Assembly: GCA_044356295.1 (NCBI GenBank)
Contig: JBIKWN010000012.1
Span: 1-51,268, forward strand
Origin: Bdellovibrionota bacterium
GTDB taxonomy: Bacteria; Bdellovibrionota_C; UBA2361; JBIKWN01
Length of the DNA stretch: 51,268 bases
Direction of reading: 5' to 3'
Shown here: in pieces, positions 1 through 51,268 of the stretch
Numbering within the stretch: the first letter of the stretch is position 1
How the letters are laid out: the number at the start of each line of letters is the position of its first letter
The notes under the pieces: model-generated
Database searches by the model: none
Told to the model about the DNA's origin: nothing
Seen by the model: the letters and a program-made list of their open reading frames with translations, nothing else
Position numbers and translations under genes: made by a program

Positions 1-417
1 TTCCAATTCATCTTTCTCGCCAGTTATCTGAATAGGTCCACTCACGGTACCATTAAAAACAACAGGAGTAGGTGCCACTTCATCTTTAACACCTGTTATG
101 TTAATTGGCCCAGTAGTTGTACCGGTAAACGTCACTGCTTTAGGAGGTAATTCATCTGATTGACCTTTTACTGTACCAGCTCCTGAAACTGTTCCAGTCG
201 GAGTGAGAGTTGGTAAAACTGCTTCAGATGAAGTATTTGAAACTTTAATAGGTTTTGAATAGGTCAGACCCTGCTCATCAAGAGAAGGTGTAGAAACGCG
301 AAACCGTACAGATCCTGCGGCTTGATCTTTAGTTTCAGGAGAAGCGGTTTGTTTGTTAAATGGATTTGTTGATTGATCAGCAAAGTTAAAACTAGCTGTA
401 ACGGGTTTAATATTCAT
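1..417 (-). CDS. Hypothetical S/T/P-rich protein with ~24-aa repeats (partial, runs off window start)
   Basis: Not in the ORF track. ATG at 417 follows AAGGAGG and the frame is open to position 1: MNIKPVTASFNFADQSTNPF...GTVSGAGTVKGQSDELPPKAVTFT/GTTTGPINITGVKDEVAPTPVVFN/GTVSGPIQITGEKDELE. Confidence 0.85.
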   Translation of the reverse strand, partial: MNIKPVTASFNFADQSTNPFNKQTASPETKDQAAGSVRFRVSTPSLDEQGLTYSKPIKVSNTSSEAVLPTLTPTGTVSGAGTVKGQSDELPPKAVTFTGTTTGPINITGVKDEVAPTPVVFNGTVSGPIQITGEKDELE

Positions 418-476
418 TTTGCGTCCCTCCTTGAACTACTTAAATAAAGAGAAGGCATCGTTGCCACACAAGAACA

Positions 477-503
477 ACATCGACTAAACGTACTAAATCT
501 TTA
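477..503 (-). promoter_or_regulatory. Putative sigma-28 (FliA)-type promoter
   Basis: Minus strand TAAAGATT-N11-GTCGATGT versus consensus TAAAGTTT-N11-GCCGATAA, ~60 nt upstream of the ATG at 417. Confidence 0.55.
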
Positions 504-614
504 AATAAATTTTTTTAAAATGATAGGAAGATTTCGTAATTTATGATTTTAAAGAAAGTATAGATAGTTCAATAAAATAACAAGGATTGATTTTCAACAA
601 GAGGGAAGGGTGAA

Positions 615-1850
615 TTATTGAACAATAGTCTTCCAAGTGTTTGAGCTTGAATCCCAAACTTTAATAGTATTCCCACTGCTTTGTTTATCAAATATAAATG
701 ATTCAGAGACATCTGATAGGCTTTCTCCATTTGCTTTCAAAGTTCCTATATAGGGGGCTTCAACCAGCCATCCTTTAGAAGTACCTAGAAAACGTATAGT
801 TGCATCAGCTTTCCCTTCGAAATAGCCACCAATGACAGTTCCTGCGTATCCCCCAAGTTTCATCAGATCGAGCGCACCTGATACACCGTGCCCAAGTACT
901 GGATATTGAATTGTATTATTAATGAGTGAGACTCCAGCACAGTATCGTCCAACACTAATTCCTGTTCTCATTAACTGAATGTCTGAATTAATAACTTTAA
1001 TCCCATGTACTCCTGCAAAAGGATCATGATCTTCATCACCAATTGCAACGCCAATTTTAGTACCAAAACTTCTAAAGTTTTCTAAGATTCCAACCTCACC
1101 GCCGGCATACAGAGATGAGTCTCCTGAAGAATGAGTTGCATAGACAACGCCGTATCCAACAGCAAGTTTTGTTCGATTCTTTTCTGCTTTTTGGAATAAG
1201 CTTTCATTGATTGAAATGTTACCAGCCTATATATTTTTTAAACTTGTACGAGATATGTGAGACATATCAAAACCAATCTGCTCAGGATTTTGTTCATTCA
1301 TAATAATCCCAATATCTCGAATTTCTACGTTTGATATATATCGATTAGGTGCATCGGGAATGATTGCTGCTCTTCTAAATCCACTTTGTACTGTGCTTGA
1401 AAGGATTAGTAATGTTGATCCGATACCATCTCCAAAAATAGTTTGATCCGATCGAATAATAAGATCTGATTTGACGAGATAGGCGCCTTCAGGAATATGA
1501 ACGTGAGTTGATGCATCAAGTGCATTCTGTATCGCTTGAGTACTGTCGAAGTCTGGGCAGTCATTTAATCTACAAGCCCCAAAATCGATTATATTTGCCC
1601 CGTCTTCTGAAGTTCCTCTGTCACCCTTGGGACCACTGTCTCCTTTATCTCCCTTTCGACCCTGTGCTTGTACTGAGACTTTGGTGCTAATTTCTTTGAG
1701 CTGAGACTCTAGAACCTTTACTCGACTAGAGAGTCCCCTAAGATTTTTTTCAAGGCTACGAACAGAATTTGTGCGTTGGGCAAAGCTATAATTTGTATTG
1801 AAAACGAGAGAAAGAATAAGAGCAGAAAATATGACAAAGATTTTTTTCAC
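615..1850 (-). pseudogene. Secreted parallel beta-helix (pectate lyase 3/GH55-like) protein with short collagen-like segment, split by one in-frame TAG at 1227-1229
   Basis: ORFs 1227..1850 and 615..971 share a frame and 972-1226 has no stop. Signal peptide, GRKGDKGDSGPKGDRG, and IIDFGA...DSTQAIQNALD...VHIPEGAY motifs. Confidence 0.8.
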
Positions 1851-1952
1851 ATTCTAAGATCGTCTTTTTTACTGCTAATGCTTCATGAAAAAAAGCTGGA
1901 AACTGCAATATAAGGTAGGTGGTATTAGACAGTACTAAAAATTCGTAGGAGA

Positions 1953-2336
1953 CTAATAGCTATCAGGGCTTCCGCATACTTGTGATGTTTTTTGCTCTAA
2001 AAATCGAATTAGGTCAAGGAATATAGCGTGTCTAGGGTCGGATGGATCATTGAGGATTCCAAGGTTATTTTGGCGAGTATGTTCAAGCATAGAACTAAAG
2101 TAAAGACATTTTGCTCCATCACCAGCAGGACAATTTGCGGTGATGAGTCTCAATAAATTTTTTATATTTTCAAGATCTTGATTATTGTTGACTGTATTTT
2201 TCCCATCGTAGGTCGCCATTAATGTTAAACCAACCAAACATAAAGCCTCTTGTGAGGGCATCTTCAGATGTCTACTGATGCATTGTGCTAAACCTTGGTG
2301 ATCGTTTTTATCGATGTGTGAACAGTTTTTTAGCAA
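1953..2336 (-). CDS. Hypothetical protein (possibly a frameshifted C-terminus of the upstream gene)
   Basis: 127-aa ORF with TTG start overlapping the stop of 2330..3508; weak RBS. Confidence 0.5.
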   Translation of the reverse strand: MLKNCSHIDKNDHQGLAQCISRHLKMPSQEALCLVGLTLMATYDGKNTVNNNQDLENIKNLLRLITANCPAGDGAKCLYFSSMLEHTRQNNLGILNDPSDPRHAIFLDLIRFLEQKTSQVCGSPDSY

Positions 2337-3508
2337 TTCTTCTTTTTGAATTTCCGAATAGCTATTTCCCCGAGATTGCCACCAGCTAAATATAATGTAT
2401 CAGATGAATCAAAGCCGTATGCGCCACGAGGTTCTTTGTAATAATTAAAGGTGTTGGAATCACAGACTTTGTCATTTTTTGCGGAGGCAGACATATAGCG
2501 GTATTGATATGTTTGCTTTGGTAGCGCTGCATTCTTATTAAAGTACACAATTCTGTTACCTTTATCATTTTCGCCTTGTTCGAAAGCAATGATTTGATCT
2601 TTTTTATTCACACGCCATCCCCCTTTTCGCAGTGGTTTCTTGATCCCAGTAGAAAGATTGAATGTTTGAAACGAAGAATTTTGCGTTGATTTAGTGACAA
2701 CTGTTGATCGACTTATATCAATGAAGTTTCCGTAGTAGATTGAATCGTTTAGAGGATAGGGGAAAAACATTTTCATTCCTGTTCCCGAAGAGGGGTTCAT
2801 TTTAAGTGAATAGTAACCATCACTCATGGCATAGAGTACGGTTGATTGTACTGCAGCAAAATGATTAGTAGGGCTTATAGAATTATTTGATCTTTTTTCA
2901 CTTGTATACTGCGGATCGGTTTGATCAATAAGCGTTGCAGTATTATCGTCATTGACTGCATATTCAAACAGTTCCGTTTGTACATCAGTATTCAATCCTG
3001 ATTTAGTAAATACAACAACTTTTCCAAGAGACTCGTCGTAAGATGCTGTCACTATATCACCAGACATGATGACAGGTGCTGTCTTAACTGAAATACAAGA
3101 TTGTACCAGTGAATTCAGATCTACCTGACAGAGTTTATCTAAATTCCATGCAAAACCTTTACTTCCATCAAATGAAATACCCGCATTGAGTATTCCTGAA
3201 CTAAATTGAGTTCGCAAAGACTGTGCTGCAGCAAGAGGAAGTATCCGAGTAACTTTGCCATCCTTCAAGATTAAAAATCCAAAATAGTCCGACCCTCCAT
3301 TTACACCGATTGCGATACTTCCATCAAGAAGATAGCGATTCCCGGATAGAATTATGGGTGATGGTGAATAGATTTTGTCCAAAGTATAGGTGGGATAATA
3401 GTCAGTAAGTTTGATGTTTGGTAACTTTTTAATAACTAATTTGCCTGGTGCTGCAATGCACTGCATACATACAAAAAAAGCAAAAAAAATCGTCGTCAAT
3501 AATTTCAT
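2330..3508 (-). CDS. Secreted hypothetical protein, beta-rich (possible propeller)
   Basis: Long ORF; signal peptide MKLLTTIFFAFFVCMQCIAA starts at 3508. Confidence 0.75.
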   Translation of the reverse strand: MKLLTTIFFAFFVCMQCIAAPGKLVIKKLPNIKLTDYYPTYTLDKIYSPSPIILSGNRYLLDGSIAIGVNGGSDYFGFLILKDGKVTRILPLAAAQSLRTQFSSGILNAGISFDGSKGFAWNLDKLCQVDLNSLVQSCISVKTAPVIMSGDIVTASYDESLGKVVVFTKSGLNTDVQTELFEYAVNDDNTATLIDQTDPQYTSEKRSNNSISPTNHFAAVQSTVLYAMSDGYYSLKMNPSSGTGMKMFFPYPLNDSIYYGNFIDISRSTVVTKSTQNSSFQTFNLSTGIKKPLRKGGWRVNKKDQIIAFEQGENDKGNRIVYFNKNAALPKQTYQYRYMSASAKNDKVCDSNTFNYYKEPRGAYGFDSSDTLYLAGGNLGEIAIRKFKKKNC

Positions 3509-3803
3509 TCTGATATGCATAGCTTTCCCGTGGAGAAAATAAATTTTGCTTTTTACTTTAAGCATTATTTGTAACGACAGGCGTTGATAGTAACTTAATG
3601 TTTGGAAGCTTTTTTGAGATAACTAGGAGTAAAAAAATTGCTTAGGGTCTCTTTTTGAGAATTGTAAACCTATGAAAGAATAAGATTTTCTTAATGGATG
3701 GGCTTTACTGGCTCTTTGCCCTTTAGTTTGGGGAATCAAAGAACGAATGTTTTTGAATTTAATTTTTTAACGCAAGGTGACAGAGAGGTTCGCGGAAAAG
3801 AGA

Positions 3804-3888
3804 CTAGTACAGGGTATTTCGCTTATTGTTGCTCTTCATTGTTAACCACGAAATGCAATGATTGACTAAAAAAGTTACCCCGTTCCGG
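3804..3888. repeat. Degenerate copy of the TTGGTACAGGGTAACT hairpin element
   Basis: CTAGTACAGGGTATTT (3804-3819) and AGTTACCCCGTTCCGG (3873-3888) each match the element's terminal repeat at 12/16; intergenic. Confidence 0.45.
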
Positions 3889-3934
3889 TTGCTTTCTCAA
3901 AGGTGAGCGTCCCCAGAAAACTAAATTCGACTAC

Positions 3935-4387
3935 TTAGTAAACAGATTCTTGAGAATTGACATTGGTGGGAATAGGAAGACGCCTCTTAGAACAATCAGT
4001 GCGTGATGGCATTCCACCGCAATCATCACAAATAAAATCGCCTACTGAGTCTGTAGGATATTCATTAATAACTTTACATTCATCCGATAGGGGAGATGTG
4101 GGAAAAAAACCAGGCTTGCATTTATAAATCTGATCGTCGTGCGCCGGCGGCGAATCATCAAAGTAATAGTCGTACCCTCCACAAGTAATTTTACCAGGTT
4201 TTGGGGAGGGTTTTAGATTTCGACACTCATCTAGTTTAGTTTTAACAAACTCACTACATGAAACATCTTCGAGAGCTGGCTCTGCAGCATCAATATTCGC
4301 AGTATATAGAGGTCTGCGCTGTGCAAAGGCATTTCCAAGAATTAACATAAAACTAGCGAAAAATACTGCTTTCGTTTGTAACTTCAT
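3935..4387 (-). CDS. Small secreted Cys-rich protein
   Basis: Signal peptide ending AFA; 8 Cys in the mature part. Confidence 0.75.
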   Translation of the reverse strand: MKLQTKAVFFASFMLILGNAFAQRRPLYTANIDAAEPALEDVSCSEFVKTKLDECRNLKPSPKPGKITCGGYDYYFDDSPPAHDDQIYKCKPGFFPTSPLSDECKVINEYPTDSVGDFICDDCGGMPSRTDCSKRRLPIPTNVNSQESVY

Positions 4388-4531
4388 GAATTTCCTAATA
4401 TTATTAAATAAAATATAACCATATTCGTTGATACGGACTACTTCACATCCAACTCTGTCGGTGTATAGATTAAGAAACTTTAATACTTTTTAACAGAAAT
4501 ATTTTAGTAATCTAAAAAAAGAGGCCAAACC

Positions 4532-7500
4532 TTAAAAATTAGTCTCAAACAAAAGCCTAACAGCAGCATCAGGCTTAATAAACTCATTAAACCCAGTGCT
4601 TTGATCAAACATAAAGCTTTGATCAAAAACATTAAGCCCTTCAAGCAAGAACCGTCCACGCCGATTTGGTAAACGATACCCTAAGCCAACATTTGTAAAC
4701 CATGCAGCATCTACTCCATCATTCATATCACTTCTATTAACCAGCGATTGCCTGCGCCAGCTTTCTTCTGCATACGCAAAAAATCCAGATGAGCCAAACC
4801 ATCTGAGTGTTGCAGAAAGGGTGTCATCTTTGATGCTATCAGCAAACCCAGAATCAGAAGAACTATCCTGCGTTCGTCTGTGAGTAAACGTTATAGCAGA
4901 GGTATCAGAGATCTTTTGATTGATATAGTTTCTAAGAAGATGTTGATTACGATGATCAAGTGATCCACTATCTGCAGCAACATCGTAGCCACCACTTCCA
5001 GTCGATTGATCAAAGGTTAGATTTTCATTTATCGCCCAAAATGGACTAGATAGACGTCGGTATACATACTCGGAACCAACATAGGTTTTTCCTGGATCCT
5101 TCCAATCCACACCAAATCCGATATCTTTTGAAGTTGTACCACTAAAATCAGTAAATCGTTGTGGGAGCCCTGAAACAAAGGAAGGCTCAAGGGAAACAAA
5201 ATCCTCAAGTGAACTTTTACGAAGTGACTCAGTATAACTTGCTCGAACCAAGGTGTTTTTGTATGCATCCCAAGCCGCACCAACTTTTGGACTAAACCTT
5301 CCACTACTTGCAGTCTCGTCAATAAACGGAGCAACTTCCGCTTTATCTGACTGCAGATCGGTTCGGACTAATCCTGTAGTTATATTAAAAGTGTCAGACA
5401 CCTTGGTTCTAAGGTATGCATACGCGTCATGTCCAGTAAGGTTAGTGCTCGATGAATTGTTTAGTGAGGCACCTCCGGCTAAAACACCTAATGAATCATT
5501 GGTAACATCGGATTCTTCGCGGCGGTTTGGCACTTGATGAAGAAGTTGAGAACCAAACGTCCAAGAGAATCTATCACCCGAGGTCATATACTGTAATCCA
5601 GATCTATAGAGATTGGTTTGTTCATGAACAAGTTGATCAAGAGTGAGTGTGTCAAGATCCGAGAAACCATCTTCGCCAAGTAACTCAAACCCAACAGTGC
5701 GTTCAGTTGCAGATGAGCGAACTCTATCAAGTACTCTTTCAGCGCCAATATCTGCGATAAAAACTGCATCAGCATCCATTCTTTGTACGTATGAAAGGCT
5801 TGTTTTACCAACGGTTGTATTAATTTTATCTTCTTCAGAATTTAAGTCTTGATTATCAATAAAACGACCATTTCCTTCGAATAGTATTTTTTTAGAGAAA
5901 TCAATTGCGTATTCAACTGAAGTGTTTAGCTCGGTATCACGAAGATACGTATTGGCACTTTTTGTACTGCCAGAGATTGCAGATGATGCTGAAAACTGCC
6001 AAGCCGTTTTTCCATTTTTACCAACAGTAATTGCAGAAGGAATATGATTTTCATTTCGACCATCATAACTGTATGCAAAACCACTTCGGGTATTATTCCC
6101 ATCAAGCAGTGTGTCGTAAGCATTTAAAGATAACGCTGCATCAGTTGCAGTTTGCAGGTTCATCCCAACTGGAGCTAACAAACGAGATCGTCTGCGCTCA
6201 GATAGAGCAGTATCAGCAAAAAAGAACGTATCATATGACTCTGCAAGTAAACGGTATGCTGAATAATTCATTGGATCAGCTTGAACAGAACGAATTGCTT
6301 CAACTCGCGCAGCATCATTGAATCCAGTTTCTCGAAACGCACGACTCAATGCGGATGCTCTTACCGCAGAGTCTTGATCAAGAAGCATACGTGAGCGGTA
6401 AACAGCTTTGTTATCATTTTTTTCAATCGCTTTTTCAATATCATCAATGGCGCCAAGAGGATTGTTCTCTGCGATTTTTGCATAAGCTCGGTACAGGTGA
6501 GGGGTAGGGTCATTGCTATCAATACGCTCTGCTTCTGCGTATTCACGGTATGCTTCTTTATAGTTGTCGTTTTCGAAAGCAATTTTACCTAGGTAACTTC
6601 TAAAACTTGAGTTTCTTGGTTCTAGTGCAATTGCAGTTTCAAATGATTTTTTTGCAGATGTAAGATCTCTTGAACGTGAATATGCTAATCCCTGACCTAA
6701 ATAGGCTTCACTAGTAGAGGGCGATGCCGCGATAACGGAATTAAAAGTGGAAAGAGCTTCATCTCCATTATCTTTCGCAAGTTCAATATATCCTTTGATC
6801 ATTAATAGCGACGGTTCAGTACAAACAGAACCGCACGCTTTTTCAATATCAGCAGATGCAGCGTTTATTTTCCCGAAATAAAGATTAAGCTCCGCTGACC
6901 GTGCTAAAAGAAGTTGATTATCTGGATTAGCAATAAGAGCAGCATCAATCTCTTTTTTACTCTGTTCAAGTTTTCCTTCACTTTGAAAGTAATATGACCG
7001 AGCAAGCACTGCAGCACTACTTTTTGAGTCTGAAATTTTTTCTGACAAAAGTTTTGCTTTCTTTGAATCATTTTCAGAAAGTGCGAATAAGAGTTCCTGT
7101 GCATCAAGCGCTGGACTAGAAGTATTTTTTTGCACTAATGTCAGCGCTTTTCTGCCTGAGTCGATTGAGCCTTTTGAAAAATCACGTAAGGCGCCCTCTA
7201 AAATTTTTGCATCATTGCTATTTTTAGTAATCGATGAAGCTTCATCACTACTAATGATTCTTGGCATAGAGATCGTCCACTGGGCGAATGTATCACTTGA
7301 TACCAGAAGGCTTTTTACTGGAGCACTTCCTTTATTTGTTGTTGCAACTTCGCCAGCTGCCAAAGATGCTAGACCAAATTTGTTTTTTGCATCTGCAGAT
7401 CCTTCTACGACGGTAACTATGCTTTGCTGTGAAGAGGTAGTAACTTCGAGCTCAGTTCCTCGAACAGCTGCAGAGACAAGAGGAGTATTAATAAGGACAT

Positions 7501-7852
7501 TATCGTCTGCGGCTCTGTTAAAGAAATGAAGTTTCCCTTGATTCAGGTTTAGGCTCTCTCCTTTAATTTCTAACGAAGATCCACTCGAAAGCCTCACAAA
7601 GTATCCGGACGTAAATCGAATAGCGACTCTGCCAGTGTCTCCAACATTAATAAGATCACCATCAAAAAGCTTCTGACTTTTTACGAGTTGTTTGACTGTT
7701 TGGGATCCATGCTCTTTATAGGAAGCAGTCCCCTCAATTGAAAATACCTCTGCTGCCATTGAGGGCACTTCTGCTACCGCAATGGAGACTACAATAAGTG
7801 AAGCAGTGATTGATGTTAAAAGGGAAATAAGCATGTTTTTTGAGCAATTCAT
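4532..7852 (-). CDS. FecR domain + TPR + outer-membrane beta-barrel receptor (NsrA-like architecture)
   Basis: Signal peptide; FecR-like GDLINVG...INTPLVSAAVRGTEL; TPR helices (AYLGQGLAY, DPTPHLYRAY); barrel-like C-terminus ending in F. Confidence 0.85.
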   Translation of the reverse strand: MNCSKNMLISLLTSITASLIVVSIAVAEVPSMAAEVFSIEGTASYKEHGSQTVKQLVKSQKLFDGDLINVGDTGRVAIRFTSGYFVRLSSGSSLEIKGESLNLNQGKLHFFNRAADDNVLINTPLVSAAVRGTELEVTTSSQQSIVTVVEGSADAKNKFGLASLAAGEVATTNKGSAPVKSLLVSSDTFAQWTISMPRIISSDEASSITKNSNDAKILEGALRDFSKGSIDSGRKALTLVQKNTSSPALDAQELLFALSENDSKKAKLLSEKISDSKSSAAVLARSYYFQSEGKLEQSKKEIDAALIANPDNQLLLARSAELNLYFGKINAASADIEKACGSVCTEPSLLMIKGYIELAKDNGDEALSTFNSVIAASPSTSEAYLGQGLAYSRSRDLTSAKKSFETAIALEPRNSSFRSYLGKIAFENDNYKEAYREYAEAERIDSNDPTPHLYRAYAKIAENNPLGAIDDIEKAIEKNDNKAVYRSRMLLDQDSAVRASALSRAFRETGFNDAARVEAIRSVQADPMNYSAYRLLAESYDTFFFADTALSERRRSRLLAPVGMNLQTATDAALSLNAYDTLLDGNNTRSGFAYSYDGRNENHIPSAITVGKNGKTAWQFSASSAISGSTKSANTYLRDTELNTSVEYAIDFSKKILFEGNGRFIDNQDLNSEEDKINTTVGKTSLSYVQRMDADAVFIADIGAERVLDRVRSSATERTVGFELLGEDGFSDLDTLTLDQLVHEQTNLYRSGLQYMTSGDRFSWTFGSQLLHQVPNRREESDVTNDSLGVLAGGASLNNSSSTNLTGHDAYAYLRTKVSDTFNITTGLVRTDLQSDKAEVAPFIDETASSGRFSPKVGAAWDAYKNTLVRASYTESLRKSSLEDFVSLEPSFVSGLPQRFTDFSGTTSKDIGFGVDWKDPGKTYVGSEYVYRRLSSPFWAINENLTFDQSTGSGGYDVAADSGSLDHRNQHLLRNYINQKISDTSAITFTHRRTQDSSSDSGFADSIKDDTLSATLRWFGSSGFFAYAEESWRRQSLVNRSDMNDGVDAAWFTNVGLGYRLPNRRGRFLLEGLNVFDQSFMFDQSTGFNEFIKPDAAVRLLFETNF

Positions 7853-7982
7853 AAAGCTGGATATACCAAATATTATTGATTCTAGCTCTCTATTTTTTTA
7901 ACCTTCTGGATTTAAATTTTTATCATTAAAACAAGCTCCTTTTAGTATAGACAGCGACCTTGGTTTCTTGGTCATATACCGT

Positions 7983-9968
7983 ATGCGATTTTTTAAGTCA
8001 GTAAACGCTGTTCATATTTTTGCGAGTCTTCTTGCCGCATTTTTAGCATCTGCAATTTTTGCGACTGGCTTTGGCGATCGTGTTGAGCTGTTTTTTCATG
8101 ACACCTGGTACCAAGTTCGCGGAGCACGGACTGCTCCGAAAGATGTCGTAGTCGTAGCAATGGATGAGCTTAGTTACCGAAACCTTGGGGTGTCACTCAA
8201 TAAAGCATGGCCCCGCGAACTTCATGCAAAACTTTTGGATAAGCTTGCTGAATACGGAGCAAAAAAAGTAGTTTTTGATATTCTTTTTTTAGATCCAGGC
8301 GCAGATCCTAAAGCAGATGAGCATCTTGCCTCTGCAATTTCAAAACTACCTGTAGCTCTTGGTGTTGAAACTGCGATTCAACAAGTTGGTGGAGCAGGGG
8401 GATCCTTCTCTCTTGAAGAACTGCTAGAACCATATGCACCTTTTAAAAAAGCTGCAAAACAATTAGCACTTGTTGCATTACCATCTGCTAGTGGATATAT
8501 CCGCGGTTTTTTTAATCAACGAACTGAACGAACTCAAGGTATCCCATCTCTTGCTGAGGCTGGTGCGGATGTTTTACCCGATCAAAGTAATTTACCAACA
8601 AGGTATGATCTCATTAACTATTATGGTGGAGCCAGAACAATACCTACCTATTCTTTTTATCAGCTCCTTGAAGAAGAGATGCCTTTGGATAAATCGCTCT
8701 TCGAAGGAAAAACTGTTTTTGTTGGATTATCTCTTCGAACAGAAGTAGGCCCAGCGCAAAAAGATGTGTTTATGAATCCTGCGACAGGGGTTCCGATTTT
8801 TGGTGTAGAAGTACATGCTGTTGCAAGTGCAAATTTAAAGAGTGGCTCTTGGATTCGCAGGCTTTCACCAACAACTGAATATCTAATCCTTTCCCTCGCT
8901 ACTGCCTTTGGATCCCTCATTATTCTGAGTGTTTCACCTGTTGTAGCTGGGGCTGTGACTGCTTCACTTGCACTTCTTTGGTCGATAATCGCCTACCTTT
9001 CATTTACACAGTTTTTCTTTTTATCTGGAGCGTTTGTTGTATTCATAACGCTTCCAGTCGTGTTTCTTATCGCAACATTTCGTTCATTCATTGTCGCAAG
9101 ACGATCTGAATTAAAATTAAAATCTGCATTTGAACTTTATGTTGCACCAGAGATGGTCTCACAGCTTCAAAATGATCAGATGGGCACTAAACTTGGAGGT
9201 CAGAAAGTTTGGGCAACGGCGATGTTTACAGATATCGCAGGATTTACCGATATCACTGAAGAGCTTCCACCAGAAAAAGTTGTAGAGATGCTCAATGAGT
9301 ATTTCTCTCAAATAATGGATGTCGTTTTCAAAAATAAGGGAACCCTTATTAAATTTATAGGGGACGCCGTATTTGTGATTTGGGGCGCCCCAGTACCTAT
9401 GGATAATCATGCATCTCTTGCAATGAAAACTGCACAAGAGCTTCAAGATGTTCTTGCAAAATTTAATAGTTTGAAAAAATACCCTGAACTGAAAACAAGG
9501 ATTGGAGTTAACACAGGACCGATGGTTGTTGGAAACCTAGGGTCAGATAGACGATTTGACTACACTGCAATAGGCGATTCGATTAACTTGGCAGCCCGTA
9601 TTGAAGGGCTTAATAAAAAATTAGGTACAGATGTACTTTTTACCGAGGCTGTAAGGAAAGACTCAGGGCTCAATGAAGGGGTTTTGCCTCTTGGGGATTT
9701 CAAGGTTAAGGGGAAAAAAGAGGCTGTCCTTTTGTACTCCCATTTCGTTCCTGCTGTTTCTGAAGAGATCCGAGCCAAATTAGCCGAAGCTTTGAAGTTT
9801 TTTCAACGAGGAAGGGCTGAAAATGCATTAAAACTATTCGATGAACTGCCAAATGCTGATATAAGACTTAAGGAATTGTCTATATTCTACCGAAGCTATA
9901 TTAATAAGGTTTCAGATAAGATGCTTGGCGAAGAATGGCGTGGTGAAGTTGAGCTTGATGAGAAATAA
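7983..9968 (+). CDS. CHASE2-domain class III adenylate cyclase
   Basis: CHASE2 motifs (VVVAMDE, WPRELHA, VFDILF, GVEVHA), three TM helices, cyclase motifs FTDIAGFT, KFIGDA and YTAIGDSINLAARIEG. Confidence 0.93.
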   Translation: MRFFKSVNAVHIFASLLAAFLASAIFATGFGDRVELFFHDTWYQVRGARTAPKDVVVVAMDELSYRNLGVSLNKAWPRELHAKLLDKLAEYGAKKVVFDILFLDPGADPKADEHLASAISKLPVALGVETAIQQVGGAGGSFSLEELLEPYAPFKKAAKQLALVALPSASGYIRGFFNQRTERTQGIPSLAEAGADVLPDQSNLPTRYDLINYYGGARTIPTYSFYQLLEEEMPLDKSLFEGKTVFVGLSLRTEVGPAQKDVFMNPATGVPIFGVEVHAVASANLKSGSWIRRLSPTTEYLILSLATAFGSLIILSVSPVVAGAVTASLALLWSIIAYLSFTQFFFLSGAFVVFITLPVVFLIATFRSFIVARRSELKLKSAFELYVAPEMVSQLQNDQMGTKLGGQKVWATAMFTDIAGFTDITEELPPEKVVEMLNEYFSQIMDVVFKNKGTLIKFIGDAVFVIWGAPVPMDNHASLAMKTAQELQDVLAKFNSLKKYPELKTRIGVNTGPMVVGNLGSDRRFDYTAIGDSINLAARIEGLNKKLGTDVLFTEAVRKDSGLNEGVLPLGDFKVKGKKEAVLLYSHFVPAVSEEIRAKLAEALKFFQRGRAENALKLFDELPNADIRLKELSIFYRSYINKVSDKMLGEEWRGEVELDEK

Positions 9969-10014
9969 AAATTGAATCTTTATGACATTATATAAATTTA
10001 CATACTATTCGAAT

Positions 10015-11778
10015 ATGAAAATGAAGAATTTCTCTGCATTAGTCGTACTAATGCTGCTTTTTGTTACCCAATCTTTTGCTGAAGTTAAACTGGGACAGAT
10101 TGTTCAACAGACTTTAACAAAAAGTGGTGGTTTTACCTCTGATGATAGTACAAATCCAATCTTATCCCCTGATGCAAAACGGCTCACTTTTACTTCTAAA
10201 GAAAAAGATCTTATCGAGAATGATATAAATCTTGAGACTGCAGATATTTTTGTAAAGGATTTAACTAATTCTTCTCTTACAATACAGTCAAGAGATAATG
10301 CTGGTATTCAAGGGGATTACCTTAAACCTTCTTTAAACCAAGCAATATCATTTATTGGTCCAAATAATCAGTATGTCTTGGCGTTTCAGTCAGCGTCTGA
10401 AAATTTTCTTCCATCTGGATCTGGATCTAATCCAAACGGAGTACAGCACATTTTTGCCCGATTTAGTAATTCTAAAGGTTTTGAAACACAGCTTATATCT
10501 GTCGCAGCAAATTCAGTTCCCGGAAATGGAAATTCAAAACTTCCTTCAATTGGAATTTTTCCACAAGATAGGTTGTTAAGAATTGCTTTCCAAACTAATG
10601 CGGATAATATAGTTCCACCTGGTGTTGATCCTCAAGGTTTTTCAGAAATTCTATTAGCTGAAATTAAAGAGTCAGACGAACCCGGTACTAACCCTGCGAT
10701 TAAAAGGATCTCAGAATCAAGTAGCGGTGAAGAGCCGAACGGTGAGTGTGTCAATCCGCAAGTGAGCACCGATGCCCAGTTTGTTGTATTTGTTTCTAAT
10801 GCCACTAATTTAGTGTCTGAATCTAATAATCCCCAAAAGTACCAAGTATATTTATATAATGTAAAAACAGGTGCTTTAACACTCATCAGTAAAAGTAAGA
10901 CTGGAGTAGCTGGAAGTGACGATAGCGGAATCGATCCTTGTTTAGATTGTAGTGACTTTAAAATTGGAGCAAGAGTAAGTTTTAATGGCAGATATGTTGT
11001 CTACGTAAGTCGTGCACCTAATATTACTGGTCTTTCTGGAAGTAATTTTGCAGTTGTTCGTTATGATGCAAAGTTAGGAGTTAATGAAGTTGTTAATCAA
11101 AATGAAAGTGGCGTGTTCTCTGATGGTAGTGTTAATAGTATCGGTATTTCTGGAGACGGCAGATATGTCGTTTTCTCGGATACATCGACAAACTTTCTGA
11201 CGGATAATGGATCAGGTTTTCAAAATATCTACATCAAAGATATGGATACTGGACAACTACTCCCGGTATCAAGAGGATTCAATGTTCCTGCTGCTAATGG
11301 CAATAGTTTTGATCCTTCAATTGCACTTAATGGTTTCAATGGAACCAGTGGCTATATTGCATTTGCATCTAAAGCAAGAAACCTTACTACGTCTCCATTT
11401 GGTACTGGTACCCCGACAAATATATTCACGGTACCAATAACATTACCAAAACCTGAAATCGCAAACGGTTCACCAATTGATCTACCCCCTGAAGTAACAG
11501 TCATCAATAAAAGAATCAAAATTCAGATGCAACCCTTCACTATCCCAAACAGTCTAAGAGCCACATCAAAATCATCAGTAAAATATGATGTAACAATCAT
11601 TCCACAAAGAGCAAGAAATGGCCCAAGAAGAAAAATCACTACCAAGCGTACAAGAGTTACTTCCCGAAACCTAAAACCAGGCACCTATACAACAACGTAT
11701 AAAGCATCAGTCATTAAAAAAGGAAAAGTAAAAGCCAAGAGTGGTCAGAGTCCTAAAATACAATTTACTATAAGTTAG
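10015..11778 (+). CDS. Secreted TolB/PD40-like beta-propeller protein with basic C-terminal beta domain
   Basis: Signal peptide; repeated S.DG/A.YV.F.S.A.N blades; K/R-rich tail RNLKPGTYT...KSGQSPKIQFTIS. Confidence 0.8.
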   Translation: MKMKNFSALVVLMLLFVTQSFAEVKLGQIVQQTLTKSGGFTSDDSTNPILSPDAKRLTFTSKEKDLIENDINLETADIFVKDLTNSSLTIQSRDNAGIQGDYLKPSLNQAISFIGPNNQYVLAFQSASENFLPSGSGSNPNGVQHIFARFSNSKGFETQLISVAANSVPGNGNSKLPSIGIFPQDRLLRIAFQTNADNIVPPGVDPQGFSEILLAEIKESDEPGTNPAIKRISESSSGEEPNGECVNPQVSTDAQFVVFVSNATNLVSESNNPQKYQVYLYNVKTGALTLISKSKTGVAGSDDSGIDPCLDCSDFKIGARVSFNGRYVVYVSRAPNITGLSGSNFAVVRYDAKLGVNEVVNQNESGVFSDGSVNSIGISGDGRYVVFSDTSTNFLTDNGSGFQNIYIKDMDTGQLLPVSRGFNVPAANGNSFDPSIALNGFNGTSGYIAFASKARNLTTSPFGTGTPTNIFTVPITLPKPEIANGSPIDLPPEVTVINKRIKIQMQPFTIPNSLRATSKSSVKYDVTIIPQRARNGPRRKITTKRTRVTSRNLKPGTYTTTYKASVIKKGKVKAKSGQSPKIQFTIS

Positions 11779-11798
11779 TTTTAACTGTAATTGAAATT

Positions 11799-12368
11799 CT
11801 ATTTTTCTAGATCAACGACACTACCGAATTCATCGCGTGGTATCTTTTGAATATTACCCGCCATTGCATCTTTGATGAGGTTTCTTAAAACTTCACTTTC
11901 CTGAAGAGGCATTCCGGTTATAAAGGTACTTTCAGCACTAACTTGGATTGAAAGGTCATGGAGAGCATTCTTATCAAGTCTATCCTTTCCTTCACAGAGA
12001 CGAGTAGCATTTCCAATTGAAACAGCTAGAAGCAACGCACCAGGATAATTAGGGGCAAGGCAAATATCAACAAGTAGTTCTTTAAATGGCACGCTATCTT
12101 TTTTATAAAAAAGCGAAGGATCTTGAGCATGAGTCCCCTCTAAACAATCTAATGCTCGTAATGCAATATCGGCTGATTCAATCGACGCAAAAACTTTTGT
12201 AAGTTCAGTTATACCATTTTGGAAAAGTGTCGGGTCTGGTGAATTGAGCTTGTGGTCAAAAATCAGACCAATTCTATCTGCTATGAGTCTAGATGGATCA
12301 TTTCTGTCCTGTATCTTGGCGCAAGCCAGACTGAGCGAATGTTTAAAATGAGTACCAAATGATGACAT
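11799..12368 (-). CDS. Hypothetical protein
   Basis: 189-aa ORF filling the intergenic space; no recognised motif. Confidence 0.6.
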   Translation of the reverse strand: MSSFGTHFKHSLSLACAKIQDRNDPSRLIADRIGLIFDHKLNSPDPTLFQNGITELTKVFASIESADIALRALDCLEGTHAQDPSLFYKKDSVPFKELLVDICLAPNYPGALLLAVSIGNATRLCEGKDRLDKNALHDLSIQVSAESTFITGMPLQESEVLRNLIKDAMAGNIQKIPRDEFGSVVDLEK

Positions 12369-12563
12369 TAAAGATTGGTATACAGTTATTACCTTAGAAA
12401 GTGACTTATTATTTTTGTACTCATTACTTGCTGTAACTACTTGTAATTCTTGGTTTTATTTTAGGTGTTTTAGATTTCCTATTCCCAAGATAATAAAAAT
12501 TTTTTTTAGCCGTAAATATCATCACGAAATGCGTGTTGCTTGTATTTGGTTGGCGTGTTTTCT

Positions 12564-13481
12564 TTATCGGTATTTTTTCGAAAGCTCTTCACAGACTTCT
12601 TCGTGTGATGAATATTCCTTATTACCAAACTTAGTCTCACTTGATTCAAGTGAACATATAAAATACTCGTGTAAAAGATATTTTGCCTGCCCTTGAAAAT
12701 GAAGCGATTTAAAGAACACATATTCTCTTGTATCTTCTCGAACCCCATATGGAAGTCCTTCTTTCCAAAAGATTTGCTTTGCATTCCTTTCTAAATTTGG
12801 AACAAAGGTATCATTTTCATTAAACATATTAATATTGTTATCATACATCGCTCCATCCGTGATTGTAGCGCTTTCCCCAACGTTGTATTGGGGTTTTTGA
12901 CTCACAAAACTTTTTAGAAAATACATATCACATAACCCATACTCTGTATTTTCAGATTTCAGGATTCGATAGAACCAACCGAGTACCTCCTCAATCAAAG
13001 AATCATTTGTTCCATTATAAAAGCCCATCATATATTCACAGAAATTATCGAGCGCACTCATATTCTGCCAAAATGAATTATGCCCTGATTGGCCCAAAGA
13101 AAGAGTGAAATCACAGTTTTTAAATCTATGGAGAGAAGTCTCAACGTTTTCAAACAAAAGAACATCAGAATCAAGATGCACTAATTTTTTCAGCGACTTC
13201 TCACGTGCAAGTGCCCGCATTATTAACCATCGACTCATGCAGAATCTTTCATAGATGACATCAGTATGAGCTATATGCACGTATCGCTTTTCAAAACGAT
13301 CAAGATCTTTTGAAAAATGAGAAAGATGAATGAATTCTACCAATTCACTCCAACTATCTTCAGGCGGAACATCAGAGATAAGAAAGATAGTCGAGTCAGG
13401 ATTATAGCGTTTCGCCTGTCGAATACTAAAGTGAAGATACTTCGAAGATCCACGGTGAATAAAAATAATCGGTGCGTTCAC
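12564..13481 (-). CDS. Putative GT-A fold glycosyltransferase-like protein
   Basis: N-terminal PIIFIH, ERFCMSRW and a DxD motif HLDSDVLLF. Confidence 0.6.
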   Translation of the reverse strand: MNAPIIFIHRGSSKYLHFSIRQAKRYNPDSTIFLISDVPPEDSWSELVEFIHLSHFSKDLDRFEKRYVHIAHTDVIYERFCMSRWLIMRALAREKSLKKLVHLDSDVLLFENVETSLHRFKNCDFTLSLGQSGHNSFWQNMSALDNFCEYMMGFYNGTNDSLIEEVLGWFYRILKSENTEYGLCDMYFLKSFVSQKPQYNVGESATITDGAMYDNNINMFNENDTFVPNLERNAKQIFWKEGLPYGVREDTREYVFFKSLHFQGQAKYLLHEYFICSLESSETKFGNKEYSSHEEVCEELSKKYR

Positions 13482-13725
13482 AAGAACTTAAATAACAATT
13501 ACAATTAGGTCATGTCAATCAAGGAAATTTGCTTTAGTAAATGAATTTGATCTACTATTTATCGACTCATTTTTATTCCCTGCTTGCAGCACGGTTTAAC
13601 AATAAAAATTTCCCAGCCAGAATATAAAAAGACACATCAAAAACGTGTTACCTCTTTGTGTAACGAACGCGGTAAGAGGCTTCGTCTAAGCGTTTTTTTT
13701 TGGGGGGGGCGGGAGGCACAGATGG

Positions 13726-14490
13726 CTAGATATATTTAAACAAAACCTCGCCTCGTTCAATTCCAAGATCATTCACCTCACTCACTTTGATTCCTACTGA
13801 CTCAGGAATATGAAAAGAATTGCTTACAAAAATGCTTTTTGCAGATTTTTCTTTTTTCACTTTTTCCCCAAGTTTTTGCATGACAGCAGGGGATAAGAAT
13901 GCATAGATAATGTCAAAATTTGATAGCGAGATATTCCAAAAGCTTGCAAATTGAATCTGGACATTTTTCTTTGAGAAATTTCGAATTTTAGCAATCAAAA
14001 ATGGTAGAACCGATATCTCATAACCAAAAAACTGATGTTCGGGAAATTTTGTTGCAAGTTTTGAAAGAAGCCTTCCATTCCCGCACCCAAGATCAACAAA
14101 AGTAGAAAATGCTGAATTAGAATTGAAAAGTTCTATTAAGGAATTATCTACTGAAACTGGAGTCGGATAGTAGGGAACATGTGTCCAAACTGCAGGAAGG
14201 TGTAAAGAGAAAAGAAAAATAAACACAGTAAAAAGTATCCACGGTGGCATTTCAATAACTGCTAAAAGATAAACTCCTAAAGGGATACAGAGTGATAAAA
14301 TAGTAAATGGGAGTGGTGTACGAAATAAAAAACGACTGAGCGTCCCTGCAAAAACCGAGAGCGATACAACTAAAAAAAACTCAGAAAGTTGTAGCTGCTG
14401 AAGAAAAATACCAAGAATAAATGAAACACCAACCGACATTACAGAAAAGAGTAGGTTAAAAACAGGTAACCGGCGAGTTTGGCTCATCAT
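13726..14490 (-). CDS. Membrane-anchored class I SAM-dependent methyltransferase
   Basis: N-terminal TM helices, then VPYYPT, FVDLGCGNG, YAFLSP and FVSNSF. Confidence 0.85.
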   Translation of the reverse strand: MMSQTRRLPVFNLLFSVMSVGVSFILGIFLQQLQLSEFFLVVSLSVFAGTLSRFLFRTPLPFTILSLCIPLGVYLLAVIEMPPWILFTVFIFLFSLHLPAVWTHVPYYPTPVSVDNSLIELFNSNSAFSTFVDLGCGNGRLLSKLATKFPEHQFFGYEISVLPFLIAKIRNFSKKNVQIQFASFWNISLSNFDIIYAFLSPAVMQKLGEKVKKEKSAKSIFVSNSFHIPESVGIKVSEVNDLGIERGEVLFKYI

Positions 14491-14503
14491 AGATAGAAAG
14501 AGA

Positions 14504-15487
14504 TTAAAAAAGTGATTTCGGAAATTTCTCTCGTGGATTTTTAGCGTAGTACCCTTCGAAAGCGCGAGCTAAGTCTTTAATGCCAACAGCATCAACGGTC
14601 TCAGGGCTTGTAATCATAAAACGGATAAACAAGTCTCCTCTAGATCCATCTTTAAGAAATCCGCCCTTACCCACAAATCTTAGTTCATCTCCACTTGAAG
14701 TTCCTGCAGGGATTTTAACGTTTATAGCTTCATCGACACCTGGAATGACAAATTGTCCACCGTGAAAACTTTCAGAGATAGTAATAGGCACCTCATACAC
14801 TAATCCTTTTCTTTGTAATGACAGAAATGGATGTTGTGCTAAGCGAATAATAACGAGCCCAGCGCTGGAATCTGTCTGAGTTTGATTTAATGGGATTGTT
14901 GAACCATCACGCAGTCCAGCTGGAACCTGCAGCGATATTTTTTTAGTTGCTTTTCCATGGGGAATTTCAATAGTTTTTTTTACACCAAAGAGGGCATCTT
15001 TTATATCTATTGAGATCTCAAGAACGATGAACTCGTTTGGTATATTTTTTGGTTGTTTTGTAGAAACTAATTTTTTTGAGAAACCTTGTAAGTTAACCTT
15101 AATCTTATCGATCAATGACTGCCCGCGCTTTGCATTAACTCCCTGAGAACGAATACCTTTTGAATGGGCAGATTGATTTTGATAGGCAGTGGCAGCTTCA
15201 GGACGAGATTTTTTAGCTCTATGAGCCTGCTTCGTTGCACGCTGGAACTCTTGGTTATAGAAACTACTTCCTTCTAGTTCAGCATCATAGAGTTTGCGGG
15301 CAGACTCGTCAGATAAAACATTATATGCAGCAGATATTTTTTTGAATGTCTCCTCAGCTTGAGGTTTGTCTGGATTCAGATCTGGATGATACCGTCTTGC
15401 AAGTACCCTATAGGCACGCCGTATCTCTTCATGGCTCGAAGAAAAAGTGACTCCGAGCACTTGATAATGGTTGGCTGATTTCGTCAT
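14504..15487 (-). CDS. DnaJ-class co-chaperone (CbpA-like, no zinc finger)
   Basis: J-domain with HPD (YHPDLNP) and a DnaJ C-terminal domain (KIPAGTSSG...RGDLFI). Confidence 0.9.
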   Translation of the reverse strand: MTKSANHYQVLGVTFSSSHEEIRRAYRVLARRYHPDLNPDKPQAEETFKKISAAYNVLSDESARKLYDAELEGSSFYNQEFQRATKQAHRAKKSRPEAATAYQNQSAHSKGIRSQGVNAKRGQSLIDKIKVNLQGFSKKLVSTKQPKNIPNEFIVLEISIDIKDALFGVKKTIEIPHGKATKKISLQVPAGLRDGSTIPLNQTQTDSSAGLVIIRLAQHPFLSLQRKGLVYEVPITISESFHGGQFVIPGVDEAINVKIPAGTSSGDELRFVGKGGFLKDGSRGDLFIRFMITSPETVDAVGIKDLARAFEGYYAKNPREKFPKSLF

Positions 15488-15519
15488 AAAAAGTTACAGT
15501 GTAATCTTGGAGTAAAGCT

Positions 15520-16086
15520 ATGAATGTCGCAACGAATGATATTCTCGAAACCGCAGGTATTTTTGACGAATCCCTTGAGATTCAGATTGCAGATGCACTT
15601 GCCAAATTGCCACGTGAACTTTTGATGCATCAACCTGGGGTTATGCTTCCTGGGGTTGCAGTAAGACTTTTAAGCCTTTTGACGCCTCAAAAAGACGCGG
15701 CCTTTCTGACTATTGGCATTGAAAATGGATTTACTCAAGCTTTACTGAGCCTGCTTGGAGTACGATGTTTTTCAGTCGAAAGTGATGGCATGAAGGCGCA
15801 ACAAGTCAGAAAGCTTCTAGATAAACATCCTGGACTGTCATCATCGCTTACGAAAGTTGGTCCTATCCAGAATGGCTGGGATGAATATCAGCCTTACGAT
15901 GGGATACTTATCCTTGGTGTGCCTACTAAAATTGAAGCTTCGCTATTCGCGCAGCTTTCCATGAAGCATGGACGTTTAGCGTGTCTTGTTGGGGATGATT
16001 TCTCACAGACAGTAACGGTTTGGGAGAAGCATTTTGCAAAGATAAAAAAAGTTGAGTTTGAATTATTGCAGGGTTATGAATCTTAG
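15520..16086 (+). CDS. pcm: Degenerate protein-L-isoaspartate O-methyltransferase-like protein
   Basis: LPRELL, GWDEYQPYDGILI and LFAQLSMKHGRLACLVG resemble Pcm, and the gene precedes an NlpD-like gene. SAM motif I is degenerate (FLTIGIENGF). Confidence 0.65.
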   Translation: MNVATNDILETAGIFDESLEIQIADALAKLPRELLMHQPGVMLPGVAVRLLSLLTPQKDAAFLTIGIENGFTQALLSLLGVRCFSVESDGMKAQQVRKLLDKHPGLSSSLTKVGPIQNGWDEYQPYDGILILGVPTKIEASLFAQLSMKHGRLACLVGDDFSQTVTVWEKHFAKIKKVEFELLQGYES

Positions 16087-16606
16087 GATTCTTCTTATCT
16101 TCTTACTGATATTTTTACTCAGTGGGTGCAGTTTTTTCTCATTGTCTAGCAAAGATAAAAATTATTACTTCAATCGTTCAAAAGAACTTCTTGAAGACAA
16201 TGATGCTTCAGTGCAAATAGGAAAATTACTATGGCCAGTAGAATCTCATACTTTGAATTCAAAATACGGGCCAAGAAATGATTCTTTTCACGACGGAGTT
16301 GATATTAAGTCTCCATTTGTTGAACGAGTTCGAGCAGCCCACGACGGAGTTGTTATTCGCCAGGATAAAAAATTTCGTGGATATGGAAAGCTCTTAGTTC
16401 TGAAAGGTGATTCAATTGTTACCTTTTATGGTCACTTAGACGATTATGTTGTGTTGATGGGTGATACAGTCAAAAAAGGGCAAGTTATTGGCTTTGTCGG
16501 AAATACTGGGCACGCGACAGGCCCACATCTTCATTTTGAAACGAGAATATATGAACCCGAGAAAAACTGGTTTGCGATAGATCCCATGGTTTTTTTTCAA
16601 GAATGA
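16076..16606 (+). CDS. M23 family metallopeptidase lipoprotein (NlpD-like)
   Basis: Lipobox LSGC; HDGVD, YGHL and TGPHLHFE motifs. Confidence 0.9.
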   Translation: MNLRILLIFLLIFLLSGCSFFSLSSKDKNYYFNRSKELLEDNDASVQIGKLLWPVESHTLNSKYGPRNDSFHDGVDIKSPFVERVRAAHDGVVIRQDKKFRGYGKLLVLKGDSIVTFYGHLDDYVVLMGDTVKKGQVIGFVGNTGHATGPHLHFETRIYEPEKNWFAIDPMVFFQE

Positions 16607-16790
16607 AAAAAAGCTTGGGCAAAGTCACCTCCAAGGGTGTGAAATAATTTAGATTTCCCTCAGAGGCGCCAATCCCGTTATTTTTGAGCATTTAATTCCA
16701 AAAGTTAGCACTTTTTTCAAAAAATTAGTGTCCATTAATCTTAAATTTTTGTTAGCCTCATACCGTAAGCAGTAATGAGACCATAAATAG

Positions 16791-18458
16791 ATGTATGTAG
16801 TCCCAAGCCATGGTTTATATGACCACTCACTCTCTCGACAAGAGATCAAGAGAATAATATGTGAGGGTGGGTCTATAGATGTCCCTCTTAAAGAGAAATT
16901 AGAGAGGCATGATTGTTTTGGACAACTTGATCGTCTCAAATCTTTAACAATTTTTTCACAAAAAAAATTAACGAATCAACCCGATCCACAATACAGAACT
17001 GTAGGGCGGAAAATTATCGAAGAATGTTTTGACTCTCAGGAGTCTCTTGAAGAATTCTTTGATCAAGTTTGTGATGATTTCAAGAGTGGCGTTGCCTTAG
17101 ATGATACACATTTATTTGGAATGATTGTTCATGTACTCCTTGCTACATCATCGATTCATAGTGCAGATCAACTCGATGAGTTTATTGTTACTCGCTTTGG
17201 CGAGTCAAAGAATGATATTCCTGATTCACTCAACCATTTGATTAATGCAATGAAGCTGTTTGATTCAAGAGATGTTGGATTGACTGAAGGACGCTGTATT
17301 TTAGAATCCCTTACGTTGAAAGCGGTAAGGCTTAATGCAGTTGATGAATATGAACCCAATACATACTCAATTGATAGTTATATTGCACTTATTGAATCGT
17401 TTTTAGATCGATCACCCTCATCTGTTGATGTTATCTTCGATCAGATAACTACAATTTTAGAAATTCTGCCCTGTCGTGTTACCGATCTGCATAAATCCGA
17501 GATACCAGACCTCATTACATCGTTACTTGTAGGTATTGCAAAAACCTCTCACATAATGAGAGAGGATGTCTATAATTATCTTGATGCTCTGATTGCTGGT
17601 GAAGTGCAGTTTGAAGCTGAATTAGCAGGGTATGTATATGCCAAAATAGAGCGAGCAGTTCCAGGGCAGCAAACCTATATCTTCGATCGCCTTGAGGAGG
17701 GTTTTATAGGTGCCACAGATCATGATAAGGAATTCTGGACAATAGCTCTCGCAGAATTCTCATCGTATGAATTTTCTGCAGCCAGACGAAGTTTTGAGCT
17801 TATTAATAATTTCCTAGAAAAGTCATCAGTTTCTGCCCACGATGAGCCGGTGGGCTATGCTTCTGAAGCACTTGCAAAGATAATTAATTTTTTAGGAAGT
17901 GAAGAATTAATTAGAAACTCAGGTATTGGGGGGATTGCAGAACGCGTGGCGCTTCATACTGAGCCTAATTTTCAAACCACAAATCGACAGCTCATTACCT
18001 ATGTTTCAAAAGTAATTGCTGCACTCGACCGGGATAACTACAAAAGCGTATTAGATGAAGTCGAAAAGTTTCTTCTTTCAATACAAGCCTCACCACTTTC
18101 TGAGGAGGCAAAAGAAGTACTGTTTGAGAGTCTTGATCGAGCAGCCGAATATTGTCCTGCCCTCGTGCATCGAGAGGTAGTTGAAAGAGTTCAGCAAGCA
18201 ACTGGTAATGATTTTATTGAACCTGTTTTAGCAGAGCTTTATGGCTCTCTCCTGCAGGGAAGTTTATCTTCTTGTATTCCACCAGATAGCGATCAATTGA
18301 TGATTGATTACTTGGAGCAATACGAGGGCTTAGATGATCTTTTGAAAAGCTACAAAGGGGCTGGTGCGCTTCACGAAGTAATCATTTCACAGATAGAATT
18401 CTTGAAATCACAATTAATAGATGGGCTTGAAGTGACCTTGAAAAGTTTCGATTTTTAA
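16791..18458 (+). CDS. Hypothetical acidic alpha-helical protein
   Basis: 555-aa ORF; no recognised motif. Confidence 0.7.
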   Translation: MYVVPSHGLYDHSLSRQEIKRIICEGGSIDVPLKEKLERHDCFGQLDRLKSLTIFSQKKLTNQPDPQYRTVGRKIIEECFDSQESLEEFFDQVCDDFKSGVALDDTHLFGMIVHVLLATSSIHSADQLDEFIVTRFGESKNDIPDSLNHLINAMKLFDSRDVGLTEGRCILESLTLKAVRLNAVDEYEPNTYSIDSYIALIESFLDRSPSSVDVIFDQITTILEILPCRVTDLHKSEIPDLITSLLVGIAKTSHIMREDVYNYLDALIAGEVQFEAELAGYVYAKIERAVPGQQTYIFDRLEEGFIGATDHDKEFWTIALAEFSSYEFSAARRSFELINNFLEKSSVSAHDEPVGYASEALAKIINFLGSEELIRNSGIGGIAERVALHTEPNFQTTNRQLITYVSKVIAALDRDNYKSVLDEVEKFLLSIQASPLSEEAKEVLFESLDRAAEYCPALVHREVVERVQQATGNDFIEPVLAELYGSLLQGSLSSCIPPDSDQLMIDYLEQYEGLDDLLKSYKGAGALHEVIISQIEFLKSQLIDGLEVTLKSFDF

Positions 18459-18537
18459 TTCCATCTTCAAAAAAATGACCCACGAGATAGTATAGCAAAT
18501 CAAAATGCAAGCATGGTACATTATGCCAATCGCATCT

Positions 18538-18611
18538 GCCCACATAGCTCAGTTGGATAGAGCACAAGTTTCCTAAACTTGGGGTCGTAGGTTCAATTCC
18601 TGCTGTGGGCG
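18538..18611 (+). tRNA. tRNA-Arg(CCT)
   Basis: GCCCACA/TGTGGGC acceptor stem, D-arm AGCTCAGTTGGATAGAGC, anticodon arm CAAGT-TTCCTAA-ACTTG, T-loop GGTTCAATTCC; CCA not encoded. Confidence 0.97.
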
Positions 18612-18648
18612 ATTTGCTTTTGCGAAAGCAAAAGTGAAGCGAACTAAG

Positions 18649-18662
18649 GCAGGAATTGAACC
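18649..18662 (-). repeat. Inverted copy of the tRNA T-arm
   Basis: GCAGGAATTGAACC is the exact reverse complement of 18590-18603 (GGTTCAATTCCTGC). Confidence 0.85.
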
Positions 18663-18690
18663 AAAAGAACAAGGCAATTGCTGTACTCAC

Positions 18691-18743
18691 ATATCGGTGA
18701 CGCTACCCGTTATCCTCACAAAAACGGGTAGCGTCACCGATAT
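18691..18743. repeat. Perfect 21-bp hairpin (REP-like; may also act as a terminator)
   Basis: ATATCGGTGACGCTACCCGTT - 11-nt loop - AACGGGTAGCGTCACCGATAT, between the convergent tRNA and the 1618-aa gene. Confidence 0.85.
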
Positions 18744-18794
18744 TTTCATTTTGAAATGCTGAAGGAAGATTTTATTGATTGGACTCCTGCGCCA

Positions 18795-21700
18795 TTAGCT
18801 ATCTAGTTGTGCCTCTGCAATAGGCTTAGTCAAGTCACGCGCTGTGTAACAAATACTGCTTACTTGATAATGATTAAAACTTAGAGCCGGCGCATCTGCC
18901 AATAAGACAGCAGATTTTCCTTTAACGTATTTTTCTGACAAATAAAGAGAGATATCCGGCCTATTCGTCTGAGCCCTACCGCTTCCATCGCCAACGATTA
19001 GAATCTTTGAGTATCCTGCATCGCTTGCCCAAGATTCTATATAATCTAAAAATCCTTCCACAAAAGTTCCTACATTATACTTTGTAATAGCACTTTGCAG
19101 TGGGTTTAGTCCTCTTACTAGAATTACCTTTTCATCCGTTCCCAGCACTTGCGCAGGGATCAGCAATGTCGCACCAAGTAATTTTGCATCAAGACTATCT
19201 AGGTTTTTTCCAAATAAGACTGGCACAATCGTCGGATTATTTGCCAAAATATTAGGCTGGCGTGACCAACAAGCATCGCAAATTTGGCCAGATGCTTCTC
19301 CTAAAACAGAACGATTTGGAATCGCCATAATAGTTTCTTGTTCTGACGAAGCTATTCCTTGATACCGTTTTAATTCATCTCGAAATATTTTTGTTGGGAA
19401 ATAATGCTTTAATTCCTGACACTGCTTAGTCGAAAGCTTTGTCCCATCCATTTCAACTTTTTTTACACCCTCTTCAAGCACGTGGTGCTCTACAAACTCT
19501 AATACTGGGGCAAGTGTCGATATATCAATATTCCCCCCGACTAATTTCAAGACTGCTGGTTCACTATGATTAAGTTCTAAGGCAGATTTAAAGCACAACC
19601 TTCTTAATGGCGCAGCTATAGATGCTGCTTCGCGTTTAGAAAACTTATGACTAGACACCTTATGCAATAAATCGCAATGATCTTTGGACTTTTCTATAAC
19701 TTTAATGGCGTCAGACAACATTCCCATCTGCTTGGTGATTGCTTTTACTTCTTCTTCCCGCGAAAGCTCTTTCTTTTTTGCTGTAAGCACTGATTCTATT
19801 TGCTTTAGCTCGAAAATTAGCTCGGCCTTTACTTCAGAAAATACCCTATCTGCGGAACGTTCTTCACACCATTGAATATCTTTTAGATACTCCGAAACCT
19901 TTAACGAGCAATCATGCGACATAGAAAAATTCTGCGCGCTTCGCTCATCTAATCTTGAAGCTAGGAAAGATCCTGGCTTCATATGATCAGGAACTGGAGC
20001 AATCTGCCCTTGCTGCGCAGAAAATTGAAAGCTATTTAAGAACGATTCAAAGTTTACATTCGTCTTCCATTGCGATTCGTGATAACGAGTAATCGCTGCA
20101 ATTACTTCTAATTCTACCGGGGATGGCATGGAAAATTGACCGCTATTCACAAGCGCACCAAGAAGTGTGTTCATCGTAGTCTTTAATTCCGAAATCCCTT
20201 GCTTTCCACTTAGTGTTACAGAATCTCCGACCAATGACTTAGGGACCGCTCCTCCCATACTTAATGCGCGATAAGCCATAAACAACGAAGGATAAGGACT
20301 AACCCCAAAATCTCGGAAAAAATCTACGATAATAGGAACTTCAGATGGAGCCAATGCGATTTGCTGGTCGCGCAAAATACCACCAATTTGCTCAACTCCG
20401 TTAAATCCATCAAGAGTTCCAAATCCCGCATCTGCTATCTGACCCAACGATTGCATGACAACAGGTAGTTGTGATTGGTTAGATAGCAAATTTAGTGGGC
20501 CAGTAGCTAACTTTAAACCTTGATTTAATACTAGTGATGTCCTTGTTGCAGGTGCATCTTTTAAAAAGTCCGCCAAGACCTCTACTGATTCATCGTTATT
20601 GTACTCAAAGGGCAATCGAAATAATCCCGGGATAATTGACGCACCAAATGAAATATCTTTATTTATTAGTAGCGTTAATCGATTAGGAAGATTTCCATTT
20701 GTTTGCGCTTCTAAATACCAAGCGCAAAGTTGCACAGCTTCCTGTACTTCATTCCGTCTGTCTAAATTGGCTTCTAGGTCGGGACTAAAAAGTCTATTTC
20801 CACTGCTTCTAACCAGTTCACGGATCAAAGGAAATTCATCTAAATTAATTGAAGTCTTTAAATTAAGATGTGTTTCCAGCATAGATGTAATTACACCCAA
20901 CATATCATGAGCCAACCGTACTTCTTGACCACAAACTTCTGCTGTATGACTTGCAATTTTCTTGACTTCTTCAAATCTTTGCAAATCCTCACTAATATAT
21001 TTAGTCCAATATGCAGTTGATAACATCGCTTTTAAAAGCGTATCTTCCGCCGATTTAGAATTAATGCACTTATTGATTTCTTGAAGCAGTTCTTTTACTT
21101 CGCTAGCATTTGATGCTTTCTGATTTAATTGGCATTTAGAAATTCTATCTAAATCACCATCGCTCAGAACATCGACTTTTGTCGCAGCGTAAATGAAGGA
21201 TCCACGTGTATTCCCCATTTCGTTTAGAACAATATTACGAGGACTAGACTTAATATCTGAATATTTAGGACTTCCTCTAGATATCTGCTTTAGCTCGTTA
21301 TATTCTTCGATATGCTCTTTGACCAAATTTGTATTTCTTATTAAGTACAAGGCATCATAAATTCCACTTCCATACGTTTGCGAAATAGCTGACTTTACTT
21401 CTTCGTATAATTGACCATAGTTTACGGGATCTCTTCCAATTTCAATTATATCTTCACGTTCAACCGAACTTAAAAGATAATCTACCAAGTCATAACTTAG
21501 CTTCCAATCGCCTCTAGATTGTATCTTTAACTTTTTAAAAGTTGCGATTCCTATCGCTGCTTGTTCTGTTTCTTCTAGACTTAAGTCGACTAACTTTGAT
21601 AACTGAACTAGCTCCTCTTTTTTGATTGATAAAGTTTCTACTATTTCATTCTCGGTATAGTTTGGCTTAAGTTCTGCGGTTGAAAGGGCTACGCAAGCAA

Positions 21701-23651
21701 GAAATTTCCTGTCGCTATCGACTAAGCTGGTATCACGCCTTAAAGCGGCAAGCAGATTTTCGACACCAGAAGACGGGTTTTTAATAACTGAACTAACAAT
21801 GATGCTACGACTAGTGCCACTACCTTCGGGATTATCGGTGAAGGTATCTAAAAGGATATCTGCAACTTCTTCATTTAGACATAAGTCCCGACACAAATTC
21901 GTGGCTACTTTTTTCTCGTAACTACTCCCATTCTGCCTTATGTATAAAAGTGCTTTCCACTTAATATCTTCGCGTACGTAGTAGGATTCGGGGTTGGCAT
22001 CAAGCAGTTTTTTGGCTTCTTTAAGTTCAGCGGGCCATGTTTCAACATCTACAGTCTCTATGTCATCAACTACATTATTGTTATGTGACCCGATTGCCTT
22101 TCTTATGTGCCAGTCAGCACCAGTTATCGATCCGTTCATCACCCTTGATACTTCACGTACAGTTTGTGGAGCCGCGATAAGTCTGCGATAAAATTCTTCC
22201 CTTCTAAGTTTGTTAGCAGGTAATGGATTTGACGAATCTAATGTTAAGTTAATTAAAAGATCTAATGCGATTCGATGTCCGCCCTCGCATGTACGAACCC
22301 CTGTTGTATCGTATCCTCGAAAAGCTGACATAACTTTATCAAATGATTCTCTTGCGTTACTTTCATGATACCCCAAATAAGGGGGTTCATACCTTACATT
22401 TGAATAAGATCGATTATCATCGATGTTGACCTCAGATCTTATTGATAGCAAATCTTCGGTATGCACAAAATTAAGCAATTCTTCTGCTAAACGTACCTCG
22501 TTAAAGGACCGAACATATACAGCACGTATCCATGATGCTGAAGGCAAGTGGTGCTGAAGTGATTCGATTTGACTAGGTATGACCTCACCCTCACTCATTG
22601 ATACTAGCTCACTCATTACATCAGCGTACACTTCTGCAAGTCTAGCAGACAAAATTCGATGTTGATCGTATGCGCCACTAACAAATATTGCCCTCCAAGT
22701 AGGAACCTCCTGATCTAGGCGATTAATATAGATATGAATGCTGGGATCTAGAGCTTCGATATCCTTGTCAGGTAAGTCATAAGCAAATGATGCAAAGTAC
22801 ATAAAATATTCTACTGGCATCAATCCTTTGATAAATTCGGGCGTAATTTGGTGACCTTCTGGTAGTGGTGTTCGGTACTTATCCAAAAAGCTTTTCAACT
22901 GATCTTGAAGCTCTTGATCTAACTGCAGGCGATTTTCTGCACATAATTTAAATCCAGCTTTGGCAAAATTTTCAACACAATTTTCTTGTTCATATTCACT
23001 AATTTCATATCTGCTTTCACCTCTATTCGAATACAAAAGTTTTGAATGTGATAAGTCTTGAAGCTTATCTGCTAGCTCTTGCTTGTGACGAATAGAATCC
23101 TTATTCCTCCAAAAGCCAAGTACAGGTTTCTTTAATTCGCGTATCTCGTCCCATACTGCACACACTTTACTGACGACAGTACTTCTATCAACACCAAGAT
23201 CGTTTAGCTGCTGGTCATACTGATCATGTGCTCGATTAGAAAGTTCAATTGTTACAGCATGCAGAAGTTGATTATCGTGAAGGGTAGCGGTTAAGCAGTC
23301 AAAATAATCATTTATTACATCAGAAAGTTGGTTGGTGGTTTCCCGACACGATAACTGCTCTATCATGCTGGTTAGGGTAAGCTTGTTTGCATCGATTGAT
23401 TCAGTCAGTAACTTTTGCTTAACCTCCAATTCCAGATCATCCATGCTGCTGATAGATTGCAAGGAATAATCATCAAGCTTAAGTTTTTTAAGATCTGCTG
23501 CGCGTAAGTTGACTTGACTTGCAAATGAAGAAACGTCATTTGCAAGATTCTTGGCAGCGCTTTCAAGCTGCGCTGGGGTATGCTTCACCATTAAGGCACT
23601 ATTCGAAGCGCATAATTGCTGAGCTATGGATGATTGCAAAGTGTTCGGCAT
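18795..23651 (-). CDS. Large hypothetical protein (1618 aa)
   Basis: Uninterrupted ORF, mostly helical. C-terminal alpha/beta domain with SGQICDACW, ILVRGLNP, TNRP and FNHY. Confidence 0.85.
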   Translation of the reverse strand: MPNTLQSSIAQQLCASNSALMVKHTPAQLESAAKNLANDVSSFASQVNLRAADLKKLKLDDYSLQSISSMDDLELEVKQKLLTESIDANKLTLTSMIEQLSCRETTNQLSDVINDYFDCLTATLHDNQLLHAVTIELSNRAHDQYDQQLNDLGVDRSTVVSKVCAVWDEIRELKKPVLGFWRNKDSIRHKQELADKLQDLSHSKLLYSNRGESRYEISEYEQENCVENFAKAGFKLCAENRLQLDQELQDQLKSFLDKYRTPLPEGHQITPEFIKGLMPVEYFMYFASFAYDLPDKDIEALDPSIHIYINRLDQEVPTWRAIFVSGAYDQHRILSARLAEVYADVMSELVSMSEGEVIPSQIESLQHHLPSASWIRAVYVRSFNEVRLAEELLNFVHTEDLLSIRSEVNIDDNRSYSNVRYEPPYLGYHESNARESFDKVMSAFRGYDTTGVRTCEGGHRIALDLLINLTLDSSNPLPANKLRREEFYRRLIAAPQTVREVSRVMNGSITGADWHIRKAIGSHNNNVVDDIETVDVETWPAELKEAKKLLDANPESYYVREDIKWKALLYIRQNGSSYEKKVATNLCRDLCLNEEVADILLDTFTDNPEGSGTSRSIIVSSVIKNPSSGVENLLAALRRDTSLVDSDRKFLACVALSTAELKPNYTENEIVETLSIKKEELVQLSKLVDLSLEETEQAAIGIATFKKLKIQSRGDWKLSYDLVDYLLSSVEREDIIEIGRDPVNYGQLYEEVKSAISQTYGSGIYDALYLIRNTNLVKEHIEEYNELKQISRGSPKYSDIKSSPRNIVLNEMGNTRGSFIYAATKVDVLSDGDLDRISKCQLNQKASNASEVKELLQEINKCINSKSAEDTLLKAMLSTAYWTKYISEDLQRFEEVKKIASHTAEVCGQEVRLAHDMLGVITSMLETHLNLKTSINLDEFPLIRELVRSSGNRLFSPDLEANLDRRNEVQEAVQLCAWYLEAQTNGNLPNRLTLLINKDISFGASIIPGLFRLPFEYNNDESVEVLADFLKDAPATRTSLVLNQGLKLATGPLNLLSNQSQLPVVMQSLGQIADAGFGTLDGFNGVEQIGGILRDQQIALAPSEVPIIVDFFRDFGVSPYPSLFMAYRALSMGGAVPKSLVGDSVTLSGKQGISELKTTMNTLLGALVNSGQFSMPSPVELEVIAAITRYHESQWKTNVNFESFLNSFQFSAQQGQIAPVPDHMKPGSFLASRLDERSAQNFSMSHDCSLKVSEYLKDIQWCEERSADRVFSEVKAELIFELKQIESVLTAKKKELSREEEVKAITKQMGMLSDAIKVIEKSKDHCDLLHKVSSHKFSKREAASIAAPLRRLCFKSALELNHSEPAVLKLVGGNIDISTLAPVLEFVEHHVLEEGVKKVEMDGTKLSTKQCQELKHYFPTKIFRDELKRYQGIASSEQETIMAIPNRSVLGEASGQICDACWSRQPNILANNPTIVPVLFGKNLDSLDAKLLGATLLIPAQVLGTDEKVILVRGLNPLQSAITKYNVGTFVEGFLDYIESWASDAGYSKILIVGDGSGRAQTNRPDISLYLSEKYVKGKSAVLLADAPALSFNHYQVSSICYTARDLTKPIAEAQLDS

Positions 23652-23812
23652 GCAGTGATATATTCTATTTACTTCATACCATTATCGGACCATCTACCAG
23701 ATTTGATTCGACTTTTTTACTACAATTTTACTTTAATCTATAGGCTAGAGTTCGCATACTTGTGCCTAACATATTGATATTACAGCGTTACCTTGCCTTG
23801 CTGAAGAAGATC

Positions 23813-23884
23813 TTGGTACAGGGTAACTTTCAATATGATTTAACCTACTAAAAGTATTATATAATCCGAGTTACCTTGTACCAA
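23813..23884 (+). repeat. 72-bp hairpin element (REPIN/MITE-like), copy 1
   Basis: TTGGTACAGGGTAACT-N40-AGTTACCTTGTACCAA; 63/72 identical to the reverse complement of 26405-26476. Confidence 0.9.
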
Positions 23885-23923
23885 TTATATTCTCTCCGAG
23901 TTACCTTGTACCAATTATATTCT
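23865..23923 (+). repeat. Tandem 30-bp duplication of the element's right end
   Basis: TCCGAGTTACCTTGTACCAATTATATTCT occurs at 23865 and again at 23895. Confidence 0.9.
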
Positions 23924-23999
23924 TCCGCTAAATGGGGATCACCCCAGGTTTGTTTGACTCTTCTTCTGAGTTGCTAAAAATTTAGCTGAGAAGATGTAA

Positions 24000-24072
24000 T
24001 CGTTACAGGGTAACTATTATTGGATAAGAGTTACATTGGATTACGATCTAACCGAAAGTTATCTTGTACCAA
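24000..24072 (+). repeat. 73-bp hairpin element, divergent copy
   Basis: TCGTTACAGGGTAACT...AGTTATCTTGTACCAA: same terminal repeats and near-identical length, different interior. Confidence 0.75.
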
Positions 24073-24103
24073 TAAGAGTTTCGCCCAAAATAGAGGAAAG
24101 AAA

Positions 24104-24132
24104 AGTGGGCCTCATTGTGAAAAAGGCCCACT
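24104..24132 (-). terminator. Intrinsic terminator of 24142..24612
   Basis: AGTGGGCCT/AGGCCCACT stem followed by a U-rich tract on the minus strand. Confidence 0.7.
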
Positions 24133-24141
24133 GAGTGAGCA

Positions 24142-24612
24142 TTACTGCTTCTGGCACTGCTGCAGACGCCACGCTGTGCTACGTAGTCGCTTTTCAAACC
24201 GTGCATTTTTTTGTTTTAATTTTTTCAGTTGCTTTTTGAGTCCTTGATTTCGTTTATCAAGTACGTTGGCACGATGGGTAGCTTTTTGCAGTGCTGCCGA
24301 AGTTCCTTTAGTGCTGACCGATTCAACTTGGAATGGGCACTCTGCTGCTAAGGACTCTGTATCCTTTTGAACTTCAGATGACAGGGCATCGTACAGGTCA
24401 CGACACTCATCGCTCATCGTGTTGCACTCGTCAGCTGGATCTGAGCTGCAGGTTAAGTCGCTTATAGCGCATTGCTTATCAAGTTCAATATAGCGGTCCG
24501 AAATACTCTGATTGAGGGTATCCCAGCGATTTTGACAGTCTTCGTTGTCAGCCATCGCAAGGCATGGCGCCATGCAACAGACCCCAACGAGGGTAATAAT
24601 TTTTTTAAACAT
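24142..24612 (-). CDS. Secreted Cys-containing protein with acidic core and basic coiled-coil tail
   Basis: Signal peptide MFKKIITLVGVCCMAPCLAMA; tail KKQLKKLKQKNARFEKRLR. Confidence 0.75.
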   Translation of the reverse strand: MFKKIITLVGVCCMAPCLAMADNEDCQNRWDTLNQSISDRYIELDKQCAISDLTCSSDPADECNTMSDECRDLYDALSSEVQKDTESLAAECPFQVESVSTKGTSAALQKATHRANVLDKRNQGLKKQLKKLKQKNARFEKRLRSTAWRLQQCQKQ

Positions 24613-24636
24613 AATACTTTCCTTTGACGTTAAAAT

Positions 24637-24653
24637 ATGGGAAAATTTCCCAT
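24637..24653. promoter_or_regulatory. Palindromic operator between divergent genes
   Basis: ATGGGAAA-A-TTTCCCAT, lying between inward-facing TTGACG -35 boxes at 24624-24629 (+) and 24685-24690 (-). Confidence 0.65.
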
Positions 24654-24715
24654 GCAAGGGAGGATGCCATAGCTTTTCTTGTCTCGTCAAGGGAAAATGG
24701 TACCTCGGTATAAAA

Positions 24716-25552
24716 ATGTCTCAACGAAGTTTTCTTCCAGTTCTCCTTCGTCCATTCGCTCGATTCTTCTTGCGACGCGGTGTGGTGCTGTCTGAAGGGA
24801 TTGATTCACTGAAGCACGCGCTGCTTGAAGCAGGTGCTGAGCTGCTTGAAAAAAACGGCGAAGCGCTCACGGCAAGTCGCTTGAGTGTTATGACAGGTGT
24901 GCACCGTAAAGACTGTGCTGCGTTTTTGAAAGGGAGTAAGCCCCAACGCGATGGAACCTCTTTGTTAATTCATGTCATCGGCGCGTGGCAAAGTAAGAAA
25001 AAATTTAAAGATAAAGATGGTGCGTTGCGTTCACTGACTTGTGGCAATGAGCGCAGTGAATTTGCCGAGCTTGTTCGCAGCTGTGGCTCTGATGTGCATC
25101 CTGCAACAGTTTTACGTGAACTTGAACGGCTTGGTATTGTATCCATACAAGATGCAATTGTTACACTCTTGAAAAAAGGATTTGTCACAACGGCAAATGA
25201 TGAGCAAAGTGCAGGTTTAGTTGCCCGTGATATTGATGATTTGTTACTTTGTGCAGAAGAAAATATTACTGCCAGTGGCGTTAAGCCAAATCATCATACA
25301 ACGACATCATATGATAATATTCCTGTTGAGTATCAAGCGACACTACAAGCGTGGATTCAAAAGGAAGCTGCCACGTTTCATGAGCGAATCCGTCAACATG
25401 TAGCATCGTATGACCGAGATCTAACAGAGCAAACATTAACCGATAAGAATCAAGGCACCGTGCGCTTTGTGTTTGGTTCATTCGCTCGTGTGAAACTAAT
25501 TGATAAACAACAAAAAGAGAAAGACCAAGGGGATACACATGAAGCATCATAA
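24716..25552 (+). CDS. DUF6502-like family protein (putative HTH regulator)
   Basis: LLRPFARFFLRRG...SRLSVMTGVHRKDC...VIGAW...FAELVRSCGSDVHPATVLRELERLG pattern; ATG at 24716. Confidence 0.8.
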   Translation: MSQRSFLPVLLRPFARFFLRRGVVLSEGIDSLKHALLEAGAELLEKNGEALTASRLSVMTGVHRKDCAAFLKGSKPQRDGTSLLIHVIGAWQSKKKFKDKDGALRSLTCGNERSEFAELVRSCGSDVHPATVLRELERLGIVSIQDAIVTLLKKGFVTTANDEQSAGLVARDIDDLLLCAEENITASGVKPNHHTTTSYDNIPVEYQATLQAWIQKEAATFHERIRQHVASYDRDLTEQTLTDKNQGTVRFVFGSFARVKLIDKQQKEKDQGDTHEAS

Positions 25553-25967
25553 GAGAAGCAATACCTTGTTGTGTGCGCTTTGCATTGCAGTCAATCTATT
25601 TTGTATAGGTTGTGGCGGAGGTTCCTCTGGTACAGGTGAAATCAACAGCACAGGCATTGTCATTGATGGAACGTGTCGCCCTGTTCAAGATCTGCCCCTT
25701 GATTCATTAGGTGTTGAAAGTATGCAGACAACAACTGCTGCTGATGGCTCGTTTGAGTTTAAGCCAGATAATCAAGGCACCGTATCGGTGCCGACGACTG
25801 CTCAAAATGAATCCATAAAAACGCCAGAACCAGTCTGTGTGGTGATTCAATACGAAGCAGGTCTGATCCAAGAGGTCTTTGTCTATCCCGCAGGCAGTAC
25901 AGATCGTTGCTCTCTAGAATCAATTTTGATGAGTATTCCTAACGCCGTTGATGGCCGTTGTGGATAG
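25539..25967 (+). CDS. Lipoprotein with GGGSSGTG motif, coupled to the DUF6502-like gene
   Basis: Lipobox-like IGC followed by GGGSSGTG; overlaps the upstream stop; AAGGGG RBS. Confidence 0.75.
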   Translation: MKHHKRSNTLLCALCIAVNLFCIGCGGGSSGTGEINSTGIVIDGTCRPVQDLPLDSLGVESMQTTTAADGSFEFKPDNQGTVSVPTTAQNESIKTPEPVCVVIQYEAGLIQEVFVYPAGSTDRCSLESILMSIPNAVDGRCG

Positions 25968-26096
25968 GAAGCTTGCTTTTTCTATTGTACCGTTGGTGTT
26001 GTGATTTCAAGTCTGCTTGGATCAAACTCAGCAGCTTCAAGTTGAAATTGATTCTCATGGATAGTTGTTATGTAGAAGCCTAGTTGCGAAAAGAAA

Positions 26097-26151
26097 CCTC
26101 CGATTTTAGAACTTTAAATAAAGAAGTTTTAAAGTTAACAAAAATCGGAGG
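26097..26151 (+). promoter_or_regulatory. Leader hairpin sequestering the IS110 transposase RBS
   Basis: CCTCCGATTTT...AACTTTAAA / TTTAAAGTT...AAAATCGGAGG; the 3' arm contains GGAGG 6 nt before the ATG at 26158. Confidence 0.65.
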
Positions 26152-26157
26152 AATCAA

Positions 26158-26403
26158 ATGAACAACGAAAAAATATCGTATATTGGTGAAAAAGTCTTCA
26201 TAGGAATGGATGTCCACAGGGATTTTTTTATGTTGAGTGCCGTATGTAAGGGGGTAGCCGTAAAGCGTTGCCGCATAGCACCCAGAGGAGAGGCAGTTTT
26301 GAATTTTATTGTGAAGTATTTCCAGGGTGCGCAAGTGAGTACCTGCTATGAAGCTGGATACAGTGGTTTTTGGTTGCATCGGTATTTAGTTGGAGAGAAA
26401 TAA
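26158..26403 (+). mobile_element. IS110-family transposase N-terminal fragment (truncated)
   Basis: FIGMDVH and YEAGYSGFWLHRYL DEDD-domain motifs; only 81 aa, ending 1 nt before the 72-bp element. Confidence 0.88.
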
Positions 26404-26404
26404 T

Positions 26405-26476
26405 TTGGTACAAGGTAACTAGGATGATATAGTATCTTCAGTACTTTCAATCATATTGAAAGTTACCCTGTACCAA
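26405..26476 (-). repeat. 72-bp hairpin element, copy 2 (inverted relative to copy 1)
   Basis: Its reverse complement matches 23813-23884, with the first 28 nt and last 16 nt identical. Confidence 0.9.
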
Positions 26477-26624
26477 AAACCGTCATCGTTATCCCCAAAG
26501 TGCTTTTTCTAGAGCACTCCTTTAATATGTCATCTACTATGTCATCGCCACAAATGTAATGTTTATGGCAAAGTGACTTAGTCATGACTATTTTTCAATC
26601 CACGGGTTAAAGGACCCATTACTT

Positions 26625-27791
26625 TTGTCAAATTGTTCCCCGATAGCGCACGTTGATATTTCTGCATTTGGAAAAGAATTAGAAGCAATCCGTGACGAAG
26701 CTGTTTCCGCTATAGACGTCAACGACCTTAAGCATTTAAAGCGTGTGGAATGGTACGGCAGGTTTGCGACGATTTTTGGATACGCAACTGCATGGATAGC
26801 ATTTAATCCAATTGCATCTTTCTTTATTAGCTTAGGCCATTTTACTCGATGGCTGGTAGCGCATCATGTTTCCCATCGTGGATATGATAAAGTTCCGGGT
26901 ATGCCCGATAGGCTTACGAGTCGGTATTTTGCAAAAGGCTACAGAAGATTTCTAGATTGGTTTGATTGGATTCATCCGGCAGCATGGTATTACGAACATA
27001 ATATTTTGCATCATTACCATACCGGCGAAGAAAAAGATCCTGATTTAGTCGAAAGATACACTGAGTACTTAAGAAACTTAAAAATCCCACTTTTCTTAAA
27101 GTACATAGCGATGGGAATAGCATCTATCTCTTGGAAGATTATTTATTACGCACCAAATACAATTAGTACACTTGATCCTGTGAATCATAAAAGACTTAAA
27201 GATGATCACTTAGTTTTTATTACTTTAAGAAATATTTTTGAATTAACGAATCCAGTTGTTAGAAGATTATGGACAAGCTGCTATTTGCCATACGGAGTTG
27301 TTCACTTTGTATTGATACCTTTATTATTTTTGCCACTAGGTAGTAATGCTGTTTTCTGGGTTTTTGTGAACAAAATACTTGCAGAGGCTATGACAAATTT
27401 TCATTCTTTTTTAGTTATCGGTCCAAATCATACTGCAGATGATCTTTATCGGTATCAATTTCATTATGACAACAAAGATCAGTTTTATGTTACTCAGATA
27501 ATGGGTTCTGTTAACTATCGATGTGGTCACGAGATTCCTGACTACCTTTGTATTTGGGTTAATTACCAAATTGAGCATCATCTGTTTCCAGATCTACCGA
27601 TGTTAAAATATCGAATGATCCAACCTAAAGTAAAAGCGCTTTGCCAGAAGTATAATGTTCCTTACCGTCAAGAAAGTGTATTTAAACGATTCCAAAGAAT
27701 GCTTGCGGTTTGTGTAGGAACAGCTTCGATGAGGCAGCTGGAAGAGTTTCCGCAGACGTTGAATACGAACACTTCGATGGCGGCGAATTAA
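26625..27791 (+). CDS. Membrane fatty-acid (acyl-CoA) desaturase
   Basis: His boxes HHVSH, HNILHH and QIEHH; TM segments. Confidence 0.92.
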   Translation: MSNCSPIAHVDISAFGKELEAIRDEAVSAIDVNDLKHLKRVEWYGRFATIFGYATAWIAFNPIASFFISLGHFTRWLVAHHVSHRGYDKVPGMPDRLTSRYFAKGYRRFLDWFDWIHPAAWYYEHNILHHYHTGEEKDPDLVERYTEYLRNLKIPLFLKYIAMGIASISWKIIYYAPNTISTLDPVNHKRLKDDHLVFITLRNIFELTNPVVRRLWTSCYLPYGVVHFVLIPLLFLPLGSNAVFWVFVNKILAEAMTNFHSFLVIGPNHTADDLYRYQFHYDNKDQFYVTQIMGSVNYRCGHEIPDYLCIWVNYQIEHHLFPDLPMLKYRMIQPKVKALCQKYNVPYRQESVFKRFQRMLAVCVGTASMRQLEEFPQTLNTNTSMAAN

Positions 27792-27816
27792 CTTTATAAG
27801 AAAACGGTGAAGGAAG

Positions 27817-27982
27817 CGGTGGCGCTACTGCTCTATAGAAAAGGCGTTCATTCGTCTTCTCTCTGTCTTCCTCGTTAAATTTTAGGGGTACTATTGAGAG
27901 GAAAAATAACGCGAAGGACAGGAAGTACGCGAAGGGGTAATGAGAAATTTTTGATGTTTTCCACAGAGCAGTAGCGTCACCG
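27817..27982. repeat. 166-bp element with 26-bp terminal inverted repeats (CGGTGACGCTAC family)
   Basis: CGGTGGCGCTACTGCTCTATAGAAAA versus the reverse complement of 27957-27982, 23/26 identical; shares its core with the 18691 hairpin. Confidence 0.8.
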
Positions 27983-27992
27983 TTAATTCCCG

Positions 27993-30554
27993 TTAATCTG
28001 TAACCCGACAACTTTCACTCACCGTTGGCAATTTAGCTGCGTCACTCAAGCTTTTACGGTACTGTTTTTTGATTGTTTTTAATGATTTTTTCCCAACAGC
28101 AATATTTGTTTTTGTTGGAAATGTTTTTGCTAAGCTTGTAACAATGTTGATTGCAACGCGATTTATTTTTGTTAATTCAGCTACATATGATTTTCTGGTT
28201 TTTGTATAATCACGACGTTTGCAGAGATTCTTTTTTGGGCAAGATAATCTGGTCGCATTCGGGAGGCTTGAGGCTATACGCGATATTTTATTGAAAGAAC
28301 TGTTTACTTGTTTTTCTAACTTTGAAAGTGAGCTGATATATTTTGTTTTCTTGCTCGCAGACAGTTTTTCACTTGCTAAAATATTCCCATAAAATATTTG
28401 ATCAATAACTGTATCTTTGAGAACTTTCGCAGATGATGTTGCTGTTACTTTTAATTTTACTTTGTTGCTAATTTTGCACCCTTTGTCATTGAAAGTAAGA
28501 GCAGTTGCTTCGATGTCAGGAGCAGTTGCAGAGCCGTTTTCTTCAAGAGTTACTGTGATCGTAGATTGATTTAAATCAAGTCCATCTGAGTTAAAGATAA
28601 TAGAATATGTGCCTGCTGCTAGATTATCAAAACGATAACTACCATCGCTTCCGACTAGTACGGTTTGAATAGCTGTTTTGGAAGTTGAGCTTACTCCCTG
28701 TGGAGACGAGCTTGATGCTTTGCTTATTGAAGCAGAAGTGGCAGGACAAATTCCATTTAAAGGACACGAAATGTTGCCCGCTATATAATTACTTGGTGTT
28801 GGAGTCGGAGCAGGGGTAGCAGGACAAGCACCTGCTGTGACGTATAACTTGCCTGGGGCGTTATTTCGGGTATATGTTCCCATCGGTAGCGAGCCTTCTT
28901 TTCTAAATTCTAAAAGGCCAGGTCCGTTAGCAAAGCCTGAATAACTGGAAACAAAGGCTATGTGATATGGGAGTGAGGTGCTTGTTAATGCATATGCAGG
29001 AAATCCATAAATAGTTTGTGAAGGATAGCTTCCAACATACGGCTTGCTTGCACTGCTTCCATCACCAGTTACACAGATTCTATCAGGACGAGTCGGTATT
29101 GGTATCGGAGTAATGGTTGGAGTATTTGTTGGTAGTGGCGTTGGGGTCGGTGTTGGTGCGATTCCATTTAATGAAGATTGAGCATAAATATAAGTACCGT
29201 TAAAACGACTCCACATGGCGATCGAATTTGTTCCGGCTGCCGACATTGCAACTTGAGGATTTTCTGCATCGCGACCAGATGCTGAAATATTTTCTGCCGC
29301 TGACCAATTAGCTGTGGCTTCAAAAATTGATGCAAGTGATCCTTGAACAATATCGTTACTTCCATTAGAGCGAAGCCAAACAGCTACTGCCATCGTTCCA
29401 TCTGAGGATAAAGCAATTTTATTTCGTGTTGCACTTTCACCTACAGCAGATAAATCACTGATAGTTGCATTCCATGTTGCTGTGTTTCCTGAAATTGTTG
29501 CAGATCGCGACTGTGCTATAGCAACGCTTCCATTACTGCGGGACCAGAAAGCAGTGGAGCTTGTACCATCTGCACTTAATCCAATGACAGGATGTGATGC
29601 ATCTTGTCCTGATAATGAAAGATCCGTAACTGATCCCCAACTTGCAACTTTACCAATAATCGTTGCACTTTTTGATTGGACAATTTTATTGGTACTTCCA
29701 TCTACTCTTAGCCATACTGCTGTTGCTTTGCTTCCATCGGTTGAGAGTTTGAAATCGGGAATAGTGCCGTCGCCACCTGCAGCAGACAGTTCTGTTGCCG
29801 TACTCCAATCTTGAGTATTACCTGTGATTATTGCAGAAGCACTTTGCACTCGCTGCGTTCCTGAGATAGGAAATTGCCATATTGCAGTGGCTAATGAGCC
29901 ATCAGAAGAGATCTCAATTTTTGGATTATCGGCTGAAGCTCCAGAAGCAGAGCGGTCAGTGACGCTTCCCCAAGAAGGAGTTGTTCCTGTAATAGTTGCA
30001 GAAGCAGTACGTGCAATAAAATGACTTCCATCGTATCCAAGCCAAATTGCAGTTGCCTTTGAACCGTTAGAAGAGATCCGTACTTGAGAAAAATCTGGGA
30101 AACCAGCAGCAGAGATTGTGACTGCGGAGCCCCAAGTAGTTGAGCTGGGACTAATCTGAGCAATACGACTTTCTAGTGTGCTATCACTCATAAGATCGCT
30201 TGACCATAATGCAATTGCTGTTGAGCCATCAGCAGAAATTGCAATTCGTGGTGTTCTATTTACGGAACCAAAAGAGGAAAGATCAACTGGTGTCTCCCAC
30301 GTAATGCTACTACCACTAATTCGTCCAGTAGCTCCTTGGATAAGAAATTGTCCACCATTGCCAATTCGCCATACAGCAACAGCACGAGTGCCATCAGCAG
30401 AAAATGCGACCTGTAGATTGTCAGCATTATCCGACGCAATTGAAGCATTTACTGGTGTAATCCACTCGGCTTGGCTCTCTAAACAGAGAGATAAAAATAA
30501 GCAAAGAATTAAAACAGTGAACCGAGTAGTGAAATGAACAAGAGCGTTTATCAT
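27993..30554 (-). CDS. Secreted modular protein: repeat beta-propeller, PT linkers, Ig/CnaB-like domain, basic helical tail
   Basis: About 7 repeats of W...LSA.G..A..P.I..S.DG..A.A.W; PTPTP linkers; DGSYRFDNLAAGTYSI; K-rich C-terminus. Confidence 0.85.
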   Translation of the reverse strand: MINALVHFTTRFTVLILCLFLSLCLESQAEWITPVNASIASDNADNLQVAFSADGTRAVAVWRIGNGGQFLIQGATGRISGSSITWETPVDLSSFGSVNRTPRIAISADGSTAIALWSSDLMSDSTLESRIAQISPSSTTWGSAVTISAAGFPDFSQVRISSNGSKATAIWLGYDGSHFIARTASATITGTTPSWGSVTDRSASGASADNPKIEISSDGSLATAIWQFPISGTQRVQSASAIITGNTQDWSTATELSAAGGDGTIPDFKLSTDGSKATAVWLRVDGSTNKIVQSKSATIIGKVASWGSVTDLSLSGQDASHPVIGLSADGTSSTAFWSRSNGSVAIAQSRSATISGNTATWNATISDLSAVGESATRNKIALSSDGTMAVAVWLRSNGSNDIVQGSLASIFEATANWSAAENISASGRDAENPQVAMSAAGTNSIAMWSRFNGTYIYAQSSLNGIAPTPTPTPLPTNTPTITPIPIPTRPDRICVTGDGSSASKPYVGSYPSQTIYGFPAYALTSTSLPYHIAFVSSYSGFANGPGLLEFRKEGSLPMGTYTRNNAPGKLYVTAGACPATPAPTPTPSNYIAGNISCPLNGICPATSASISKASSSSPQGVSSTSKTAIQTVLVGSDGSYRFDNLAAGTYSIIFNSDGLDLNQSTITVTLEENGSATAPDIEATALTFNDKGCKISNKVKLKVTATSSAKVLKDTVIDQIFYGNILASEKLSASKKTKYISSLSKLEKQVNSSFNKISRIASSLPNATRLSCPKKNLCKRRDYTKTRKSYVAELTKINRVAINIVTSLAKTFPTKTNIAVGKKSLKTIKKQYRKSLSDAAKLPTVSESCRVTD

Positions 30555-30838
30555 GATGCGATTTTATGAGGATGGATACCTCGACGCTACCCGCTTTCTC
30601 TCTCTGAGGAAGAAGATATCATTGCTACAATGTAACTAGGATAAAGAAAATTAATGGTCGTGACTCCGTGCCAGTTAGGTGTCCATAACCCCTTTGAGAA
30701 GTTCATTTCTAAGGAACTAGAGGCACGTGGTGCTAAGACTGATCGCCTTTGACTACAAAAGAAGAAAGATAGTCACCAATGTCAAAGGACTTTTGACACA
30801 AAATTTACTTGAATTGGAATTATAAAAATCAATCAAAA

Positions 30839-32074
30839 TTAAGCAGAGGCCCCTTCATGAGCAGACTGAGACTCATTATCAGATTCCAAAACCCAACGCG
30901 GTAAAGAATCTTTGAACGTACTCCATTCGTTTTCACCAAGCTTCATTTCATCGTCATTCAAAAGGCAGCTATCAAAAGAAGCTATAAGATCCTCTTTATC
31001 CATATCAATACCAATGACAACTATTTCTTGACGTCTATCGCCAAACCGAGGGTGCCAGTCTTTCAAAAATTCACTATCTTCCATGACTTCTGGTGGCCAC
31101 ATCTCTTTAGGCGATGCAGCAAGCCATTTACCAGCAGGCTCTGCTCGGCACGAACCACCTGCTTGTGACCAAATACCTGCCCAATCATTTCTCGAAGCTA
31201 ACCAAAAAAATCCTTTTGATCGCAACACACCAGGCCACTCTGTTTTTGTAAGTTCGTTAAATCTCTCTGGATGAAAAGGTTTTCGAGCTCGATATACAAA
31301 ACTTGAAATACCATATTCTTCTGTTTCTGGAATATGAATACCTGAAAGCTCTTTAGCCCATCCTGGTGCCTGAGATGCTTTTTCAAAATCAAAAAGTTTA
31401 GTGTTCAGTATTTCATGGAGATCAACTTTACCGAAACGACTATGAATAACTTTTGCATCTGCATTTAAAGCTTTGATAATTCCCTCAACTTTTCCAAGTT
31501 GATAGTCATCAACAAGGTCGCACTTGTTGAGAACGATGACGTTTGCGAACTCAATCTGTTCAGTAAGAAGATCGACAATTGTTCTATCATCTTGATCATT
31601 TTCGGCAAGCTTTGCTTCAACTAAGTCCTCGTGTGATTCATATAAAGTAAGGAAGTTAGCCGCATCAACCACTGTGACCATTGTATCGAGAGTTGAAACT
31701 TCAGAAAGATTTGCACCTTCTCCCATGTCATAGACAAAACTTGAAGCCACTGGCATTGGCTCGGATATTCCAGTTGATTCGATGAGCAAGTAGTCAAAAC
31801 GACCTTCATTGGCAAGTTTGGATACTTCTTTCATTAAATCTTCACGGAGTGTGCAACAGATACACCCATTGGTCATCTCTACAAGTTTCTCTTCAGTACG
31901 ACTCAGTGATGCCATGCCGCCTTTTACTAGCTCGGCATCAATATTAATTTCACTCATATCATTCACGATAACGGCTACTTTTAAACCTTCTCGATTACTC
32001 AGGATATGGTTGAGTAGGGTGGTCTTTCCAGCACCTAGAAATCCAGATAGGACCGTTGTGGGAAGTTTTTTCAT
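30839..32074 (-). CDS. zigA: COG0523/CobW-family zinc metallochaperone GTPase (ZigA/YciC-like)
   Basis: [31 protein letters not shown], and CobW_C motifs LRSKGFFW and [13 protein letters not shown] at 32074. Confidence 0.93.
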
Positions 32075-32089
32075 AGTATAATTTATCTT

Positions 32090-32108
32090 AACGCAACTAG
32101 GTTGCATT
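32090..32108. promoter_or_regulatory. Palindromic operator 1 (putative Zur/Fur-family box)
   Basis: AACGCAACTAGGTTGCATT overlaps the -10/+1 region of the minus-strand promoter TTGACA(32134-32129)-N17-AATAAT of the COG0523 gene. Confidence 0.75.
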
Positions 32109-32331
32109 ATTGCCCTGTCGTCGTACTATGTCAATTGTTGATTCATATAGCTACAGAGATATTCAAAAATGATTAATGAATTTCTATAGATATACACCAT
32201 AAAAAAACAACATAGATAGAACCCGGCTGGGGGGAATCTTCAACAAATTACTTTCTTTTTGGTAATTAAGAAGCTCTTTAGATATTCAAATATTCGGTGG
32301 ATTCTGGAAGGTATTTTTTATAGCATATCTA

Positions 32332-32350
32332 AACGCAACCAAGTTGCGCT
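32332..32350. promoter_or_regulatory. Palindromic operator 2 (same motif)
   Basis: AACGCAACCAAGTTGCGCT overlaps a TTGCGC-N18-GATACT candidate promoter for the gene at 32405. Confidence 0.75.
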
Positions 32351-32404
32351 AATATAAAGTACTATGTGATACTCGTTGTTGCTCTTTTAAAGAAGTAGAA
32401 CTGT

Positions 32405-33211
32405 ATGGAAATTTTTACAAAACATATTTTTGATTTAGGACAAGCAAGAATGGAAGGACATAATGGCGCAAGCTGTATAACTCGTAAGGGGTGTGTTCAT
32501 GACATGTTTCGTGGATTGTTAGCTCCTGAGGCTGATGGGATTAATGTAGAGTTTGTTGATCATGAAATTTCAGATTTTATGCAACGCCTCGGGTTTCATG
32601 TAAATGGCTCCCATACATTAGGAGAACTCCACTTTACTACAAGCGAACTTGACCCTTCAGCACCCTTTGTATCGGGGAATCTCTTATCCCGTAGACTCCA
32701 AGAATATTTTATAAGTCTGTATGATCCAACTCATGCTTCGGAACTTACCAGCGGGTCCTTATTGCAAGAGATGAGCTATCCGGCTAGTCCAGAGAGTGAT
32801 AAAGAATATCGAAAACTTCTCGGGCATGATTTCTGCTTTTGGGCTTTAGCTTCAGCTAAGTTGATCGTTGATTGGTGCAGTAATCCGGATAATGTAGGTG
32901 ATCGTTCGCAACAATTTCTTGATCAAATACGTGCCAATGGGCTAGTAGATCTGCTTAATTCTACATCACAAGCACTCGGAGTAATCGAAGAAGATGCAGG
33001 TGTTAGGTATGGGGAGTATGCAACATATTTAGAGACACTTCTTGGTCAAACTATAGATTGGGAAGCTGTTACAGATAACCTTACGCCGTTTGATTCGCAA
33101 TCGGCATTTCAGCTCCTTACTATTCAACAACATGTTCGAACATTTTTAAATCACGAGTCTGTGAATGAATTAGCAGGAAAGATTTCTTCTTGGGTCGTAA
33201 ATCGTCAGTAG
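32405..33211 (+). CDS. Hypothetical protein with N-terminal His/Cys cluster
   Basis: 268-aa ORF containing GHNGASCITRKGCVHD; 11 nt from the next gene. Confidence 0.75.
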   Translation: MEIFTKHIFDLGQARMEGHNGASCITRKGCVHDMFRGLLAPEADGINVEFVDHEISDFMQRLGFHVNGSHTLGELHFTTSELDPSAPFVSGNLLSRRLQEYFISLYDPTHASELTSGSLLQEMSYPASPESDKEYRKLLGHDFCFWALASAKLIVDWCSNPDNVGDRSQQFLDQIRANGLVDLLNSTSQALGVIEEDAGVRYGEYATYLETLLGQTIDWEAVTDNLTPFDSQSAFQLLTIQQHVRTFLNHESVNELAGKISSWVVNRQ

Positions 33212-33222
33212 AGTAGACGAAT

Positions 33223-35751
33223 ATGAGTACGCAAAGACAGACGGTCAATCAGACAGCTGGAGCTAAGGGATCTGTAGAAAATGAAAAGCCTGTTGTAGGA
33301 GATATTAAAACTAGTATAGATACTGGCCGCTTAGAATGTGGTTGTGTTGGTACGTGTAAATGTTCTGTGGGATTGAAGCCCTCAGACGTGCCCAAAAAAG
33401 TAAATCCATTACTAGGAAAGAAAGGTATATTTGAGAAAAAGGAATTCTCGGAAGAAATTCCCACTCTTAAGAGCGAAGAAGGTGAAATTGACGAAAAAGT
33501 AGTATCAAAAGATTTAAAGAAAGGAGGGGACCTTAAGACGGATGTAGATACAGGCCGTTTGGAGTGTGGGTGTGTTGGAACTTGTAAATGTAAAGAAGGT
33601 TTGAAACCTACTGATGTCCCTAAAAAAGAGAATCCATTACTTGGTAAAAAGGGATTATTCGGCAATAAAGAAGGCACAGAAACAGGAAAACAGGTTCAAG
33701 GTGAAGTCTCTGTTAAAGAATCGTTGTCTCAAGAACAGAAGGCAAAACAACATGAAGAGGAAACTCCTGTTTCAAAAAACACTCCATCTCAATATTCACC
33801 TGAAGCAGATCAGCACAATGACAATATTTCTAAAGTTCAAATAGAAGCACAGAATATACAAAAAGTGCCAAACGATTCCTTAGTGCAGGAAATCAAAACG
33901 TCATTACATGAGCCCTTAAAGCCAATCGAGCAATTGGCAACATCTCCTGGCGAGGATGTTTCTCTGCATCTAGATACGTTACGACAAAAAACTCAGGAGA
34001 ATAAAAATACTTTTGAGGATCAACTTGTAAGGCGTCCAGAAGTTCTAGAATCTGCTGTAAAGCTAGACTCCAATACTTACTCGGAAAGACAATCGGCGAA
34101 TCAGCAAATCAATAATGAACCTGTTGAAGGTTTGGCTCTAAAAATTACTACACCCAAAGAGCTAGAACTTGTTGCTCAATCCATTCGTGATAGTCAAATT
34201 ATTGAGTCTCGAATTGGAATAGAAAAAACTGAAGAACTCGCAATGCGTACTGAGCAAATTGCAAGATCTATTCAAGAGCAAAAAAATCTACAGCATACAT
34301 CTGAGAACGTCGTGACTAATCGTGAAGCAATTAAATTATTATTTCGCGATATTTCAAAATCGATAGGTACAGAGCCAACAGTAAGAATGATACGTGATGT
34401 TAACGCTAAAATGCTCACAGAACGATTACAGCAACTTGAAAATCAAAAAAATCCTCGTGTCGAAGAAAAGAGTTCTGGAAAGAGTAGTTCAACAACTTTA
34501 CAAGAGCGAGCAAATAAAAATCTCTTAACTGAGCGAGTCATTATTAATGCTACTTCACAAGATTATATTCGACTTAGTCAGATGCTAAGAGTAACCCAAG
34601 CTTTAAACGCACAGAATAAAGGAACACAACTGCAACAATTAGCTAAGCAAGCTGAACAAATTGCAAGACAGATGCAACAACAGCGCAGTGCCCAAGCTGT
34701 TGAATCTAATCGAGAAGCGCAAAGAGCTCATTTGCAAGGGTTAGTTCGTGTTGTGGGTCGACATGAGGCACTTCGAATGCTTCGAGAGCTCAGTTTAATT
34801 GACCAACAACGAGATCAGGCAGCAAGAGTAAAAAATTTTCGTCCGGTGGAGTCCCTTAAGACACAAGAACAAACCAATCTTCGAATTCATCAAGTTAATC
34901 GGAATTTTAAATCATCTGATTTAATTCGTGCTGCACTTATGCTTAGAGCAAATGAAGCCTTGTCACGTAAGCATGCTGAACAGGCTATCTTACAGGTTTC
35001 AAAGCGGTTGGAGGAGTTAGCAAAACTTTTAAAGAATCAGACTACGAATGAAAAGTCTATATCAGAAAAACAGGTTCTTCGTGAGATTTTGAAGGACCTT
35101 CGCGAATCACTTGGAACAGTTGATGCTCAAAGAGTAATGGGAGAGATTATAAAAAATCTCCAAGTACGCCCTCGCGGTGAAACGATCAGCACTGTGGAAG
35201 CGGGACTCCAAAGAAGAGAACAAATTCGGACTGAACCTCAGCACATTGATAGAGCGCTTGGGTTGTTGAAGGGATATGTACCACAGTTACAAACTTTGCC
35301 GGTGGCATTACAACAAATCATTGCTGTTTATCTTATGCAGCAACTTGCTCAATATCGATCAGCACAAGACCTCTGTGCCATGATTGAAGAGATCAACTCT
35401 GAGTGGGCAGAACGTATGAAAGATATCGATATAGAGATGCTCTTACGTGCAGGTATTGATATTGTTTCTGATTCAGATAGCTACAAAAGGAAAACAAGAC
35501 AACGAATCAGAAGTAGTGTTGATTTGATGAGCGATAAGAGGAGAAAAGTTCAATCAGCAACAAAACAATCACTTGGAGAAGGTATGACATCGGGGTCTAA
35601 GCTTTCTGCCCAAACTCAGAGTTCTAAGTCTCAAGTGAAAGCTGATACAAATGGTCCTATCGCAGAGTTAATAATCACGCGCGTTAAATCGGATGATAAG
35701 CCTAAAATTGAGGAAGCTGAAAAGGATAATGTTATTCATCCGATTCCTTAG
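33223..35751 (+). CDS. Unknown helical-repeat protein A with two CGCVGTCKC metal-binding-like repeats
   Basis: 45-aa repeat at 33298-33432 and 33526-33660; C-terminal half is paralogous to 35732..38173. Confidence 0.85.
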   Translation: MSTQRQTVNQTAGAKGSVENEKPVVGDIKTSIDTGRLECGCVGTCKCSVGLKPSDVPKKVNPLLGKKGIFEKKEFSEEIPTLKSEEGEIDEKVVSKDLKKGGDLKTDVDTGRLECGCVGTCKCKEGLKPTDVPKKENPLLGKKGLFGNKEGTETGKQVQGEVSVKESLSQEQKAKQHEEETPVSKNTPSQYSPEADQHNDNISKVQIEAQNIQKVPNDSLVQEIKTSLHEPLKPIEQLATSPGEDVSLHLDTLRQKTQENKNTFEDQLVRRPEVLESAVKLDSNTYSERQSANQQINNEPVEGLALKITTPKELELVAQSIRDSQIIESRIGIEKTEELAMRTEQIARSIQEQKNLQHTSENVVTNREAIKLLFRDISKSIGTEPTVRMIRDVNAKMLTERLQQLENQKNPRVEEKSSGKSSSTTLQERANKNLLTERVIINATSQDYIRLSQMLRVTQALNAQNKGTQLQQLAKQAEQIARQMQQQRSAQAVESNREAQRAHLQGLVRVVGRHEALRMLRELSLIDQQRDQAARVKNFRPVESLKTQEQTNLRIHQVNRNFKSSDLIRAALMLRANEALSRKHAEQAILQVSKRLEELAKLLKNQTTNEKSISEKQVLREILKDLRESLGTVDAQRVMGEIIKNLQVRPRGETISTVEAGLQRREQIRTEPQHIDRALGLLKGYVPQLQTLPVALQQIIAVYLMQQLAQYRSAQDLCAMIEEINSEWAERMKDIDIEMLLRAGIDIVSDSDSYKRKTRQRIRSSVDLMSDKRRKVQSATKQSLGEGMTSGSKLSAQTQSSKSQVKADTNGPIAELIITRVKSDDKPKIEEAEKDNVIHPIP

Positions 35752-38173
35752 GCTTCTTATCATCACTTTTAACCCTAGAAATTATCAACTCAGCGATAGG
35801 TGAGCTAGTTTCAGCTTTAACATTTTGTCCAATTTTTGCTGCATTCTTCGAAGTAGCAGTAATGCCTTCTGTGGCAACCTGTTTTTTACCGCTACCGATG
35901 ACTCGTCTTTTATCTGAAATATCTTGTGGAATTGACCTACTTACGACACGTCGCTTTCTGCGTGGATTTCCTGCATCGGAATCTGCTACTTCAATACCAG
36001 CTCTAAGCAGCATTTCAATATCTTTTTCTTTGAGCATTGCGGCCCATTCAGCATTAACTTCTTCTACCATCGCGATTAAATCTTGAGCAGTTCTGTATTG
36101 TGCAATTTGTTGCATTAGATAGACCGCAATTAAACGTTGTAGCGCGTTCGGCAACGAGCTCATCTGAAGATTATTTAATCGCATTGCAGATAAAATTCGT
36201 TCTGTTCTTTCAACACTAACTCTTACTTCTAACTGTCTTGCCTGCAAAGATCTGTCGTTTAAATTGTTTCTGAGTTGGATATCACGGTAGAGTTGCTTTA
36301 TTAATTTATCACCATCTTTTCCGAGGCTTTCCCTGATTTCTTTTATAAGAGCTTTGAATTTTTGTCTGTCGAGCTTCGTTGGATCTTGGACAAGTTGTTC
36401 AAGGCGTTTGCTTAGATTTTGGATAGTTTCAATGCCATATTTTTTAGTAAGTGCTTCATTTGTACGAAGCATTTGCGTTAGTCGACTGATATCTTTTTGA
36501 TTGGCTGCAACAGCGACTCGGCTAGCAATTTGTCTACTGATTTGTTCTGTTACTACTGGTGATTGCGTTTGTTTGATGCTTCGCTCTACTGTTGTGCTAT
36601 CCGTTGTCATTTGAGATTGGCGTAATGTACGCAGCAATTTGAGAGCATCTTCTCTTCCGGTGGTATTCATTAACTCTCTAATAACAATTCTAGTTAATTG
36701 CTTATCGGATAAGCTTCGATCCTGTAATCGATTAGAGTCAATCATCTTAGGGATTTGTTCTAGGCGTTTAATAAGAGCTTCAGTTTGTGTTTTGCCAATT
36801 CTATCTACTAATTGCCTGCTATTACGCAATAATTCAGCCAGCCTAGTAATGTCTTGTGGGTTGAGGTTCGCAGTGGGACGGTTGATGTTTCGTACAGTCA
36901 GTTGATCTTCTTTTTGGACGGTAAGACTTTGAGCTTTGACGCGATCTCTCTCTACTGGTTGAGAACTAACTTGAATTTTTTTACTTAACTCATTTGGTAC
37001 CGAAGAAGTGCGTAGATTTTTATTACTAGTACTCTCAAGCACTTTAAAGGAACTACTCAGTGATTCTCTTGCAACTTGTGCTCTGATTTCTAATGACCTT
37101 TCTGTTGTTCGGTCAATTTGAAGTTGATCTCTAAGTTCTTCTCCTAAATTTTCAATTTTAGTTATTAACTGACTGGTTTTAGCTGTGTAAATATCTTTTG
37201 AAGTCGATTGTCCTTGTAGTGAAGTCCCTACCATTTGTGATAAAGGATCATTGTTATGAAGAGAAGCTTGTTGTGTTTGCACAGCTTGATTAGTTATTAC
37301 TGTCTCGGTAGGTCGTCTATCAACTTCAACTTGAATCCGTTGAGAAAGGTTCGATGCTAAGTTTTCTGGGGTGTTCTCAACAATTTCTGTTTGAAGTCTG
37401 GTATTTATCCCTTCAGATGTTGAAGCTGTTTTTAGATCTAAAACTTCACGACTTGCTATTGTAGCTTGATCTCCCTGTATTGGCTGCACAGGTGCTTGAA
37501 CTGTTTCGTAAGAAGATGCAGAGCGGACTGGATTATTCAGATCAACTTTGTTATCTGAGATAGTGGGTGGATTTGATTCAGCTGGTTGAACAGGTTGCTT
37601 TAGTTGGGTTTGCTCTGGAACAGGTGTTACGGTATCTCCATTTGAATTTAATTCTACTTTCAAAGCACCACTAGTAGAGCTGCTTGCAGTAATGGATTCA
37701 GGATTTTGTTGTAACTGTTCACCAATTTGTTTACCAATTTCTAAAATTTGATCTCTGTTGATAGCTTCTCGATTTGTATCCGGATTGCCACCAATGTGCG
37801 CATTTGGATCTTGAGAACCAAGCGCCATCCGTGTCGCATCAGTTTGGCTATCATAAAAAGATTTGAATTTAGCAGGGTCATCTAGAATTTCTTGATAATT
37901 TCGTCGAGTTTCCTCTGGAATGGATTTGTCAGTAATAATTTTTTCCATACCTGCGCGCACAGACTCAGGTAAACAGCAGTCAAGAATTTTTGTTGCCGAG
38001 GCTGTTTGAAGATTCTGACTGATAGTTGGATTTTCATCGATTACTTCGAGTAGCGACTCTGTGGGTGAGCGTCTACCTTGCCTCCCAGCGGAAGGTGACG
38101 GTACGGTTGGAGTTGTAGCTTCAGCCGCTTCTGCTGAATTAAGTTCTTGACGAGGCTGGGCTGTAACTCTCAT
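35732..38173 (-). CDS. Unknown helical-repeat protein B (paralog of A)
   Basis: Shares IAVYLMQQ.AQYR.AQDL.AM.EE.N.EWA, DIEMLLRAGI and PIAELII.RVKSDDK with A; DCC near the N-terminus. Confidence 0.85.
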   Translation of the reverse strand: MRVTAQPRQELNSAEAAEATTPTVPSPSAGRQGRRSPTESLLEVIDENPTISQNLQTASATKILDCCLPESVRAGMEKIITDKSIPEETRRNYQEILDDPAKFKSFYDSQTDATRMALGSQDPNAHIGGNPDTNREAINRDQILEIGKQIGEQLQQNPESITASSSTSGALKVELNSNGDTVTPVPEQTQLKQPVQPAESNPPTISDNKVDLNNPVRSASSYETVQAPVQPIQGDQATIASREVLDLKTASTSEGINTRLQTEIVENTPENLASNLSQRIQVEVDRRPTETVITNQAVQTQQASLHNNDPLSQMVGTSLQGQSTSKDIYTAKTSQLITKIENLGEELRDQLQIDRTTERSLEIRAQVARESLSSSFKVLESTSNKNLRTSSVPNELSKKIQVSSQPVERDRVKAQSLTVQKEDQLTVRNINRPTANLNPQDITRLAELLRNSRQLVDRIGKTQTEALIKRLEQIPKMIDSNRLQDRSLSDKQLTRIVIRELMNTTGREDALKLLRTLRQSQMTTDSTTVERSIKQTQSPVVTEQISRQIASRVAVAANQKDISRLTQMLRTNEALTKKYGIETIQNLSKRLEQLVQDPTKLDRQKFKALIKEIRESLGKDGDKLIKQLYRDIQLRNNLNDRSLQARQLEVRVSVERTERILSAMRLNNLQMSSLPNALQRLIAVYLMQQIAQYRTAQDLIAMVEEVNAEWAAMLKEKDIEMLLRAGIEVADSDAGNPRRKRRVVSRSIPQDISDKRRVIGSGKKQVATEGITATSKNAAKIGQNVKAETSSPIAELIISRVKSDDKKPKESDE

Positions 38174-38188
38174 CGAAGAGCCTTACCT

Positions 38189-39982
38189 TTAATGAGCGCT
38201 ATGCATATTTGGATTCTCACGAAGCGCTTGTGATATTTGAGCCCATGTCGCAAGGCGCTTGTCTAATGGAAATTTAGCAATGAGTGAATCAATATTTTTT
38301 GCTGCACGTTCCAGTAACTCTTTAGAGATATCTTCCTGTTCAATTGCTGAATTTATAATGTATCGAAAAACTTCTCGTTCAATAGGAGTTACTTCAACAT
38401 CATCATTAATTGCAAGTCTTGATGAACTTGCTATACCTTCTAGTAAAGTAGTTGCAGGGCGTCTCTCACTGAGCGGCTTAGAAGATAACTGTAAAAACTC
38501 AGGGTCATTGTTAATCATTCTACTAATTTGTGGCTGATACAGAACACGAGACGCTGCATAACCAACAGTAATTGCATAATCACTTGCATTGTTCGATTGT
38601 TTTACTTGATCGGTTTGAATTATTTCTAGTAGATTGGTACGAACTCGCATGTGTTCATAGACAAGTTCAGAAACGGCGAACCCTAGATCCTCTAGTGCTT
38701 GTTTATCTTCAATCCCGCGAGCAAAAGGAAGTATATTTAATAGTTCATCTAAATTTCTATCCTCTGGGTAAGAAAGCAGTACTTCTTTGTAAGTATGCAT
38801 TGCTTCAAATATCTGTTCACGTGTCGGATAGTTGGCTCGAATTGCATTGATGGTATCTTCTGTTAAATCAACCATGCCGATTTTTGAAGCAAGCTGGACT
38901 AGTGACAACTCTTTAAAAAAGCGGTTAGTCGATGAGATACAAAGAAAGTTTCGTCCATCAAATAAGGTTGATGCCTCAGCTCGAGCAGATTTTACAAGCT
39001 GTAAACCTGAATCCGTTCTTATAATGTCAATATCATACCCACCGATGGCTCCCTTCGCGCGTGCAACAGGTTTTGCATCCCCTTCAACAGAAAGTGAGTC
39101 TAGTCTTTTAACCAATTCTTCAGGAGTCAGCGCCGGACTTAAAAATAACAATACCTCAGTAAAGTTTTGTACATCCATAGTTCTACTCATTTCATATCGA
39201 CCTGCTTTTGCATCATTTGCACTCCCAAAACCTAAGCTACCCTTTGATGGCTTTGATGAACCGATTTGAACAACGGGGCTTTGGGGCTTTTGCCACAGGC
39301 GTGAAGCGGATTCCCAAACTTTTAGTAACGGCTCTGTTGCTCCATTATCAAAAAGGACTTCAGGTTTATCAGTTACATCAGATGTTGCGCTTGTAACAAA
39401 TGCTTGGACTTTGTCGAGTTTCTCTTGAATTGCAGGGTCATTCGAATCAACATGCGAAACTAACACAGTCGATGACGCACGAGCATGACGCCATTGATGA
39501 GATTGGAATGCATTCAACTGTTCAGGTGAAACGACAGCAACAACTGCTGGGTTGTATCCTTGCGCCTTTAGCGTGCGTGCAAGTTCTGCTGCATCAGAAT
39601 ATCCTGATTGTTCAATCAGAAAAAAATTTCTACCACTTGTTTTTAATCTCTTTAATTCATCAAGTACCTGTTTATTTGCAGCACAACAAGCGCATCCTTC
39701 GATTCCAACAGTATCGGTAATTTCTTTAGGCAGTCTATCAAGGTCAACTCTTGGGGAAGCGCCTTGAATCTCAGTTACTATGACTCCTGTATTTTTTGCT
39801 TCCTTACCTAAACCTTTAAGTACTCTAATCACACGTTCAGTTTTGCCGCAGCCTCGAACACCAGCAAAAATTAAAATTCGATTATCATCTGATGATAATG
39901 GGAATATTGACGGAGATTGAAATGTACCTACTGAAGCACTAGGTGTAACTTTCGGGGCATACGATGGAGAGATTTCAGACAT
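38189..39982 (-). CDS. Divergent COG0523-like GTPase fused to an unknown C-terminal domain
   Basis: GVRGCGKT, VIVTE, GCACC, LIEQSG and ARAKG motifs; G4 motif reads SHVD; S/P-rich N-terminal extension. Confidence 0.8.
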   Translation of the reverse strand: MSEISPSYAPKVTPSASVGTFQSPSIFPLSSDDNRILIFAGVRGCGKTERVIRVLKGLGKEAKNTGVIVTEIQGASPRVDLDRLPKEITDTVGIEGCACCAANKQVLDELKRLKTSGRNFFLIEQSGYSDAAELARTLKAQGYNPAVVAVVSPEQLNAFQSHQWRHARASSTVLVSHVDSNDPAIQEKLDKVQAFVTSATSDVTDKPEVLFDNGATEPLLKVWESASRLWQKPQSPVVQIGSSKPSKGSLGFGSANDAKAGRYEMSRTMDVQNFTEVLLFLSPALTPEELVKRLDSLSVEGDAKPVARAKGAIGGYDIDIIRTDSGLQLVKSARAEASTLFDGRNFLCISSTNRFFKELSLVQLASKIGMVDLTEDTINAIRANYPTREQIFEAMHTYKEVLLSYPEDRNLDELLNILPFARGIEDKQALEDLGFAVSELVYEHMRVRTNLLEIIQTDQVKQSNNASDYAITVGYAASRVLYQPQISRMINNDPEFLQLSSKPLSERRPATTLLEGIASSSRLAINDDVEVTPIEREVFRYIINSAIEQEDISKELLERAAKNIDSLIAKFPLDKRLATWAQISQALRENPNMHSAH

Positions 39983-40053
39983 AAGTCTCTGTTTAATTTA
40001 TTCAAATCTTGGTTAGACTTTTTTATTTTAAATCTAAATCTTGAATAGAAGAA

Positions 40054-40112
40054 TGCGGCGAAATGTCGCACCTATGAGTACTCATAAAGTCTTAGTGCGG
40101 CACATTGCCGCA
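40054..40112. promoter_or_regulatory. Compound palindromic regulatory site between divergent genes
   Basis: TGCGGC-N5-GTCGCA (40054-40070), TATGAGTACTCATA (40073-40086) and TGCGGC-N5-GCCGCA (40096-40112). Confidence 0.65.
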
Positions 40113-40183
40113 TTGATTCAACGGGGAGAATTGGTATTTTATCAACTGTAATTTTAAATAAACGAAATTGTAGTATTAAAATC

Positions 40184-40840
40184 ATGCAACCAGAACAAGA
40201 ACCTCAAGTAATTTCTGCTGACACGTTAAGAACAGCCACTTTCAACCGAGCTGAGATAAAAAAAGAGAATGCATGGGATAAATTTGGTGTAGGAGTCTCT
40301 GCTGCCTGTACTATTAAGTGTGTTGGACTTCCACTTATAACAGCAGCGCTTCCTTCTTTAGGAGCACTATCTGCATTTTCTCATTCACCTGCTGCCCATT
40401 GGGGGGTATTTGCTCTTGCAGCGCCTGGTGCTGCACAACTTTTTCATGATGGGGGAAAGAATGAAAGACGTTTTTCTAATGCAAGTTTTGCATCATTTGG
40501 ATTAACGCTTATGGCGATGGGTGCAATTGGTCATACTATTTTACATGGATCTGGTCACGACCATACTGGGCATGGGGATATGTCAGAGATGAATCATGAT
40601 ATGGGTTCTAAGATGGGCGGCACTGATCACTCTATGCACAACATGGACCATTCTGGCATGGATCATTCTATGCATGATATGAAATCCGAGGTCCAGCAAC
40701 CAGCAGCAGTTGTGTTTGATCCCGCCGCTGCAGGTCAGAAGGCAATTGGAGATATATCTCACTATAGTTTTTTAATAGGTGGTCTGATTCTTGGAGTGGG
40801 ACACTTGAGGAGATTTTTTTATAATAGAAAACAACAGTAA
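40184..40840 (+). CDS. MerC-domain-like membrane protein with His/Met-rich loop
   Basis: WDKFGVGVSAACTIKCVGLP resembles the MerC D..G...S..C..HC...P pattern; four TM helices; GHDHTGHGDMSEMNHDM...DHSMHNMDHSGMDHSMHDM. Confidence 0.75.
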   Translation: MQPEQEPQVISADTLRTATFNRAEIKKENAWDKFGVGVSAACTIKCVGLPLITAALPSLGALSAFSHSPAAHWGVFALAAPGAAQLFHDGGKNERRFSNASFASFGLTLMAMGAIGHTILHGSGHDHTGHGDMSEMNHDMGSKMGGTDHSMHNMDHSGMDHSMHDMKSEVQQPAAVVFDPAAAGQKAIGDISHYSFLIGGLILGVGHLRRFFYNRKQQ

Positions 40841-40881
40841 TTTCTTGATTGAATTTTCTGAACAAAGTGGGAAGTTTTTGG

Positions 40882-41424
40882 TTACAACTTCTGCCCTTGA
40901 ATAAAAAGGCTTTTATCAATTTTAGAAAAAATCATTTGATAAAATTCAGGATCTAACATTTGCTCAACTGAACCTATTCCGCCCAGATTATTTAAGACTT
41001 TACGTTGAAAAATCAGTCTCACTTGAGTTTTGTTTTCATTTACAGTCACATTGCCAGAACAATCTACAATTGATGCTTTATCAAACCTAGGTTGATCATT
41101 CCAAGCACCAAAGCCTCCTCGATTACCTGCACCGAATCCTCCCAAAAACATTCCTCCTGTTCTATCAGGATCCAAGTCGGATTCTCTTGTAGCTTGAACA
41201 AAACCTAAATCTTTATCAGCATTTTTTACAATAAATCCTTCATCTTGTAGTGCATTAATGACAGCTCTCATTGCTTCTATAGGAGACCTTGAAGCATATG
41301 TTCTAGTTTGAATTTGACGAAGTTGTAATTGTGTTAACGGTGGCTGCGGCGGAGGTAACATGCAGCCCAATAAAGAAATACTTAAAATAATTACAGTAAG
41401 AAAACGAAAAATAGTTCGATTCAT
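40882..41424 (-). CDS. Hypothetical lipoprotein
   Basis: Lipobox LLGC; TQLQLRQIQTRTY and LQDEGFIVKNADKDLG. Confidence 0.8.
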   Translation of the reverse strand: MNRTIFRFLTVIILSISLLGCMLPPPQPPLTQLQLRQIQTRTYASRSPIEAMRAVINALQDEGFIVKNADKDLGFVQATRESDLDPDRTGGMFLGGFGAGNRGGFGAWNDQPRFDKASIVDCSGNVTVNENKTQVRLIFQRKVLNNLGGIGSVEQMLDPEFYQMIFSKIDKSLFIQGQKL

Positions 41425-41439
41425 ATTTTTTTTAATTAA

Positions 41440-41847
41440 CTAGAACTTTGTTGAATGATAATTAACATCACTCACGCGATCGTTTCTATCAAACTTTATT
41501 ACAACTGTAAGTGTTTTTTGAGTTGTAGCAGATGCTCCGGCAGCACTATCAGAATTTCCTAGAATTAAAAAAAGTCCTCCTCCATCACGTGAGTAGCTAG
41601 CTTCAGTAGCAATCTTATCGTACACCCAAGTTTGAGCATCTCCGTTATCTTTAGTAACTATGTTAGGAGACCCAAGTGCACTTGCTACATCAGAAGCACT
41701 CATTCCTTTGCGGATGTCTCTTTGAACGACCCCAACTGTTAAATTCCGGTCAGCAGAAGAATGGAGATCCCGCGCATGTTTCCATGCAGGAGTAGTACAA
41801 CCAGCAAAAGTTACCACGATTAAAAGAGCTGTTATAATTTTGTTCAT
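41440..41847 (-). CDS. BamE/SmpA-OmlA-like lipoprotein
   Basis: Lipobox FAGC; IRKGMSASDVASALGSP, W.Y, and LTVVIKFD...V; ATG at 41847. Confidence 0.75.
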   Translation of the reverse strand: MNKIITALLIVVTFAGCTTPAWKHARDLHSSADRNLTVGVVQRDIRKGMSASDVASALGSPNIVTKDNGDAQTWVYDKIATEASYSRDGGGLFLILGNSDSAAGASATTQKTLTVVIKFDRNDRVSDVNYHSTKF

Positions 41848-42105
41848 CTTAGGAATTCTGAACTGGATTTGTGAAGTGCACAATAACCAGCAGAATGTAA
41901 TATTAATCATTTTGGCTATTGATTTAGTAGTCGTAACTTTATTTTGATTCGCCAAGAAAATAACTTGTTCAGGCTGTAAGATCTTTGCTGCACGGGTAGG
42001 CGGGTAGAAAAATTCAAATCACCAACTGACACCAATTTTAGTTTGAGTGCATGGCAATCCAGTGAGGAAGACCCATCAGCAAAGAATTACAGGGCGATGT
42101 AAATA

Positions 42106-42136
42106 AAAAGAGGAGGGTATAGAACCCTCCTCTTTT
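42106..42136 (-). terminator. Intrinsic (bidirectional-type) terminator
   Basis: AAAAGAGGAGGGT-ATAGA-ACCCTCCTCTTTT downstream of 42158..42652. Confidence 0.85.
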
Positions 42137-42157
42137 AGAACCAACTACTTGTGAGAA

Positions 42158-42652
42158 CTAGAGTGTTCTACCGTCACAGTACCCACGGCGCTTAACGTTT
42201 GCGCAGGCTCCAGCATTAGGGACATAGACACATGTGTTTTTCCCTACATGTACATACGCGCCACCTTTCGTAGCTTTTCTTGCAGTGGTACTCGAACAGT
42301 TGAACTTATACCGTGCTAAACACTCACCTCGACTAGATGCACATCCCAAACGGGGACCGCTTGAGCAAACCGCCTTTCCTGACTTGTTATAAATTGTCGC
42401 ACGGCCAAGGGTGAATGGATTTTTTCCATTGGTTGCAATGATTGTTGGGTTAAGAACAAATCCGGATACCGGACAGTTAAGGCTTGAACATGCTCGCTGA
42501 ACCTGGTTATTTTTCCATTGAATCAATGCACCTAATGACCTGCCGCTTATATTTCCAACCTTTTTACAAACAGCTGGTTGAGCATTCGCTACATCCGCCA
42601 TTCCTGCTGTAAGTGTTAAAACGAGAAAAGCCAATTTTAAGAGTTTTTTCAT
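42158..42652 (-). CDS. Small secreted basic Cys-rich protein
   Basis: Signal peptide ending ANA; 10 Cys; K/R-rich; own terminator. Confidence 0.8.
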   Translation of the reverse strand: MKKLLKLAFLVLTLTAGMADVANAQPAVCKKVGNISGRSLGALIQWKNNQVQRACSSLNCPVSGFVLNPTIIATNGKNPFTLGRATIYNKSGKAVCSSGPRLGCASSRGECLARYKFNCSSTTARKATKGGAYVHVGKNTCVYVPNAGACANVKRRGYCDGRTL

Positions 42653-42771
42653 ACTATCTATATCTATTAAATTTATGTCATTAAGGGAGGGTTAACTTAA
42701 ATGCTGGGACCCTTAATCCGTGCATTTACTATTCAAGGTATACTAGTATTGAATTTCTAACTAGTACTAAA

Positions 42772-43509
42772 ATGATAAAAATTATCAGAATATATGCGAT
42801 TTTCGCCAGTTTTTTGGGTTTTTTAGGATGTGCCGAACAATCTTCCCCCGTGGGACGAGATGTCCCAAACAGCGTTTTTAGGCTAACCACCTTAGATGAT
42901 GAAGATAATGAAAGAAGCTGCACAGCAACTTTTTTAGGAGGGCGCGCCTTTCTCACTGCTGGGCACTGTTTTGACGAATTTGTGTTTAGTGCTCATATCC
43001 TTGTAGGCAAAAAATCCCTACCGGTAATTGACGCCAAAGTTCATCCGGACTACCACCTGGAAAACGACAGATCATTATTCGACGTTTCCGTTTTCTTTGT
43101 ACACGAAGACAGCTCGCTTCTAGACCTCCAACCAGTGTCTTTTAAAAGTGCTTCTGCGACCCCAGCTGACAGCTACACATTTTTTGGATTTGGGCGAACC
43201 AATCCAGACGATCCCATGAGCGGTGGGGTTCTTAAAACTGGCCCTATAAAAATCGAAGGGGAAGATCAGAACTTCTTCTATTCACACCCGTCGGATGCGA
43301 ATATCTTAACCTGTTACGGAGACTCCGGGGGGCCGCTCGTTGATGAATGTGGACAAGGCTGCAACGTGATCGCCATCCTTTCTGCAGGAACGGAGGAATT
43401 AACCTGCAGCAAAAAAGAGCGTTCTACCTATGTAAAGATTAGTAATCCTTTCGTGTTGAACTTTATTGAGACTGCGATAAAGAGTTCTCTAAACAACACT
43501 TCAAAATGA
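42772..43509 (+). CDS. Trypsin-like (S1) serine protease lipoprotein
   Basis: Lipobox FLGC; LTAGHC, FDV and CYGDSGGP triad motifs. Confidence 0.9.
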   Translation: MIKIIRIYAIFASFLGFLGCAEQSSPVGRDVPNSVFRLTTLDDEDNERSCTATFLGGRAFLTAGHCFDEFVFSAHILVGKKSLPVIDAKVHPDYHLENDRSLFDVSVFFVHEDSSLLDLQPVSFKSASATPADSYTFFGFGRTNPDDPMSGGVLKTGPIKIEGEDQNFFYSHPSDANILTCYGDSGGPLVDECGQGCNVIAILSAGTEELTCSKKERSTYVKISNPFVLNFIETAIKSSLNNTSK

Positions 43510-43636
43510 ATCTCGAAAGATGCACTTATACAAAGAGTGTTAATTGGAGCCTTCGGTTAAAAGGATGAAAACTGCTCGATTCATACGAATTTGATTAAGT
43601 CTTTACCGTAGGTTTTTTAGGAAGGATACTTCTGAA

Positions 43637-44770
43637 GTGTTAAAACAATATCAACAAGATTTCTTAGACAATCTTTATTCATCGATACTACACTTTTGGA
43701 ATCCAACTCGAACACGTCTAGAAAATTCAGATGAAATAAGTAAAATAAAAATCTATTTATCAATCAAAGTATGGGCAATTAGAAATCACTCTAGAATTAC
43801 TCATTTTTTAAATTATTTCGATACGAATCAAGAGGTGTCCTTAAAGGTTATACAGCTCTTAAATGAAATTAAAATTACTGAGTCAGGCTTATCGTATGTT
43901 GAAAATTCTTTTGATTCATTCCACTCCGAGATTTACCGATGGATTGAACAAATATCTGATGCTGTTCCTCGTGCCTTAGTACTAGAAGAGAAAATAGATC
44001 AGCTAAAAAACGTATCGATACTAACAGATGTAATTATTAACATCGCACAAAATAAAGATCTTCGTAGAGAAATCTTTTTAATCAAAAAGTCGATAGCTGA
44101 ATATGATGCTAAGGTAACTTTAGATATTAAAAATATTTTTAAATTGACTGAAAGCGAACATAAAAAACTGGAAATCATTTTATCTGTTCTAAATAATGGG
44201 AGAGAAAAGCTTACTTATTTAAATGAGACCAATATTCTTGAACGATTATATGGGACTCATTGCTCTGTAGCGAATAAATATTTTCTTGAAAGCATAGATT
44301 CAGATTTAACTGAGAGTGCTCCTTTCAGCTCAATGATGAAAATATTAGACTTCGCTAAAAGTTATCAATTTGAAAATATTTTAGATGTAGGCTCAGGAAA
44401 TGGAACGCTATGTATTTTATTGAGCAATATATTAGGTATACCTATTAGTGGAGTTGAAATTAATCCCTCACTTTCTTCCATTAGCAAAACCGCAAACTCT
44501 GATTTAAATTCAGGAGTCAATTTCATTAATGAAGATATTAAGAATGTTGATATTGATAGCTTTAGAGAAATAATACTTTTTTCTTCATTATCAGGTGAGC
44601 CATTAATGAATTTACTTACAAGAATCAAAGAATCTAAAACGATAAAGCTATTTTTATCAGTCGGATATGTAAACAATATTGTATATAAATTCTTTCAAGA
44701 TTCTGCATGGTGTATGCAAACGAAACAGCCTAAAGAAGAGTTGGATATCTTGATATTTACAGCTCAATAA
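43637..44770 (+). CDS. Class I SAM methyltransferase (C-terminal domain) with helical N-terminus
   Basis: ILDVGSGNG, SGVEINP and FINEDI motifs; very AT-rich. Confidence 0.7.
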   Translation: MLKQYQQDFLDNLYSSILHFWNPTRTRLENSDEISKIKIYLSIKVWAIRNHSRITHFLNYFDTNQEVSLKVIQLLNEIKITESGLSYVENSFDSFHSEIYRWIEQISDAVPRALVLEEKIDQLKNVSILTDVIINIAQNKDLRREIFLIKKSIAEYDAKVTLDIKNIFKLTESEHKKLEIILSVLNNGREKLTYLNETNILERLYGTHCSVANKYFLESIDSDLTESAPFSSMMKILDFAKSYQFENILDVGSGNGTLCILLSNILGIPISGVEINPSLSSISKTANSDLNSGVNFINEDIKNVDIDSFREIILFSSLSGEPLMNLLTRIKESKTIKLFLSVGYVNNIVYKFFQDSAWCMQTKQPKEELDILIFTAQ

Positions 44771-44814
44771 TCTTGCTAATAAATTTTTTATAACGACAGA
44801 TTAACGCGTATCCC

Positions 44815-44946
44815 TTATTCATCCGACTCCTCCTTAGGTTTCTTATCTTCACTCTTCACCCTAGAAGTTATTAATTTAGCAACTGGTGAACTCGTTTCGG
44901 CTTTAATATTTTGTCCTATTTTTGCTGCATATTTCGAAATAGAAAA
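44815..44946 (-). pseudogene. Relic 3' end of a third paralog of proteins A/B
   Basis: Encodes SKYAAKIGQNIKAETSSPVAKLITSRVKSEDKKPKEESDE*, 33/40 identical to the C-terminus of 35732..38173. Confidence 0.88.
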
Positions 44947-44963
44947 CTACCGTACATTGGTAG

Positions 44964-45785
44964 TCATTTATGTATAGCGTCACTTTTATCTTCAAGGAAT
45001 TCCAACTTCAAAAACTGCGGCGCTATCCCTTTCATAGTTGCGCCGCAGTTATAAAAAATCTTGCCTCCATACTGATATTCACTAAACCTAGTATGGGTAA
45101 GCCCAATGACAATTCTTTTTGATTGCTCCCAATCATCTAGGAAATTGGTGCTAAGAAAAGTAGCAACTTCACGTGTTACTTTGTGCGCGGGATGGGCGAT
45201 TGCTGCGATTGCTCCAGAGATACCAATCTCTGATGCTAGTTTATATAAAGATAGTTCTAGCTCACTTCGATTTCGACCATGGAGTGAACCTAGGTTTTCT
45301 AATGAACGAATGCGCGTATCGCCATGATGAAATAACGTATCGTGTAGTCTGAATGTATTCGCATGAATAAAAAGATTCTTGAATCGGTACGAGGCTTCAA
45401 TGAGGTACTACAAAACGGAACTTTCCTCTTCGTGATTACCAAGTACATGATGAACTTCTTTTCCATTCGCACTTATGAGTAACTCTTCATATACAGGAAT
45501 GGCTAAAGATAAAATCTGTTCAGGTGATTTATGATTTGAAAGACCATCTATGATATCACCTGGGAGAACGATTATATCAGCTAACTGAAATAGCTCAAGT
45601 AATGTGTCTTTGTGTTCTGAATAATTCGATAAACTAGATCCTAAATGGATATCACTGGCTACAAGGGCAGTTCCAGCTTTGAAGTTTGATGTTTTAGAAT
45701 TAAAGGTTAAAGAGCCGTTTTGATCATAAAAAGTCTGCCGTTGTGTTTTATGGTAAACATTTAGTTGGTCTATCAATAAATTCAT
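44964..45785 (-). pseudogene. Calcineurin-like metallophosphoesterase split by an in-frame TAG at 45408-45410
   Basis: SDIH, GDIID and GNH precede the TAG; the same frame continues with HHGD and GLTH (GHTH expected) to TGA at 44964. Confidence 0.82.
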
Positions 45786-45859
45786 TTTGTAATTTTGCAA
45801 TATTACTATGTAATTATTATTAAAATATAGGACAAATTTTACATTTGAAGCGTAGATAA

Positions 45860-46487
45860 ATGGGTACACCATTTCATTCAGGAAAAATCAACGACGCTGT
45901 TGATCCATTTTTTACTGAAGAATTAATTCGAGTTCCTTTTGAATGTACATTGCCTAATATTATTCAACTTCTCTCTATCTGTTCTACAGGATTATCACGC
46001 GATTACTTAAACAAAGTAACTACACTAGCTACAGAAGTGACAAAAATCTTCTCTGAGGATTCATACTGGGAGCGTCTGGAATCGATTCCTAACTATTCCG
46101 CGCGTGAACGTCAATTGATACAGCAGTATTTTCCTGAACAAGATACAGCAGTAGTAATTTCGATGTTGGAAGAGAGCTATCCCGAATATAAACTTTCAAA
46201 AGAGGCTGCAGATAAAATGGTAGCAAGGCTCAAAAAAAACACCTGAAGATTATGCACGAGAGATTGTGACATACAGAGAAGCTTTAGCTGGTTCGGAGTG
46301 GGCATTTGATAAAGATCCACTCATTTCTCAATTACCAATCGGATATTACCGTGGGGATGACTTCTATATTGAAATGTTTATTCAGAACCGTGCCATTATG
46401 TTATTAAAACTTGCAGAATTATTTTGTGATTCCAAACAGCAGGCGGTTAATGTGCTCAGTGCTGGTATGAAAGATATTTGCGAATGA
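45860..46487 (+). pseudogene. Hypothetical gene frameshifted at an A8 run (46232-46239)
   Basis: Removing one A joins 45860..46246 and 46266..46487 into ...RLKKTPEDYAREIVTYREAL... Confidence 0.6.
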
Positions 46488-46500
46488 AGCTATAGCTTAT

Positions 46501-47283
46501 TTAAAAATCAAATTTTGGTGGGTAGTAGAGAACTGATTGTTTTTTAGTAATTTTTGGAGCAGGTAGTGCCCAGCTACGTAATGGGACCTCTTTCGTTCCA
46601 ACTTGAGAATCTTTGGCAAGGTGGCTTAATTCCTGACGAATCTTTAGAGCTTTTTCAGATTGAATATTAGATTGTAAAAATCGATCGAAAGAAACATACG
46701 CAGCTTTTAAATTAGAAAATAAAATTTCACTTTTAGTCTGTTGAGTCTCTTTGGTAACGTTATCAAAATCAGCAAAAATATAATCAAGTTGATGATTTCG
46801 CGTATCCCATAGATAAAACTGTGCATCATTTGCAATTCGAATATGTTGATTTGCTGCTCTTGTTACATCAGTAATTAAATTATCCCAGAGCGTAATAAGG
46901 TTTGGAACCTCTTCAAGAAGAGGATGCCCCCACAGTGTTACAGAACATCGAGCGGGATTGTTAGGACCTACACAAATCAATGTCTCAGATCCCAGAAAGG
47001 GCATTAGGATTGATCGTGCTTCTGGAATTAACAGGTACACAGAAGGAACTTTTAATCCTAAATCTTTAAGCATGTTGTATCCTGCAACCGCTAAGAATGG
47101 CTCGTATTCCTCAAAACAGTTGTCTGGAGCATGAAATCTTTTGACGACAGCGGGCAATGTTTGGTCACCAAAATCAATCTCTAGAAGTGTCGCAACAGCA
47201 AAACTTCCACACCCAAGTTCGGGTTTTATCTGACGCGCTGTAATAGCAGGAGAATCAATATCAGGCATCCCACAGTATCCCAT
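46501..47283 (-). CDS. Atypical protein kinase-like protein
   Basis: Gly-loop LGCGSFAVA, AVVKRF and IFADFD in kinase order; no canonical HRD loop. Confidence 0.55.
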   Translation of the reverse strand: MGYCGMPDIDSPAITARQIKPELGCGSFAVATLLEIDFGDQTLPAVVKRFHAPDNCFEEYEPFLAVAGYNMLKDLGLKVPSVYLLIPEARSILMPFLGSETLICVGPNNPARCSVTLWGHPLLEEVPNLITLWDNLITDVTRAANQHIRIANDAQFYLWDTRNHQLDYIFADFDNVTKETQQTKSEILFSNLKAAYVSFDRFLQSNIQSEKALKIRQELSHLAKDSQVGTKEVPLRSWALPAPKITKKQSVLYYPPKFDF

Positions 47284-47298
47284 CTATTGAGATCCTAA

Positions 47299-47325
47299 TA
47301 AAGAATCTTTAGTGCCTGCCGATAC
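47299..47325 (+). promoter_or_regulatory. Putative sigma-28-type promoter
   Basis: TAAA-N15-GCCGATAC, ~135 nt upstream of the small lipoprotein gene. Confidence 0.55.
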
Positions 47326-47461
47326 TGATTTCAAATAGATGATTGAAATCAAGTGATAACTAAATTGTTACCGTGATGTCATATCGATATTTTGTGTATA
47401 CATTTAAAGCTATTCAGAATAATCTCTCGGATTCTATTAATTATTATTTTTGGAGAATTTC

Positions 47462-47665
47462 GTGAGAAAAATTATAGCTCTTTTAATCATATCTGCAGTC
47501 TTATCTTCATGTACTAGCAAGGCAGGTCCATTTGTTACTAACATTAGCAGTGATGGCGCAGGGGGGATTGTTGTTGAAAAATGTATGGTGTCACTCCAAC
47601 GTCAAATCAACACAATGGAAAATTCAGATTGTACAAATTCTAATATCAAGTTATCTGGAAAGTAG
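47462..47665 (+). CDS. Small lipoprotein
   Basis: GGAG RBS, GTG start, lipobox LSSC, two further Cys. Confidence 0.75.
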   Translation: MRKIIALLIISAVLSSCTSKAGPFVTNISSDGAGGIVVEKCMVSLQRQINTMENSDCTNSNIKLSGK

Positions 47666-47773
47666 TATTCAAAGGGACAAGAAAAATCCTGCTGTTAAAC
47701 AGGGCGTATGATTTGATGGTAGTTTCATCAATAATTCGCCTTGTTCCCGCAGCATACCTATTAGCCTTCTTTG

Positions 47774-48424
47774 TCAGCGCCCAACCATCCCAGTAAGATG
47801 ATTAATAACAATAAAGTGACAAACGCTTCCGCTTAGAACACACAGATGCCAAAGATTATGGCCATCGATATGCCAATTCCACTTTGATCGAGAATCGAGA
47901 ATGAAAATCACCGATCCAAAAGAATAAAAAAGCGCGCCACCAATGAGCCAAGGAATAAAAGTTAAAGGCACATTTGACGAAATTGGAACAATCGCTAGGA
48001 TGAAAAGCCATCCCATCAAAAGATAAACAGTCACGTGATTAATCTTTGAAAACAGACCACCATAAATCACACTTGCTATCCCGATCAGTGCCAACATCCA
48101 TTCAGTACCTAACATAATCCAACCAAGTGTTCCCTTAATCATAAGAAAACAGACGGGCGTATAGGTTCCTGCAATAAGTAGAAAAATTGCACAGTAATCA
48201 AACTGTTCTAAAAAGTGAGCAACTCTGGGGGAGCAGTGGATTCCATGATTCAGTGCACTAGCAAGATAAAGCAAAATCAAACTCGTGCCATAAACAGCAC
48301 TGACAATAAGCATTGTATTGTTGTTACCGGATGCTTTCACAAGACTCATCAGTCCGGCGATTGAGAGTAAAAACCCTACTAAGTGTGAAAGTGCTGGAAA
48401 GGGTTCTTTGATATATTTTTGCAT
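47774..48424 (-). CDS. Hemolysin III / PAQR family membrane protein
   Basis: EP...SH, DYCAIFLLIAGTYTP, YLLMGW and HNLWHLCVL; seven TM helices. Confidence 0.92.
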   Translation of the reverse strand: MQKYIKEPFPALSHLVGFLLSIAGLMSLVKASGNNNTMLIVSAVYGTSLILLYLASALNHGIHCSPRVAHFLEQFDYCAIFLLIAGTYTPVCFLMIKGTLGWIMLGTEWMLALIGIASVIYGGLFSKINHVTVYLLMGWLFILAIVPISSNVPLTFIPWLIGGALFYSFGSVIFILDSRSKWNWHIDGHNLWHLCVLSGSVCHFIVINHLTGMVGR

Positions 48425-48545
48425 ATACCACTCACAGGGTACTCCCATCGAACACAACTAACCACCCATAGTATCAGAGGAAAAGCAGATATTTTTGACT
48501 AGCTCGATGCATTGAGGATAATTAGGACTATCAGGGACAATTTAA

Positions 48546-50123
48546 ATGCTTCAGAAACTCCGCCACGGGCGATCCCCAATTGTATTTCATCCGCAACAAC
48601 GAGAGCTCAGTTATGAGCTTTTGAGGTGTGCTGTCGGAGCTACAAAACCGTTACTCGACAGGATTGAAGTTTCAAAACAGCGAAGAATCGATTCGTTTTT
48701 TTCTGATTTTCAAACTCATCTTAAACAAAACGGACAAACCTGGTTCGTCAAAAATCCAGATTCTGCTAAAGGGGCTCTTTTATCAATTATTGAAACCCTT
48801 TTACCCGTACGTTGGAGTGAGGCAAAACAGCTACCAAAACCTGTTAATACCAAACAAGTTGCTGGACTTGAAGAGATCGAATTATCTTATACACTTCGCA
48901 AATTTTGTGTATGGTATTTAAATGGTCAGCTCCCTGAAAAAAACGATTATTTTTTATCAGCACTAAAGAGTTGGACAACAAAAATTCAAAGTGAAGGAAT
49001 TCAAAATTATAAAGCTTTGAATGAAATACGTCAGCAATCAAACGAACATGGGATTAAACTTATCCATCCCGCTTTTGCATTAACATTTACAGCGATAAAC
49101 ATTTTGCACGACTTACAACGACTCAGTGGAGTTGAAAAAAATGCTGAAACAAGAGCACGTACAGGTTATGCACTTGAGTGTTACCGATATTATTCGTTAG
49201 TGTCTGAAGGAATTCCAGTTGCTTTACTTGAATATCAATCAAAAAAAGGGAGCAATAATCAAGATTACCGTGAATTTAAAAAATATCTTTATTCTGAAAA
49301 ATTTCCCCTTGATATTTTGTCGAAGCAATTAGGAATAGATGAATCTGCCCCGAGTGCACTTCCGAGGAGCGAGCTAAGAGTTCTTGCGCCAAAAATAGAA
49401 AGAGTTCTGAAAGTAGTAAAACGAGAATTAGATCGGGGCAGAATACCCTTTATTTCTTGCCATATTAATCTTGTCCGAGAAGTATTAGCACTCTATTTGA
49501 AAAATGAAGGTTTGAACGCAAAACTTGTAATGATAGATGCAACACACAATCATCTTACCCGTGAAAATGCTTGGAAAGAGATCGGTAAAGATAATGCTAT
49601 AGTCGTACTTGCAGGCGAAGTGACAGCGCCAACAGTTATTAATCATGTAAAACCGATTACCGTTATTCCTATAACACAGCATCCCGTTCCATTAACTGAT
49701 TATCCGTTTGTCTTATCATTAAGAGAAGGTGGGGGAGACGTAAAAGTTGTTCCAATTATTGGAAACTATTCACCTGACGCTGCCAGAAGAAAAAGAGTCA
49801 AACCAAAAGATTTCGCCGTAAAAGAATACAAGAGATTATCAATTGCAATGACATCGTTTCTTGATGGGGATGAAGCTTTCAAACAGCAAGCAATGGAAGA
49901 TTTTATCAGTGATTTTGAATCTGTGCTAAAAAAAGCACAGCGAAAAAAAGACAATAATGAATTCACCAATGGATTAGTTGAAATGATTCAAAATAGATTA
50001 TCTTCAGCGCGCCAACATTACGGCTCAGATCATCTCCCCTTATTAAATTTTTCTATCGAATGTAAGAATCGAACGAATGGAAAATTCGGTGCTGTCTATC
50101 AGGAATTATTGAACATAACTTAA
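48546..50123 (+). CDS. Hypothetical protein, possible degenerate SNF2-type helicase C-terminal fold
   Basis: PKIERVLKVVKRELDRGRIPFISC...LVMIDAT patterns like SNF2 RecA2; no Walker A or DEAH. Confidence 0.6.
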   Translation: MLQKLRHGRSPIVFHPQQRELSYELLRCAVGATKPLLDRIEVSKQRRIDSFFSDFQTHLKQNGQTWFVKNPDSAKGALLSIIETLLPVRWSEAKQLPKPVNTKQVAGLEEIELSYTLRKFCVWYLNGQLPEKNDYFLSALKSWTTKIQSEGIQNYKALNEIRQQSNEHGIKLIHPAFALTFTAINILHDLQRLSGVEKNAETRARTGYALECYRYYSLVSEGIPVALLEYQSKKGSNNQDYREFKKYLYSEKFPLDILSKQLGIDESAPSALPRSELRVLAPKIERVLKVVKRELDRGRIPFISCHINLVREVLALYLKNEGLNAKLVMIDATHNHLTRENAWKEIGKDNAIVVLAGEVTAPTVINHVKPITVIPITQHPVPLTDYPFVLSLREGGGDVKVVPIIGNYSPDAARRKRVKPKDFAVKEYKRLSIAMTSFLDGDEAFKQQAMEDFISDFESVLKKAQRKKDNNEFTNGLVEMIQNRLSSARQHYGSDHLPLLNFSIECKNRTNGKFGAVYQELLNIT

Positions 50124-51268
50124 TCGCTTCAAGAAGCATCGACTGGATCTAAAAGTATCATTATCCATTGATTTGCCGCTTCTTTCTGAAGCAATATTAG
50201 AATTTTGGTTACAACTAAACTTCCAAACAGATTTAAATGTATTAGGTACGAAAGCTGTATTTTTATCTTGGAATTCTTTCAATCGTTCCCAATCACTTAT
50301 AAAAGGATACTGAGCACTTCCAATCAAAAACTGCAGAGAACCTCTCATAGGACTTTCCAGTTTTGAGGTTACAAGTTGTAAAGGTGCCTCACGATCTTTT
50401 TTTGGAATAAACGTTGCAATCGTAAGTAATTTTTTTAAAGAGTACATACTCAATACTGAACGAGTTGAGGTAACATCAAACGTGGCATAAACTGTAAAAA
50501 GAAAGATCAAAAGGCACATACACCCTTCAAGCCATTTTCTGTGATCAAATATTTTGATTAAGAATATCGAAAAAAAGAGAGAAAAAAGAGCAGGAACTAC
50601 TCCTAGAAGTGGGTAGAGGTAATATGTTCTTTTGGTATCAAGAGAAAAGTATAAAAGTGCAGCAAATGCTGCAAACGAGAACAAACTTGCAAAGAAGAAA
50701 GTAAGAACAAGTTTGTGCGATCGAAGCATGAGAAGAGATTGGATAGAAACTATGATAATAAAAACAAACCCAGATAGCTTGACAAGTCTTGGTAACTTTT
50801 GAAGCAACAACAGAAGCCCATTTTGTTCTTGAGCATATGTAAGGAGAAATCCCCGTAATGAAAACTCTGCAGCTATATTTTTTGTTGTAGAAGAAATGTG
50901 GGGAATAAGAGTTCTTATAATATTTTGTTCAATAAAAAACTCGTAGTAGATAGTCGGCGCCCACAACAAAAAAAGTAATGCGAATAAAAACACGGAGCTA
51001 GCATTTTGATACCTATAATCTGATTCACGCACGATTTGATTGTTCAACCGAGCAATCAAAAAACATACCCAAAAACAAGCAAGCATTGGCAATGAACCAT
51101 AATGAATCTGGATCATGAATGATGAGGTAATCAAAGCTTTTAACACTGCCCCTGGTTTTTTCTGTAAAACCCCTATCAGTGAATGCAGAAGCAGTGGGGT
51201 AAAGAAAAGAAAAAAATGAGGCTGCCAAAAATACCTGAATAGTTCAATTGAAGGTTTGGTTATAAGAG
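50106..51268 (-). CDS. ArnT/PMT-like (GT-C) membrane glycosyltransferase, partial
   Basis: Frame is open to the window end; RYFWQPH and QIH motifs; many TM helices. Confidence 0.65.
   Translation of the reverse strand, partial: LITKPSIELFRYFWQPHFFLFFTPLLLHSLIGVLQKKPGAVLKALITSSFMIQIHYGSLPMLACFWVCFLIARLNNQIVRESDYRYQNASSVFLFALLFLLWAPTIYYEFFIEQNIIRTLIPHISSTTKNIAAEFSLRGFLLTYAQEQNGLLLLLQKLPRLVKLSGFVFIIIVSIQSLLMLRSHKLVLTFFFASLFSFAAFAALLYFSLDTKRTYYLYPLLGVVPALFSLFFSIFLIKIFDHRKWLEGCMCLLIFLFTVYATFDVTSTRSVLSMYSLKKLLTIATFIPKKDREAPLQLVTSKLESPMRGSLQFLIGSAQYPFISDWERLKEFQDKNTAFVPNTFKSVWKFSCNQNSNIASERSGKSMDNDTFRSSRCFLKRLSYVQ

Follow-up and report, generated by a model that had tools for sequence, protein, structure and literature searches.

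What links two COG0523-type NTPases, a MerC-like membrane protein and two large proteins of no named family in one 10-kb locus of a Bdellovibrio-group bacterium from a lake? The locus lies in a window of 51,268 nucleotides, the whole stretch of DNA analyzed here, which is rich in large ORFs without family assignment. The initial annotation read its six genes as a mirror-symmetric system for zinc starvation or metal handling, in which the large proteins A and B serve as metal-binding clients, stores or exported partners. Our analysis confirms the sequence observation behind that interpretation and supports the interpretation itself in part.

Results

Layout of the locus

A re-check of the ORFs in the segment 30839..40840 returned the gene order and strands first described, and all of the sequence features listed for it are present (Table 1). 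Every gene carries a Cys/His motif: GCICC in the canonical COG0523 protein (ZigA), H..C..CVH in the 268-aa ORF, two CGCVGTCKC motifs in A, DCC in B, GCACC in the long divergent COG0523-type NTPase (COG0523L) and a His/Met loop in the MerC-like protein. Operator 1 denotes the 'twin operators' of the first description, two exact copies of CGCAAC-N3-GTTGC; its 'palindromes' upstream of the MerC-like gene make up operator 2. The 268-aa ORF lies 11 bp upstream of A, 15 bp separate the end of the COG0523L gene from the start of B, and the convergent 3' ends of A and B overlap by 20 bp (35732-35751). A contig from a second lake-water run (X2 record 13, 35146-35821) spans this joint with zero differences, as does the probable source run (X1 record 8).

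Table 1. Coordinates of the genes and operators in the window.
Feature	Position	Strand	Basis or remark
ZigA-type canonical COG0523 GTPase	30839-32107	-	Pfam cobW and CobW_C, NCBIfam ZigA equivalog
Operator 1 copy a, CGCAAC-N3-GTTGC	32092-32105		exact pattern match
Operator 1 copy b, CGCAAC-N3-GTTGC	32334-32347		upstream of 268-aa ORF and A operon
268-aa ORF	32405-33211	+	4 Cys, 11 His, no relatives
Protein A, 842 aa	33223-35751	+	paralog of B, two CGCVGTCKC motifs
Protein B, 813 aa	35732-38173	-	paralog of A, single CC pair
COG0523L, 597 aa, long divergent COG0523-type NTPase	38189-39982	-	Pfam cobW, AF2, Foldseek
Operator 2 palindromes	40054-40112		divergent promoter region between COG0523L and MerC-like gene
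MerC-like membrane protein, 218 aa	40184-40840	+	Pfam MerC 43.4 bits
Remnant of B-like gene, last ~40 codons	44824-44943	-	75% identical to B aa 773-812

A conserved three-gene module

The mirror-symmetric layout around a canonical ZigA proved unique to this genome: the fetched flanks of the 13 other loci contain a canonical COG0523 gene in no case. Rather, the conserved unit consists of three genes, namely a Cys-pair membrane protein, COG0523L and, directly downstream, a CC protein. In all nine loci with downstream DNA (the window, L014, L015, L026, L028, L029, L030, L031 and L032), an A/B-type large protein is the next same-strand gene after COG0523L, at a distance of at most 20 bp or overlapping it; only L014 has a wider gap, of 107 bp. 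This operon linkage spans at least five genera, so homologues of A and B neighbor metal genes elsewhere too, as the initial annotation had anticipated. The ORFs listed next to the module include no secretion-system genes.

A profile of the COG0523L C-terminal domain matched 12 of the 91 genomes of the order and 12 of 124 across the phylum, which leaves none among the 33 phylum genomes outside the order. A pattern scan of the genomes of 185,579 species confirmed nine COG0523L loci, all of them in MAGs titled Bdellovibrionota, Bdellovibrionales or 'Proteobacteria bacterium'. Judged from these sequence searches, and within the range that they covered, the module is confined to one order of a small phylum labeled Bdellovibrionota. 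Its occurrence there is patchy.

A Cys-motif membrane protein is encoded directly upstream of the COG0523L gene in 11 of 13 loci, L014 and L027 being the exceptions. In our window it is the MerC-like protein, which exceeds the Pfam MerC cut-off of 27.6 bits and, as in the MerC/MerT proteins of mercury uptake, has a Cys pair in its first hydrophobic helix (CTIKC; C42 and C46 are its only cysteines). It differs from them in matching no NCBIfam model and in an inserted 46-aa loop rich in His and Met (aa 121-166, nt 40544-40681; 10 His and 9 Met). Unlike in mer operons, family scans of the window ORFs of at least 150 aa and of the six-gene locus revealed no other mer-type gene. Orthologs of the MerC-like protein adjoin COG0523L in G001 and G017, and in genus g8 an unrelated membrane protein of ~110 aa with a CPLC motif occupies its position. 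The broader claim that COG0523 genes often lie next to MerC-type genes found no support in the literature searched, where the matches that we opened were to an author named Merchant.

COG0523L is a divergent member of the G3E group

COG0523 (G3E) metallochaperones with clients include ZigA, YjiA, ZNG1-METAP1, CobW and MigC-MurD. Like these proteins, COG0523L is a P-loop NTPase with a YjiA fold and a CxCC between Walker A and B, and it is encoded beside a presumptive partner and metal transporters. Its Pfam cobW match (48.7 bits) covers residues 37-193 only. The protein has the P-loop (aa 41-48), GCACC (aa 96-100, nt 39683-39697), IEQSG and, in place of NKxD, SHVD. In ten aligned sequences the P-loop, GCACC and IEQS are invariant, [ST]H replaces NKxD, and the Walker-B glycine has become proline in six. 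Because the guanine-specificity motif is gone and the Walker-B glycine is often replaced, COG0523L may work differently from a canonical G3E GTPase.

The AF2 model (pLDDT 82.8, pTM 0.76) contains a YjiA-like α/β middle (aa 255-367) and an added helical domain of ~210 aa (aa 375-588). Pfam CobW_C, by contrast with canonical members, finds no match. Top Foldseek matches are YjiA (1nij and 4ixm), then HypB, and sequence matches follow the same order; YjiA, the nearest solved structure, was crystallized with Zn(II). In the G089 variant of COG0523L, a His-rich insert bears a second CxCC. The module departs from the COG0523 systems, one of which is covered with its client in an excerpt of PMC12208494, in two further respects: its partner is a mostly disordered non-enzyme of 700-800 aa with no cysteines beyond those of the putative acceptor site, and it carries a RegA-type palindrome instead of the operator that ZigA has here.

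The large proteins combine a cysteine motif with basic helical repeats

A and B are paralogs by sequence (37% identity over 402 aa, E 3e-59) within an unnamed family. As the initial annotation held, no named family accounts for them: Pfam and NCBIfam scans gave zero matches, PHROGs nothing and PADLOC one weak match only. An exhaustive profile search for the A/B-type family found six matches among 1.84 billion representatives, one of which (P0008) links the family to the genus-g8 proteins, and a BLAST comparison of B with the G007 protein comes up empty. Run X4 represents a related strain, whose synonymous and non-synonymous variants stand at 6:4 in A and 5:6 in B, counted on single contigs at depth 2-4, which amounts on these sequences to a synonymous excess over random mutation.

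The CC proteins share a layout in which the N-terminal CC motif is followed by disordered acidic sequence, then by helical repeats of basic charge and a C-terminal tail that is conserved. This tail, A-D-x3-P-x3-L followed by acidic residues, is common to all 12 aligned members of the family (nt 35641-35700 in A; aa 787-806, nt 35756-35815 in B). Composition is of low complexity and charge polarity is kept: the N-terminal half is acidic, whereas the C-terminal one reaches up to +11 net per 50 residues. In A, three repeats of ~110 aa are detectable in the C-terminal half (E 2e-8 and 0.002); A also has the conserved C-terminal block and tail. In B, a small helical domain (aa 68-118) precedes the disordered acidic stretch and the basic helical repeats (aa ~325-725). 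The AF2 model of B has a mean pLDDT of 53.2, with blocks 68-118 and 540-640 at 85-95 and 434 of 813 residues below 50. The description of A and B as large helical-repeat proteins applies to the C-terminal half and fails for the rest. The folded parts of B returned generic helical-bundle structural matches only (best Z 7.1), and we found no signal peptide, hydrophobic segment or transmembrane segment in the B-type protein (maximum 19-residue hydropathy 1.4). Rather than an enzyme, B resembles a soluble scaffold or adaptor that binds polyanions.

In the CC proteins encoded downstream of COG0523L (685-813 aa), every cysteine belongs to a vicinal CC motif close to the N-terminus, of which a protein has one or two. 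Exactly two cysteines, always as an adjacent pair, occur in each of B, P0005 and four g8 proteins, which span this size range (in B, C66-C67 of DCC; nt 37973-37978), and the G007 protein contains four, as two CC pairs. In A, eight of nine cysteines fall in two Cys4 motifs, CGCVGTCKC at nt 33337-33363 and 33565-33591, within a duplicated 76-aa unit; the direct repeat D1 of the A gene has a spacing of 228 nt. All eight cysteines of P0010 (counted by eye) also lie in two Cys4 motifs. That cysteines are almost wholly limited to the N-terminal motif fits a thiolate ligand site, and they are the sole hint that B might be a metalloprotein.

Two operators divide the locus

ZigA scores 605 bits against NCBIfam equivalog NF038288 (cut-off 600), matches Pfam cobW (188 bits) and CobW_C (90.9 bits), and carries GCICC at aa 81 and NKCD at aa 194. 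A sigma-70-like promoter (11/12 match, 32134-32106) overlaps the start of the longer ZigA ORF, and the NCBIfam alignment begins at residue 15; the true start is therefore probably Met12 (nt 32074). Copy a of operator 1 lies after the predicted -10 box and ahead of the ZigA start. The 2.96-Mb assembly contains three distinct exact operator 1 sites, two of them in this locus, and ZigA, the 268-aa/A operon and a TonB-dependent receptor have the operator in common. Its core also adjoins canonical COG0523 in the two remaining genomes of the genus. Judged by the genes downstream of it, which include ZigA and a TonB-dependent receptor, operator 1 is probably zinc-responsive and marks a Zur-type regulon. 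The 268-aa ORF matches nothing in Pfam or NCBIfam, is present in one of 91 genomes of the order (this one), and found only itself among 802 candidates scored in a collection of 5.8 billion proteins; its atlas model has a pLDDT of 0.35.

Operator 2 consists of TGCGGC-N5-GCCGCA, perfect at 40096-40112 and with one mismatch at 40054-40070, and a perfect 14-bp palindrome (40073-40086) between these two GCGRC-N5-GYCGC palindromes. Scanned as GCGNC-N5-GNCGC, the underlying GCG-N9-CGC palindrome occurs in the module promoter region of 10 of the 11 module loci scanned, with three more matches in the ~154 kb scanned. The whole 2.96-Mb assembly contains ten such sites, one of which precedes a His-rich outer-membrane protein that starts with a DPCC motif.

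In 5 of 13 loci the module adjoins a RegB/RegA-like two-component system; in this genome the pair lies on contig C46, away from the module. The best, full-length NCBIfam matches of the adjoining kinases and regulators are ActS/PrrB/RegB and ActR/PrrA/RegA, at scores beneath the equivalog cut-offs (155-217 vs 350 and 115-154 vs 250, respectively). The regulators share the Fis-type HTH and the kinases the 6-TM domain of that system, to which the kinases add a His-rich loop. In Rhodobacter, the RegB/RegA (PrrB/PrrA, ActS/ActR) gene cluster includes the copper chaperone gene senC/prrC; here, too, a metal chaperone gene adjoins the regulator pair, although it encodes a cytoplasmic G3E type and not a periplasmic Sco protein. 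The module operator is a GCG inverted repeat, as has been proposed for PrrA/RegA in an excerpt of PMC4263372. The regulator of the module would most likely be a RegA/PrrA-type response regulator acting on GCG-N9-CGC. RegA-like regulators are far commoner than the module (57 of 91 genomes at E<=1e-25). Of the two large proteins, A alone stands under the ZigA-type operator; zinc starvation is not indicated for the core module, since B, COG0523L and the MerC-like gene stand under operator 2.

Discussion

We judge the chances evenly balanced that the module is a thiol-based metallochaperone and partner relay. This proposal draws on the gene families, synteny, conserved motifs, cysteine census, conserved operator and COG0523L fold observed above. 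The membrane protein, which has its Cys pair in the first helix and is here MerC-like with a His/Met-rich loop, would import a thiophilic metal ion into the cytoplasm, for which copper(I) or zinc are guesses. COG0523L would receive the ion on its kept CxCC site and would pass it to, or share it with, the vicinal Cys pair of B. A GCG-N9-CGC-binding regulator, presumably of the RegA/PrrA type, would switch the module. In this genome the large gene is duplicated, copy A having exchanged its CC pair for two Cys4 motifs and moved, together with the orphan 268-aa gene, behind operator 1, which probably marks a zinc (Zur-type) regulon.

The relay would resemble the CcoA-CopZ-CcoI route, which, according to an excerpt of the review PMC7558416, delivers copper via the cytoplasm to cbb3 oxidase, with an inner-membrane importer that has Met/His ligands followed by a cytoplasmic chaperone. 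The likeness is one of logic, and a link of the module to copper or an oxidase is conjecture. The same excerpt holds that further, uncharacterized copper importers probably exist.

If the CC pair were instead a redox switch, the large protein could act as an NTPase-governed scaffold bound to a polyanion, be it nucleoid, ribosome, polyphosphate or membrane, in a module that answers RegB/RegA. Redox sensitivity is part of the name of the family to which the adjoining, best-matching regulators belong, and the charge polarity of the large proteins, the extensive disorder of B and the loss of canonical GTPase motifs from COG0523L would suit such a role. We consider it unlikely, because the CxCC invariant in all ten COG0523L sequences is the metal site of COG0523 proteins and because its partners in the module, membrane proteins with a Cys pair, come from a family of metal transporters. 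In addition, a His-rich outer-membrane protein stands under the operator 2 motif in this genome, and the Cys4 motifs of A and P0010 and the His-rich insert of G089 look like ligands and not like switches.

Alternatively, the large proteins could be fast-evolving structural, surface or predation proteins that merely share the operon, their tail being a sorting or secretion signal. Divergence so extreme that BLAST draws a blank between B and the G007 protein, the low-complexity composition, a tail that is the most constant element and the many large family-less ORFs of the window would all be expected of such proteins. Against this, the operon linkage holds in nine of nine loci, apart from the tail only the cysteines are constant, and neither an export or membrane signal in the protein nor secretion-system genes in the listed ORFs beside the module were found, which makes a non-metal role quite improbable.

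Least probable is that the whole 10-kb locus forms a single zinc-starvation system under Zur-type control, with A and B as zinc clients or stores of both COG0523 proteins: ZigA truly belongs to a family whose annotation is that of zinc chaperones, operator 1 stands before the operon of A as well as before a TonB-dependent receptor, a usual component of zinc regulons, both A and P0010 have Cys4 motifs that look like structural zinc sites and YjiA was crystallized with Zn(II), but B, COG0523L and the MerC-like gene have operator 2 and not operator 1, the fetched flanks of the 13 other loci contain no canonical COG0523 genes, the module elsewhere adjoins a RegB/RegA-like system, one or two thiol pairs per 700-800 residues make no store, and a His/Met-rich loop with thiol-only sites suits copper(I), by its general chemistry, at least equally well.

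As a metallochaperone and partner relay, the module would resemble an undescribed route by which these bacteria may supply a novel type of partner protein with metal.

Three genes form the conserved module

The order and strands of the genes described in the initial annotation are reproduced by the ORF list of the window (see the table of features), and every Cys/His motif claimed for them was found. A and B, the two large proteins of the locus, are indeed paralogs, with 37% identity across their last 400 residues (E 3e-59), and their convergent genes overlap by 20 bp. Because the tails of the two proteins are homologous, an imperfect inverted repeat of 66 nt (I1) lies at this joint. Contigs from two lake-water runs, one of them from a sample different from the assembly's likely source, span the joint without differences. 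As had been suspected, neither protein belongs to a named family: A and B have no match in Pfam, NCBIfam or PHROGs, and the same three libraries returned nothing for the 268-aa ORF.

Features of the locus and of related loci (L-numbers denote loci outside the window)
Feature	Location	Strand	Length	Remark
Very large ORF	18795-23651	-	1618 aa	no Pfam family
Signal-peptide protein	27993-30554	-	853 aa	
ZigA-type COG0523	30839-32107	-	422 aa	
Operator 1, first copy	32092-32105			exact CGCAAC-N3-GTTGC
Sigma-70-like promoter	32134-32106			TTGACA-17-AATAAT, 11/12 match
Operator 1, second copy	32334-32347			exact CGCAAC-N3-GTTGC
268-aa ORF	32405-33211	+	268 aa	
Protein A	33223-35751	+	842 aa	
Protein B	35732-38173	-	813 aa	
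COG0523L	38189-39982	-	597 aa	
Operator 2, imperfect copy	40054-40070			
Operator 2	40096-40112			TGCGGCA-N3-TGCCGCA
MerC-like gene	40184-40840	+	218 aa	
B-like gene remnant	44824-44943	-	last ~40 codons including stop	75% identical to B residues 773-812
G089 COG0523L variant	L027:3-1190			more divergent; GCVCC instead of GCACC
TonB-dependent receptor (Plug + barrel)	L047:1511-3013 (contig C69)			start overlapped by third exact operator 1 copy
Outer-membrane-type protein	L053:1476-2609 (contig C27 of this genome)		377 aa	Pfam Phenol_MetA_deg, 26.7 bits
RegB-like kinase	L057:2006-3349	-		
RegB-like kinase	L014:6732-8018			
RegB-like kinase	L056:1419-2666	-		

The mirror-symmetric layout, which the initial annotation took for a system, did not hold up beyond this genome, nor did the link of the module to a canonical COG0523 gene. 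In the flanks fetched for the 13 other loci encoding COG0523L, the divergent COG0523-type NTPase, a canonical COG0523 gene occurs in none, and the 268-aa ORF is found in this genome alone among 91 genomes of the order (a word-indexed homolog search likewise returned only the query). The ZigA side and the mirror are therefore peculiar to this genome. What is conserved, rather, is a module of three genes that encode COG0523L, a large B-type protein and a membrane protein with a Cys motif.

Full-length relatives of COG0523L occur in G001, a genome of the same genus (44% identity), in G007 (31%) and in G017 (29%); a further relative in the protein collection, P0003, is named 'G3E family GTPase' (40%). 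A profile built on the region that follows the G domain matched 12 of the 91 genomes of the order (7 of the 55 high-quality ones) and, across the phylum, the same 12 of 124, that is none of the 33 outside the order. A pattern scan of 185,579 species, one genome each, confirmed nine loci, all in MAGs titled Bdellovibrionota, Bdellovibrionales or 'Proteobacteria bacterium', and a metagenome scan added one more, L056. The comparison covered 14 loci in total.

All nine loci with downstream DNA (the window, L014, L015, L026 and L028-L032) carry a large B-type ORF next to COG0523L on the same strand, 685-809 aa long where complete. The two genes overlap or lie at most 20 bp apart, with the exception of L014, at 107 bp. 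On the other side, upstream DNA is available for 13 loci, and in 11 of them the immediate neighbour of COG0523L, placed ahead of it or divergently, encodes a Cys-motif membrane protein. The window, G001 and G017 have a MerC-like one, seven loci of the type found in genus g8 a protein of about 110 aa with a CPLC motif, and G088 a Cys-rich protein of 265 aa. G007 and G089 depart from this pattern; in G089 (L027) the gene directly upstream does not encode a membrane protein. P0003 and P0005, a protein of the A/B type, are each recorded on a 24,951-bp contig, which is compatible with their sharing one contig, though no proof of it.

The window is rich in very large ORFs without a Pfam family, one of 1618 aa among them. 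Another ORF encodes a protein that has a signal peptide, repeats itself internally and contains Thr/Pro linkers; all its Pfam matches are sub-threshold. The family libraries searched cover the proteins of this lineage poorly. Separately, the 3' end of a B-like gene lies in a stretch of 30% GC behind a methyltransferase-like gene; its similarity to B extends no further upstream.

COG0523L keeps the metal motif in a modified GTPase frame

Pfam cobW matches COG0523L with 48.7 bits over its first 190 residues only. Within this region the P-loop is intact: the Walker A motif GxxGxGK[ST] reads GVRGCGKT (residues 41-48), with G41, G44, G46 and K47 invariant in all ten sequences. The CxCC motif between Walker A and Walker B is equally preserved as GCACC (residues 96-100; invariant in 10/10) and aligns with GCICC of the window's ZigA. 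In the Walker B/switch II region IEQS is invariant, followed by G in four of the ten sequences and P in six, where ZigA has ESTG. By contrast with the COG0523 family, COG0523L lacks the guanine-specificity motif NKxD and carries an added domain. At the NKxD position, where ZigA keeps NKCD (residue 194), the ten sequences read SHVD, THV, SHL or TH, with only the histidine invariant.

The AlphaFold2 model of COG0523L (pLDDT 82.8, pTM 0.76) comprises a G domain (residues 35-231), a low-confidence linker, an alpha/beta domain (residues 255-367) in a protein without a Pfam CobW_C match, and an all-helical domain (residues 375-588) that canonical COG0523 proteins do not have. In Foldseek and in a PDB profile search alike, YjiA of E. 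coli ranked highest, its Zn(II)-bound structure among the matches, and HypB and SRP GTPases came next. The Foldseek alignment with two-domain YjiA covers 352 columns (E 8e-7) at TM 0.24/0.42 and an rmsd of 21, and the domain arrangement differs. By these features COG0523L is a distinct COG0523 subfamily, one that has kept the metal site and probably lost GTP specificity. In the G089 variant, a His-rich insert between the G and middle domains contains another CxCC motif and some ten histidines.

The partner family shares a tail, a charge profile and cysteine sites

Standard searches reveal no relatives of B. A word-indexed homolog search with B residues 420-813 returned the query alone; against 41 genomes, B matched this genome only, apart from one 16-bit match in G018 that we took as noise; and a BLASTP comparison with the syntenic protein of G007 reached a best E of 0.076, on the LDCC motif only. 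An exhaustive profile search of 1.84 billion representatives at E<=0.001 recovered six proteins of the family: B, a fragment identical to part of A, the full-length P0005 (785 aa) and three further fragments. The cluster of one fragment contains P0010, a protein of 717 aa whose tail reads like those of the genus-g8 proteins and therefore ties the groups together. The 12 aligned members have one C-terminal tail in common, A-D-x3-P-x3-L with acidic residues after it, and before it a linker rich in lysine/arginine or serine/glycine. The charge profile is likewise conserved, with an acidic N-terminal half, a strongly basic C-terminal half and an acidic end, and a hydrophobic segment of membrane-spanning length is absent.

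The cysteine pattern is the second constant of the family. B, P0005 and four g8 proteins contain exactly two, adjacent to each other, in 685-813 residues; the large G007 protein has four, forming two CC pairs, and that of G017 has eight, including two CC pairs. In A, eight of nine cysteines lie in two Cys4 motifs, as do all eight of P0010 (counted by eye), whose N-terminus has two C-x2-C-x5-C-x-C motifs in place of the CC pair. The parallel between A and P0010 implies that the Cys4 form arose, or was kept, more than once. We define the A/B family by cysteines confined to N-terminal CC or Cys4 motifs, a basic helical C-terminal half, the tail and a gene position directly downstream of COG0523L. 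B shows all four traits. A shares the cysteine confinement, the basic half and the tail, and lies instead behind the ZigA-type operator.

An AlphaFold2 model of B from a 12-row alignment has a mean pLDDT of 53, and 434 of its 813 residues, the tail included, fall below 50. Its confident parts are two small helical units, one right after the CC pair (residues 68-118) and one at residues 540-640, with long helices between them. A contains three detectable internal repeats of about 110 aa. Structure searches did not yield a fold for B: among 48,161 chains the best Z was 7.1, for apolipophorin and CARD-like bundles, a range common for helical models. The ESM Atlas gave no usable feature matches for B or the 268-aa ORF (structural rows at TM 0.33 or below), a PDB profile search with the C-terminal block of the family found nothing below E 0.5, and a metagenome scan with the C-terminal alignment confirmed none of 249 pattern matches. 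A PADLOC match of B to an Argonaute-associated model (19.6 bits) is absent in A and in the G007 and G067 relatives, and we therefore take it to be compositional. A complex prediction of COG0523L with only the C-terminal 79 residues of B scored 0.04 (mark 0.32), which counts neither for nor against a contact.

A related strain, seen at low depth, has six synonymous and four non-synonymous variants in A, and five and six in B, those non-synonymous in B being clustered in the disordered part. These counts give a weak hint of constraint.

Operator 1 links A to a ZigA-type gene

The product of the canonical COG0523 gene matches NCBIfam ZigA (NF038288) over model positions 1-389 of 390 with 605 bits, a narrow margin above the equivalog cut-off of 600, and both Pfam cobW and CobW_C. 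A sigma-70-like promoter overlaps the start of the listed ORF, and the alignment with the ZigA model begins only at residue 15, which is why the true start is likely Met12 (nt 32074), making the listed ORF 11 codons too long. The first copy of operator 1 lies just downstream of this promoter, and a second exact copy stands between ZigA and the 268-aa ORF. The 2.96-Mb assembly holds a single further exact site, directly upstream of a TonB-dependent receptor, which probably shares a regulon with ZigA and A. The operator core also adjoins the canonical COG0523 gene in the other two genomes of the genus. Our analysis was confined to exact sites; at one mismatch, operator 1 is no commoner than a reversed control (13 and 12 versus 21 and 12). 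From the kind of genes it precedes, we infer that operator 1 binds a zinc-responsive repressor. A is best seen as a paralog recruited to a ZigA-type, presumably zinc-responsive, regulon.

Operator 2 and its candidate regulators

Between COG0523L and the MerC-like gene lie the palindrome of operator 2, an imperfect copy of it and, between the two, a 14-bp perfect palindrome. Scanned as a regular expression in 11 module loci (L026, L027 and L041 being left out), the pattern GCGNC-N5-GNCGC, to which the palindrome conforms, occurs in the module promoter region of ten and is absent from L033; the window has two copies, as does G007, where one precedes a kinase gene. Outside the module promoter regions, the roughly 154 kb scanned hold three further matches. 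The whole assembly contains ten: two are those of the COG0523L/MerC-like intergenic region, one lies 32 bp upstream of the gene of a 377-aa outer-membrane-type protein, and the others fall inside genes or between convergent genes. Since an operator 2-type site precedes its gene, the 377-aa protein is probably co-regulated with the module. Long stretches of this protein are rich in His and Asp, and its signal sequence is immediately followed by a DPCC motif.

Of the 13 loci with upstream DNA, five (G007, G067, G055, G057 and L056) have a histidine kinase gene next to the module, together with that of a response regulator bearing a Fis-type HTH. The NCBIfam models that score best, over the full length, are ActS/PrrB/RegB and ActR/PrrA/RegA (NF033792 and NF033791), at 155-217 bits for the kinases against an equivalog cut-off of 350 and at 115-154 bits for the regulators against 250. 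These ranges include the pair of this genome, which lies on contig C46, away from the module, and they would make the proteins distant RegB/RegA family members at most. RegB kinases carry a quinone-binding GGxxNPF motif in a membrane loop; the kinases read GGYQNPF (this genome), GGASNPF (G007) and GGSTNPL (L056, genus-g8-like) at this position. For PrrA/RegA, a GCG inverted repeat has been proposed as the binding site (Imam et al., PMC4263372). No operator 2 site was seen by eye upstream of this genome's kinase. RegA-like regulators occur in 57 of the 91 genomes of the order at E<=1e-25. Because they are so widespread, and because the pair sits away from the module here, our assignment of operator 2 to a RegA/PrrA-type regulator is no more than moderately strong.

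In all three RegB-like kinases of the table, a His-rich stretch (for example HHQHHSH) lies between membrane helices. These kinases may sense metal besides, or instead of, redox state.

A possible thiol relay for metal

The MerC-like protein scores 43.4 bits with Pfam MerC (PF03203; gathering cut-off 27.6). Its only cysteines, C42 and C46, form a pair in the first helix, and a 46-residue loop holds ten histidines and nine methionines. A Pfam scan of 35 window ORFs, comprising those of at least 150 aa and the genes of the locus, found no MerR, MerA or MerP gene of a mer operon. The idea that COG0523 genes often lie near MerC genes found no backing in the literature searched; in one paper the term matched the author name Merchant. 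Searches on COG0523 with MerC or Bdellovibrio brought up no account of a COG0523L/CC-protein module. Neither the CC/Cys4 partner family nor the membrane protein with the CPLC motif nor the 268-aa ORF has a name.

Vicinal or paired cysteines recur at each step: DPCC at the outer membrane, C-x3-C or CPLC at the inner membrane, GCACC in COG0523L and CC/Cys4 in the large protein. This recurrence, together with the tight operon coupling, points to a thiol-based relay that would bring a thiophilic metal from the cell exterior to an acceptor in the cytoplasm; any function given to the module follows entirely from sequence logic. COG0523L would provide the nucleotide-driven hand-over step. Its pairing with the CC protein can be likened to that of a COG0523 chaperone and client, with the P-loop and CxCC common to both. 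From its build, B would be a soluble, polyanion-associated scaffold or adaptor rather than an enzyme, and its conserved tail may be a short docking motif, for which the extra helical domain of COG0523L is an obvious candidate partner.

Two metals come into question. The His/Met-rich loop and the thiol-only sites lean toward copper(I), being, as we take it, reminiscent of copper(I) handling. A cytoplasmic copper route has a precedent, CcoA-CopZ-CcoI (PMC7558416). The relationship to YjiA and the Cys4 variants lean toward zinc.

A more far-reaching proposal, which we put forward as speculative and rather improbable, is that COG0523L and the CC proteins constitute a new metallochaperone class. 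Its client would be no enzyme but a giant, disordered, polycationic scaffold whose sole Cys pair completes an intermolecular thiolate site with CxCC, the tail and the helical domain forming the docking pair. A dedicated outer-membrane channel and a Cys-pair inner-membrane importer would feed a RegB/RegA-controlled allocation of copper(I) (or zinc) in the cytoplasm when respiration changes.

COG0523 proteins occur in all kingdoms. To our knowledge, very few of their clients have been recognized, and finding them is the main open problem of the field. The COG0523L subfamily comes with an obligatory, predicted co-transcribed partner whose candidate acceptor site takes up all the cysteines that its 700-800 residues contain. 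The site is unmistakable, and transfer from chaperone to client could therefore be tested directly with a pair of proteins and a single double mutant. In addition, the locus hints at a metal entry route that is so far uncharacterised, in which a membrane protein of the MerC-like or CPLC kind would act with the His-rich outer-membrane protein that stands under the same operator. It also raises the possibility that, outside the Proteobacteria, redox signalling of the RegB/RegA type is linked to metal allocation. Should the partner turn out to be a scaffold bound to a polyanion, the range of what metallochaperones are taken to serve would widen.
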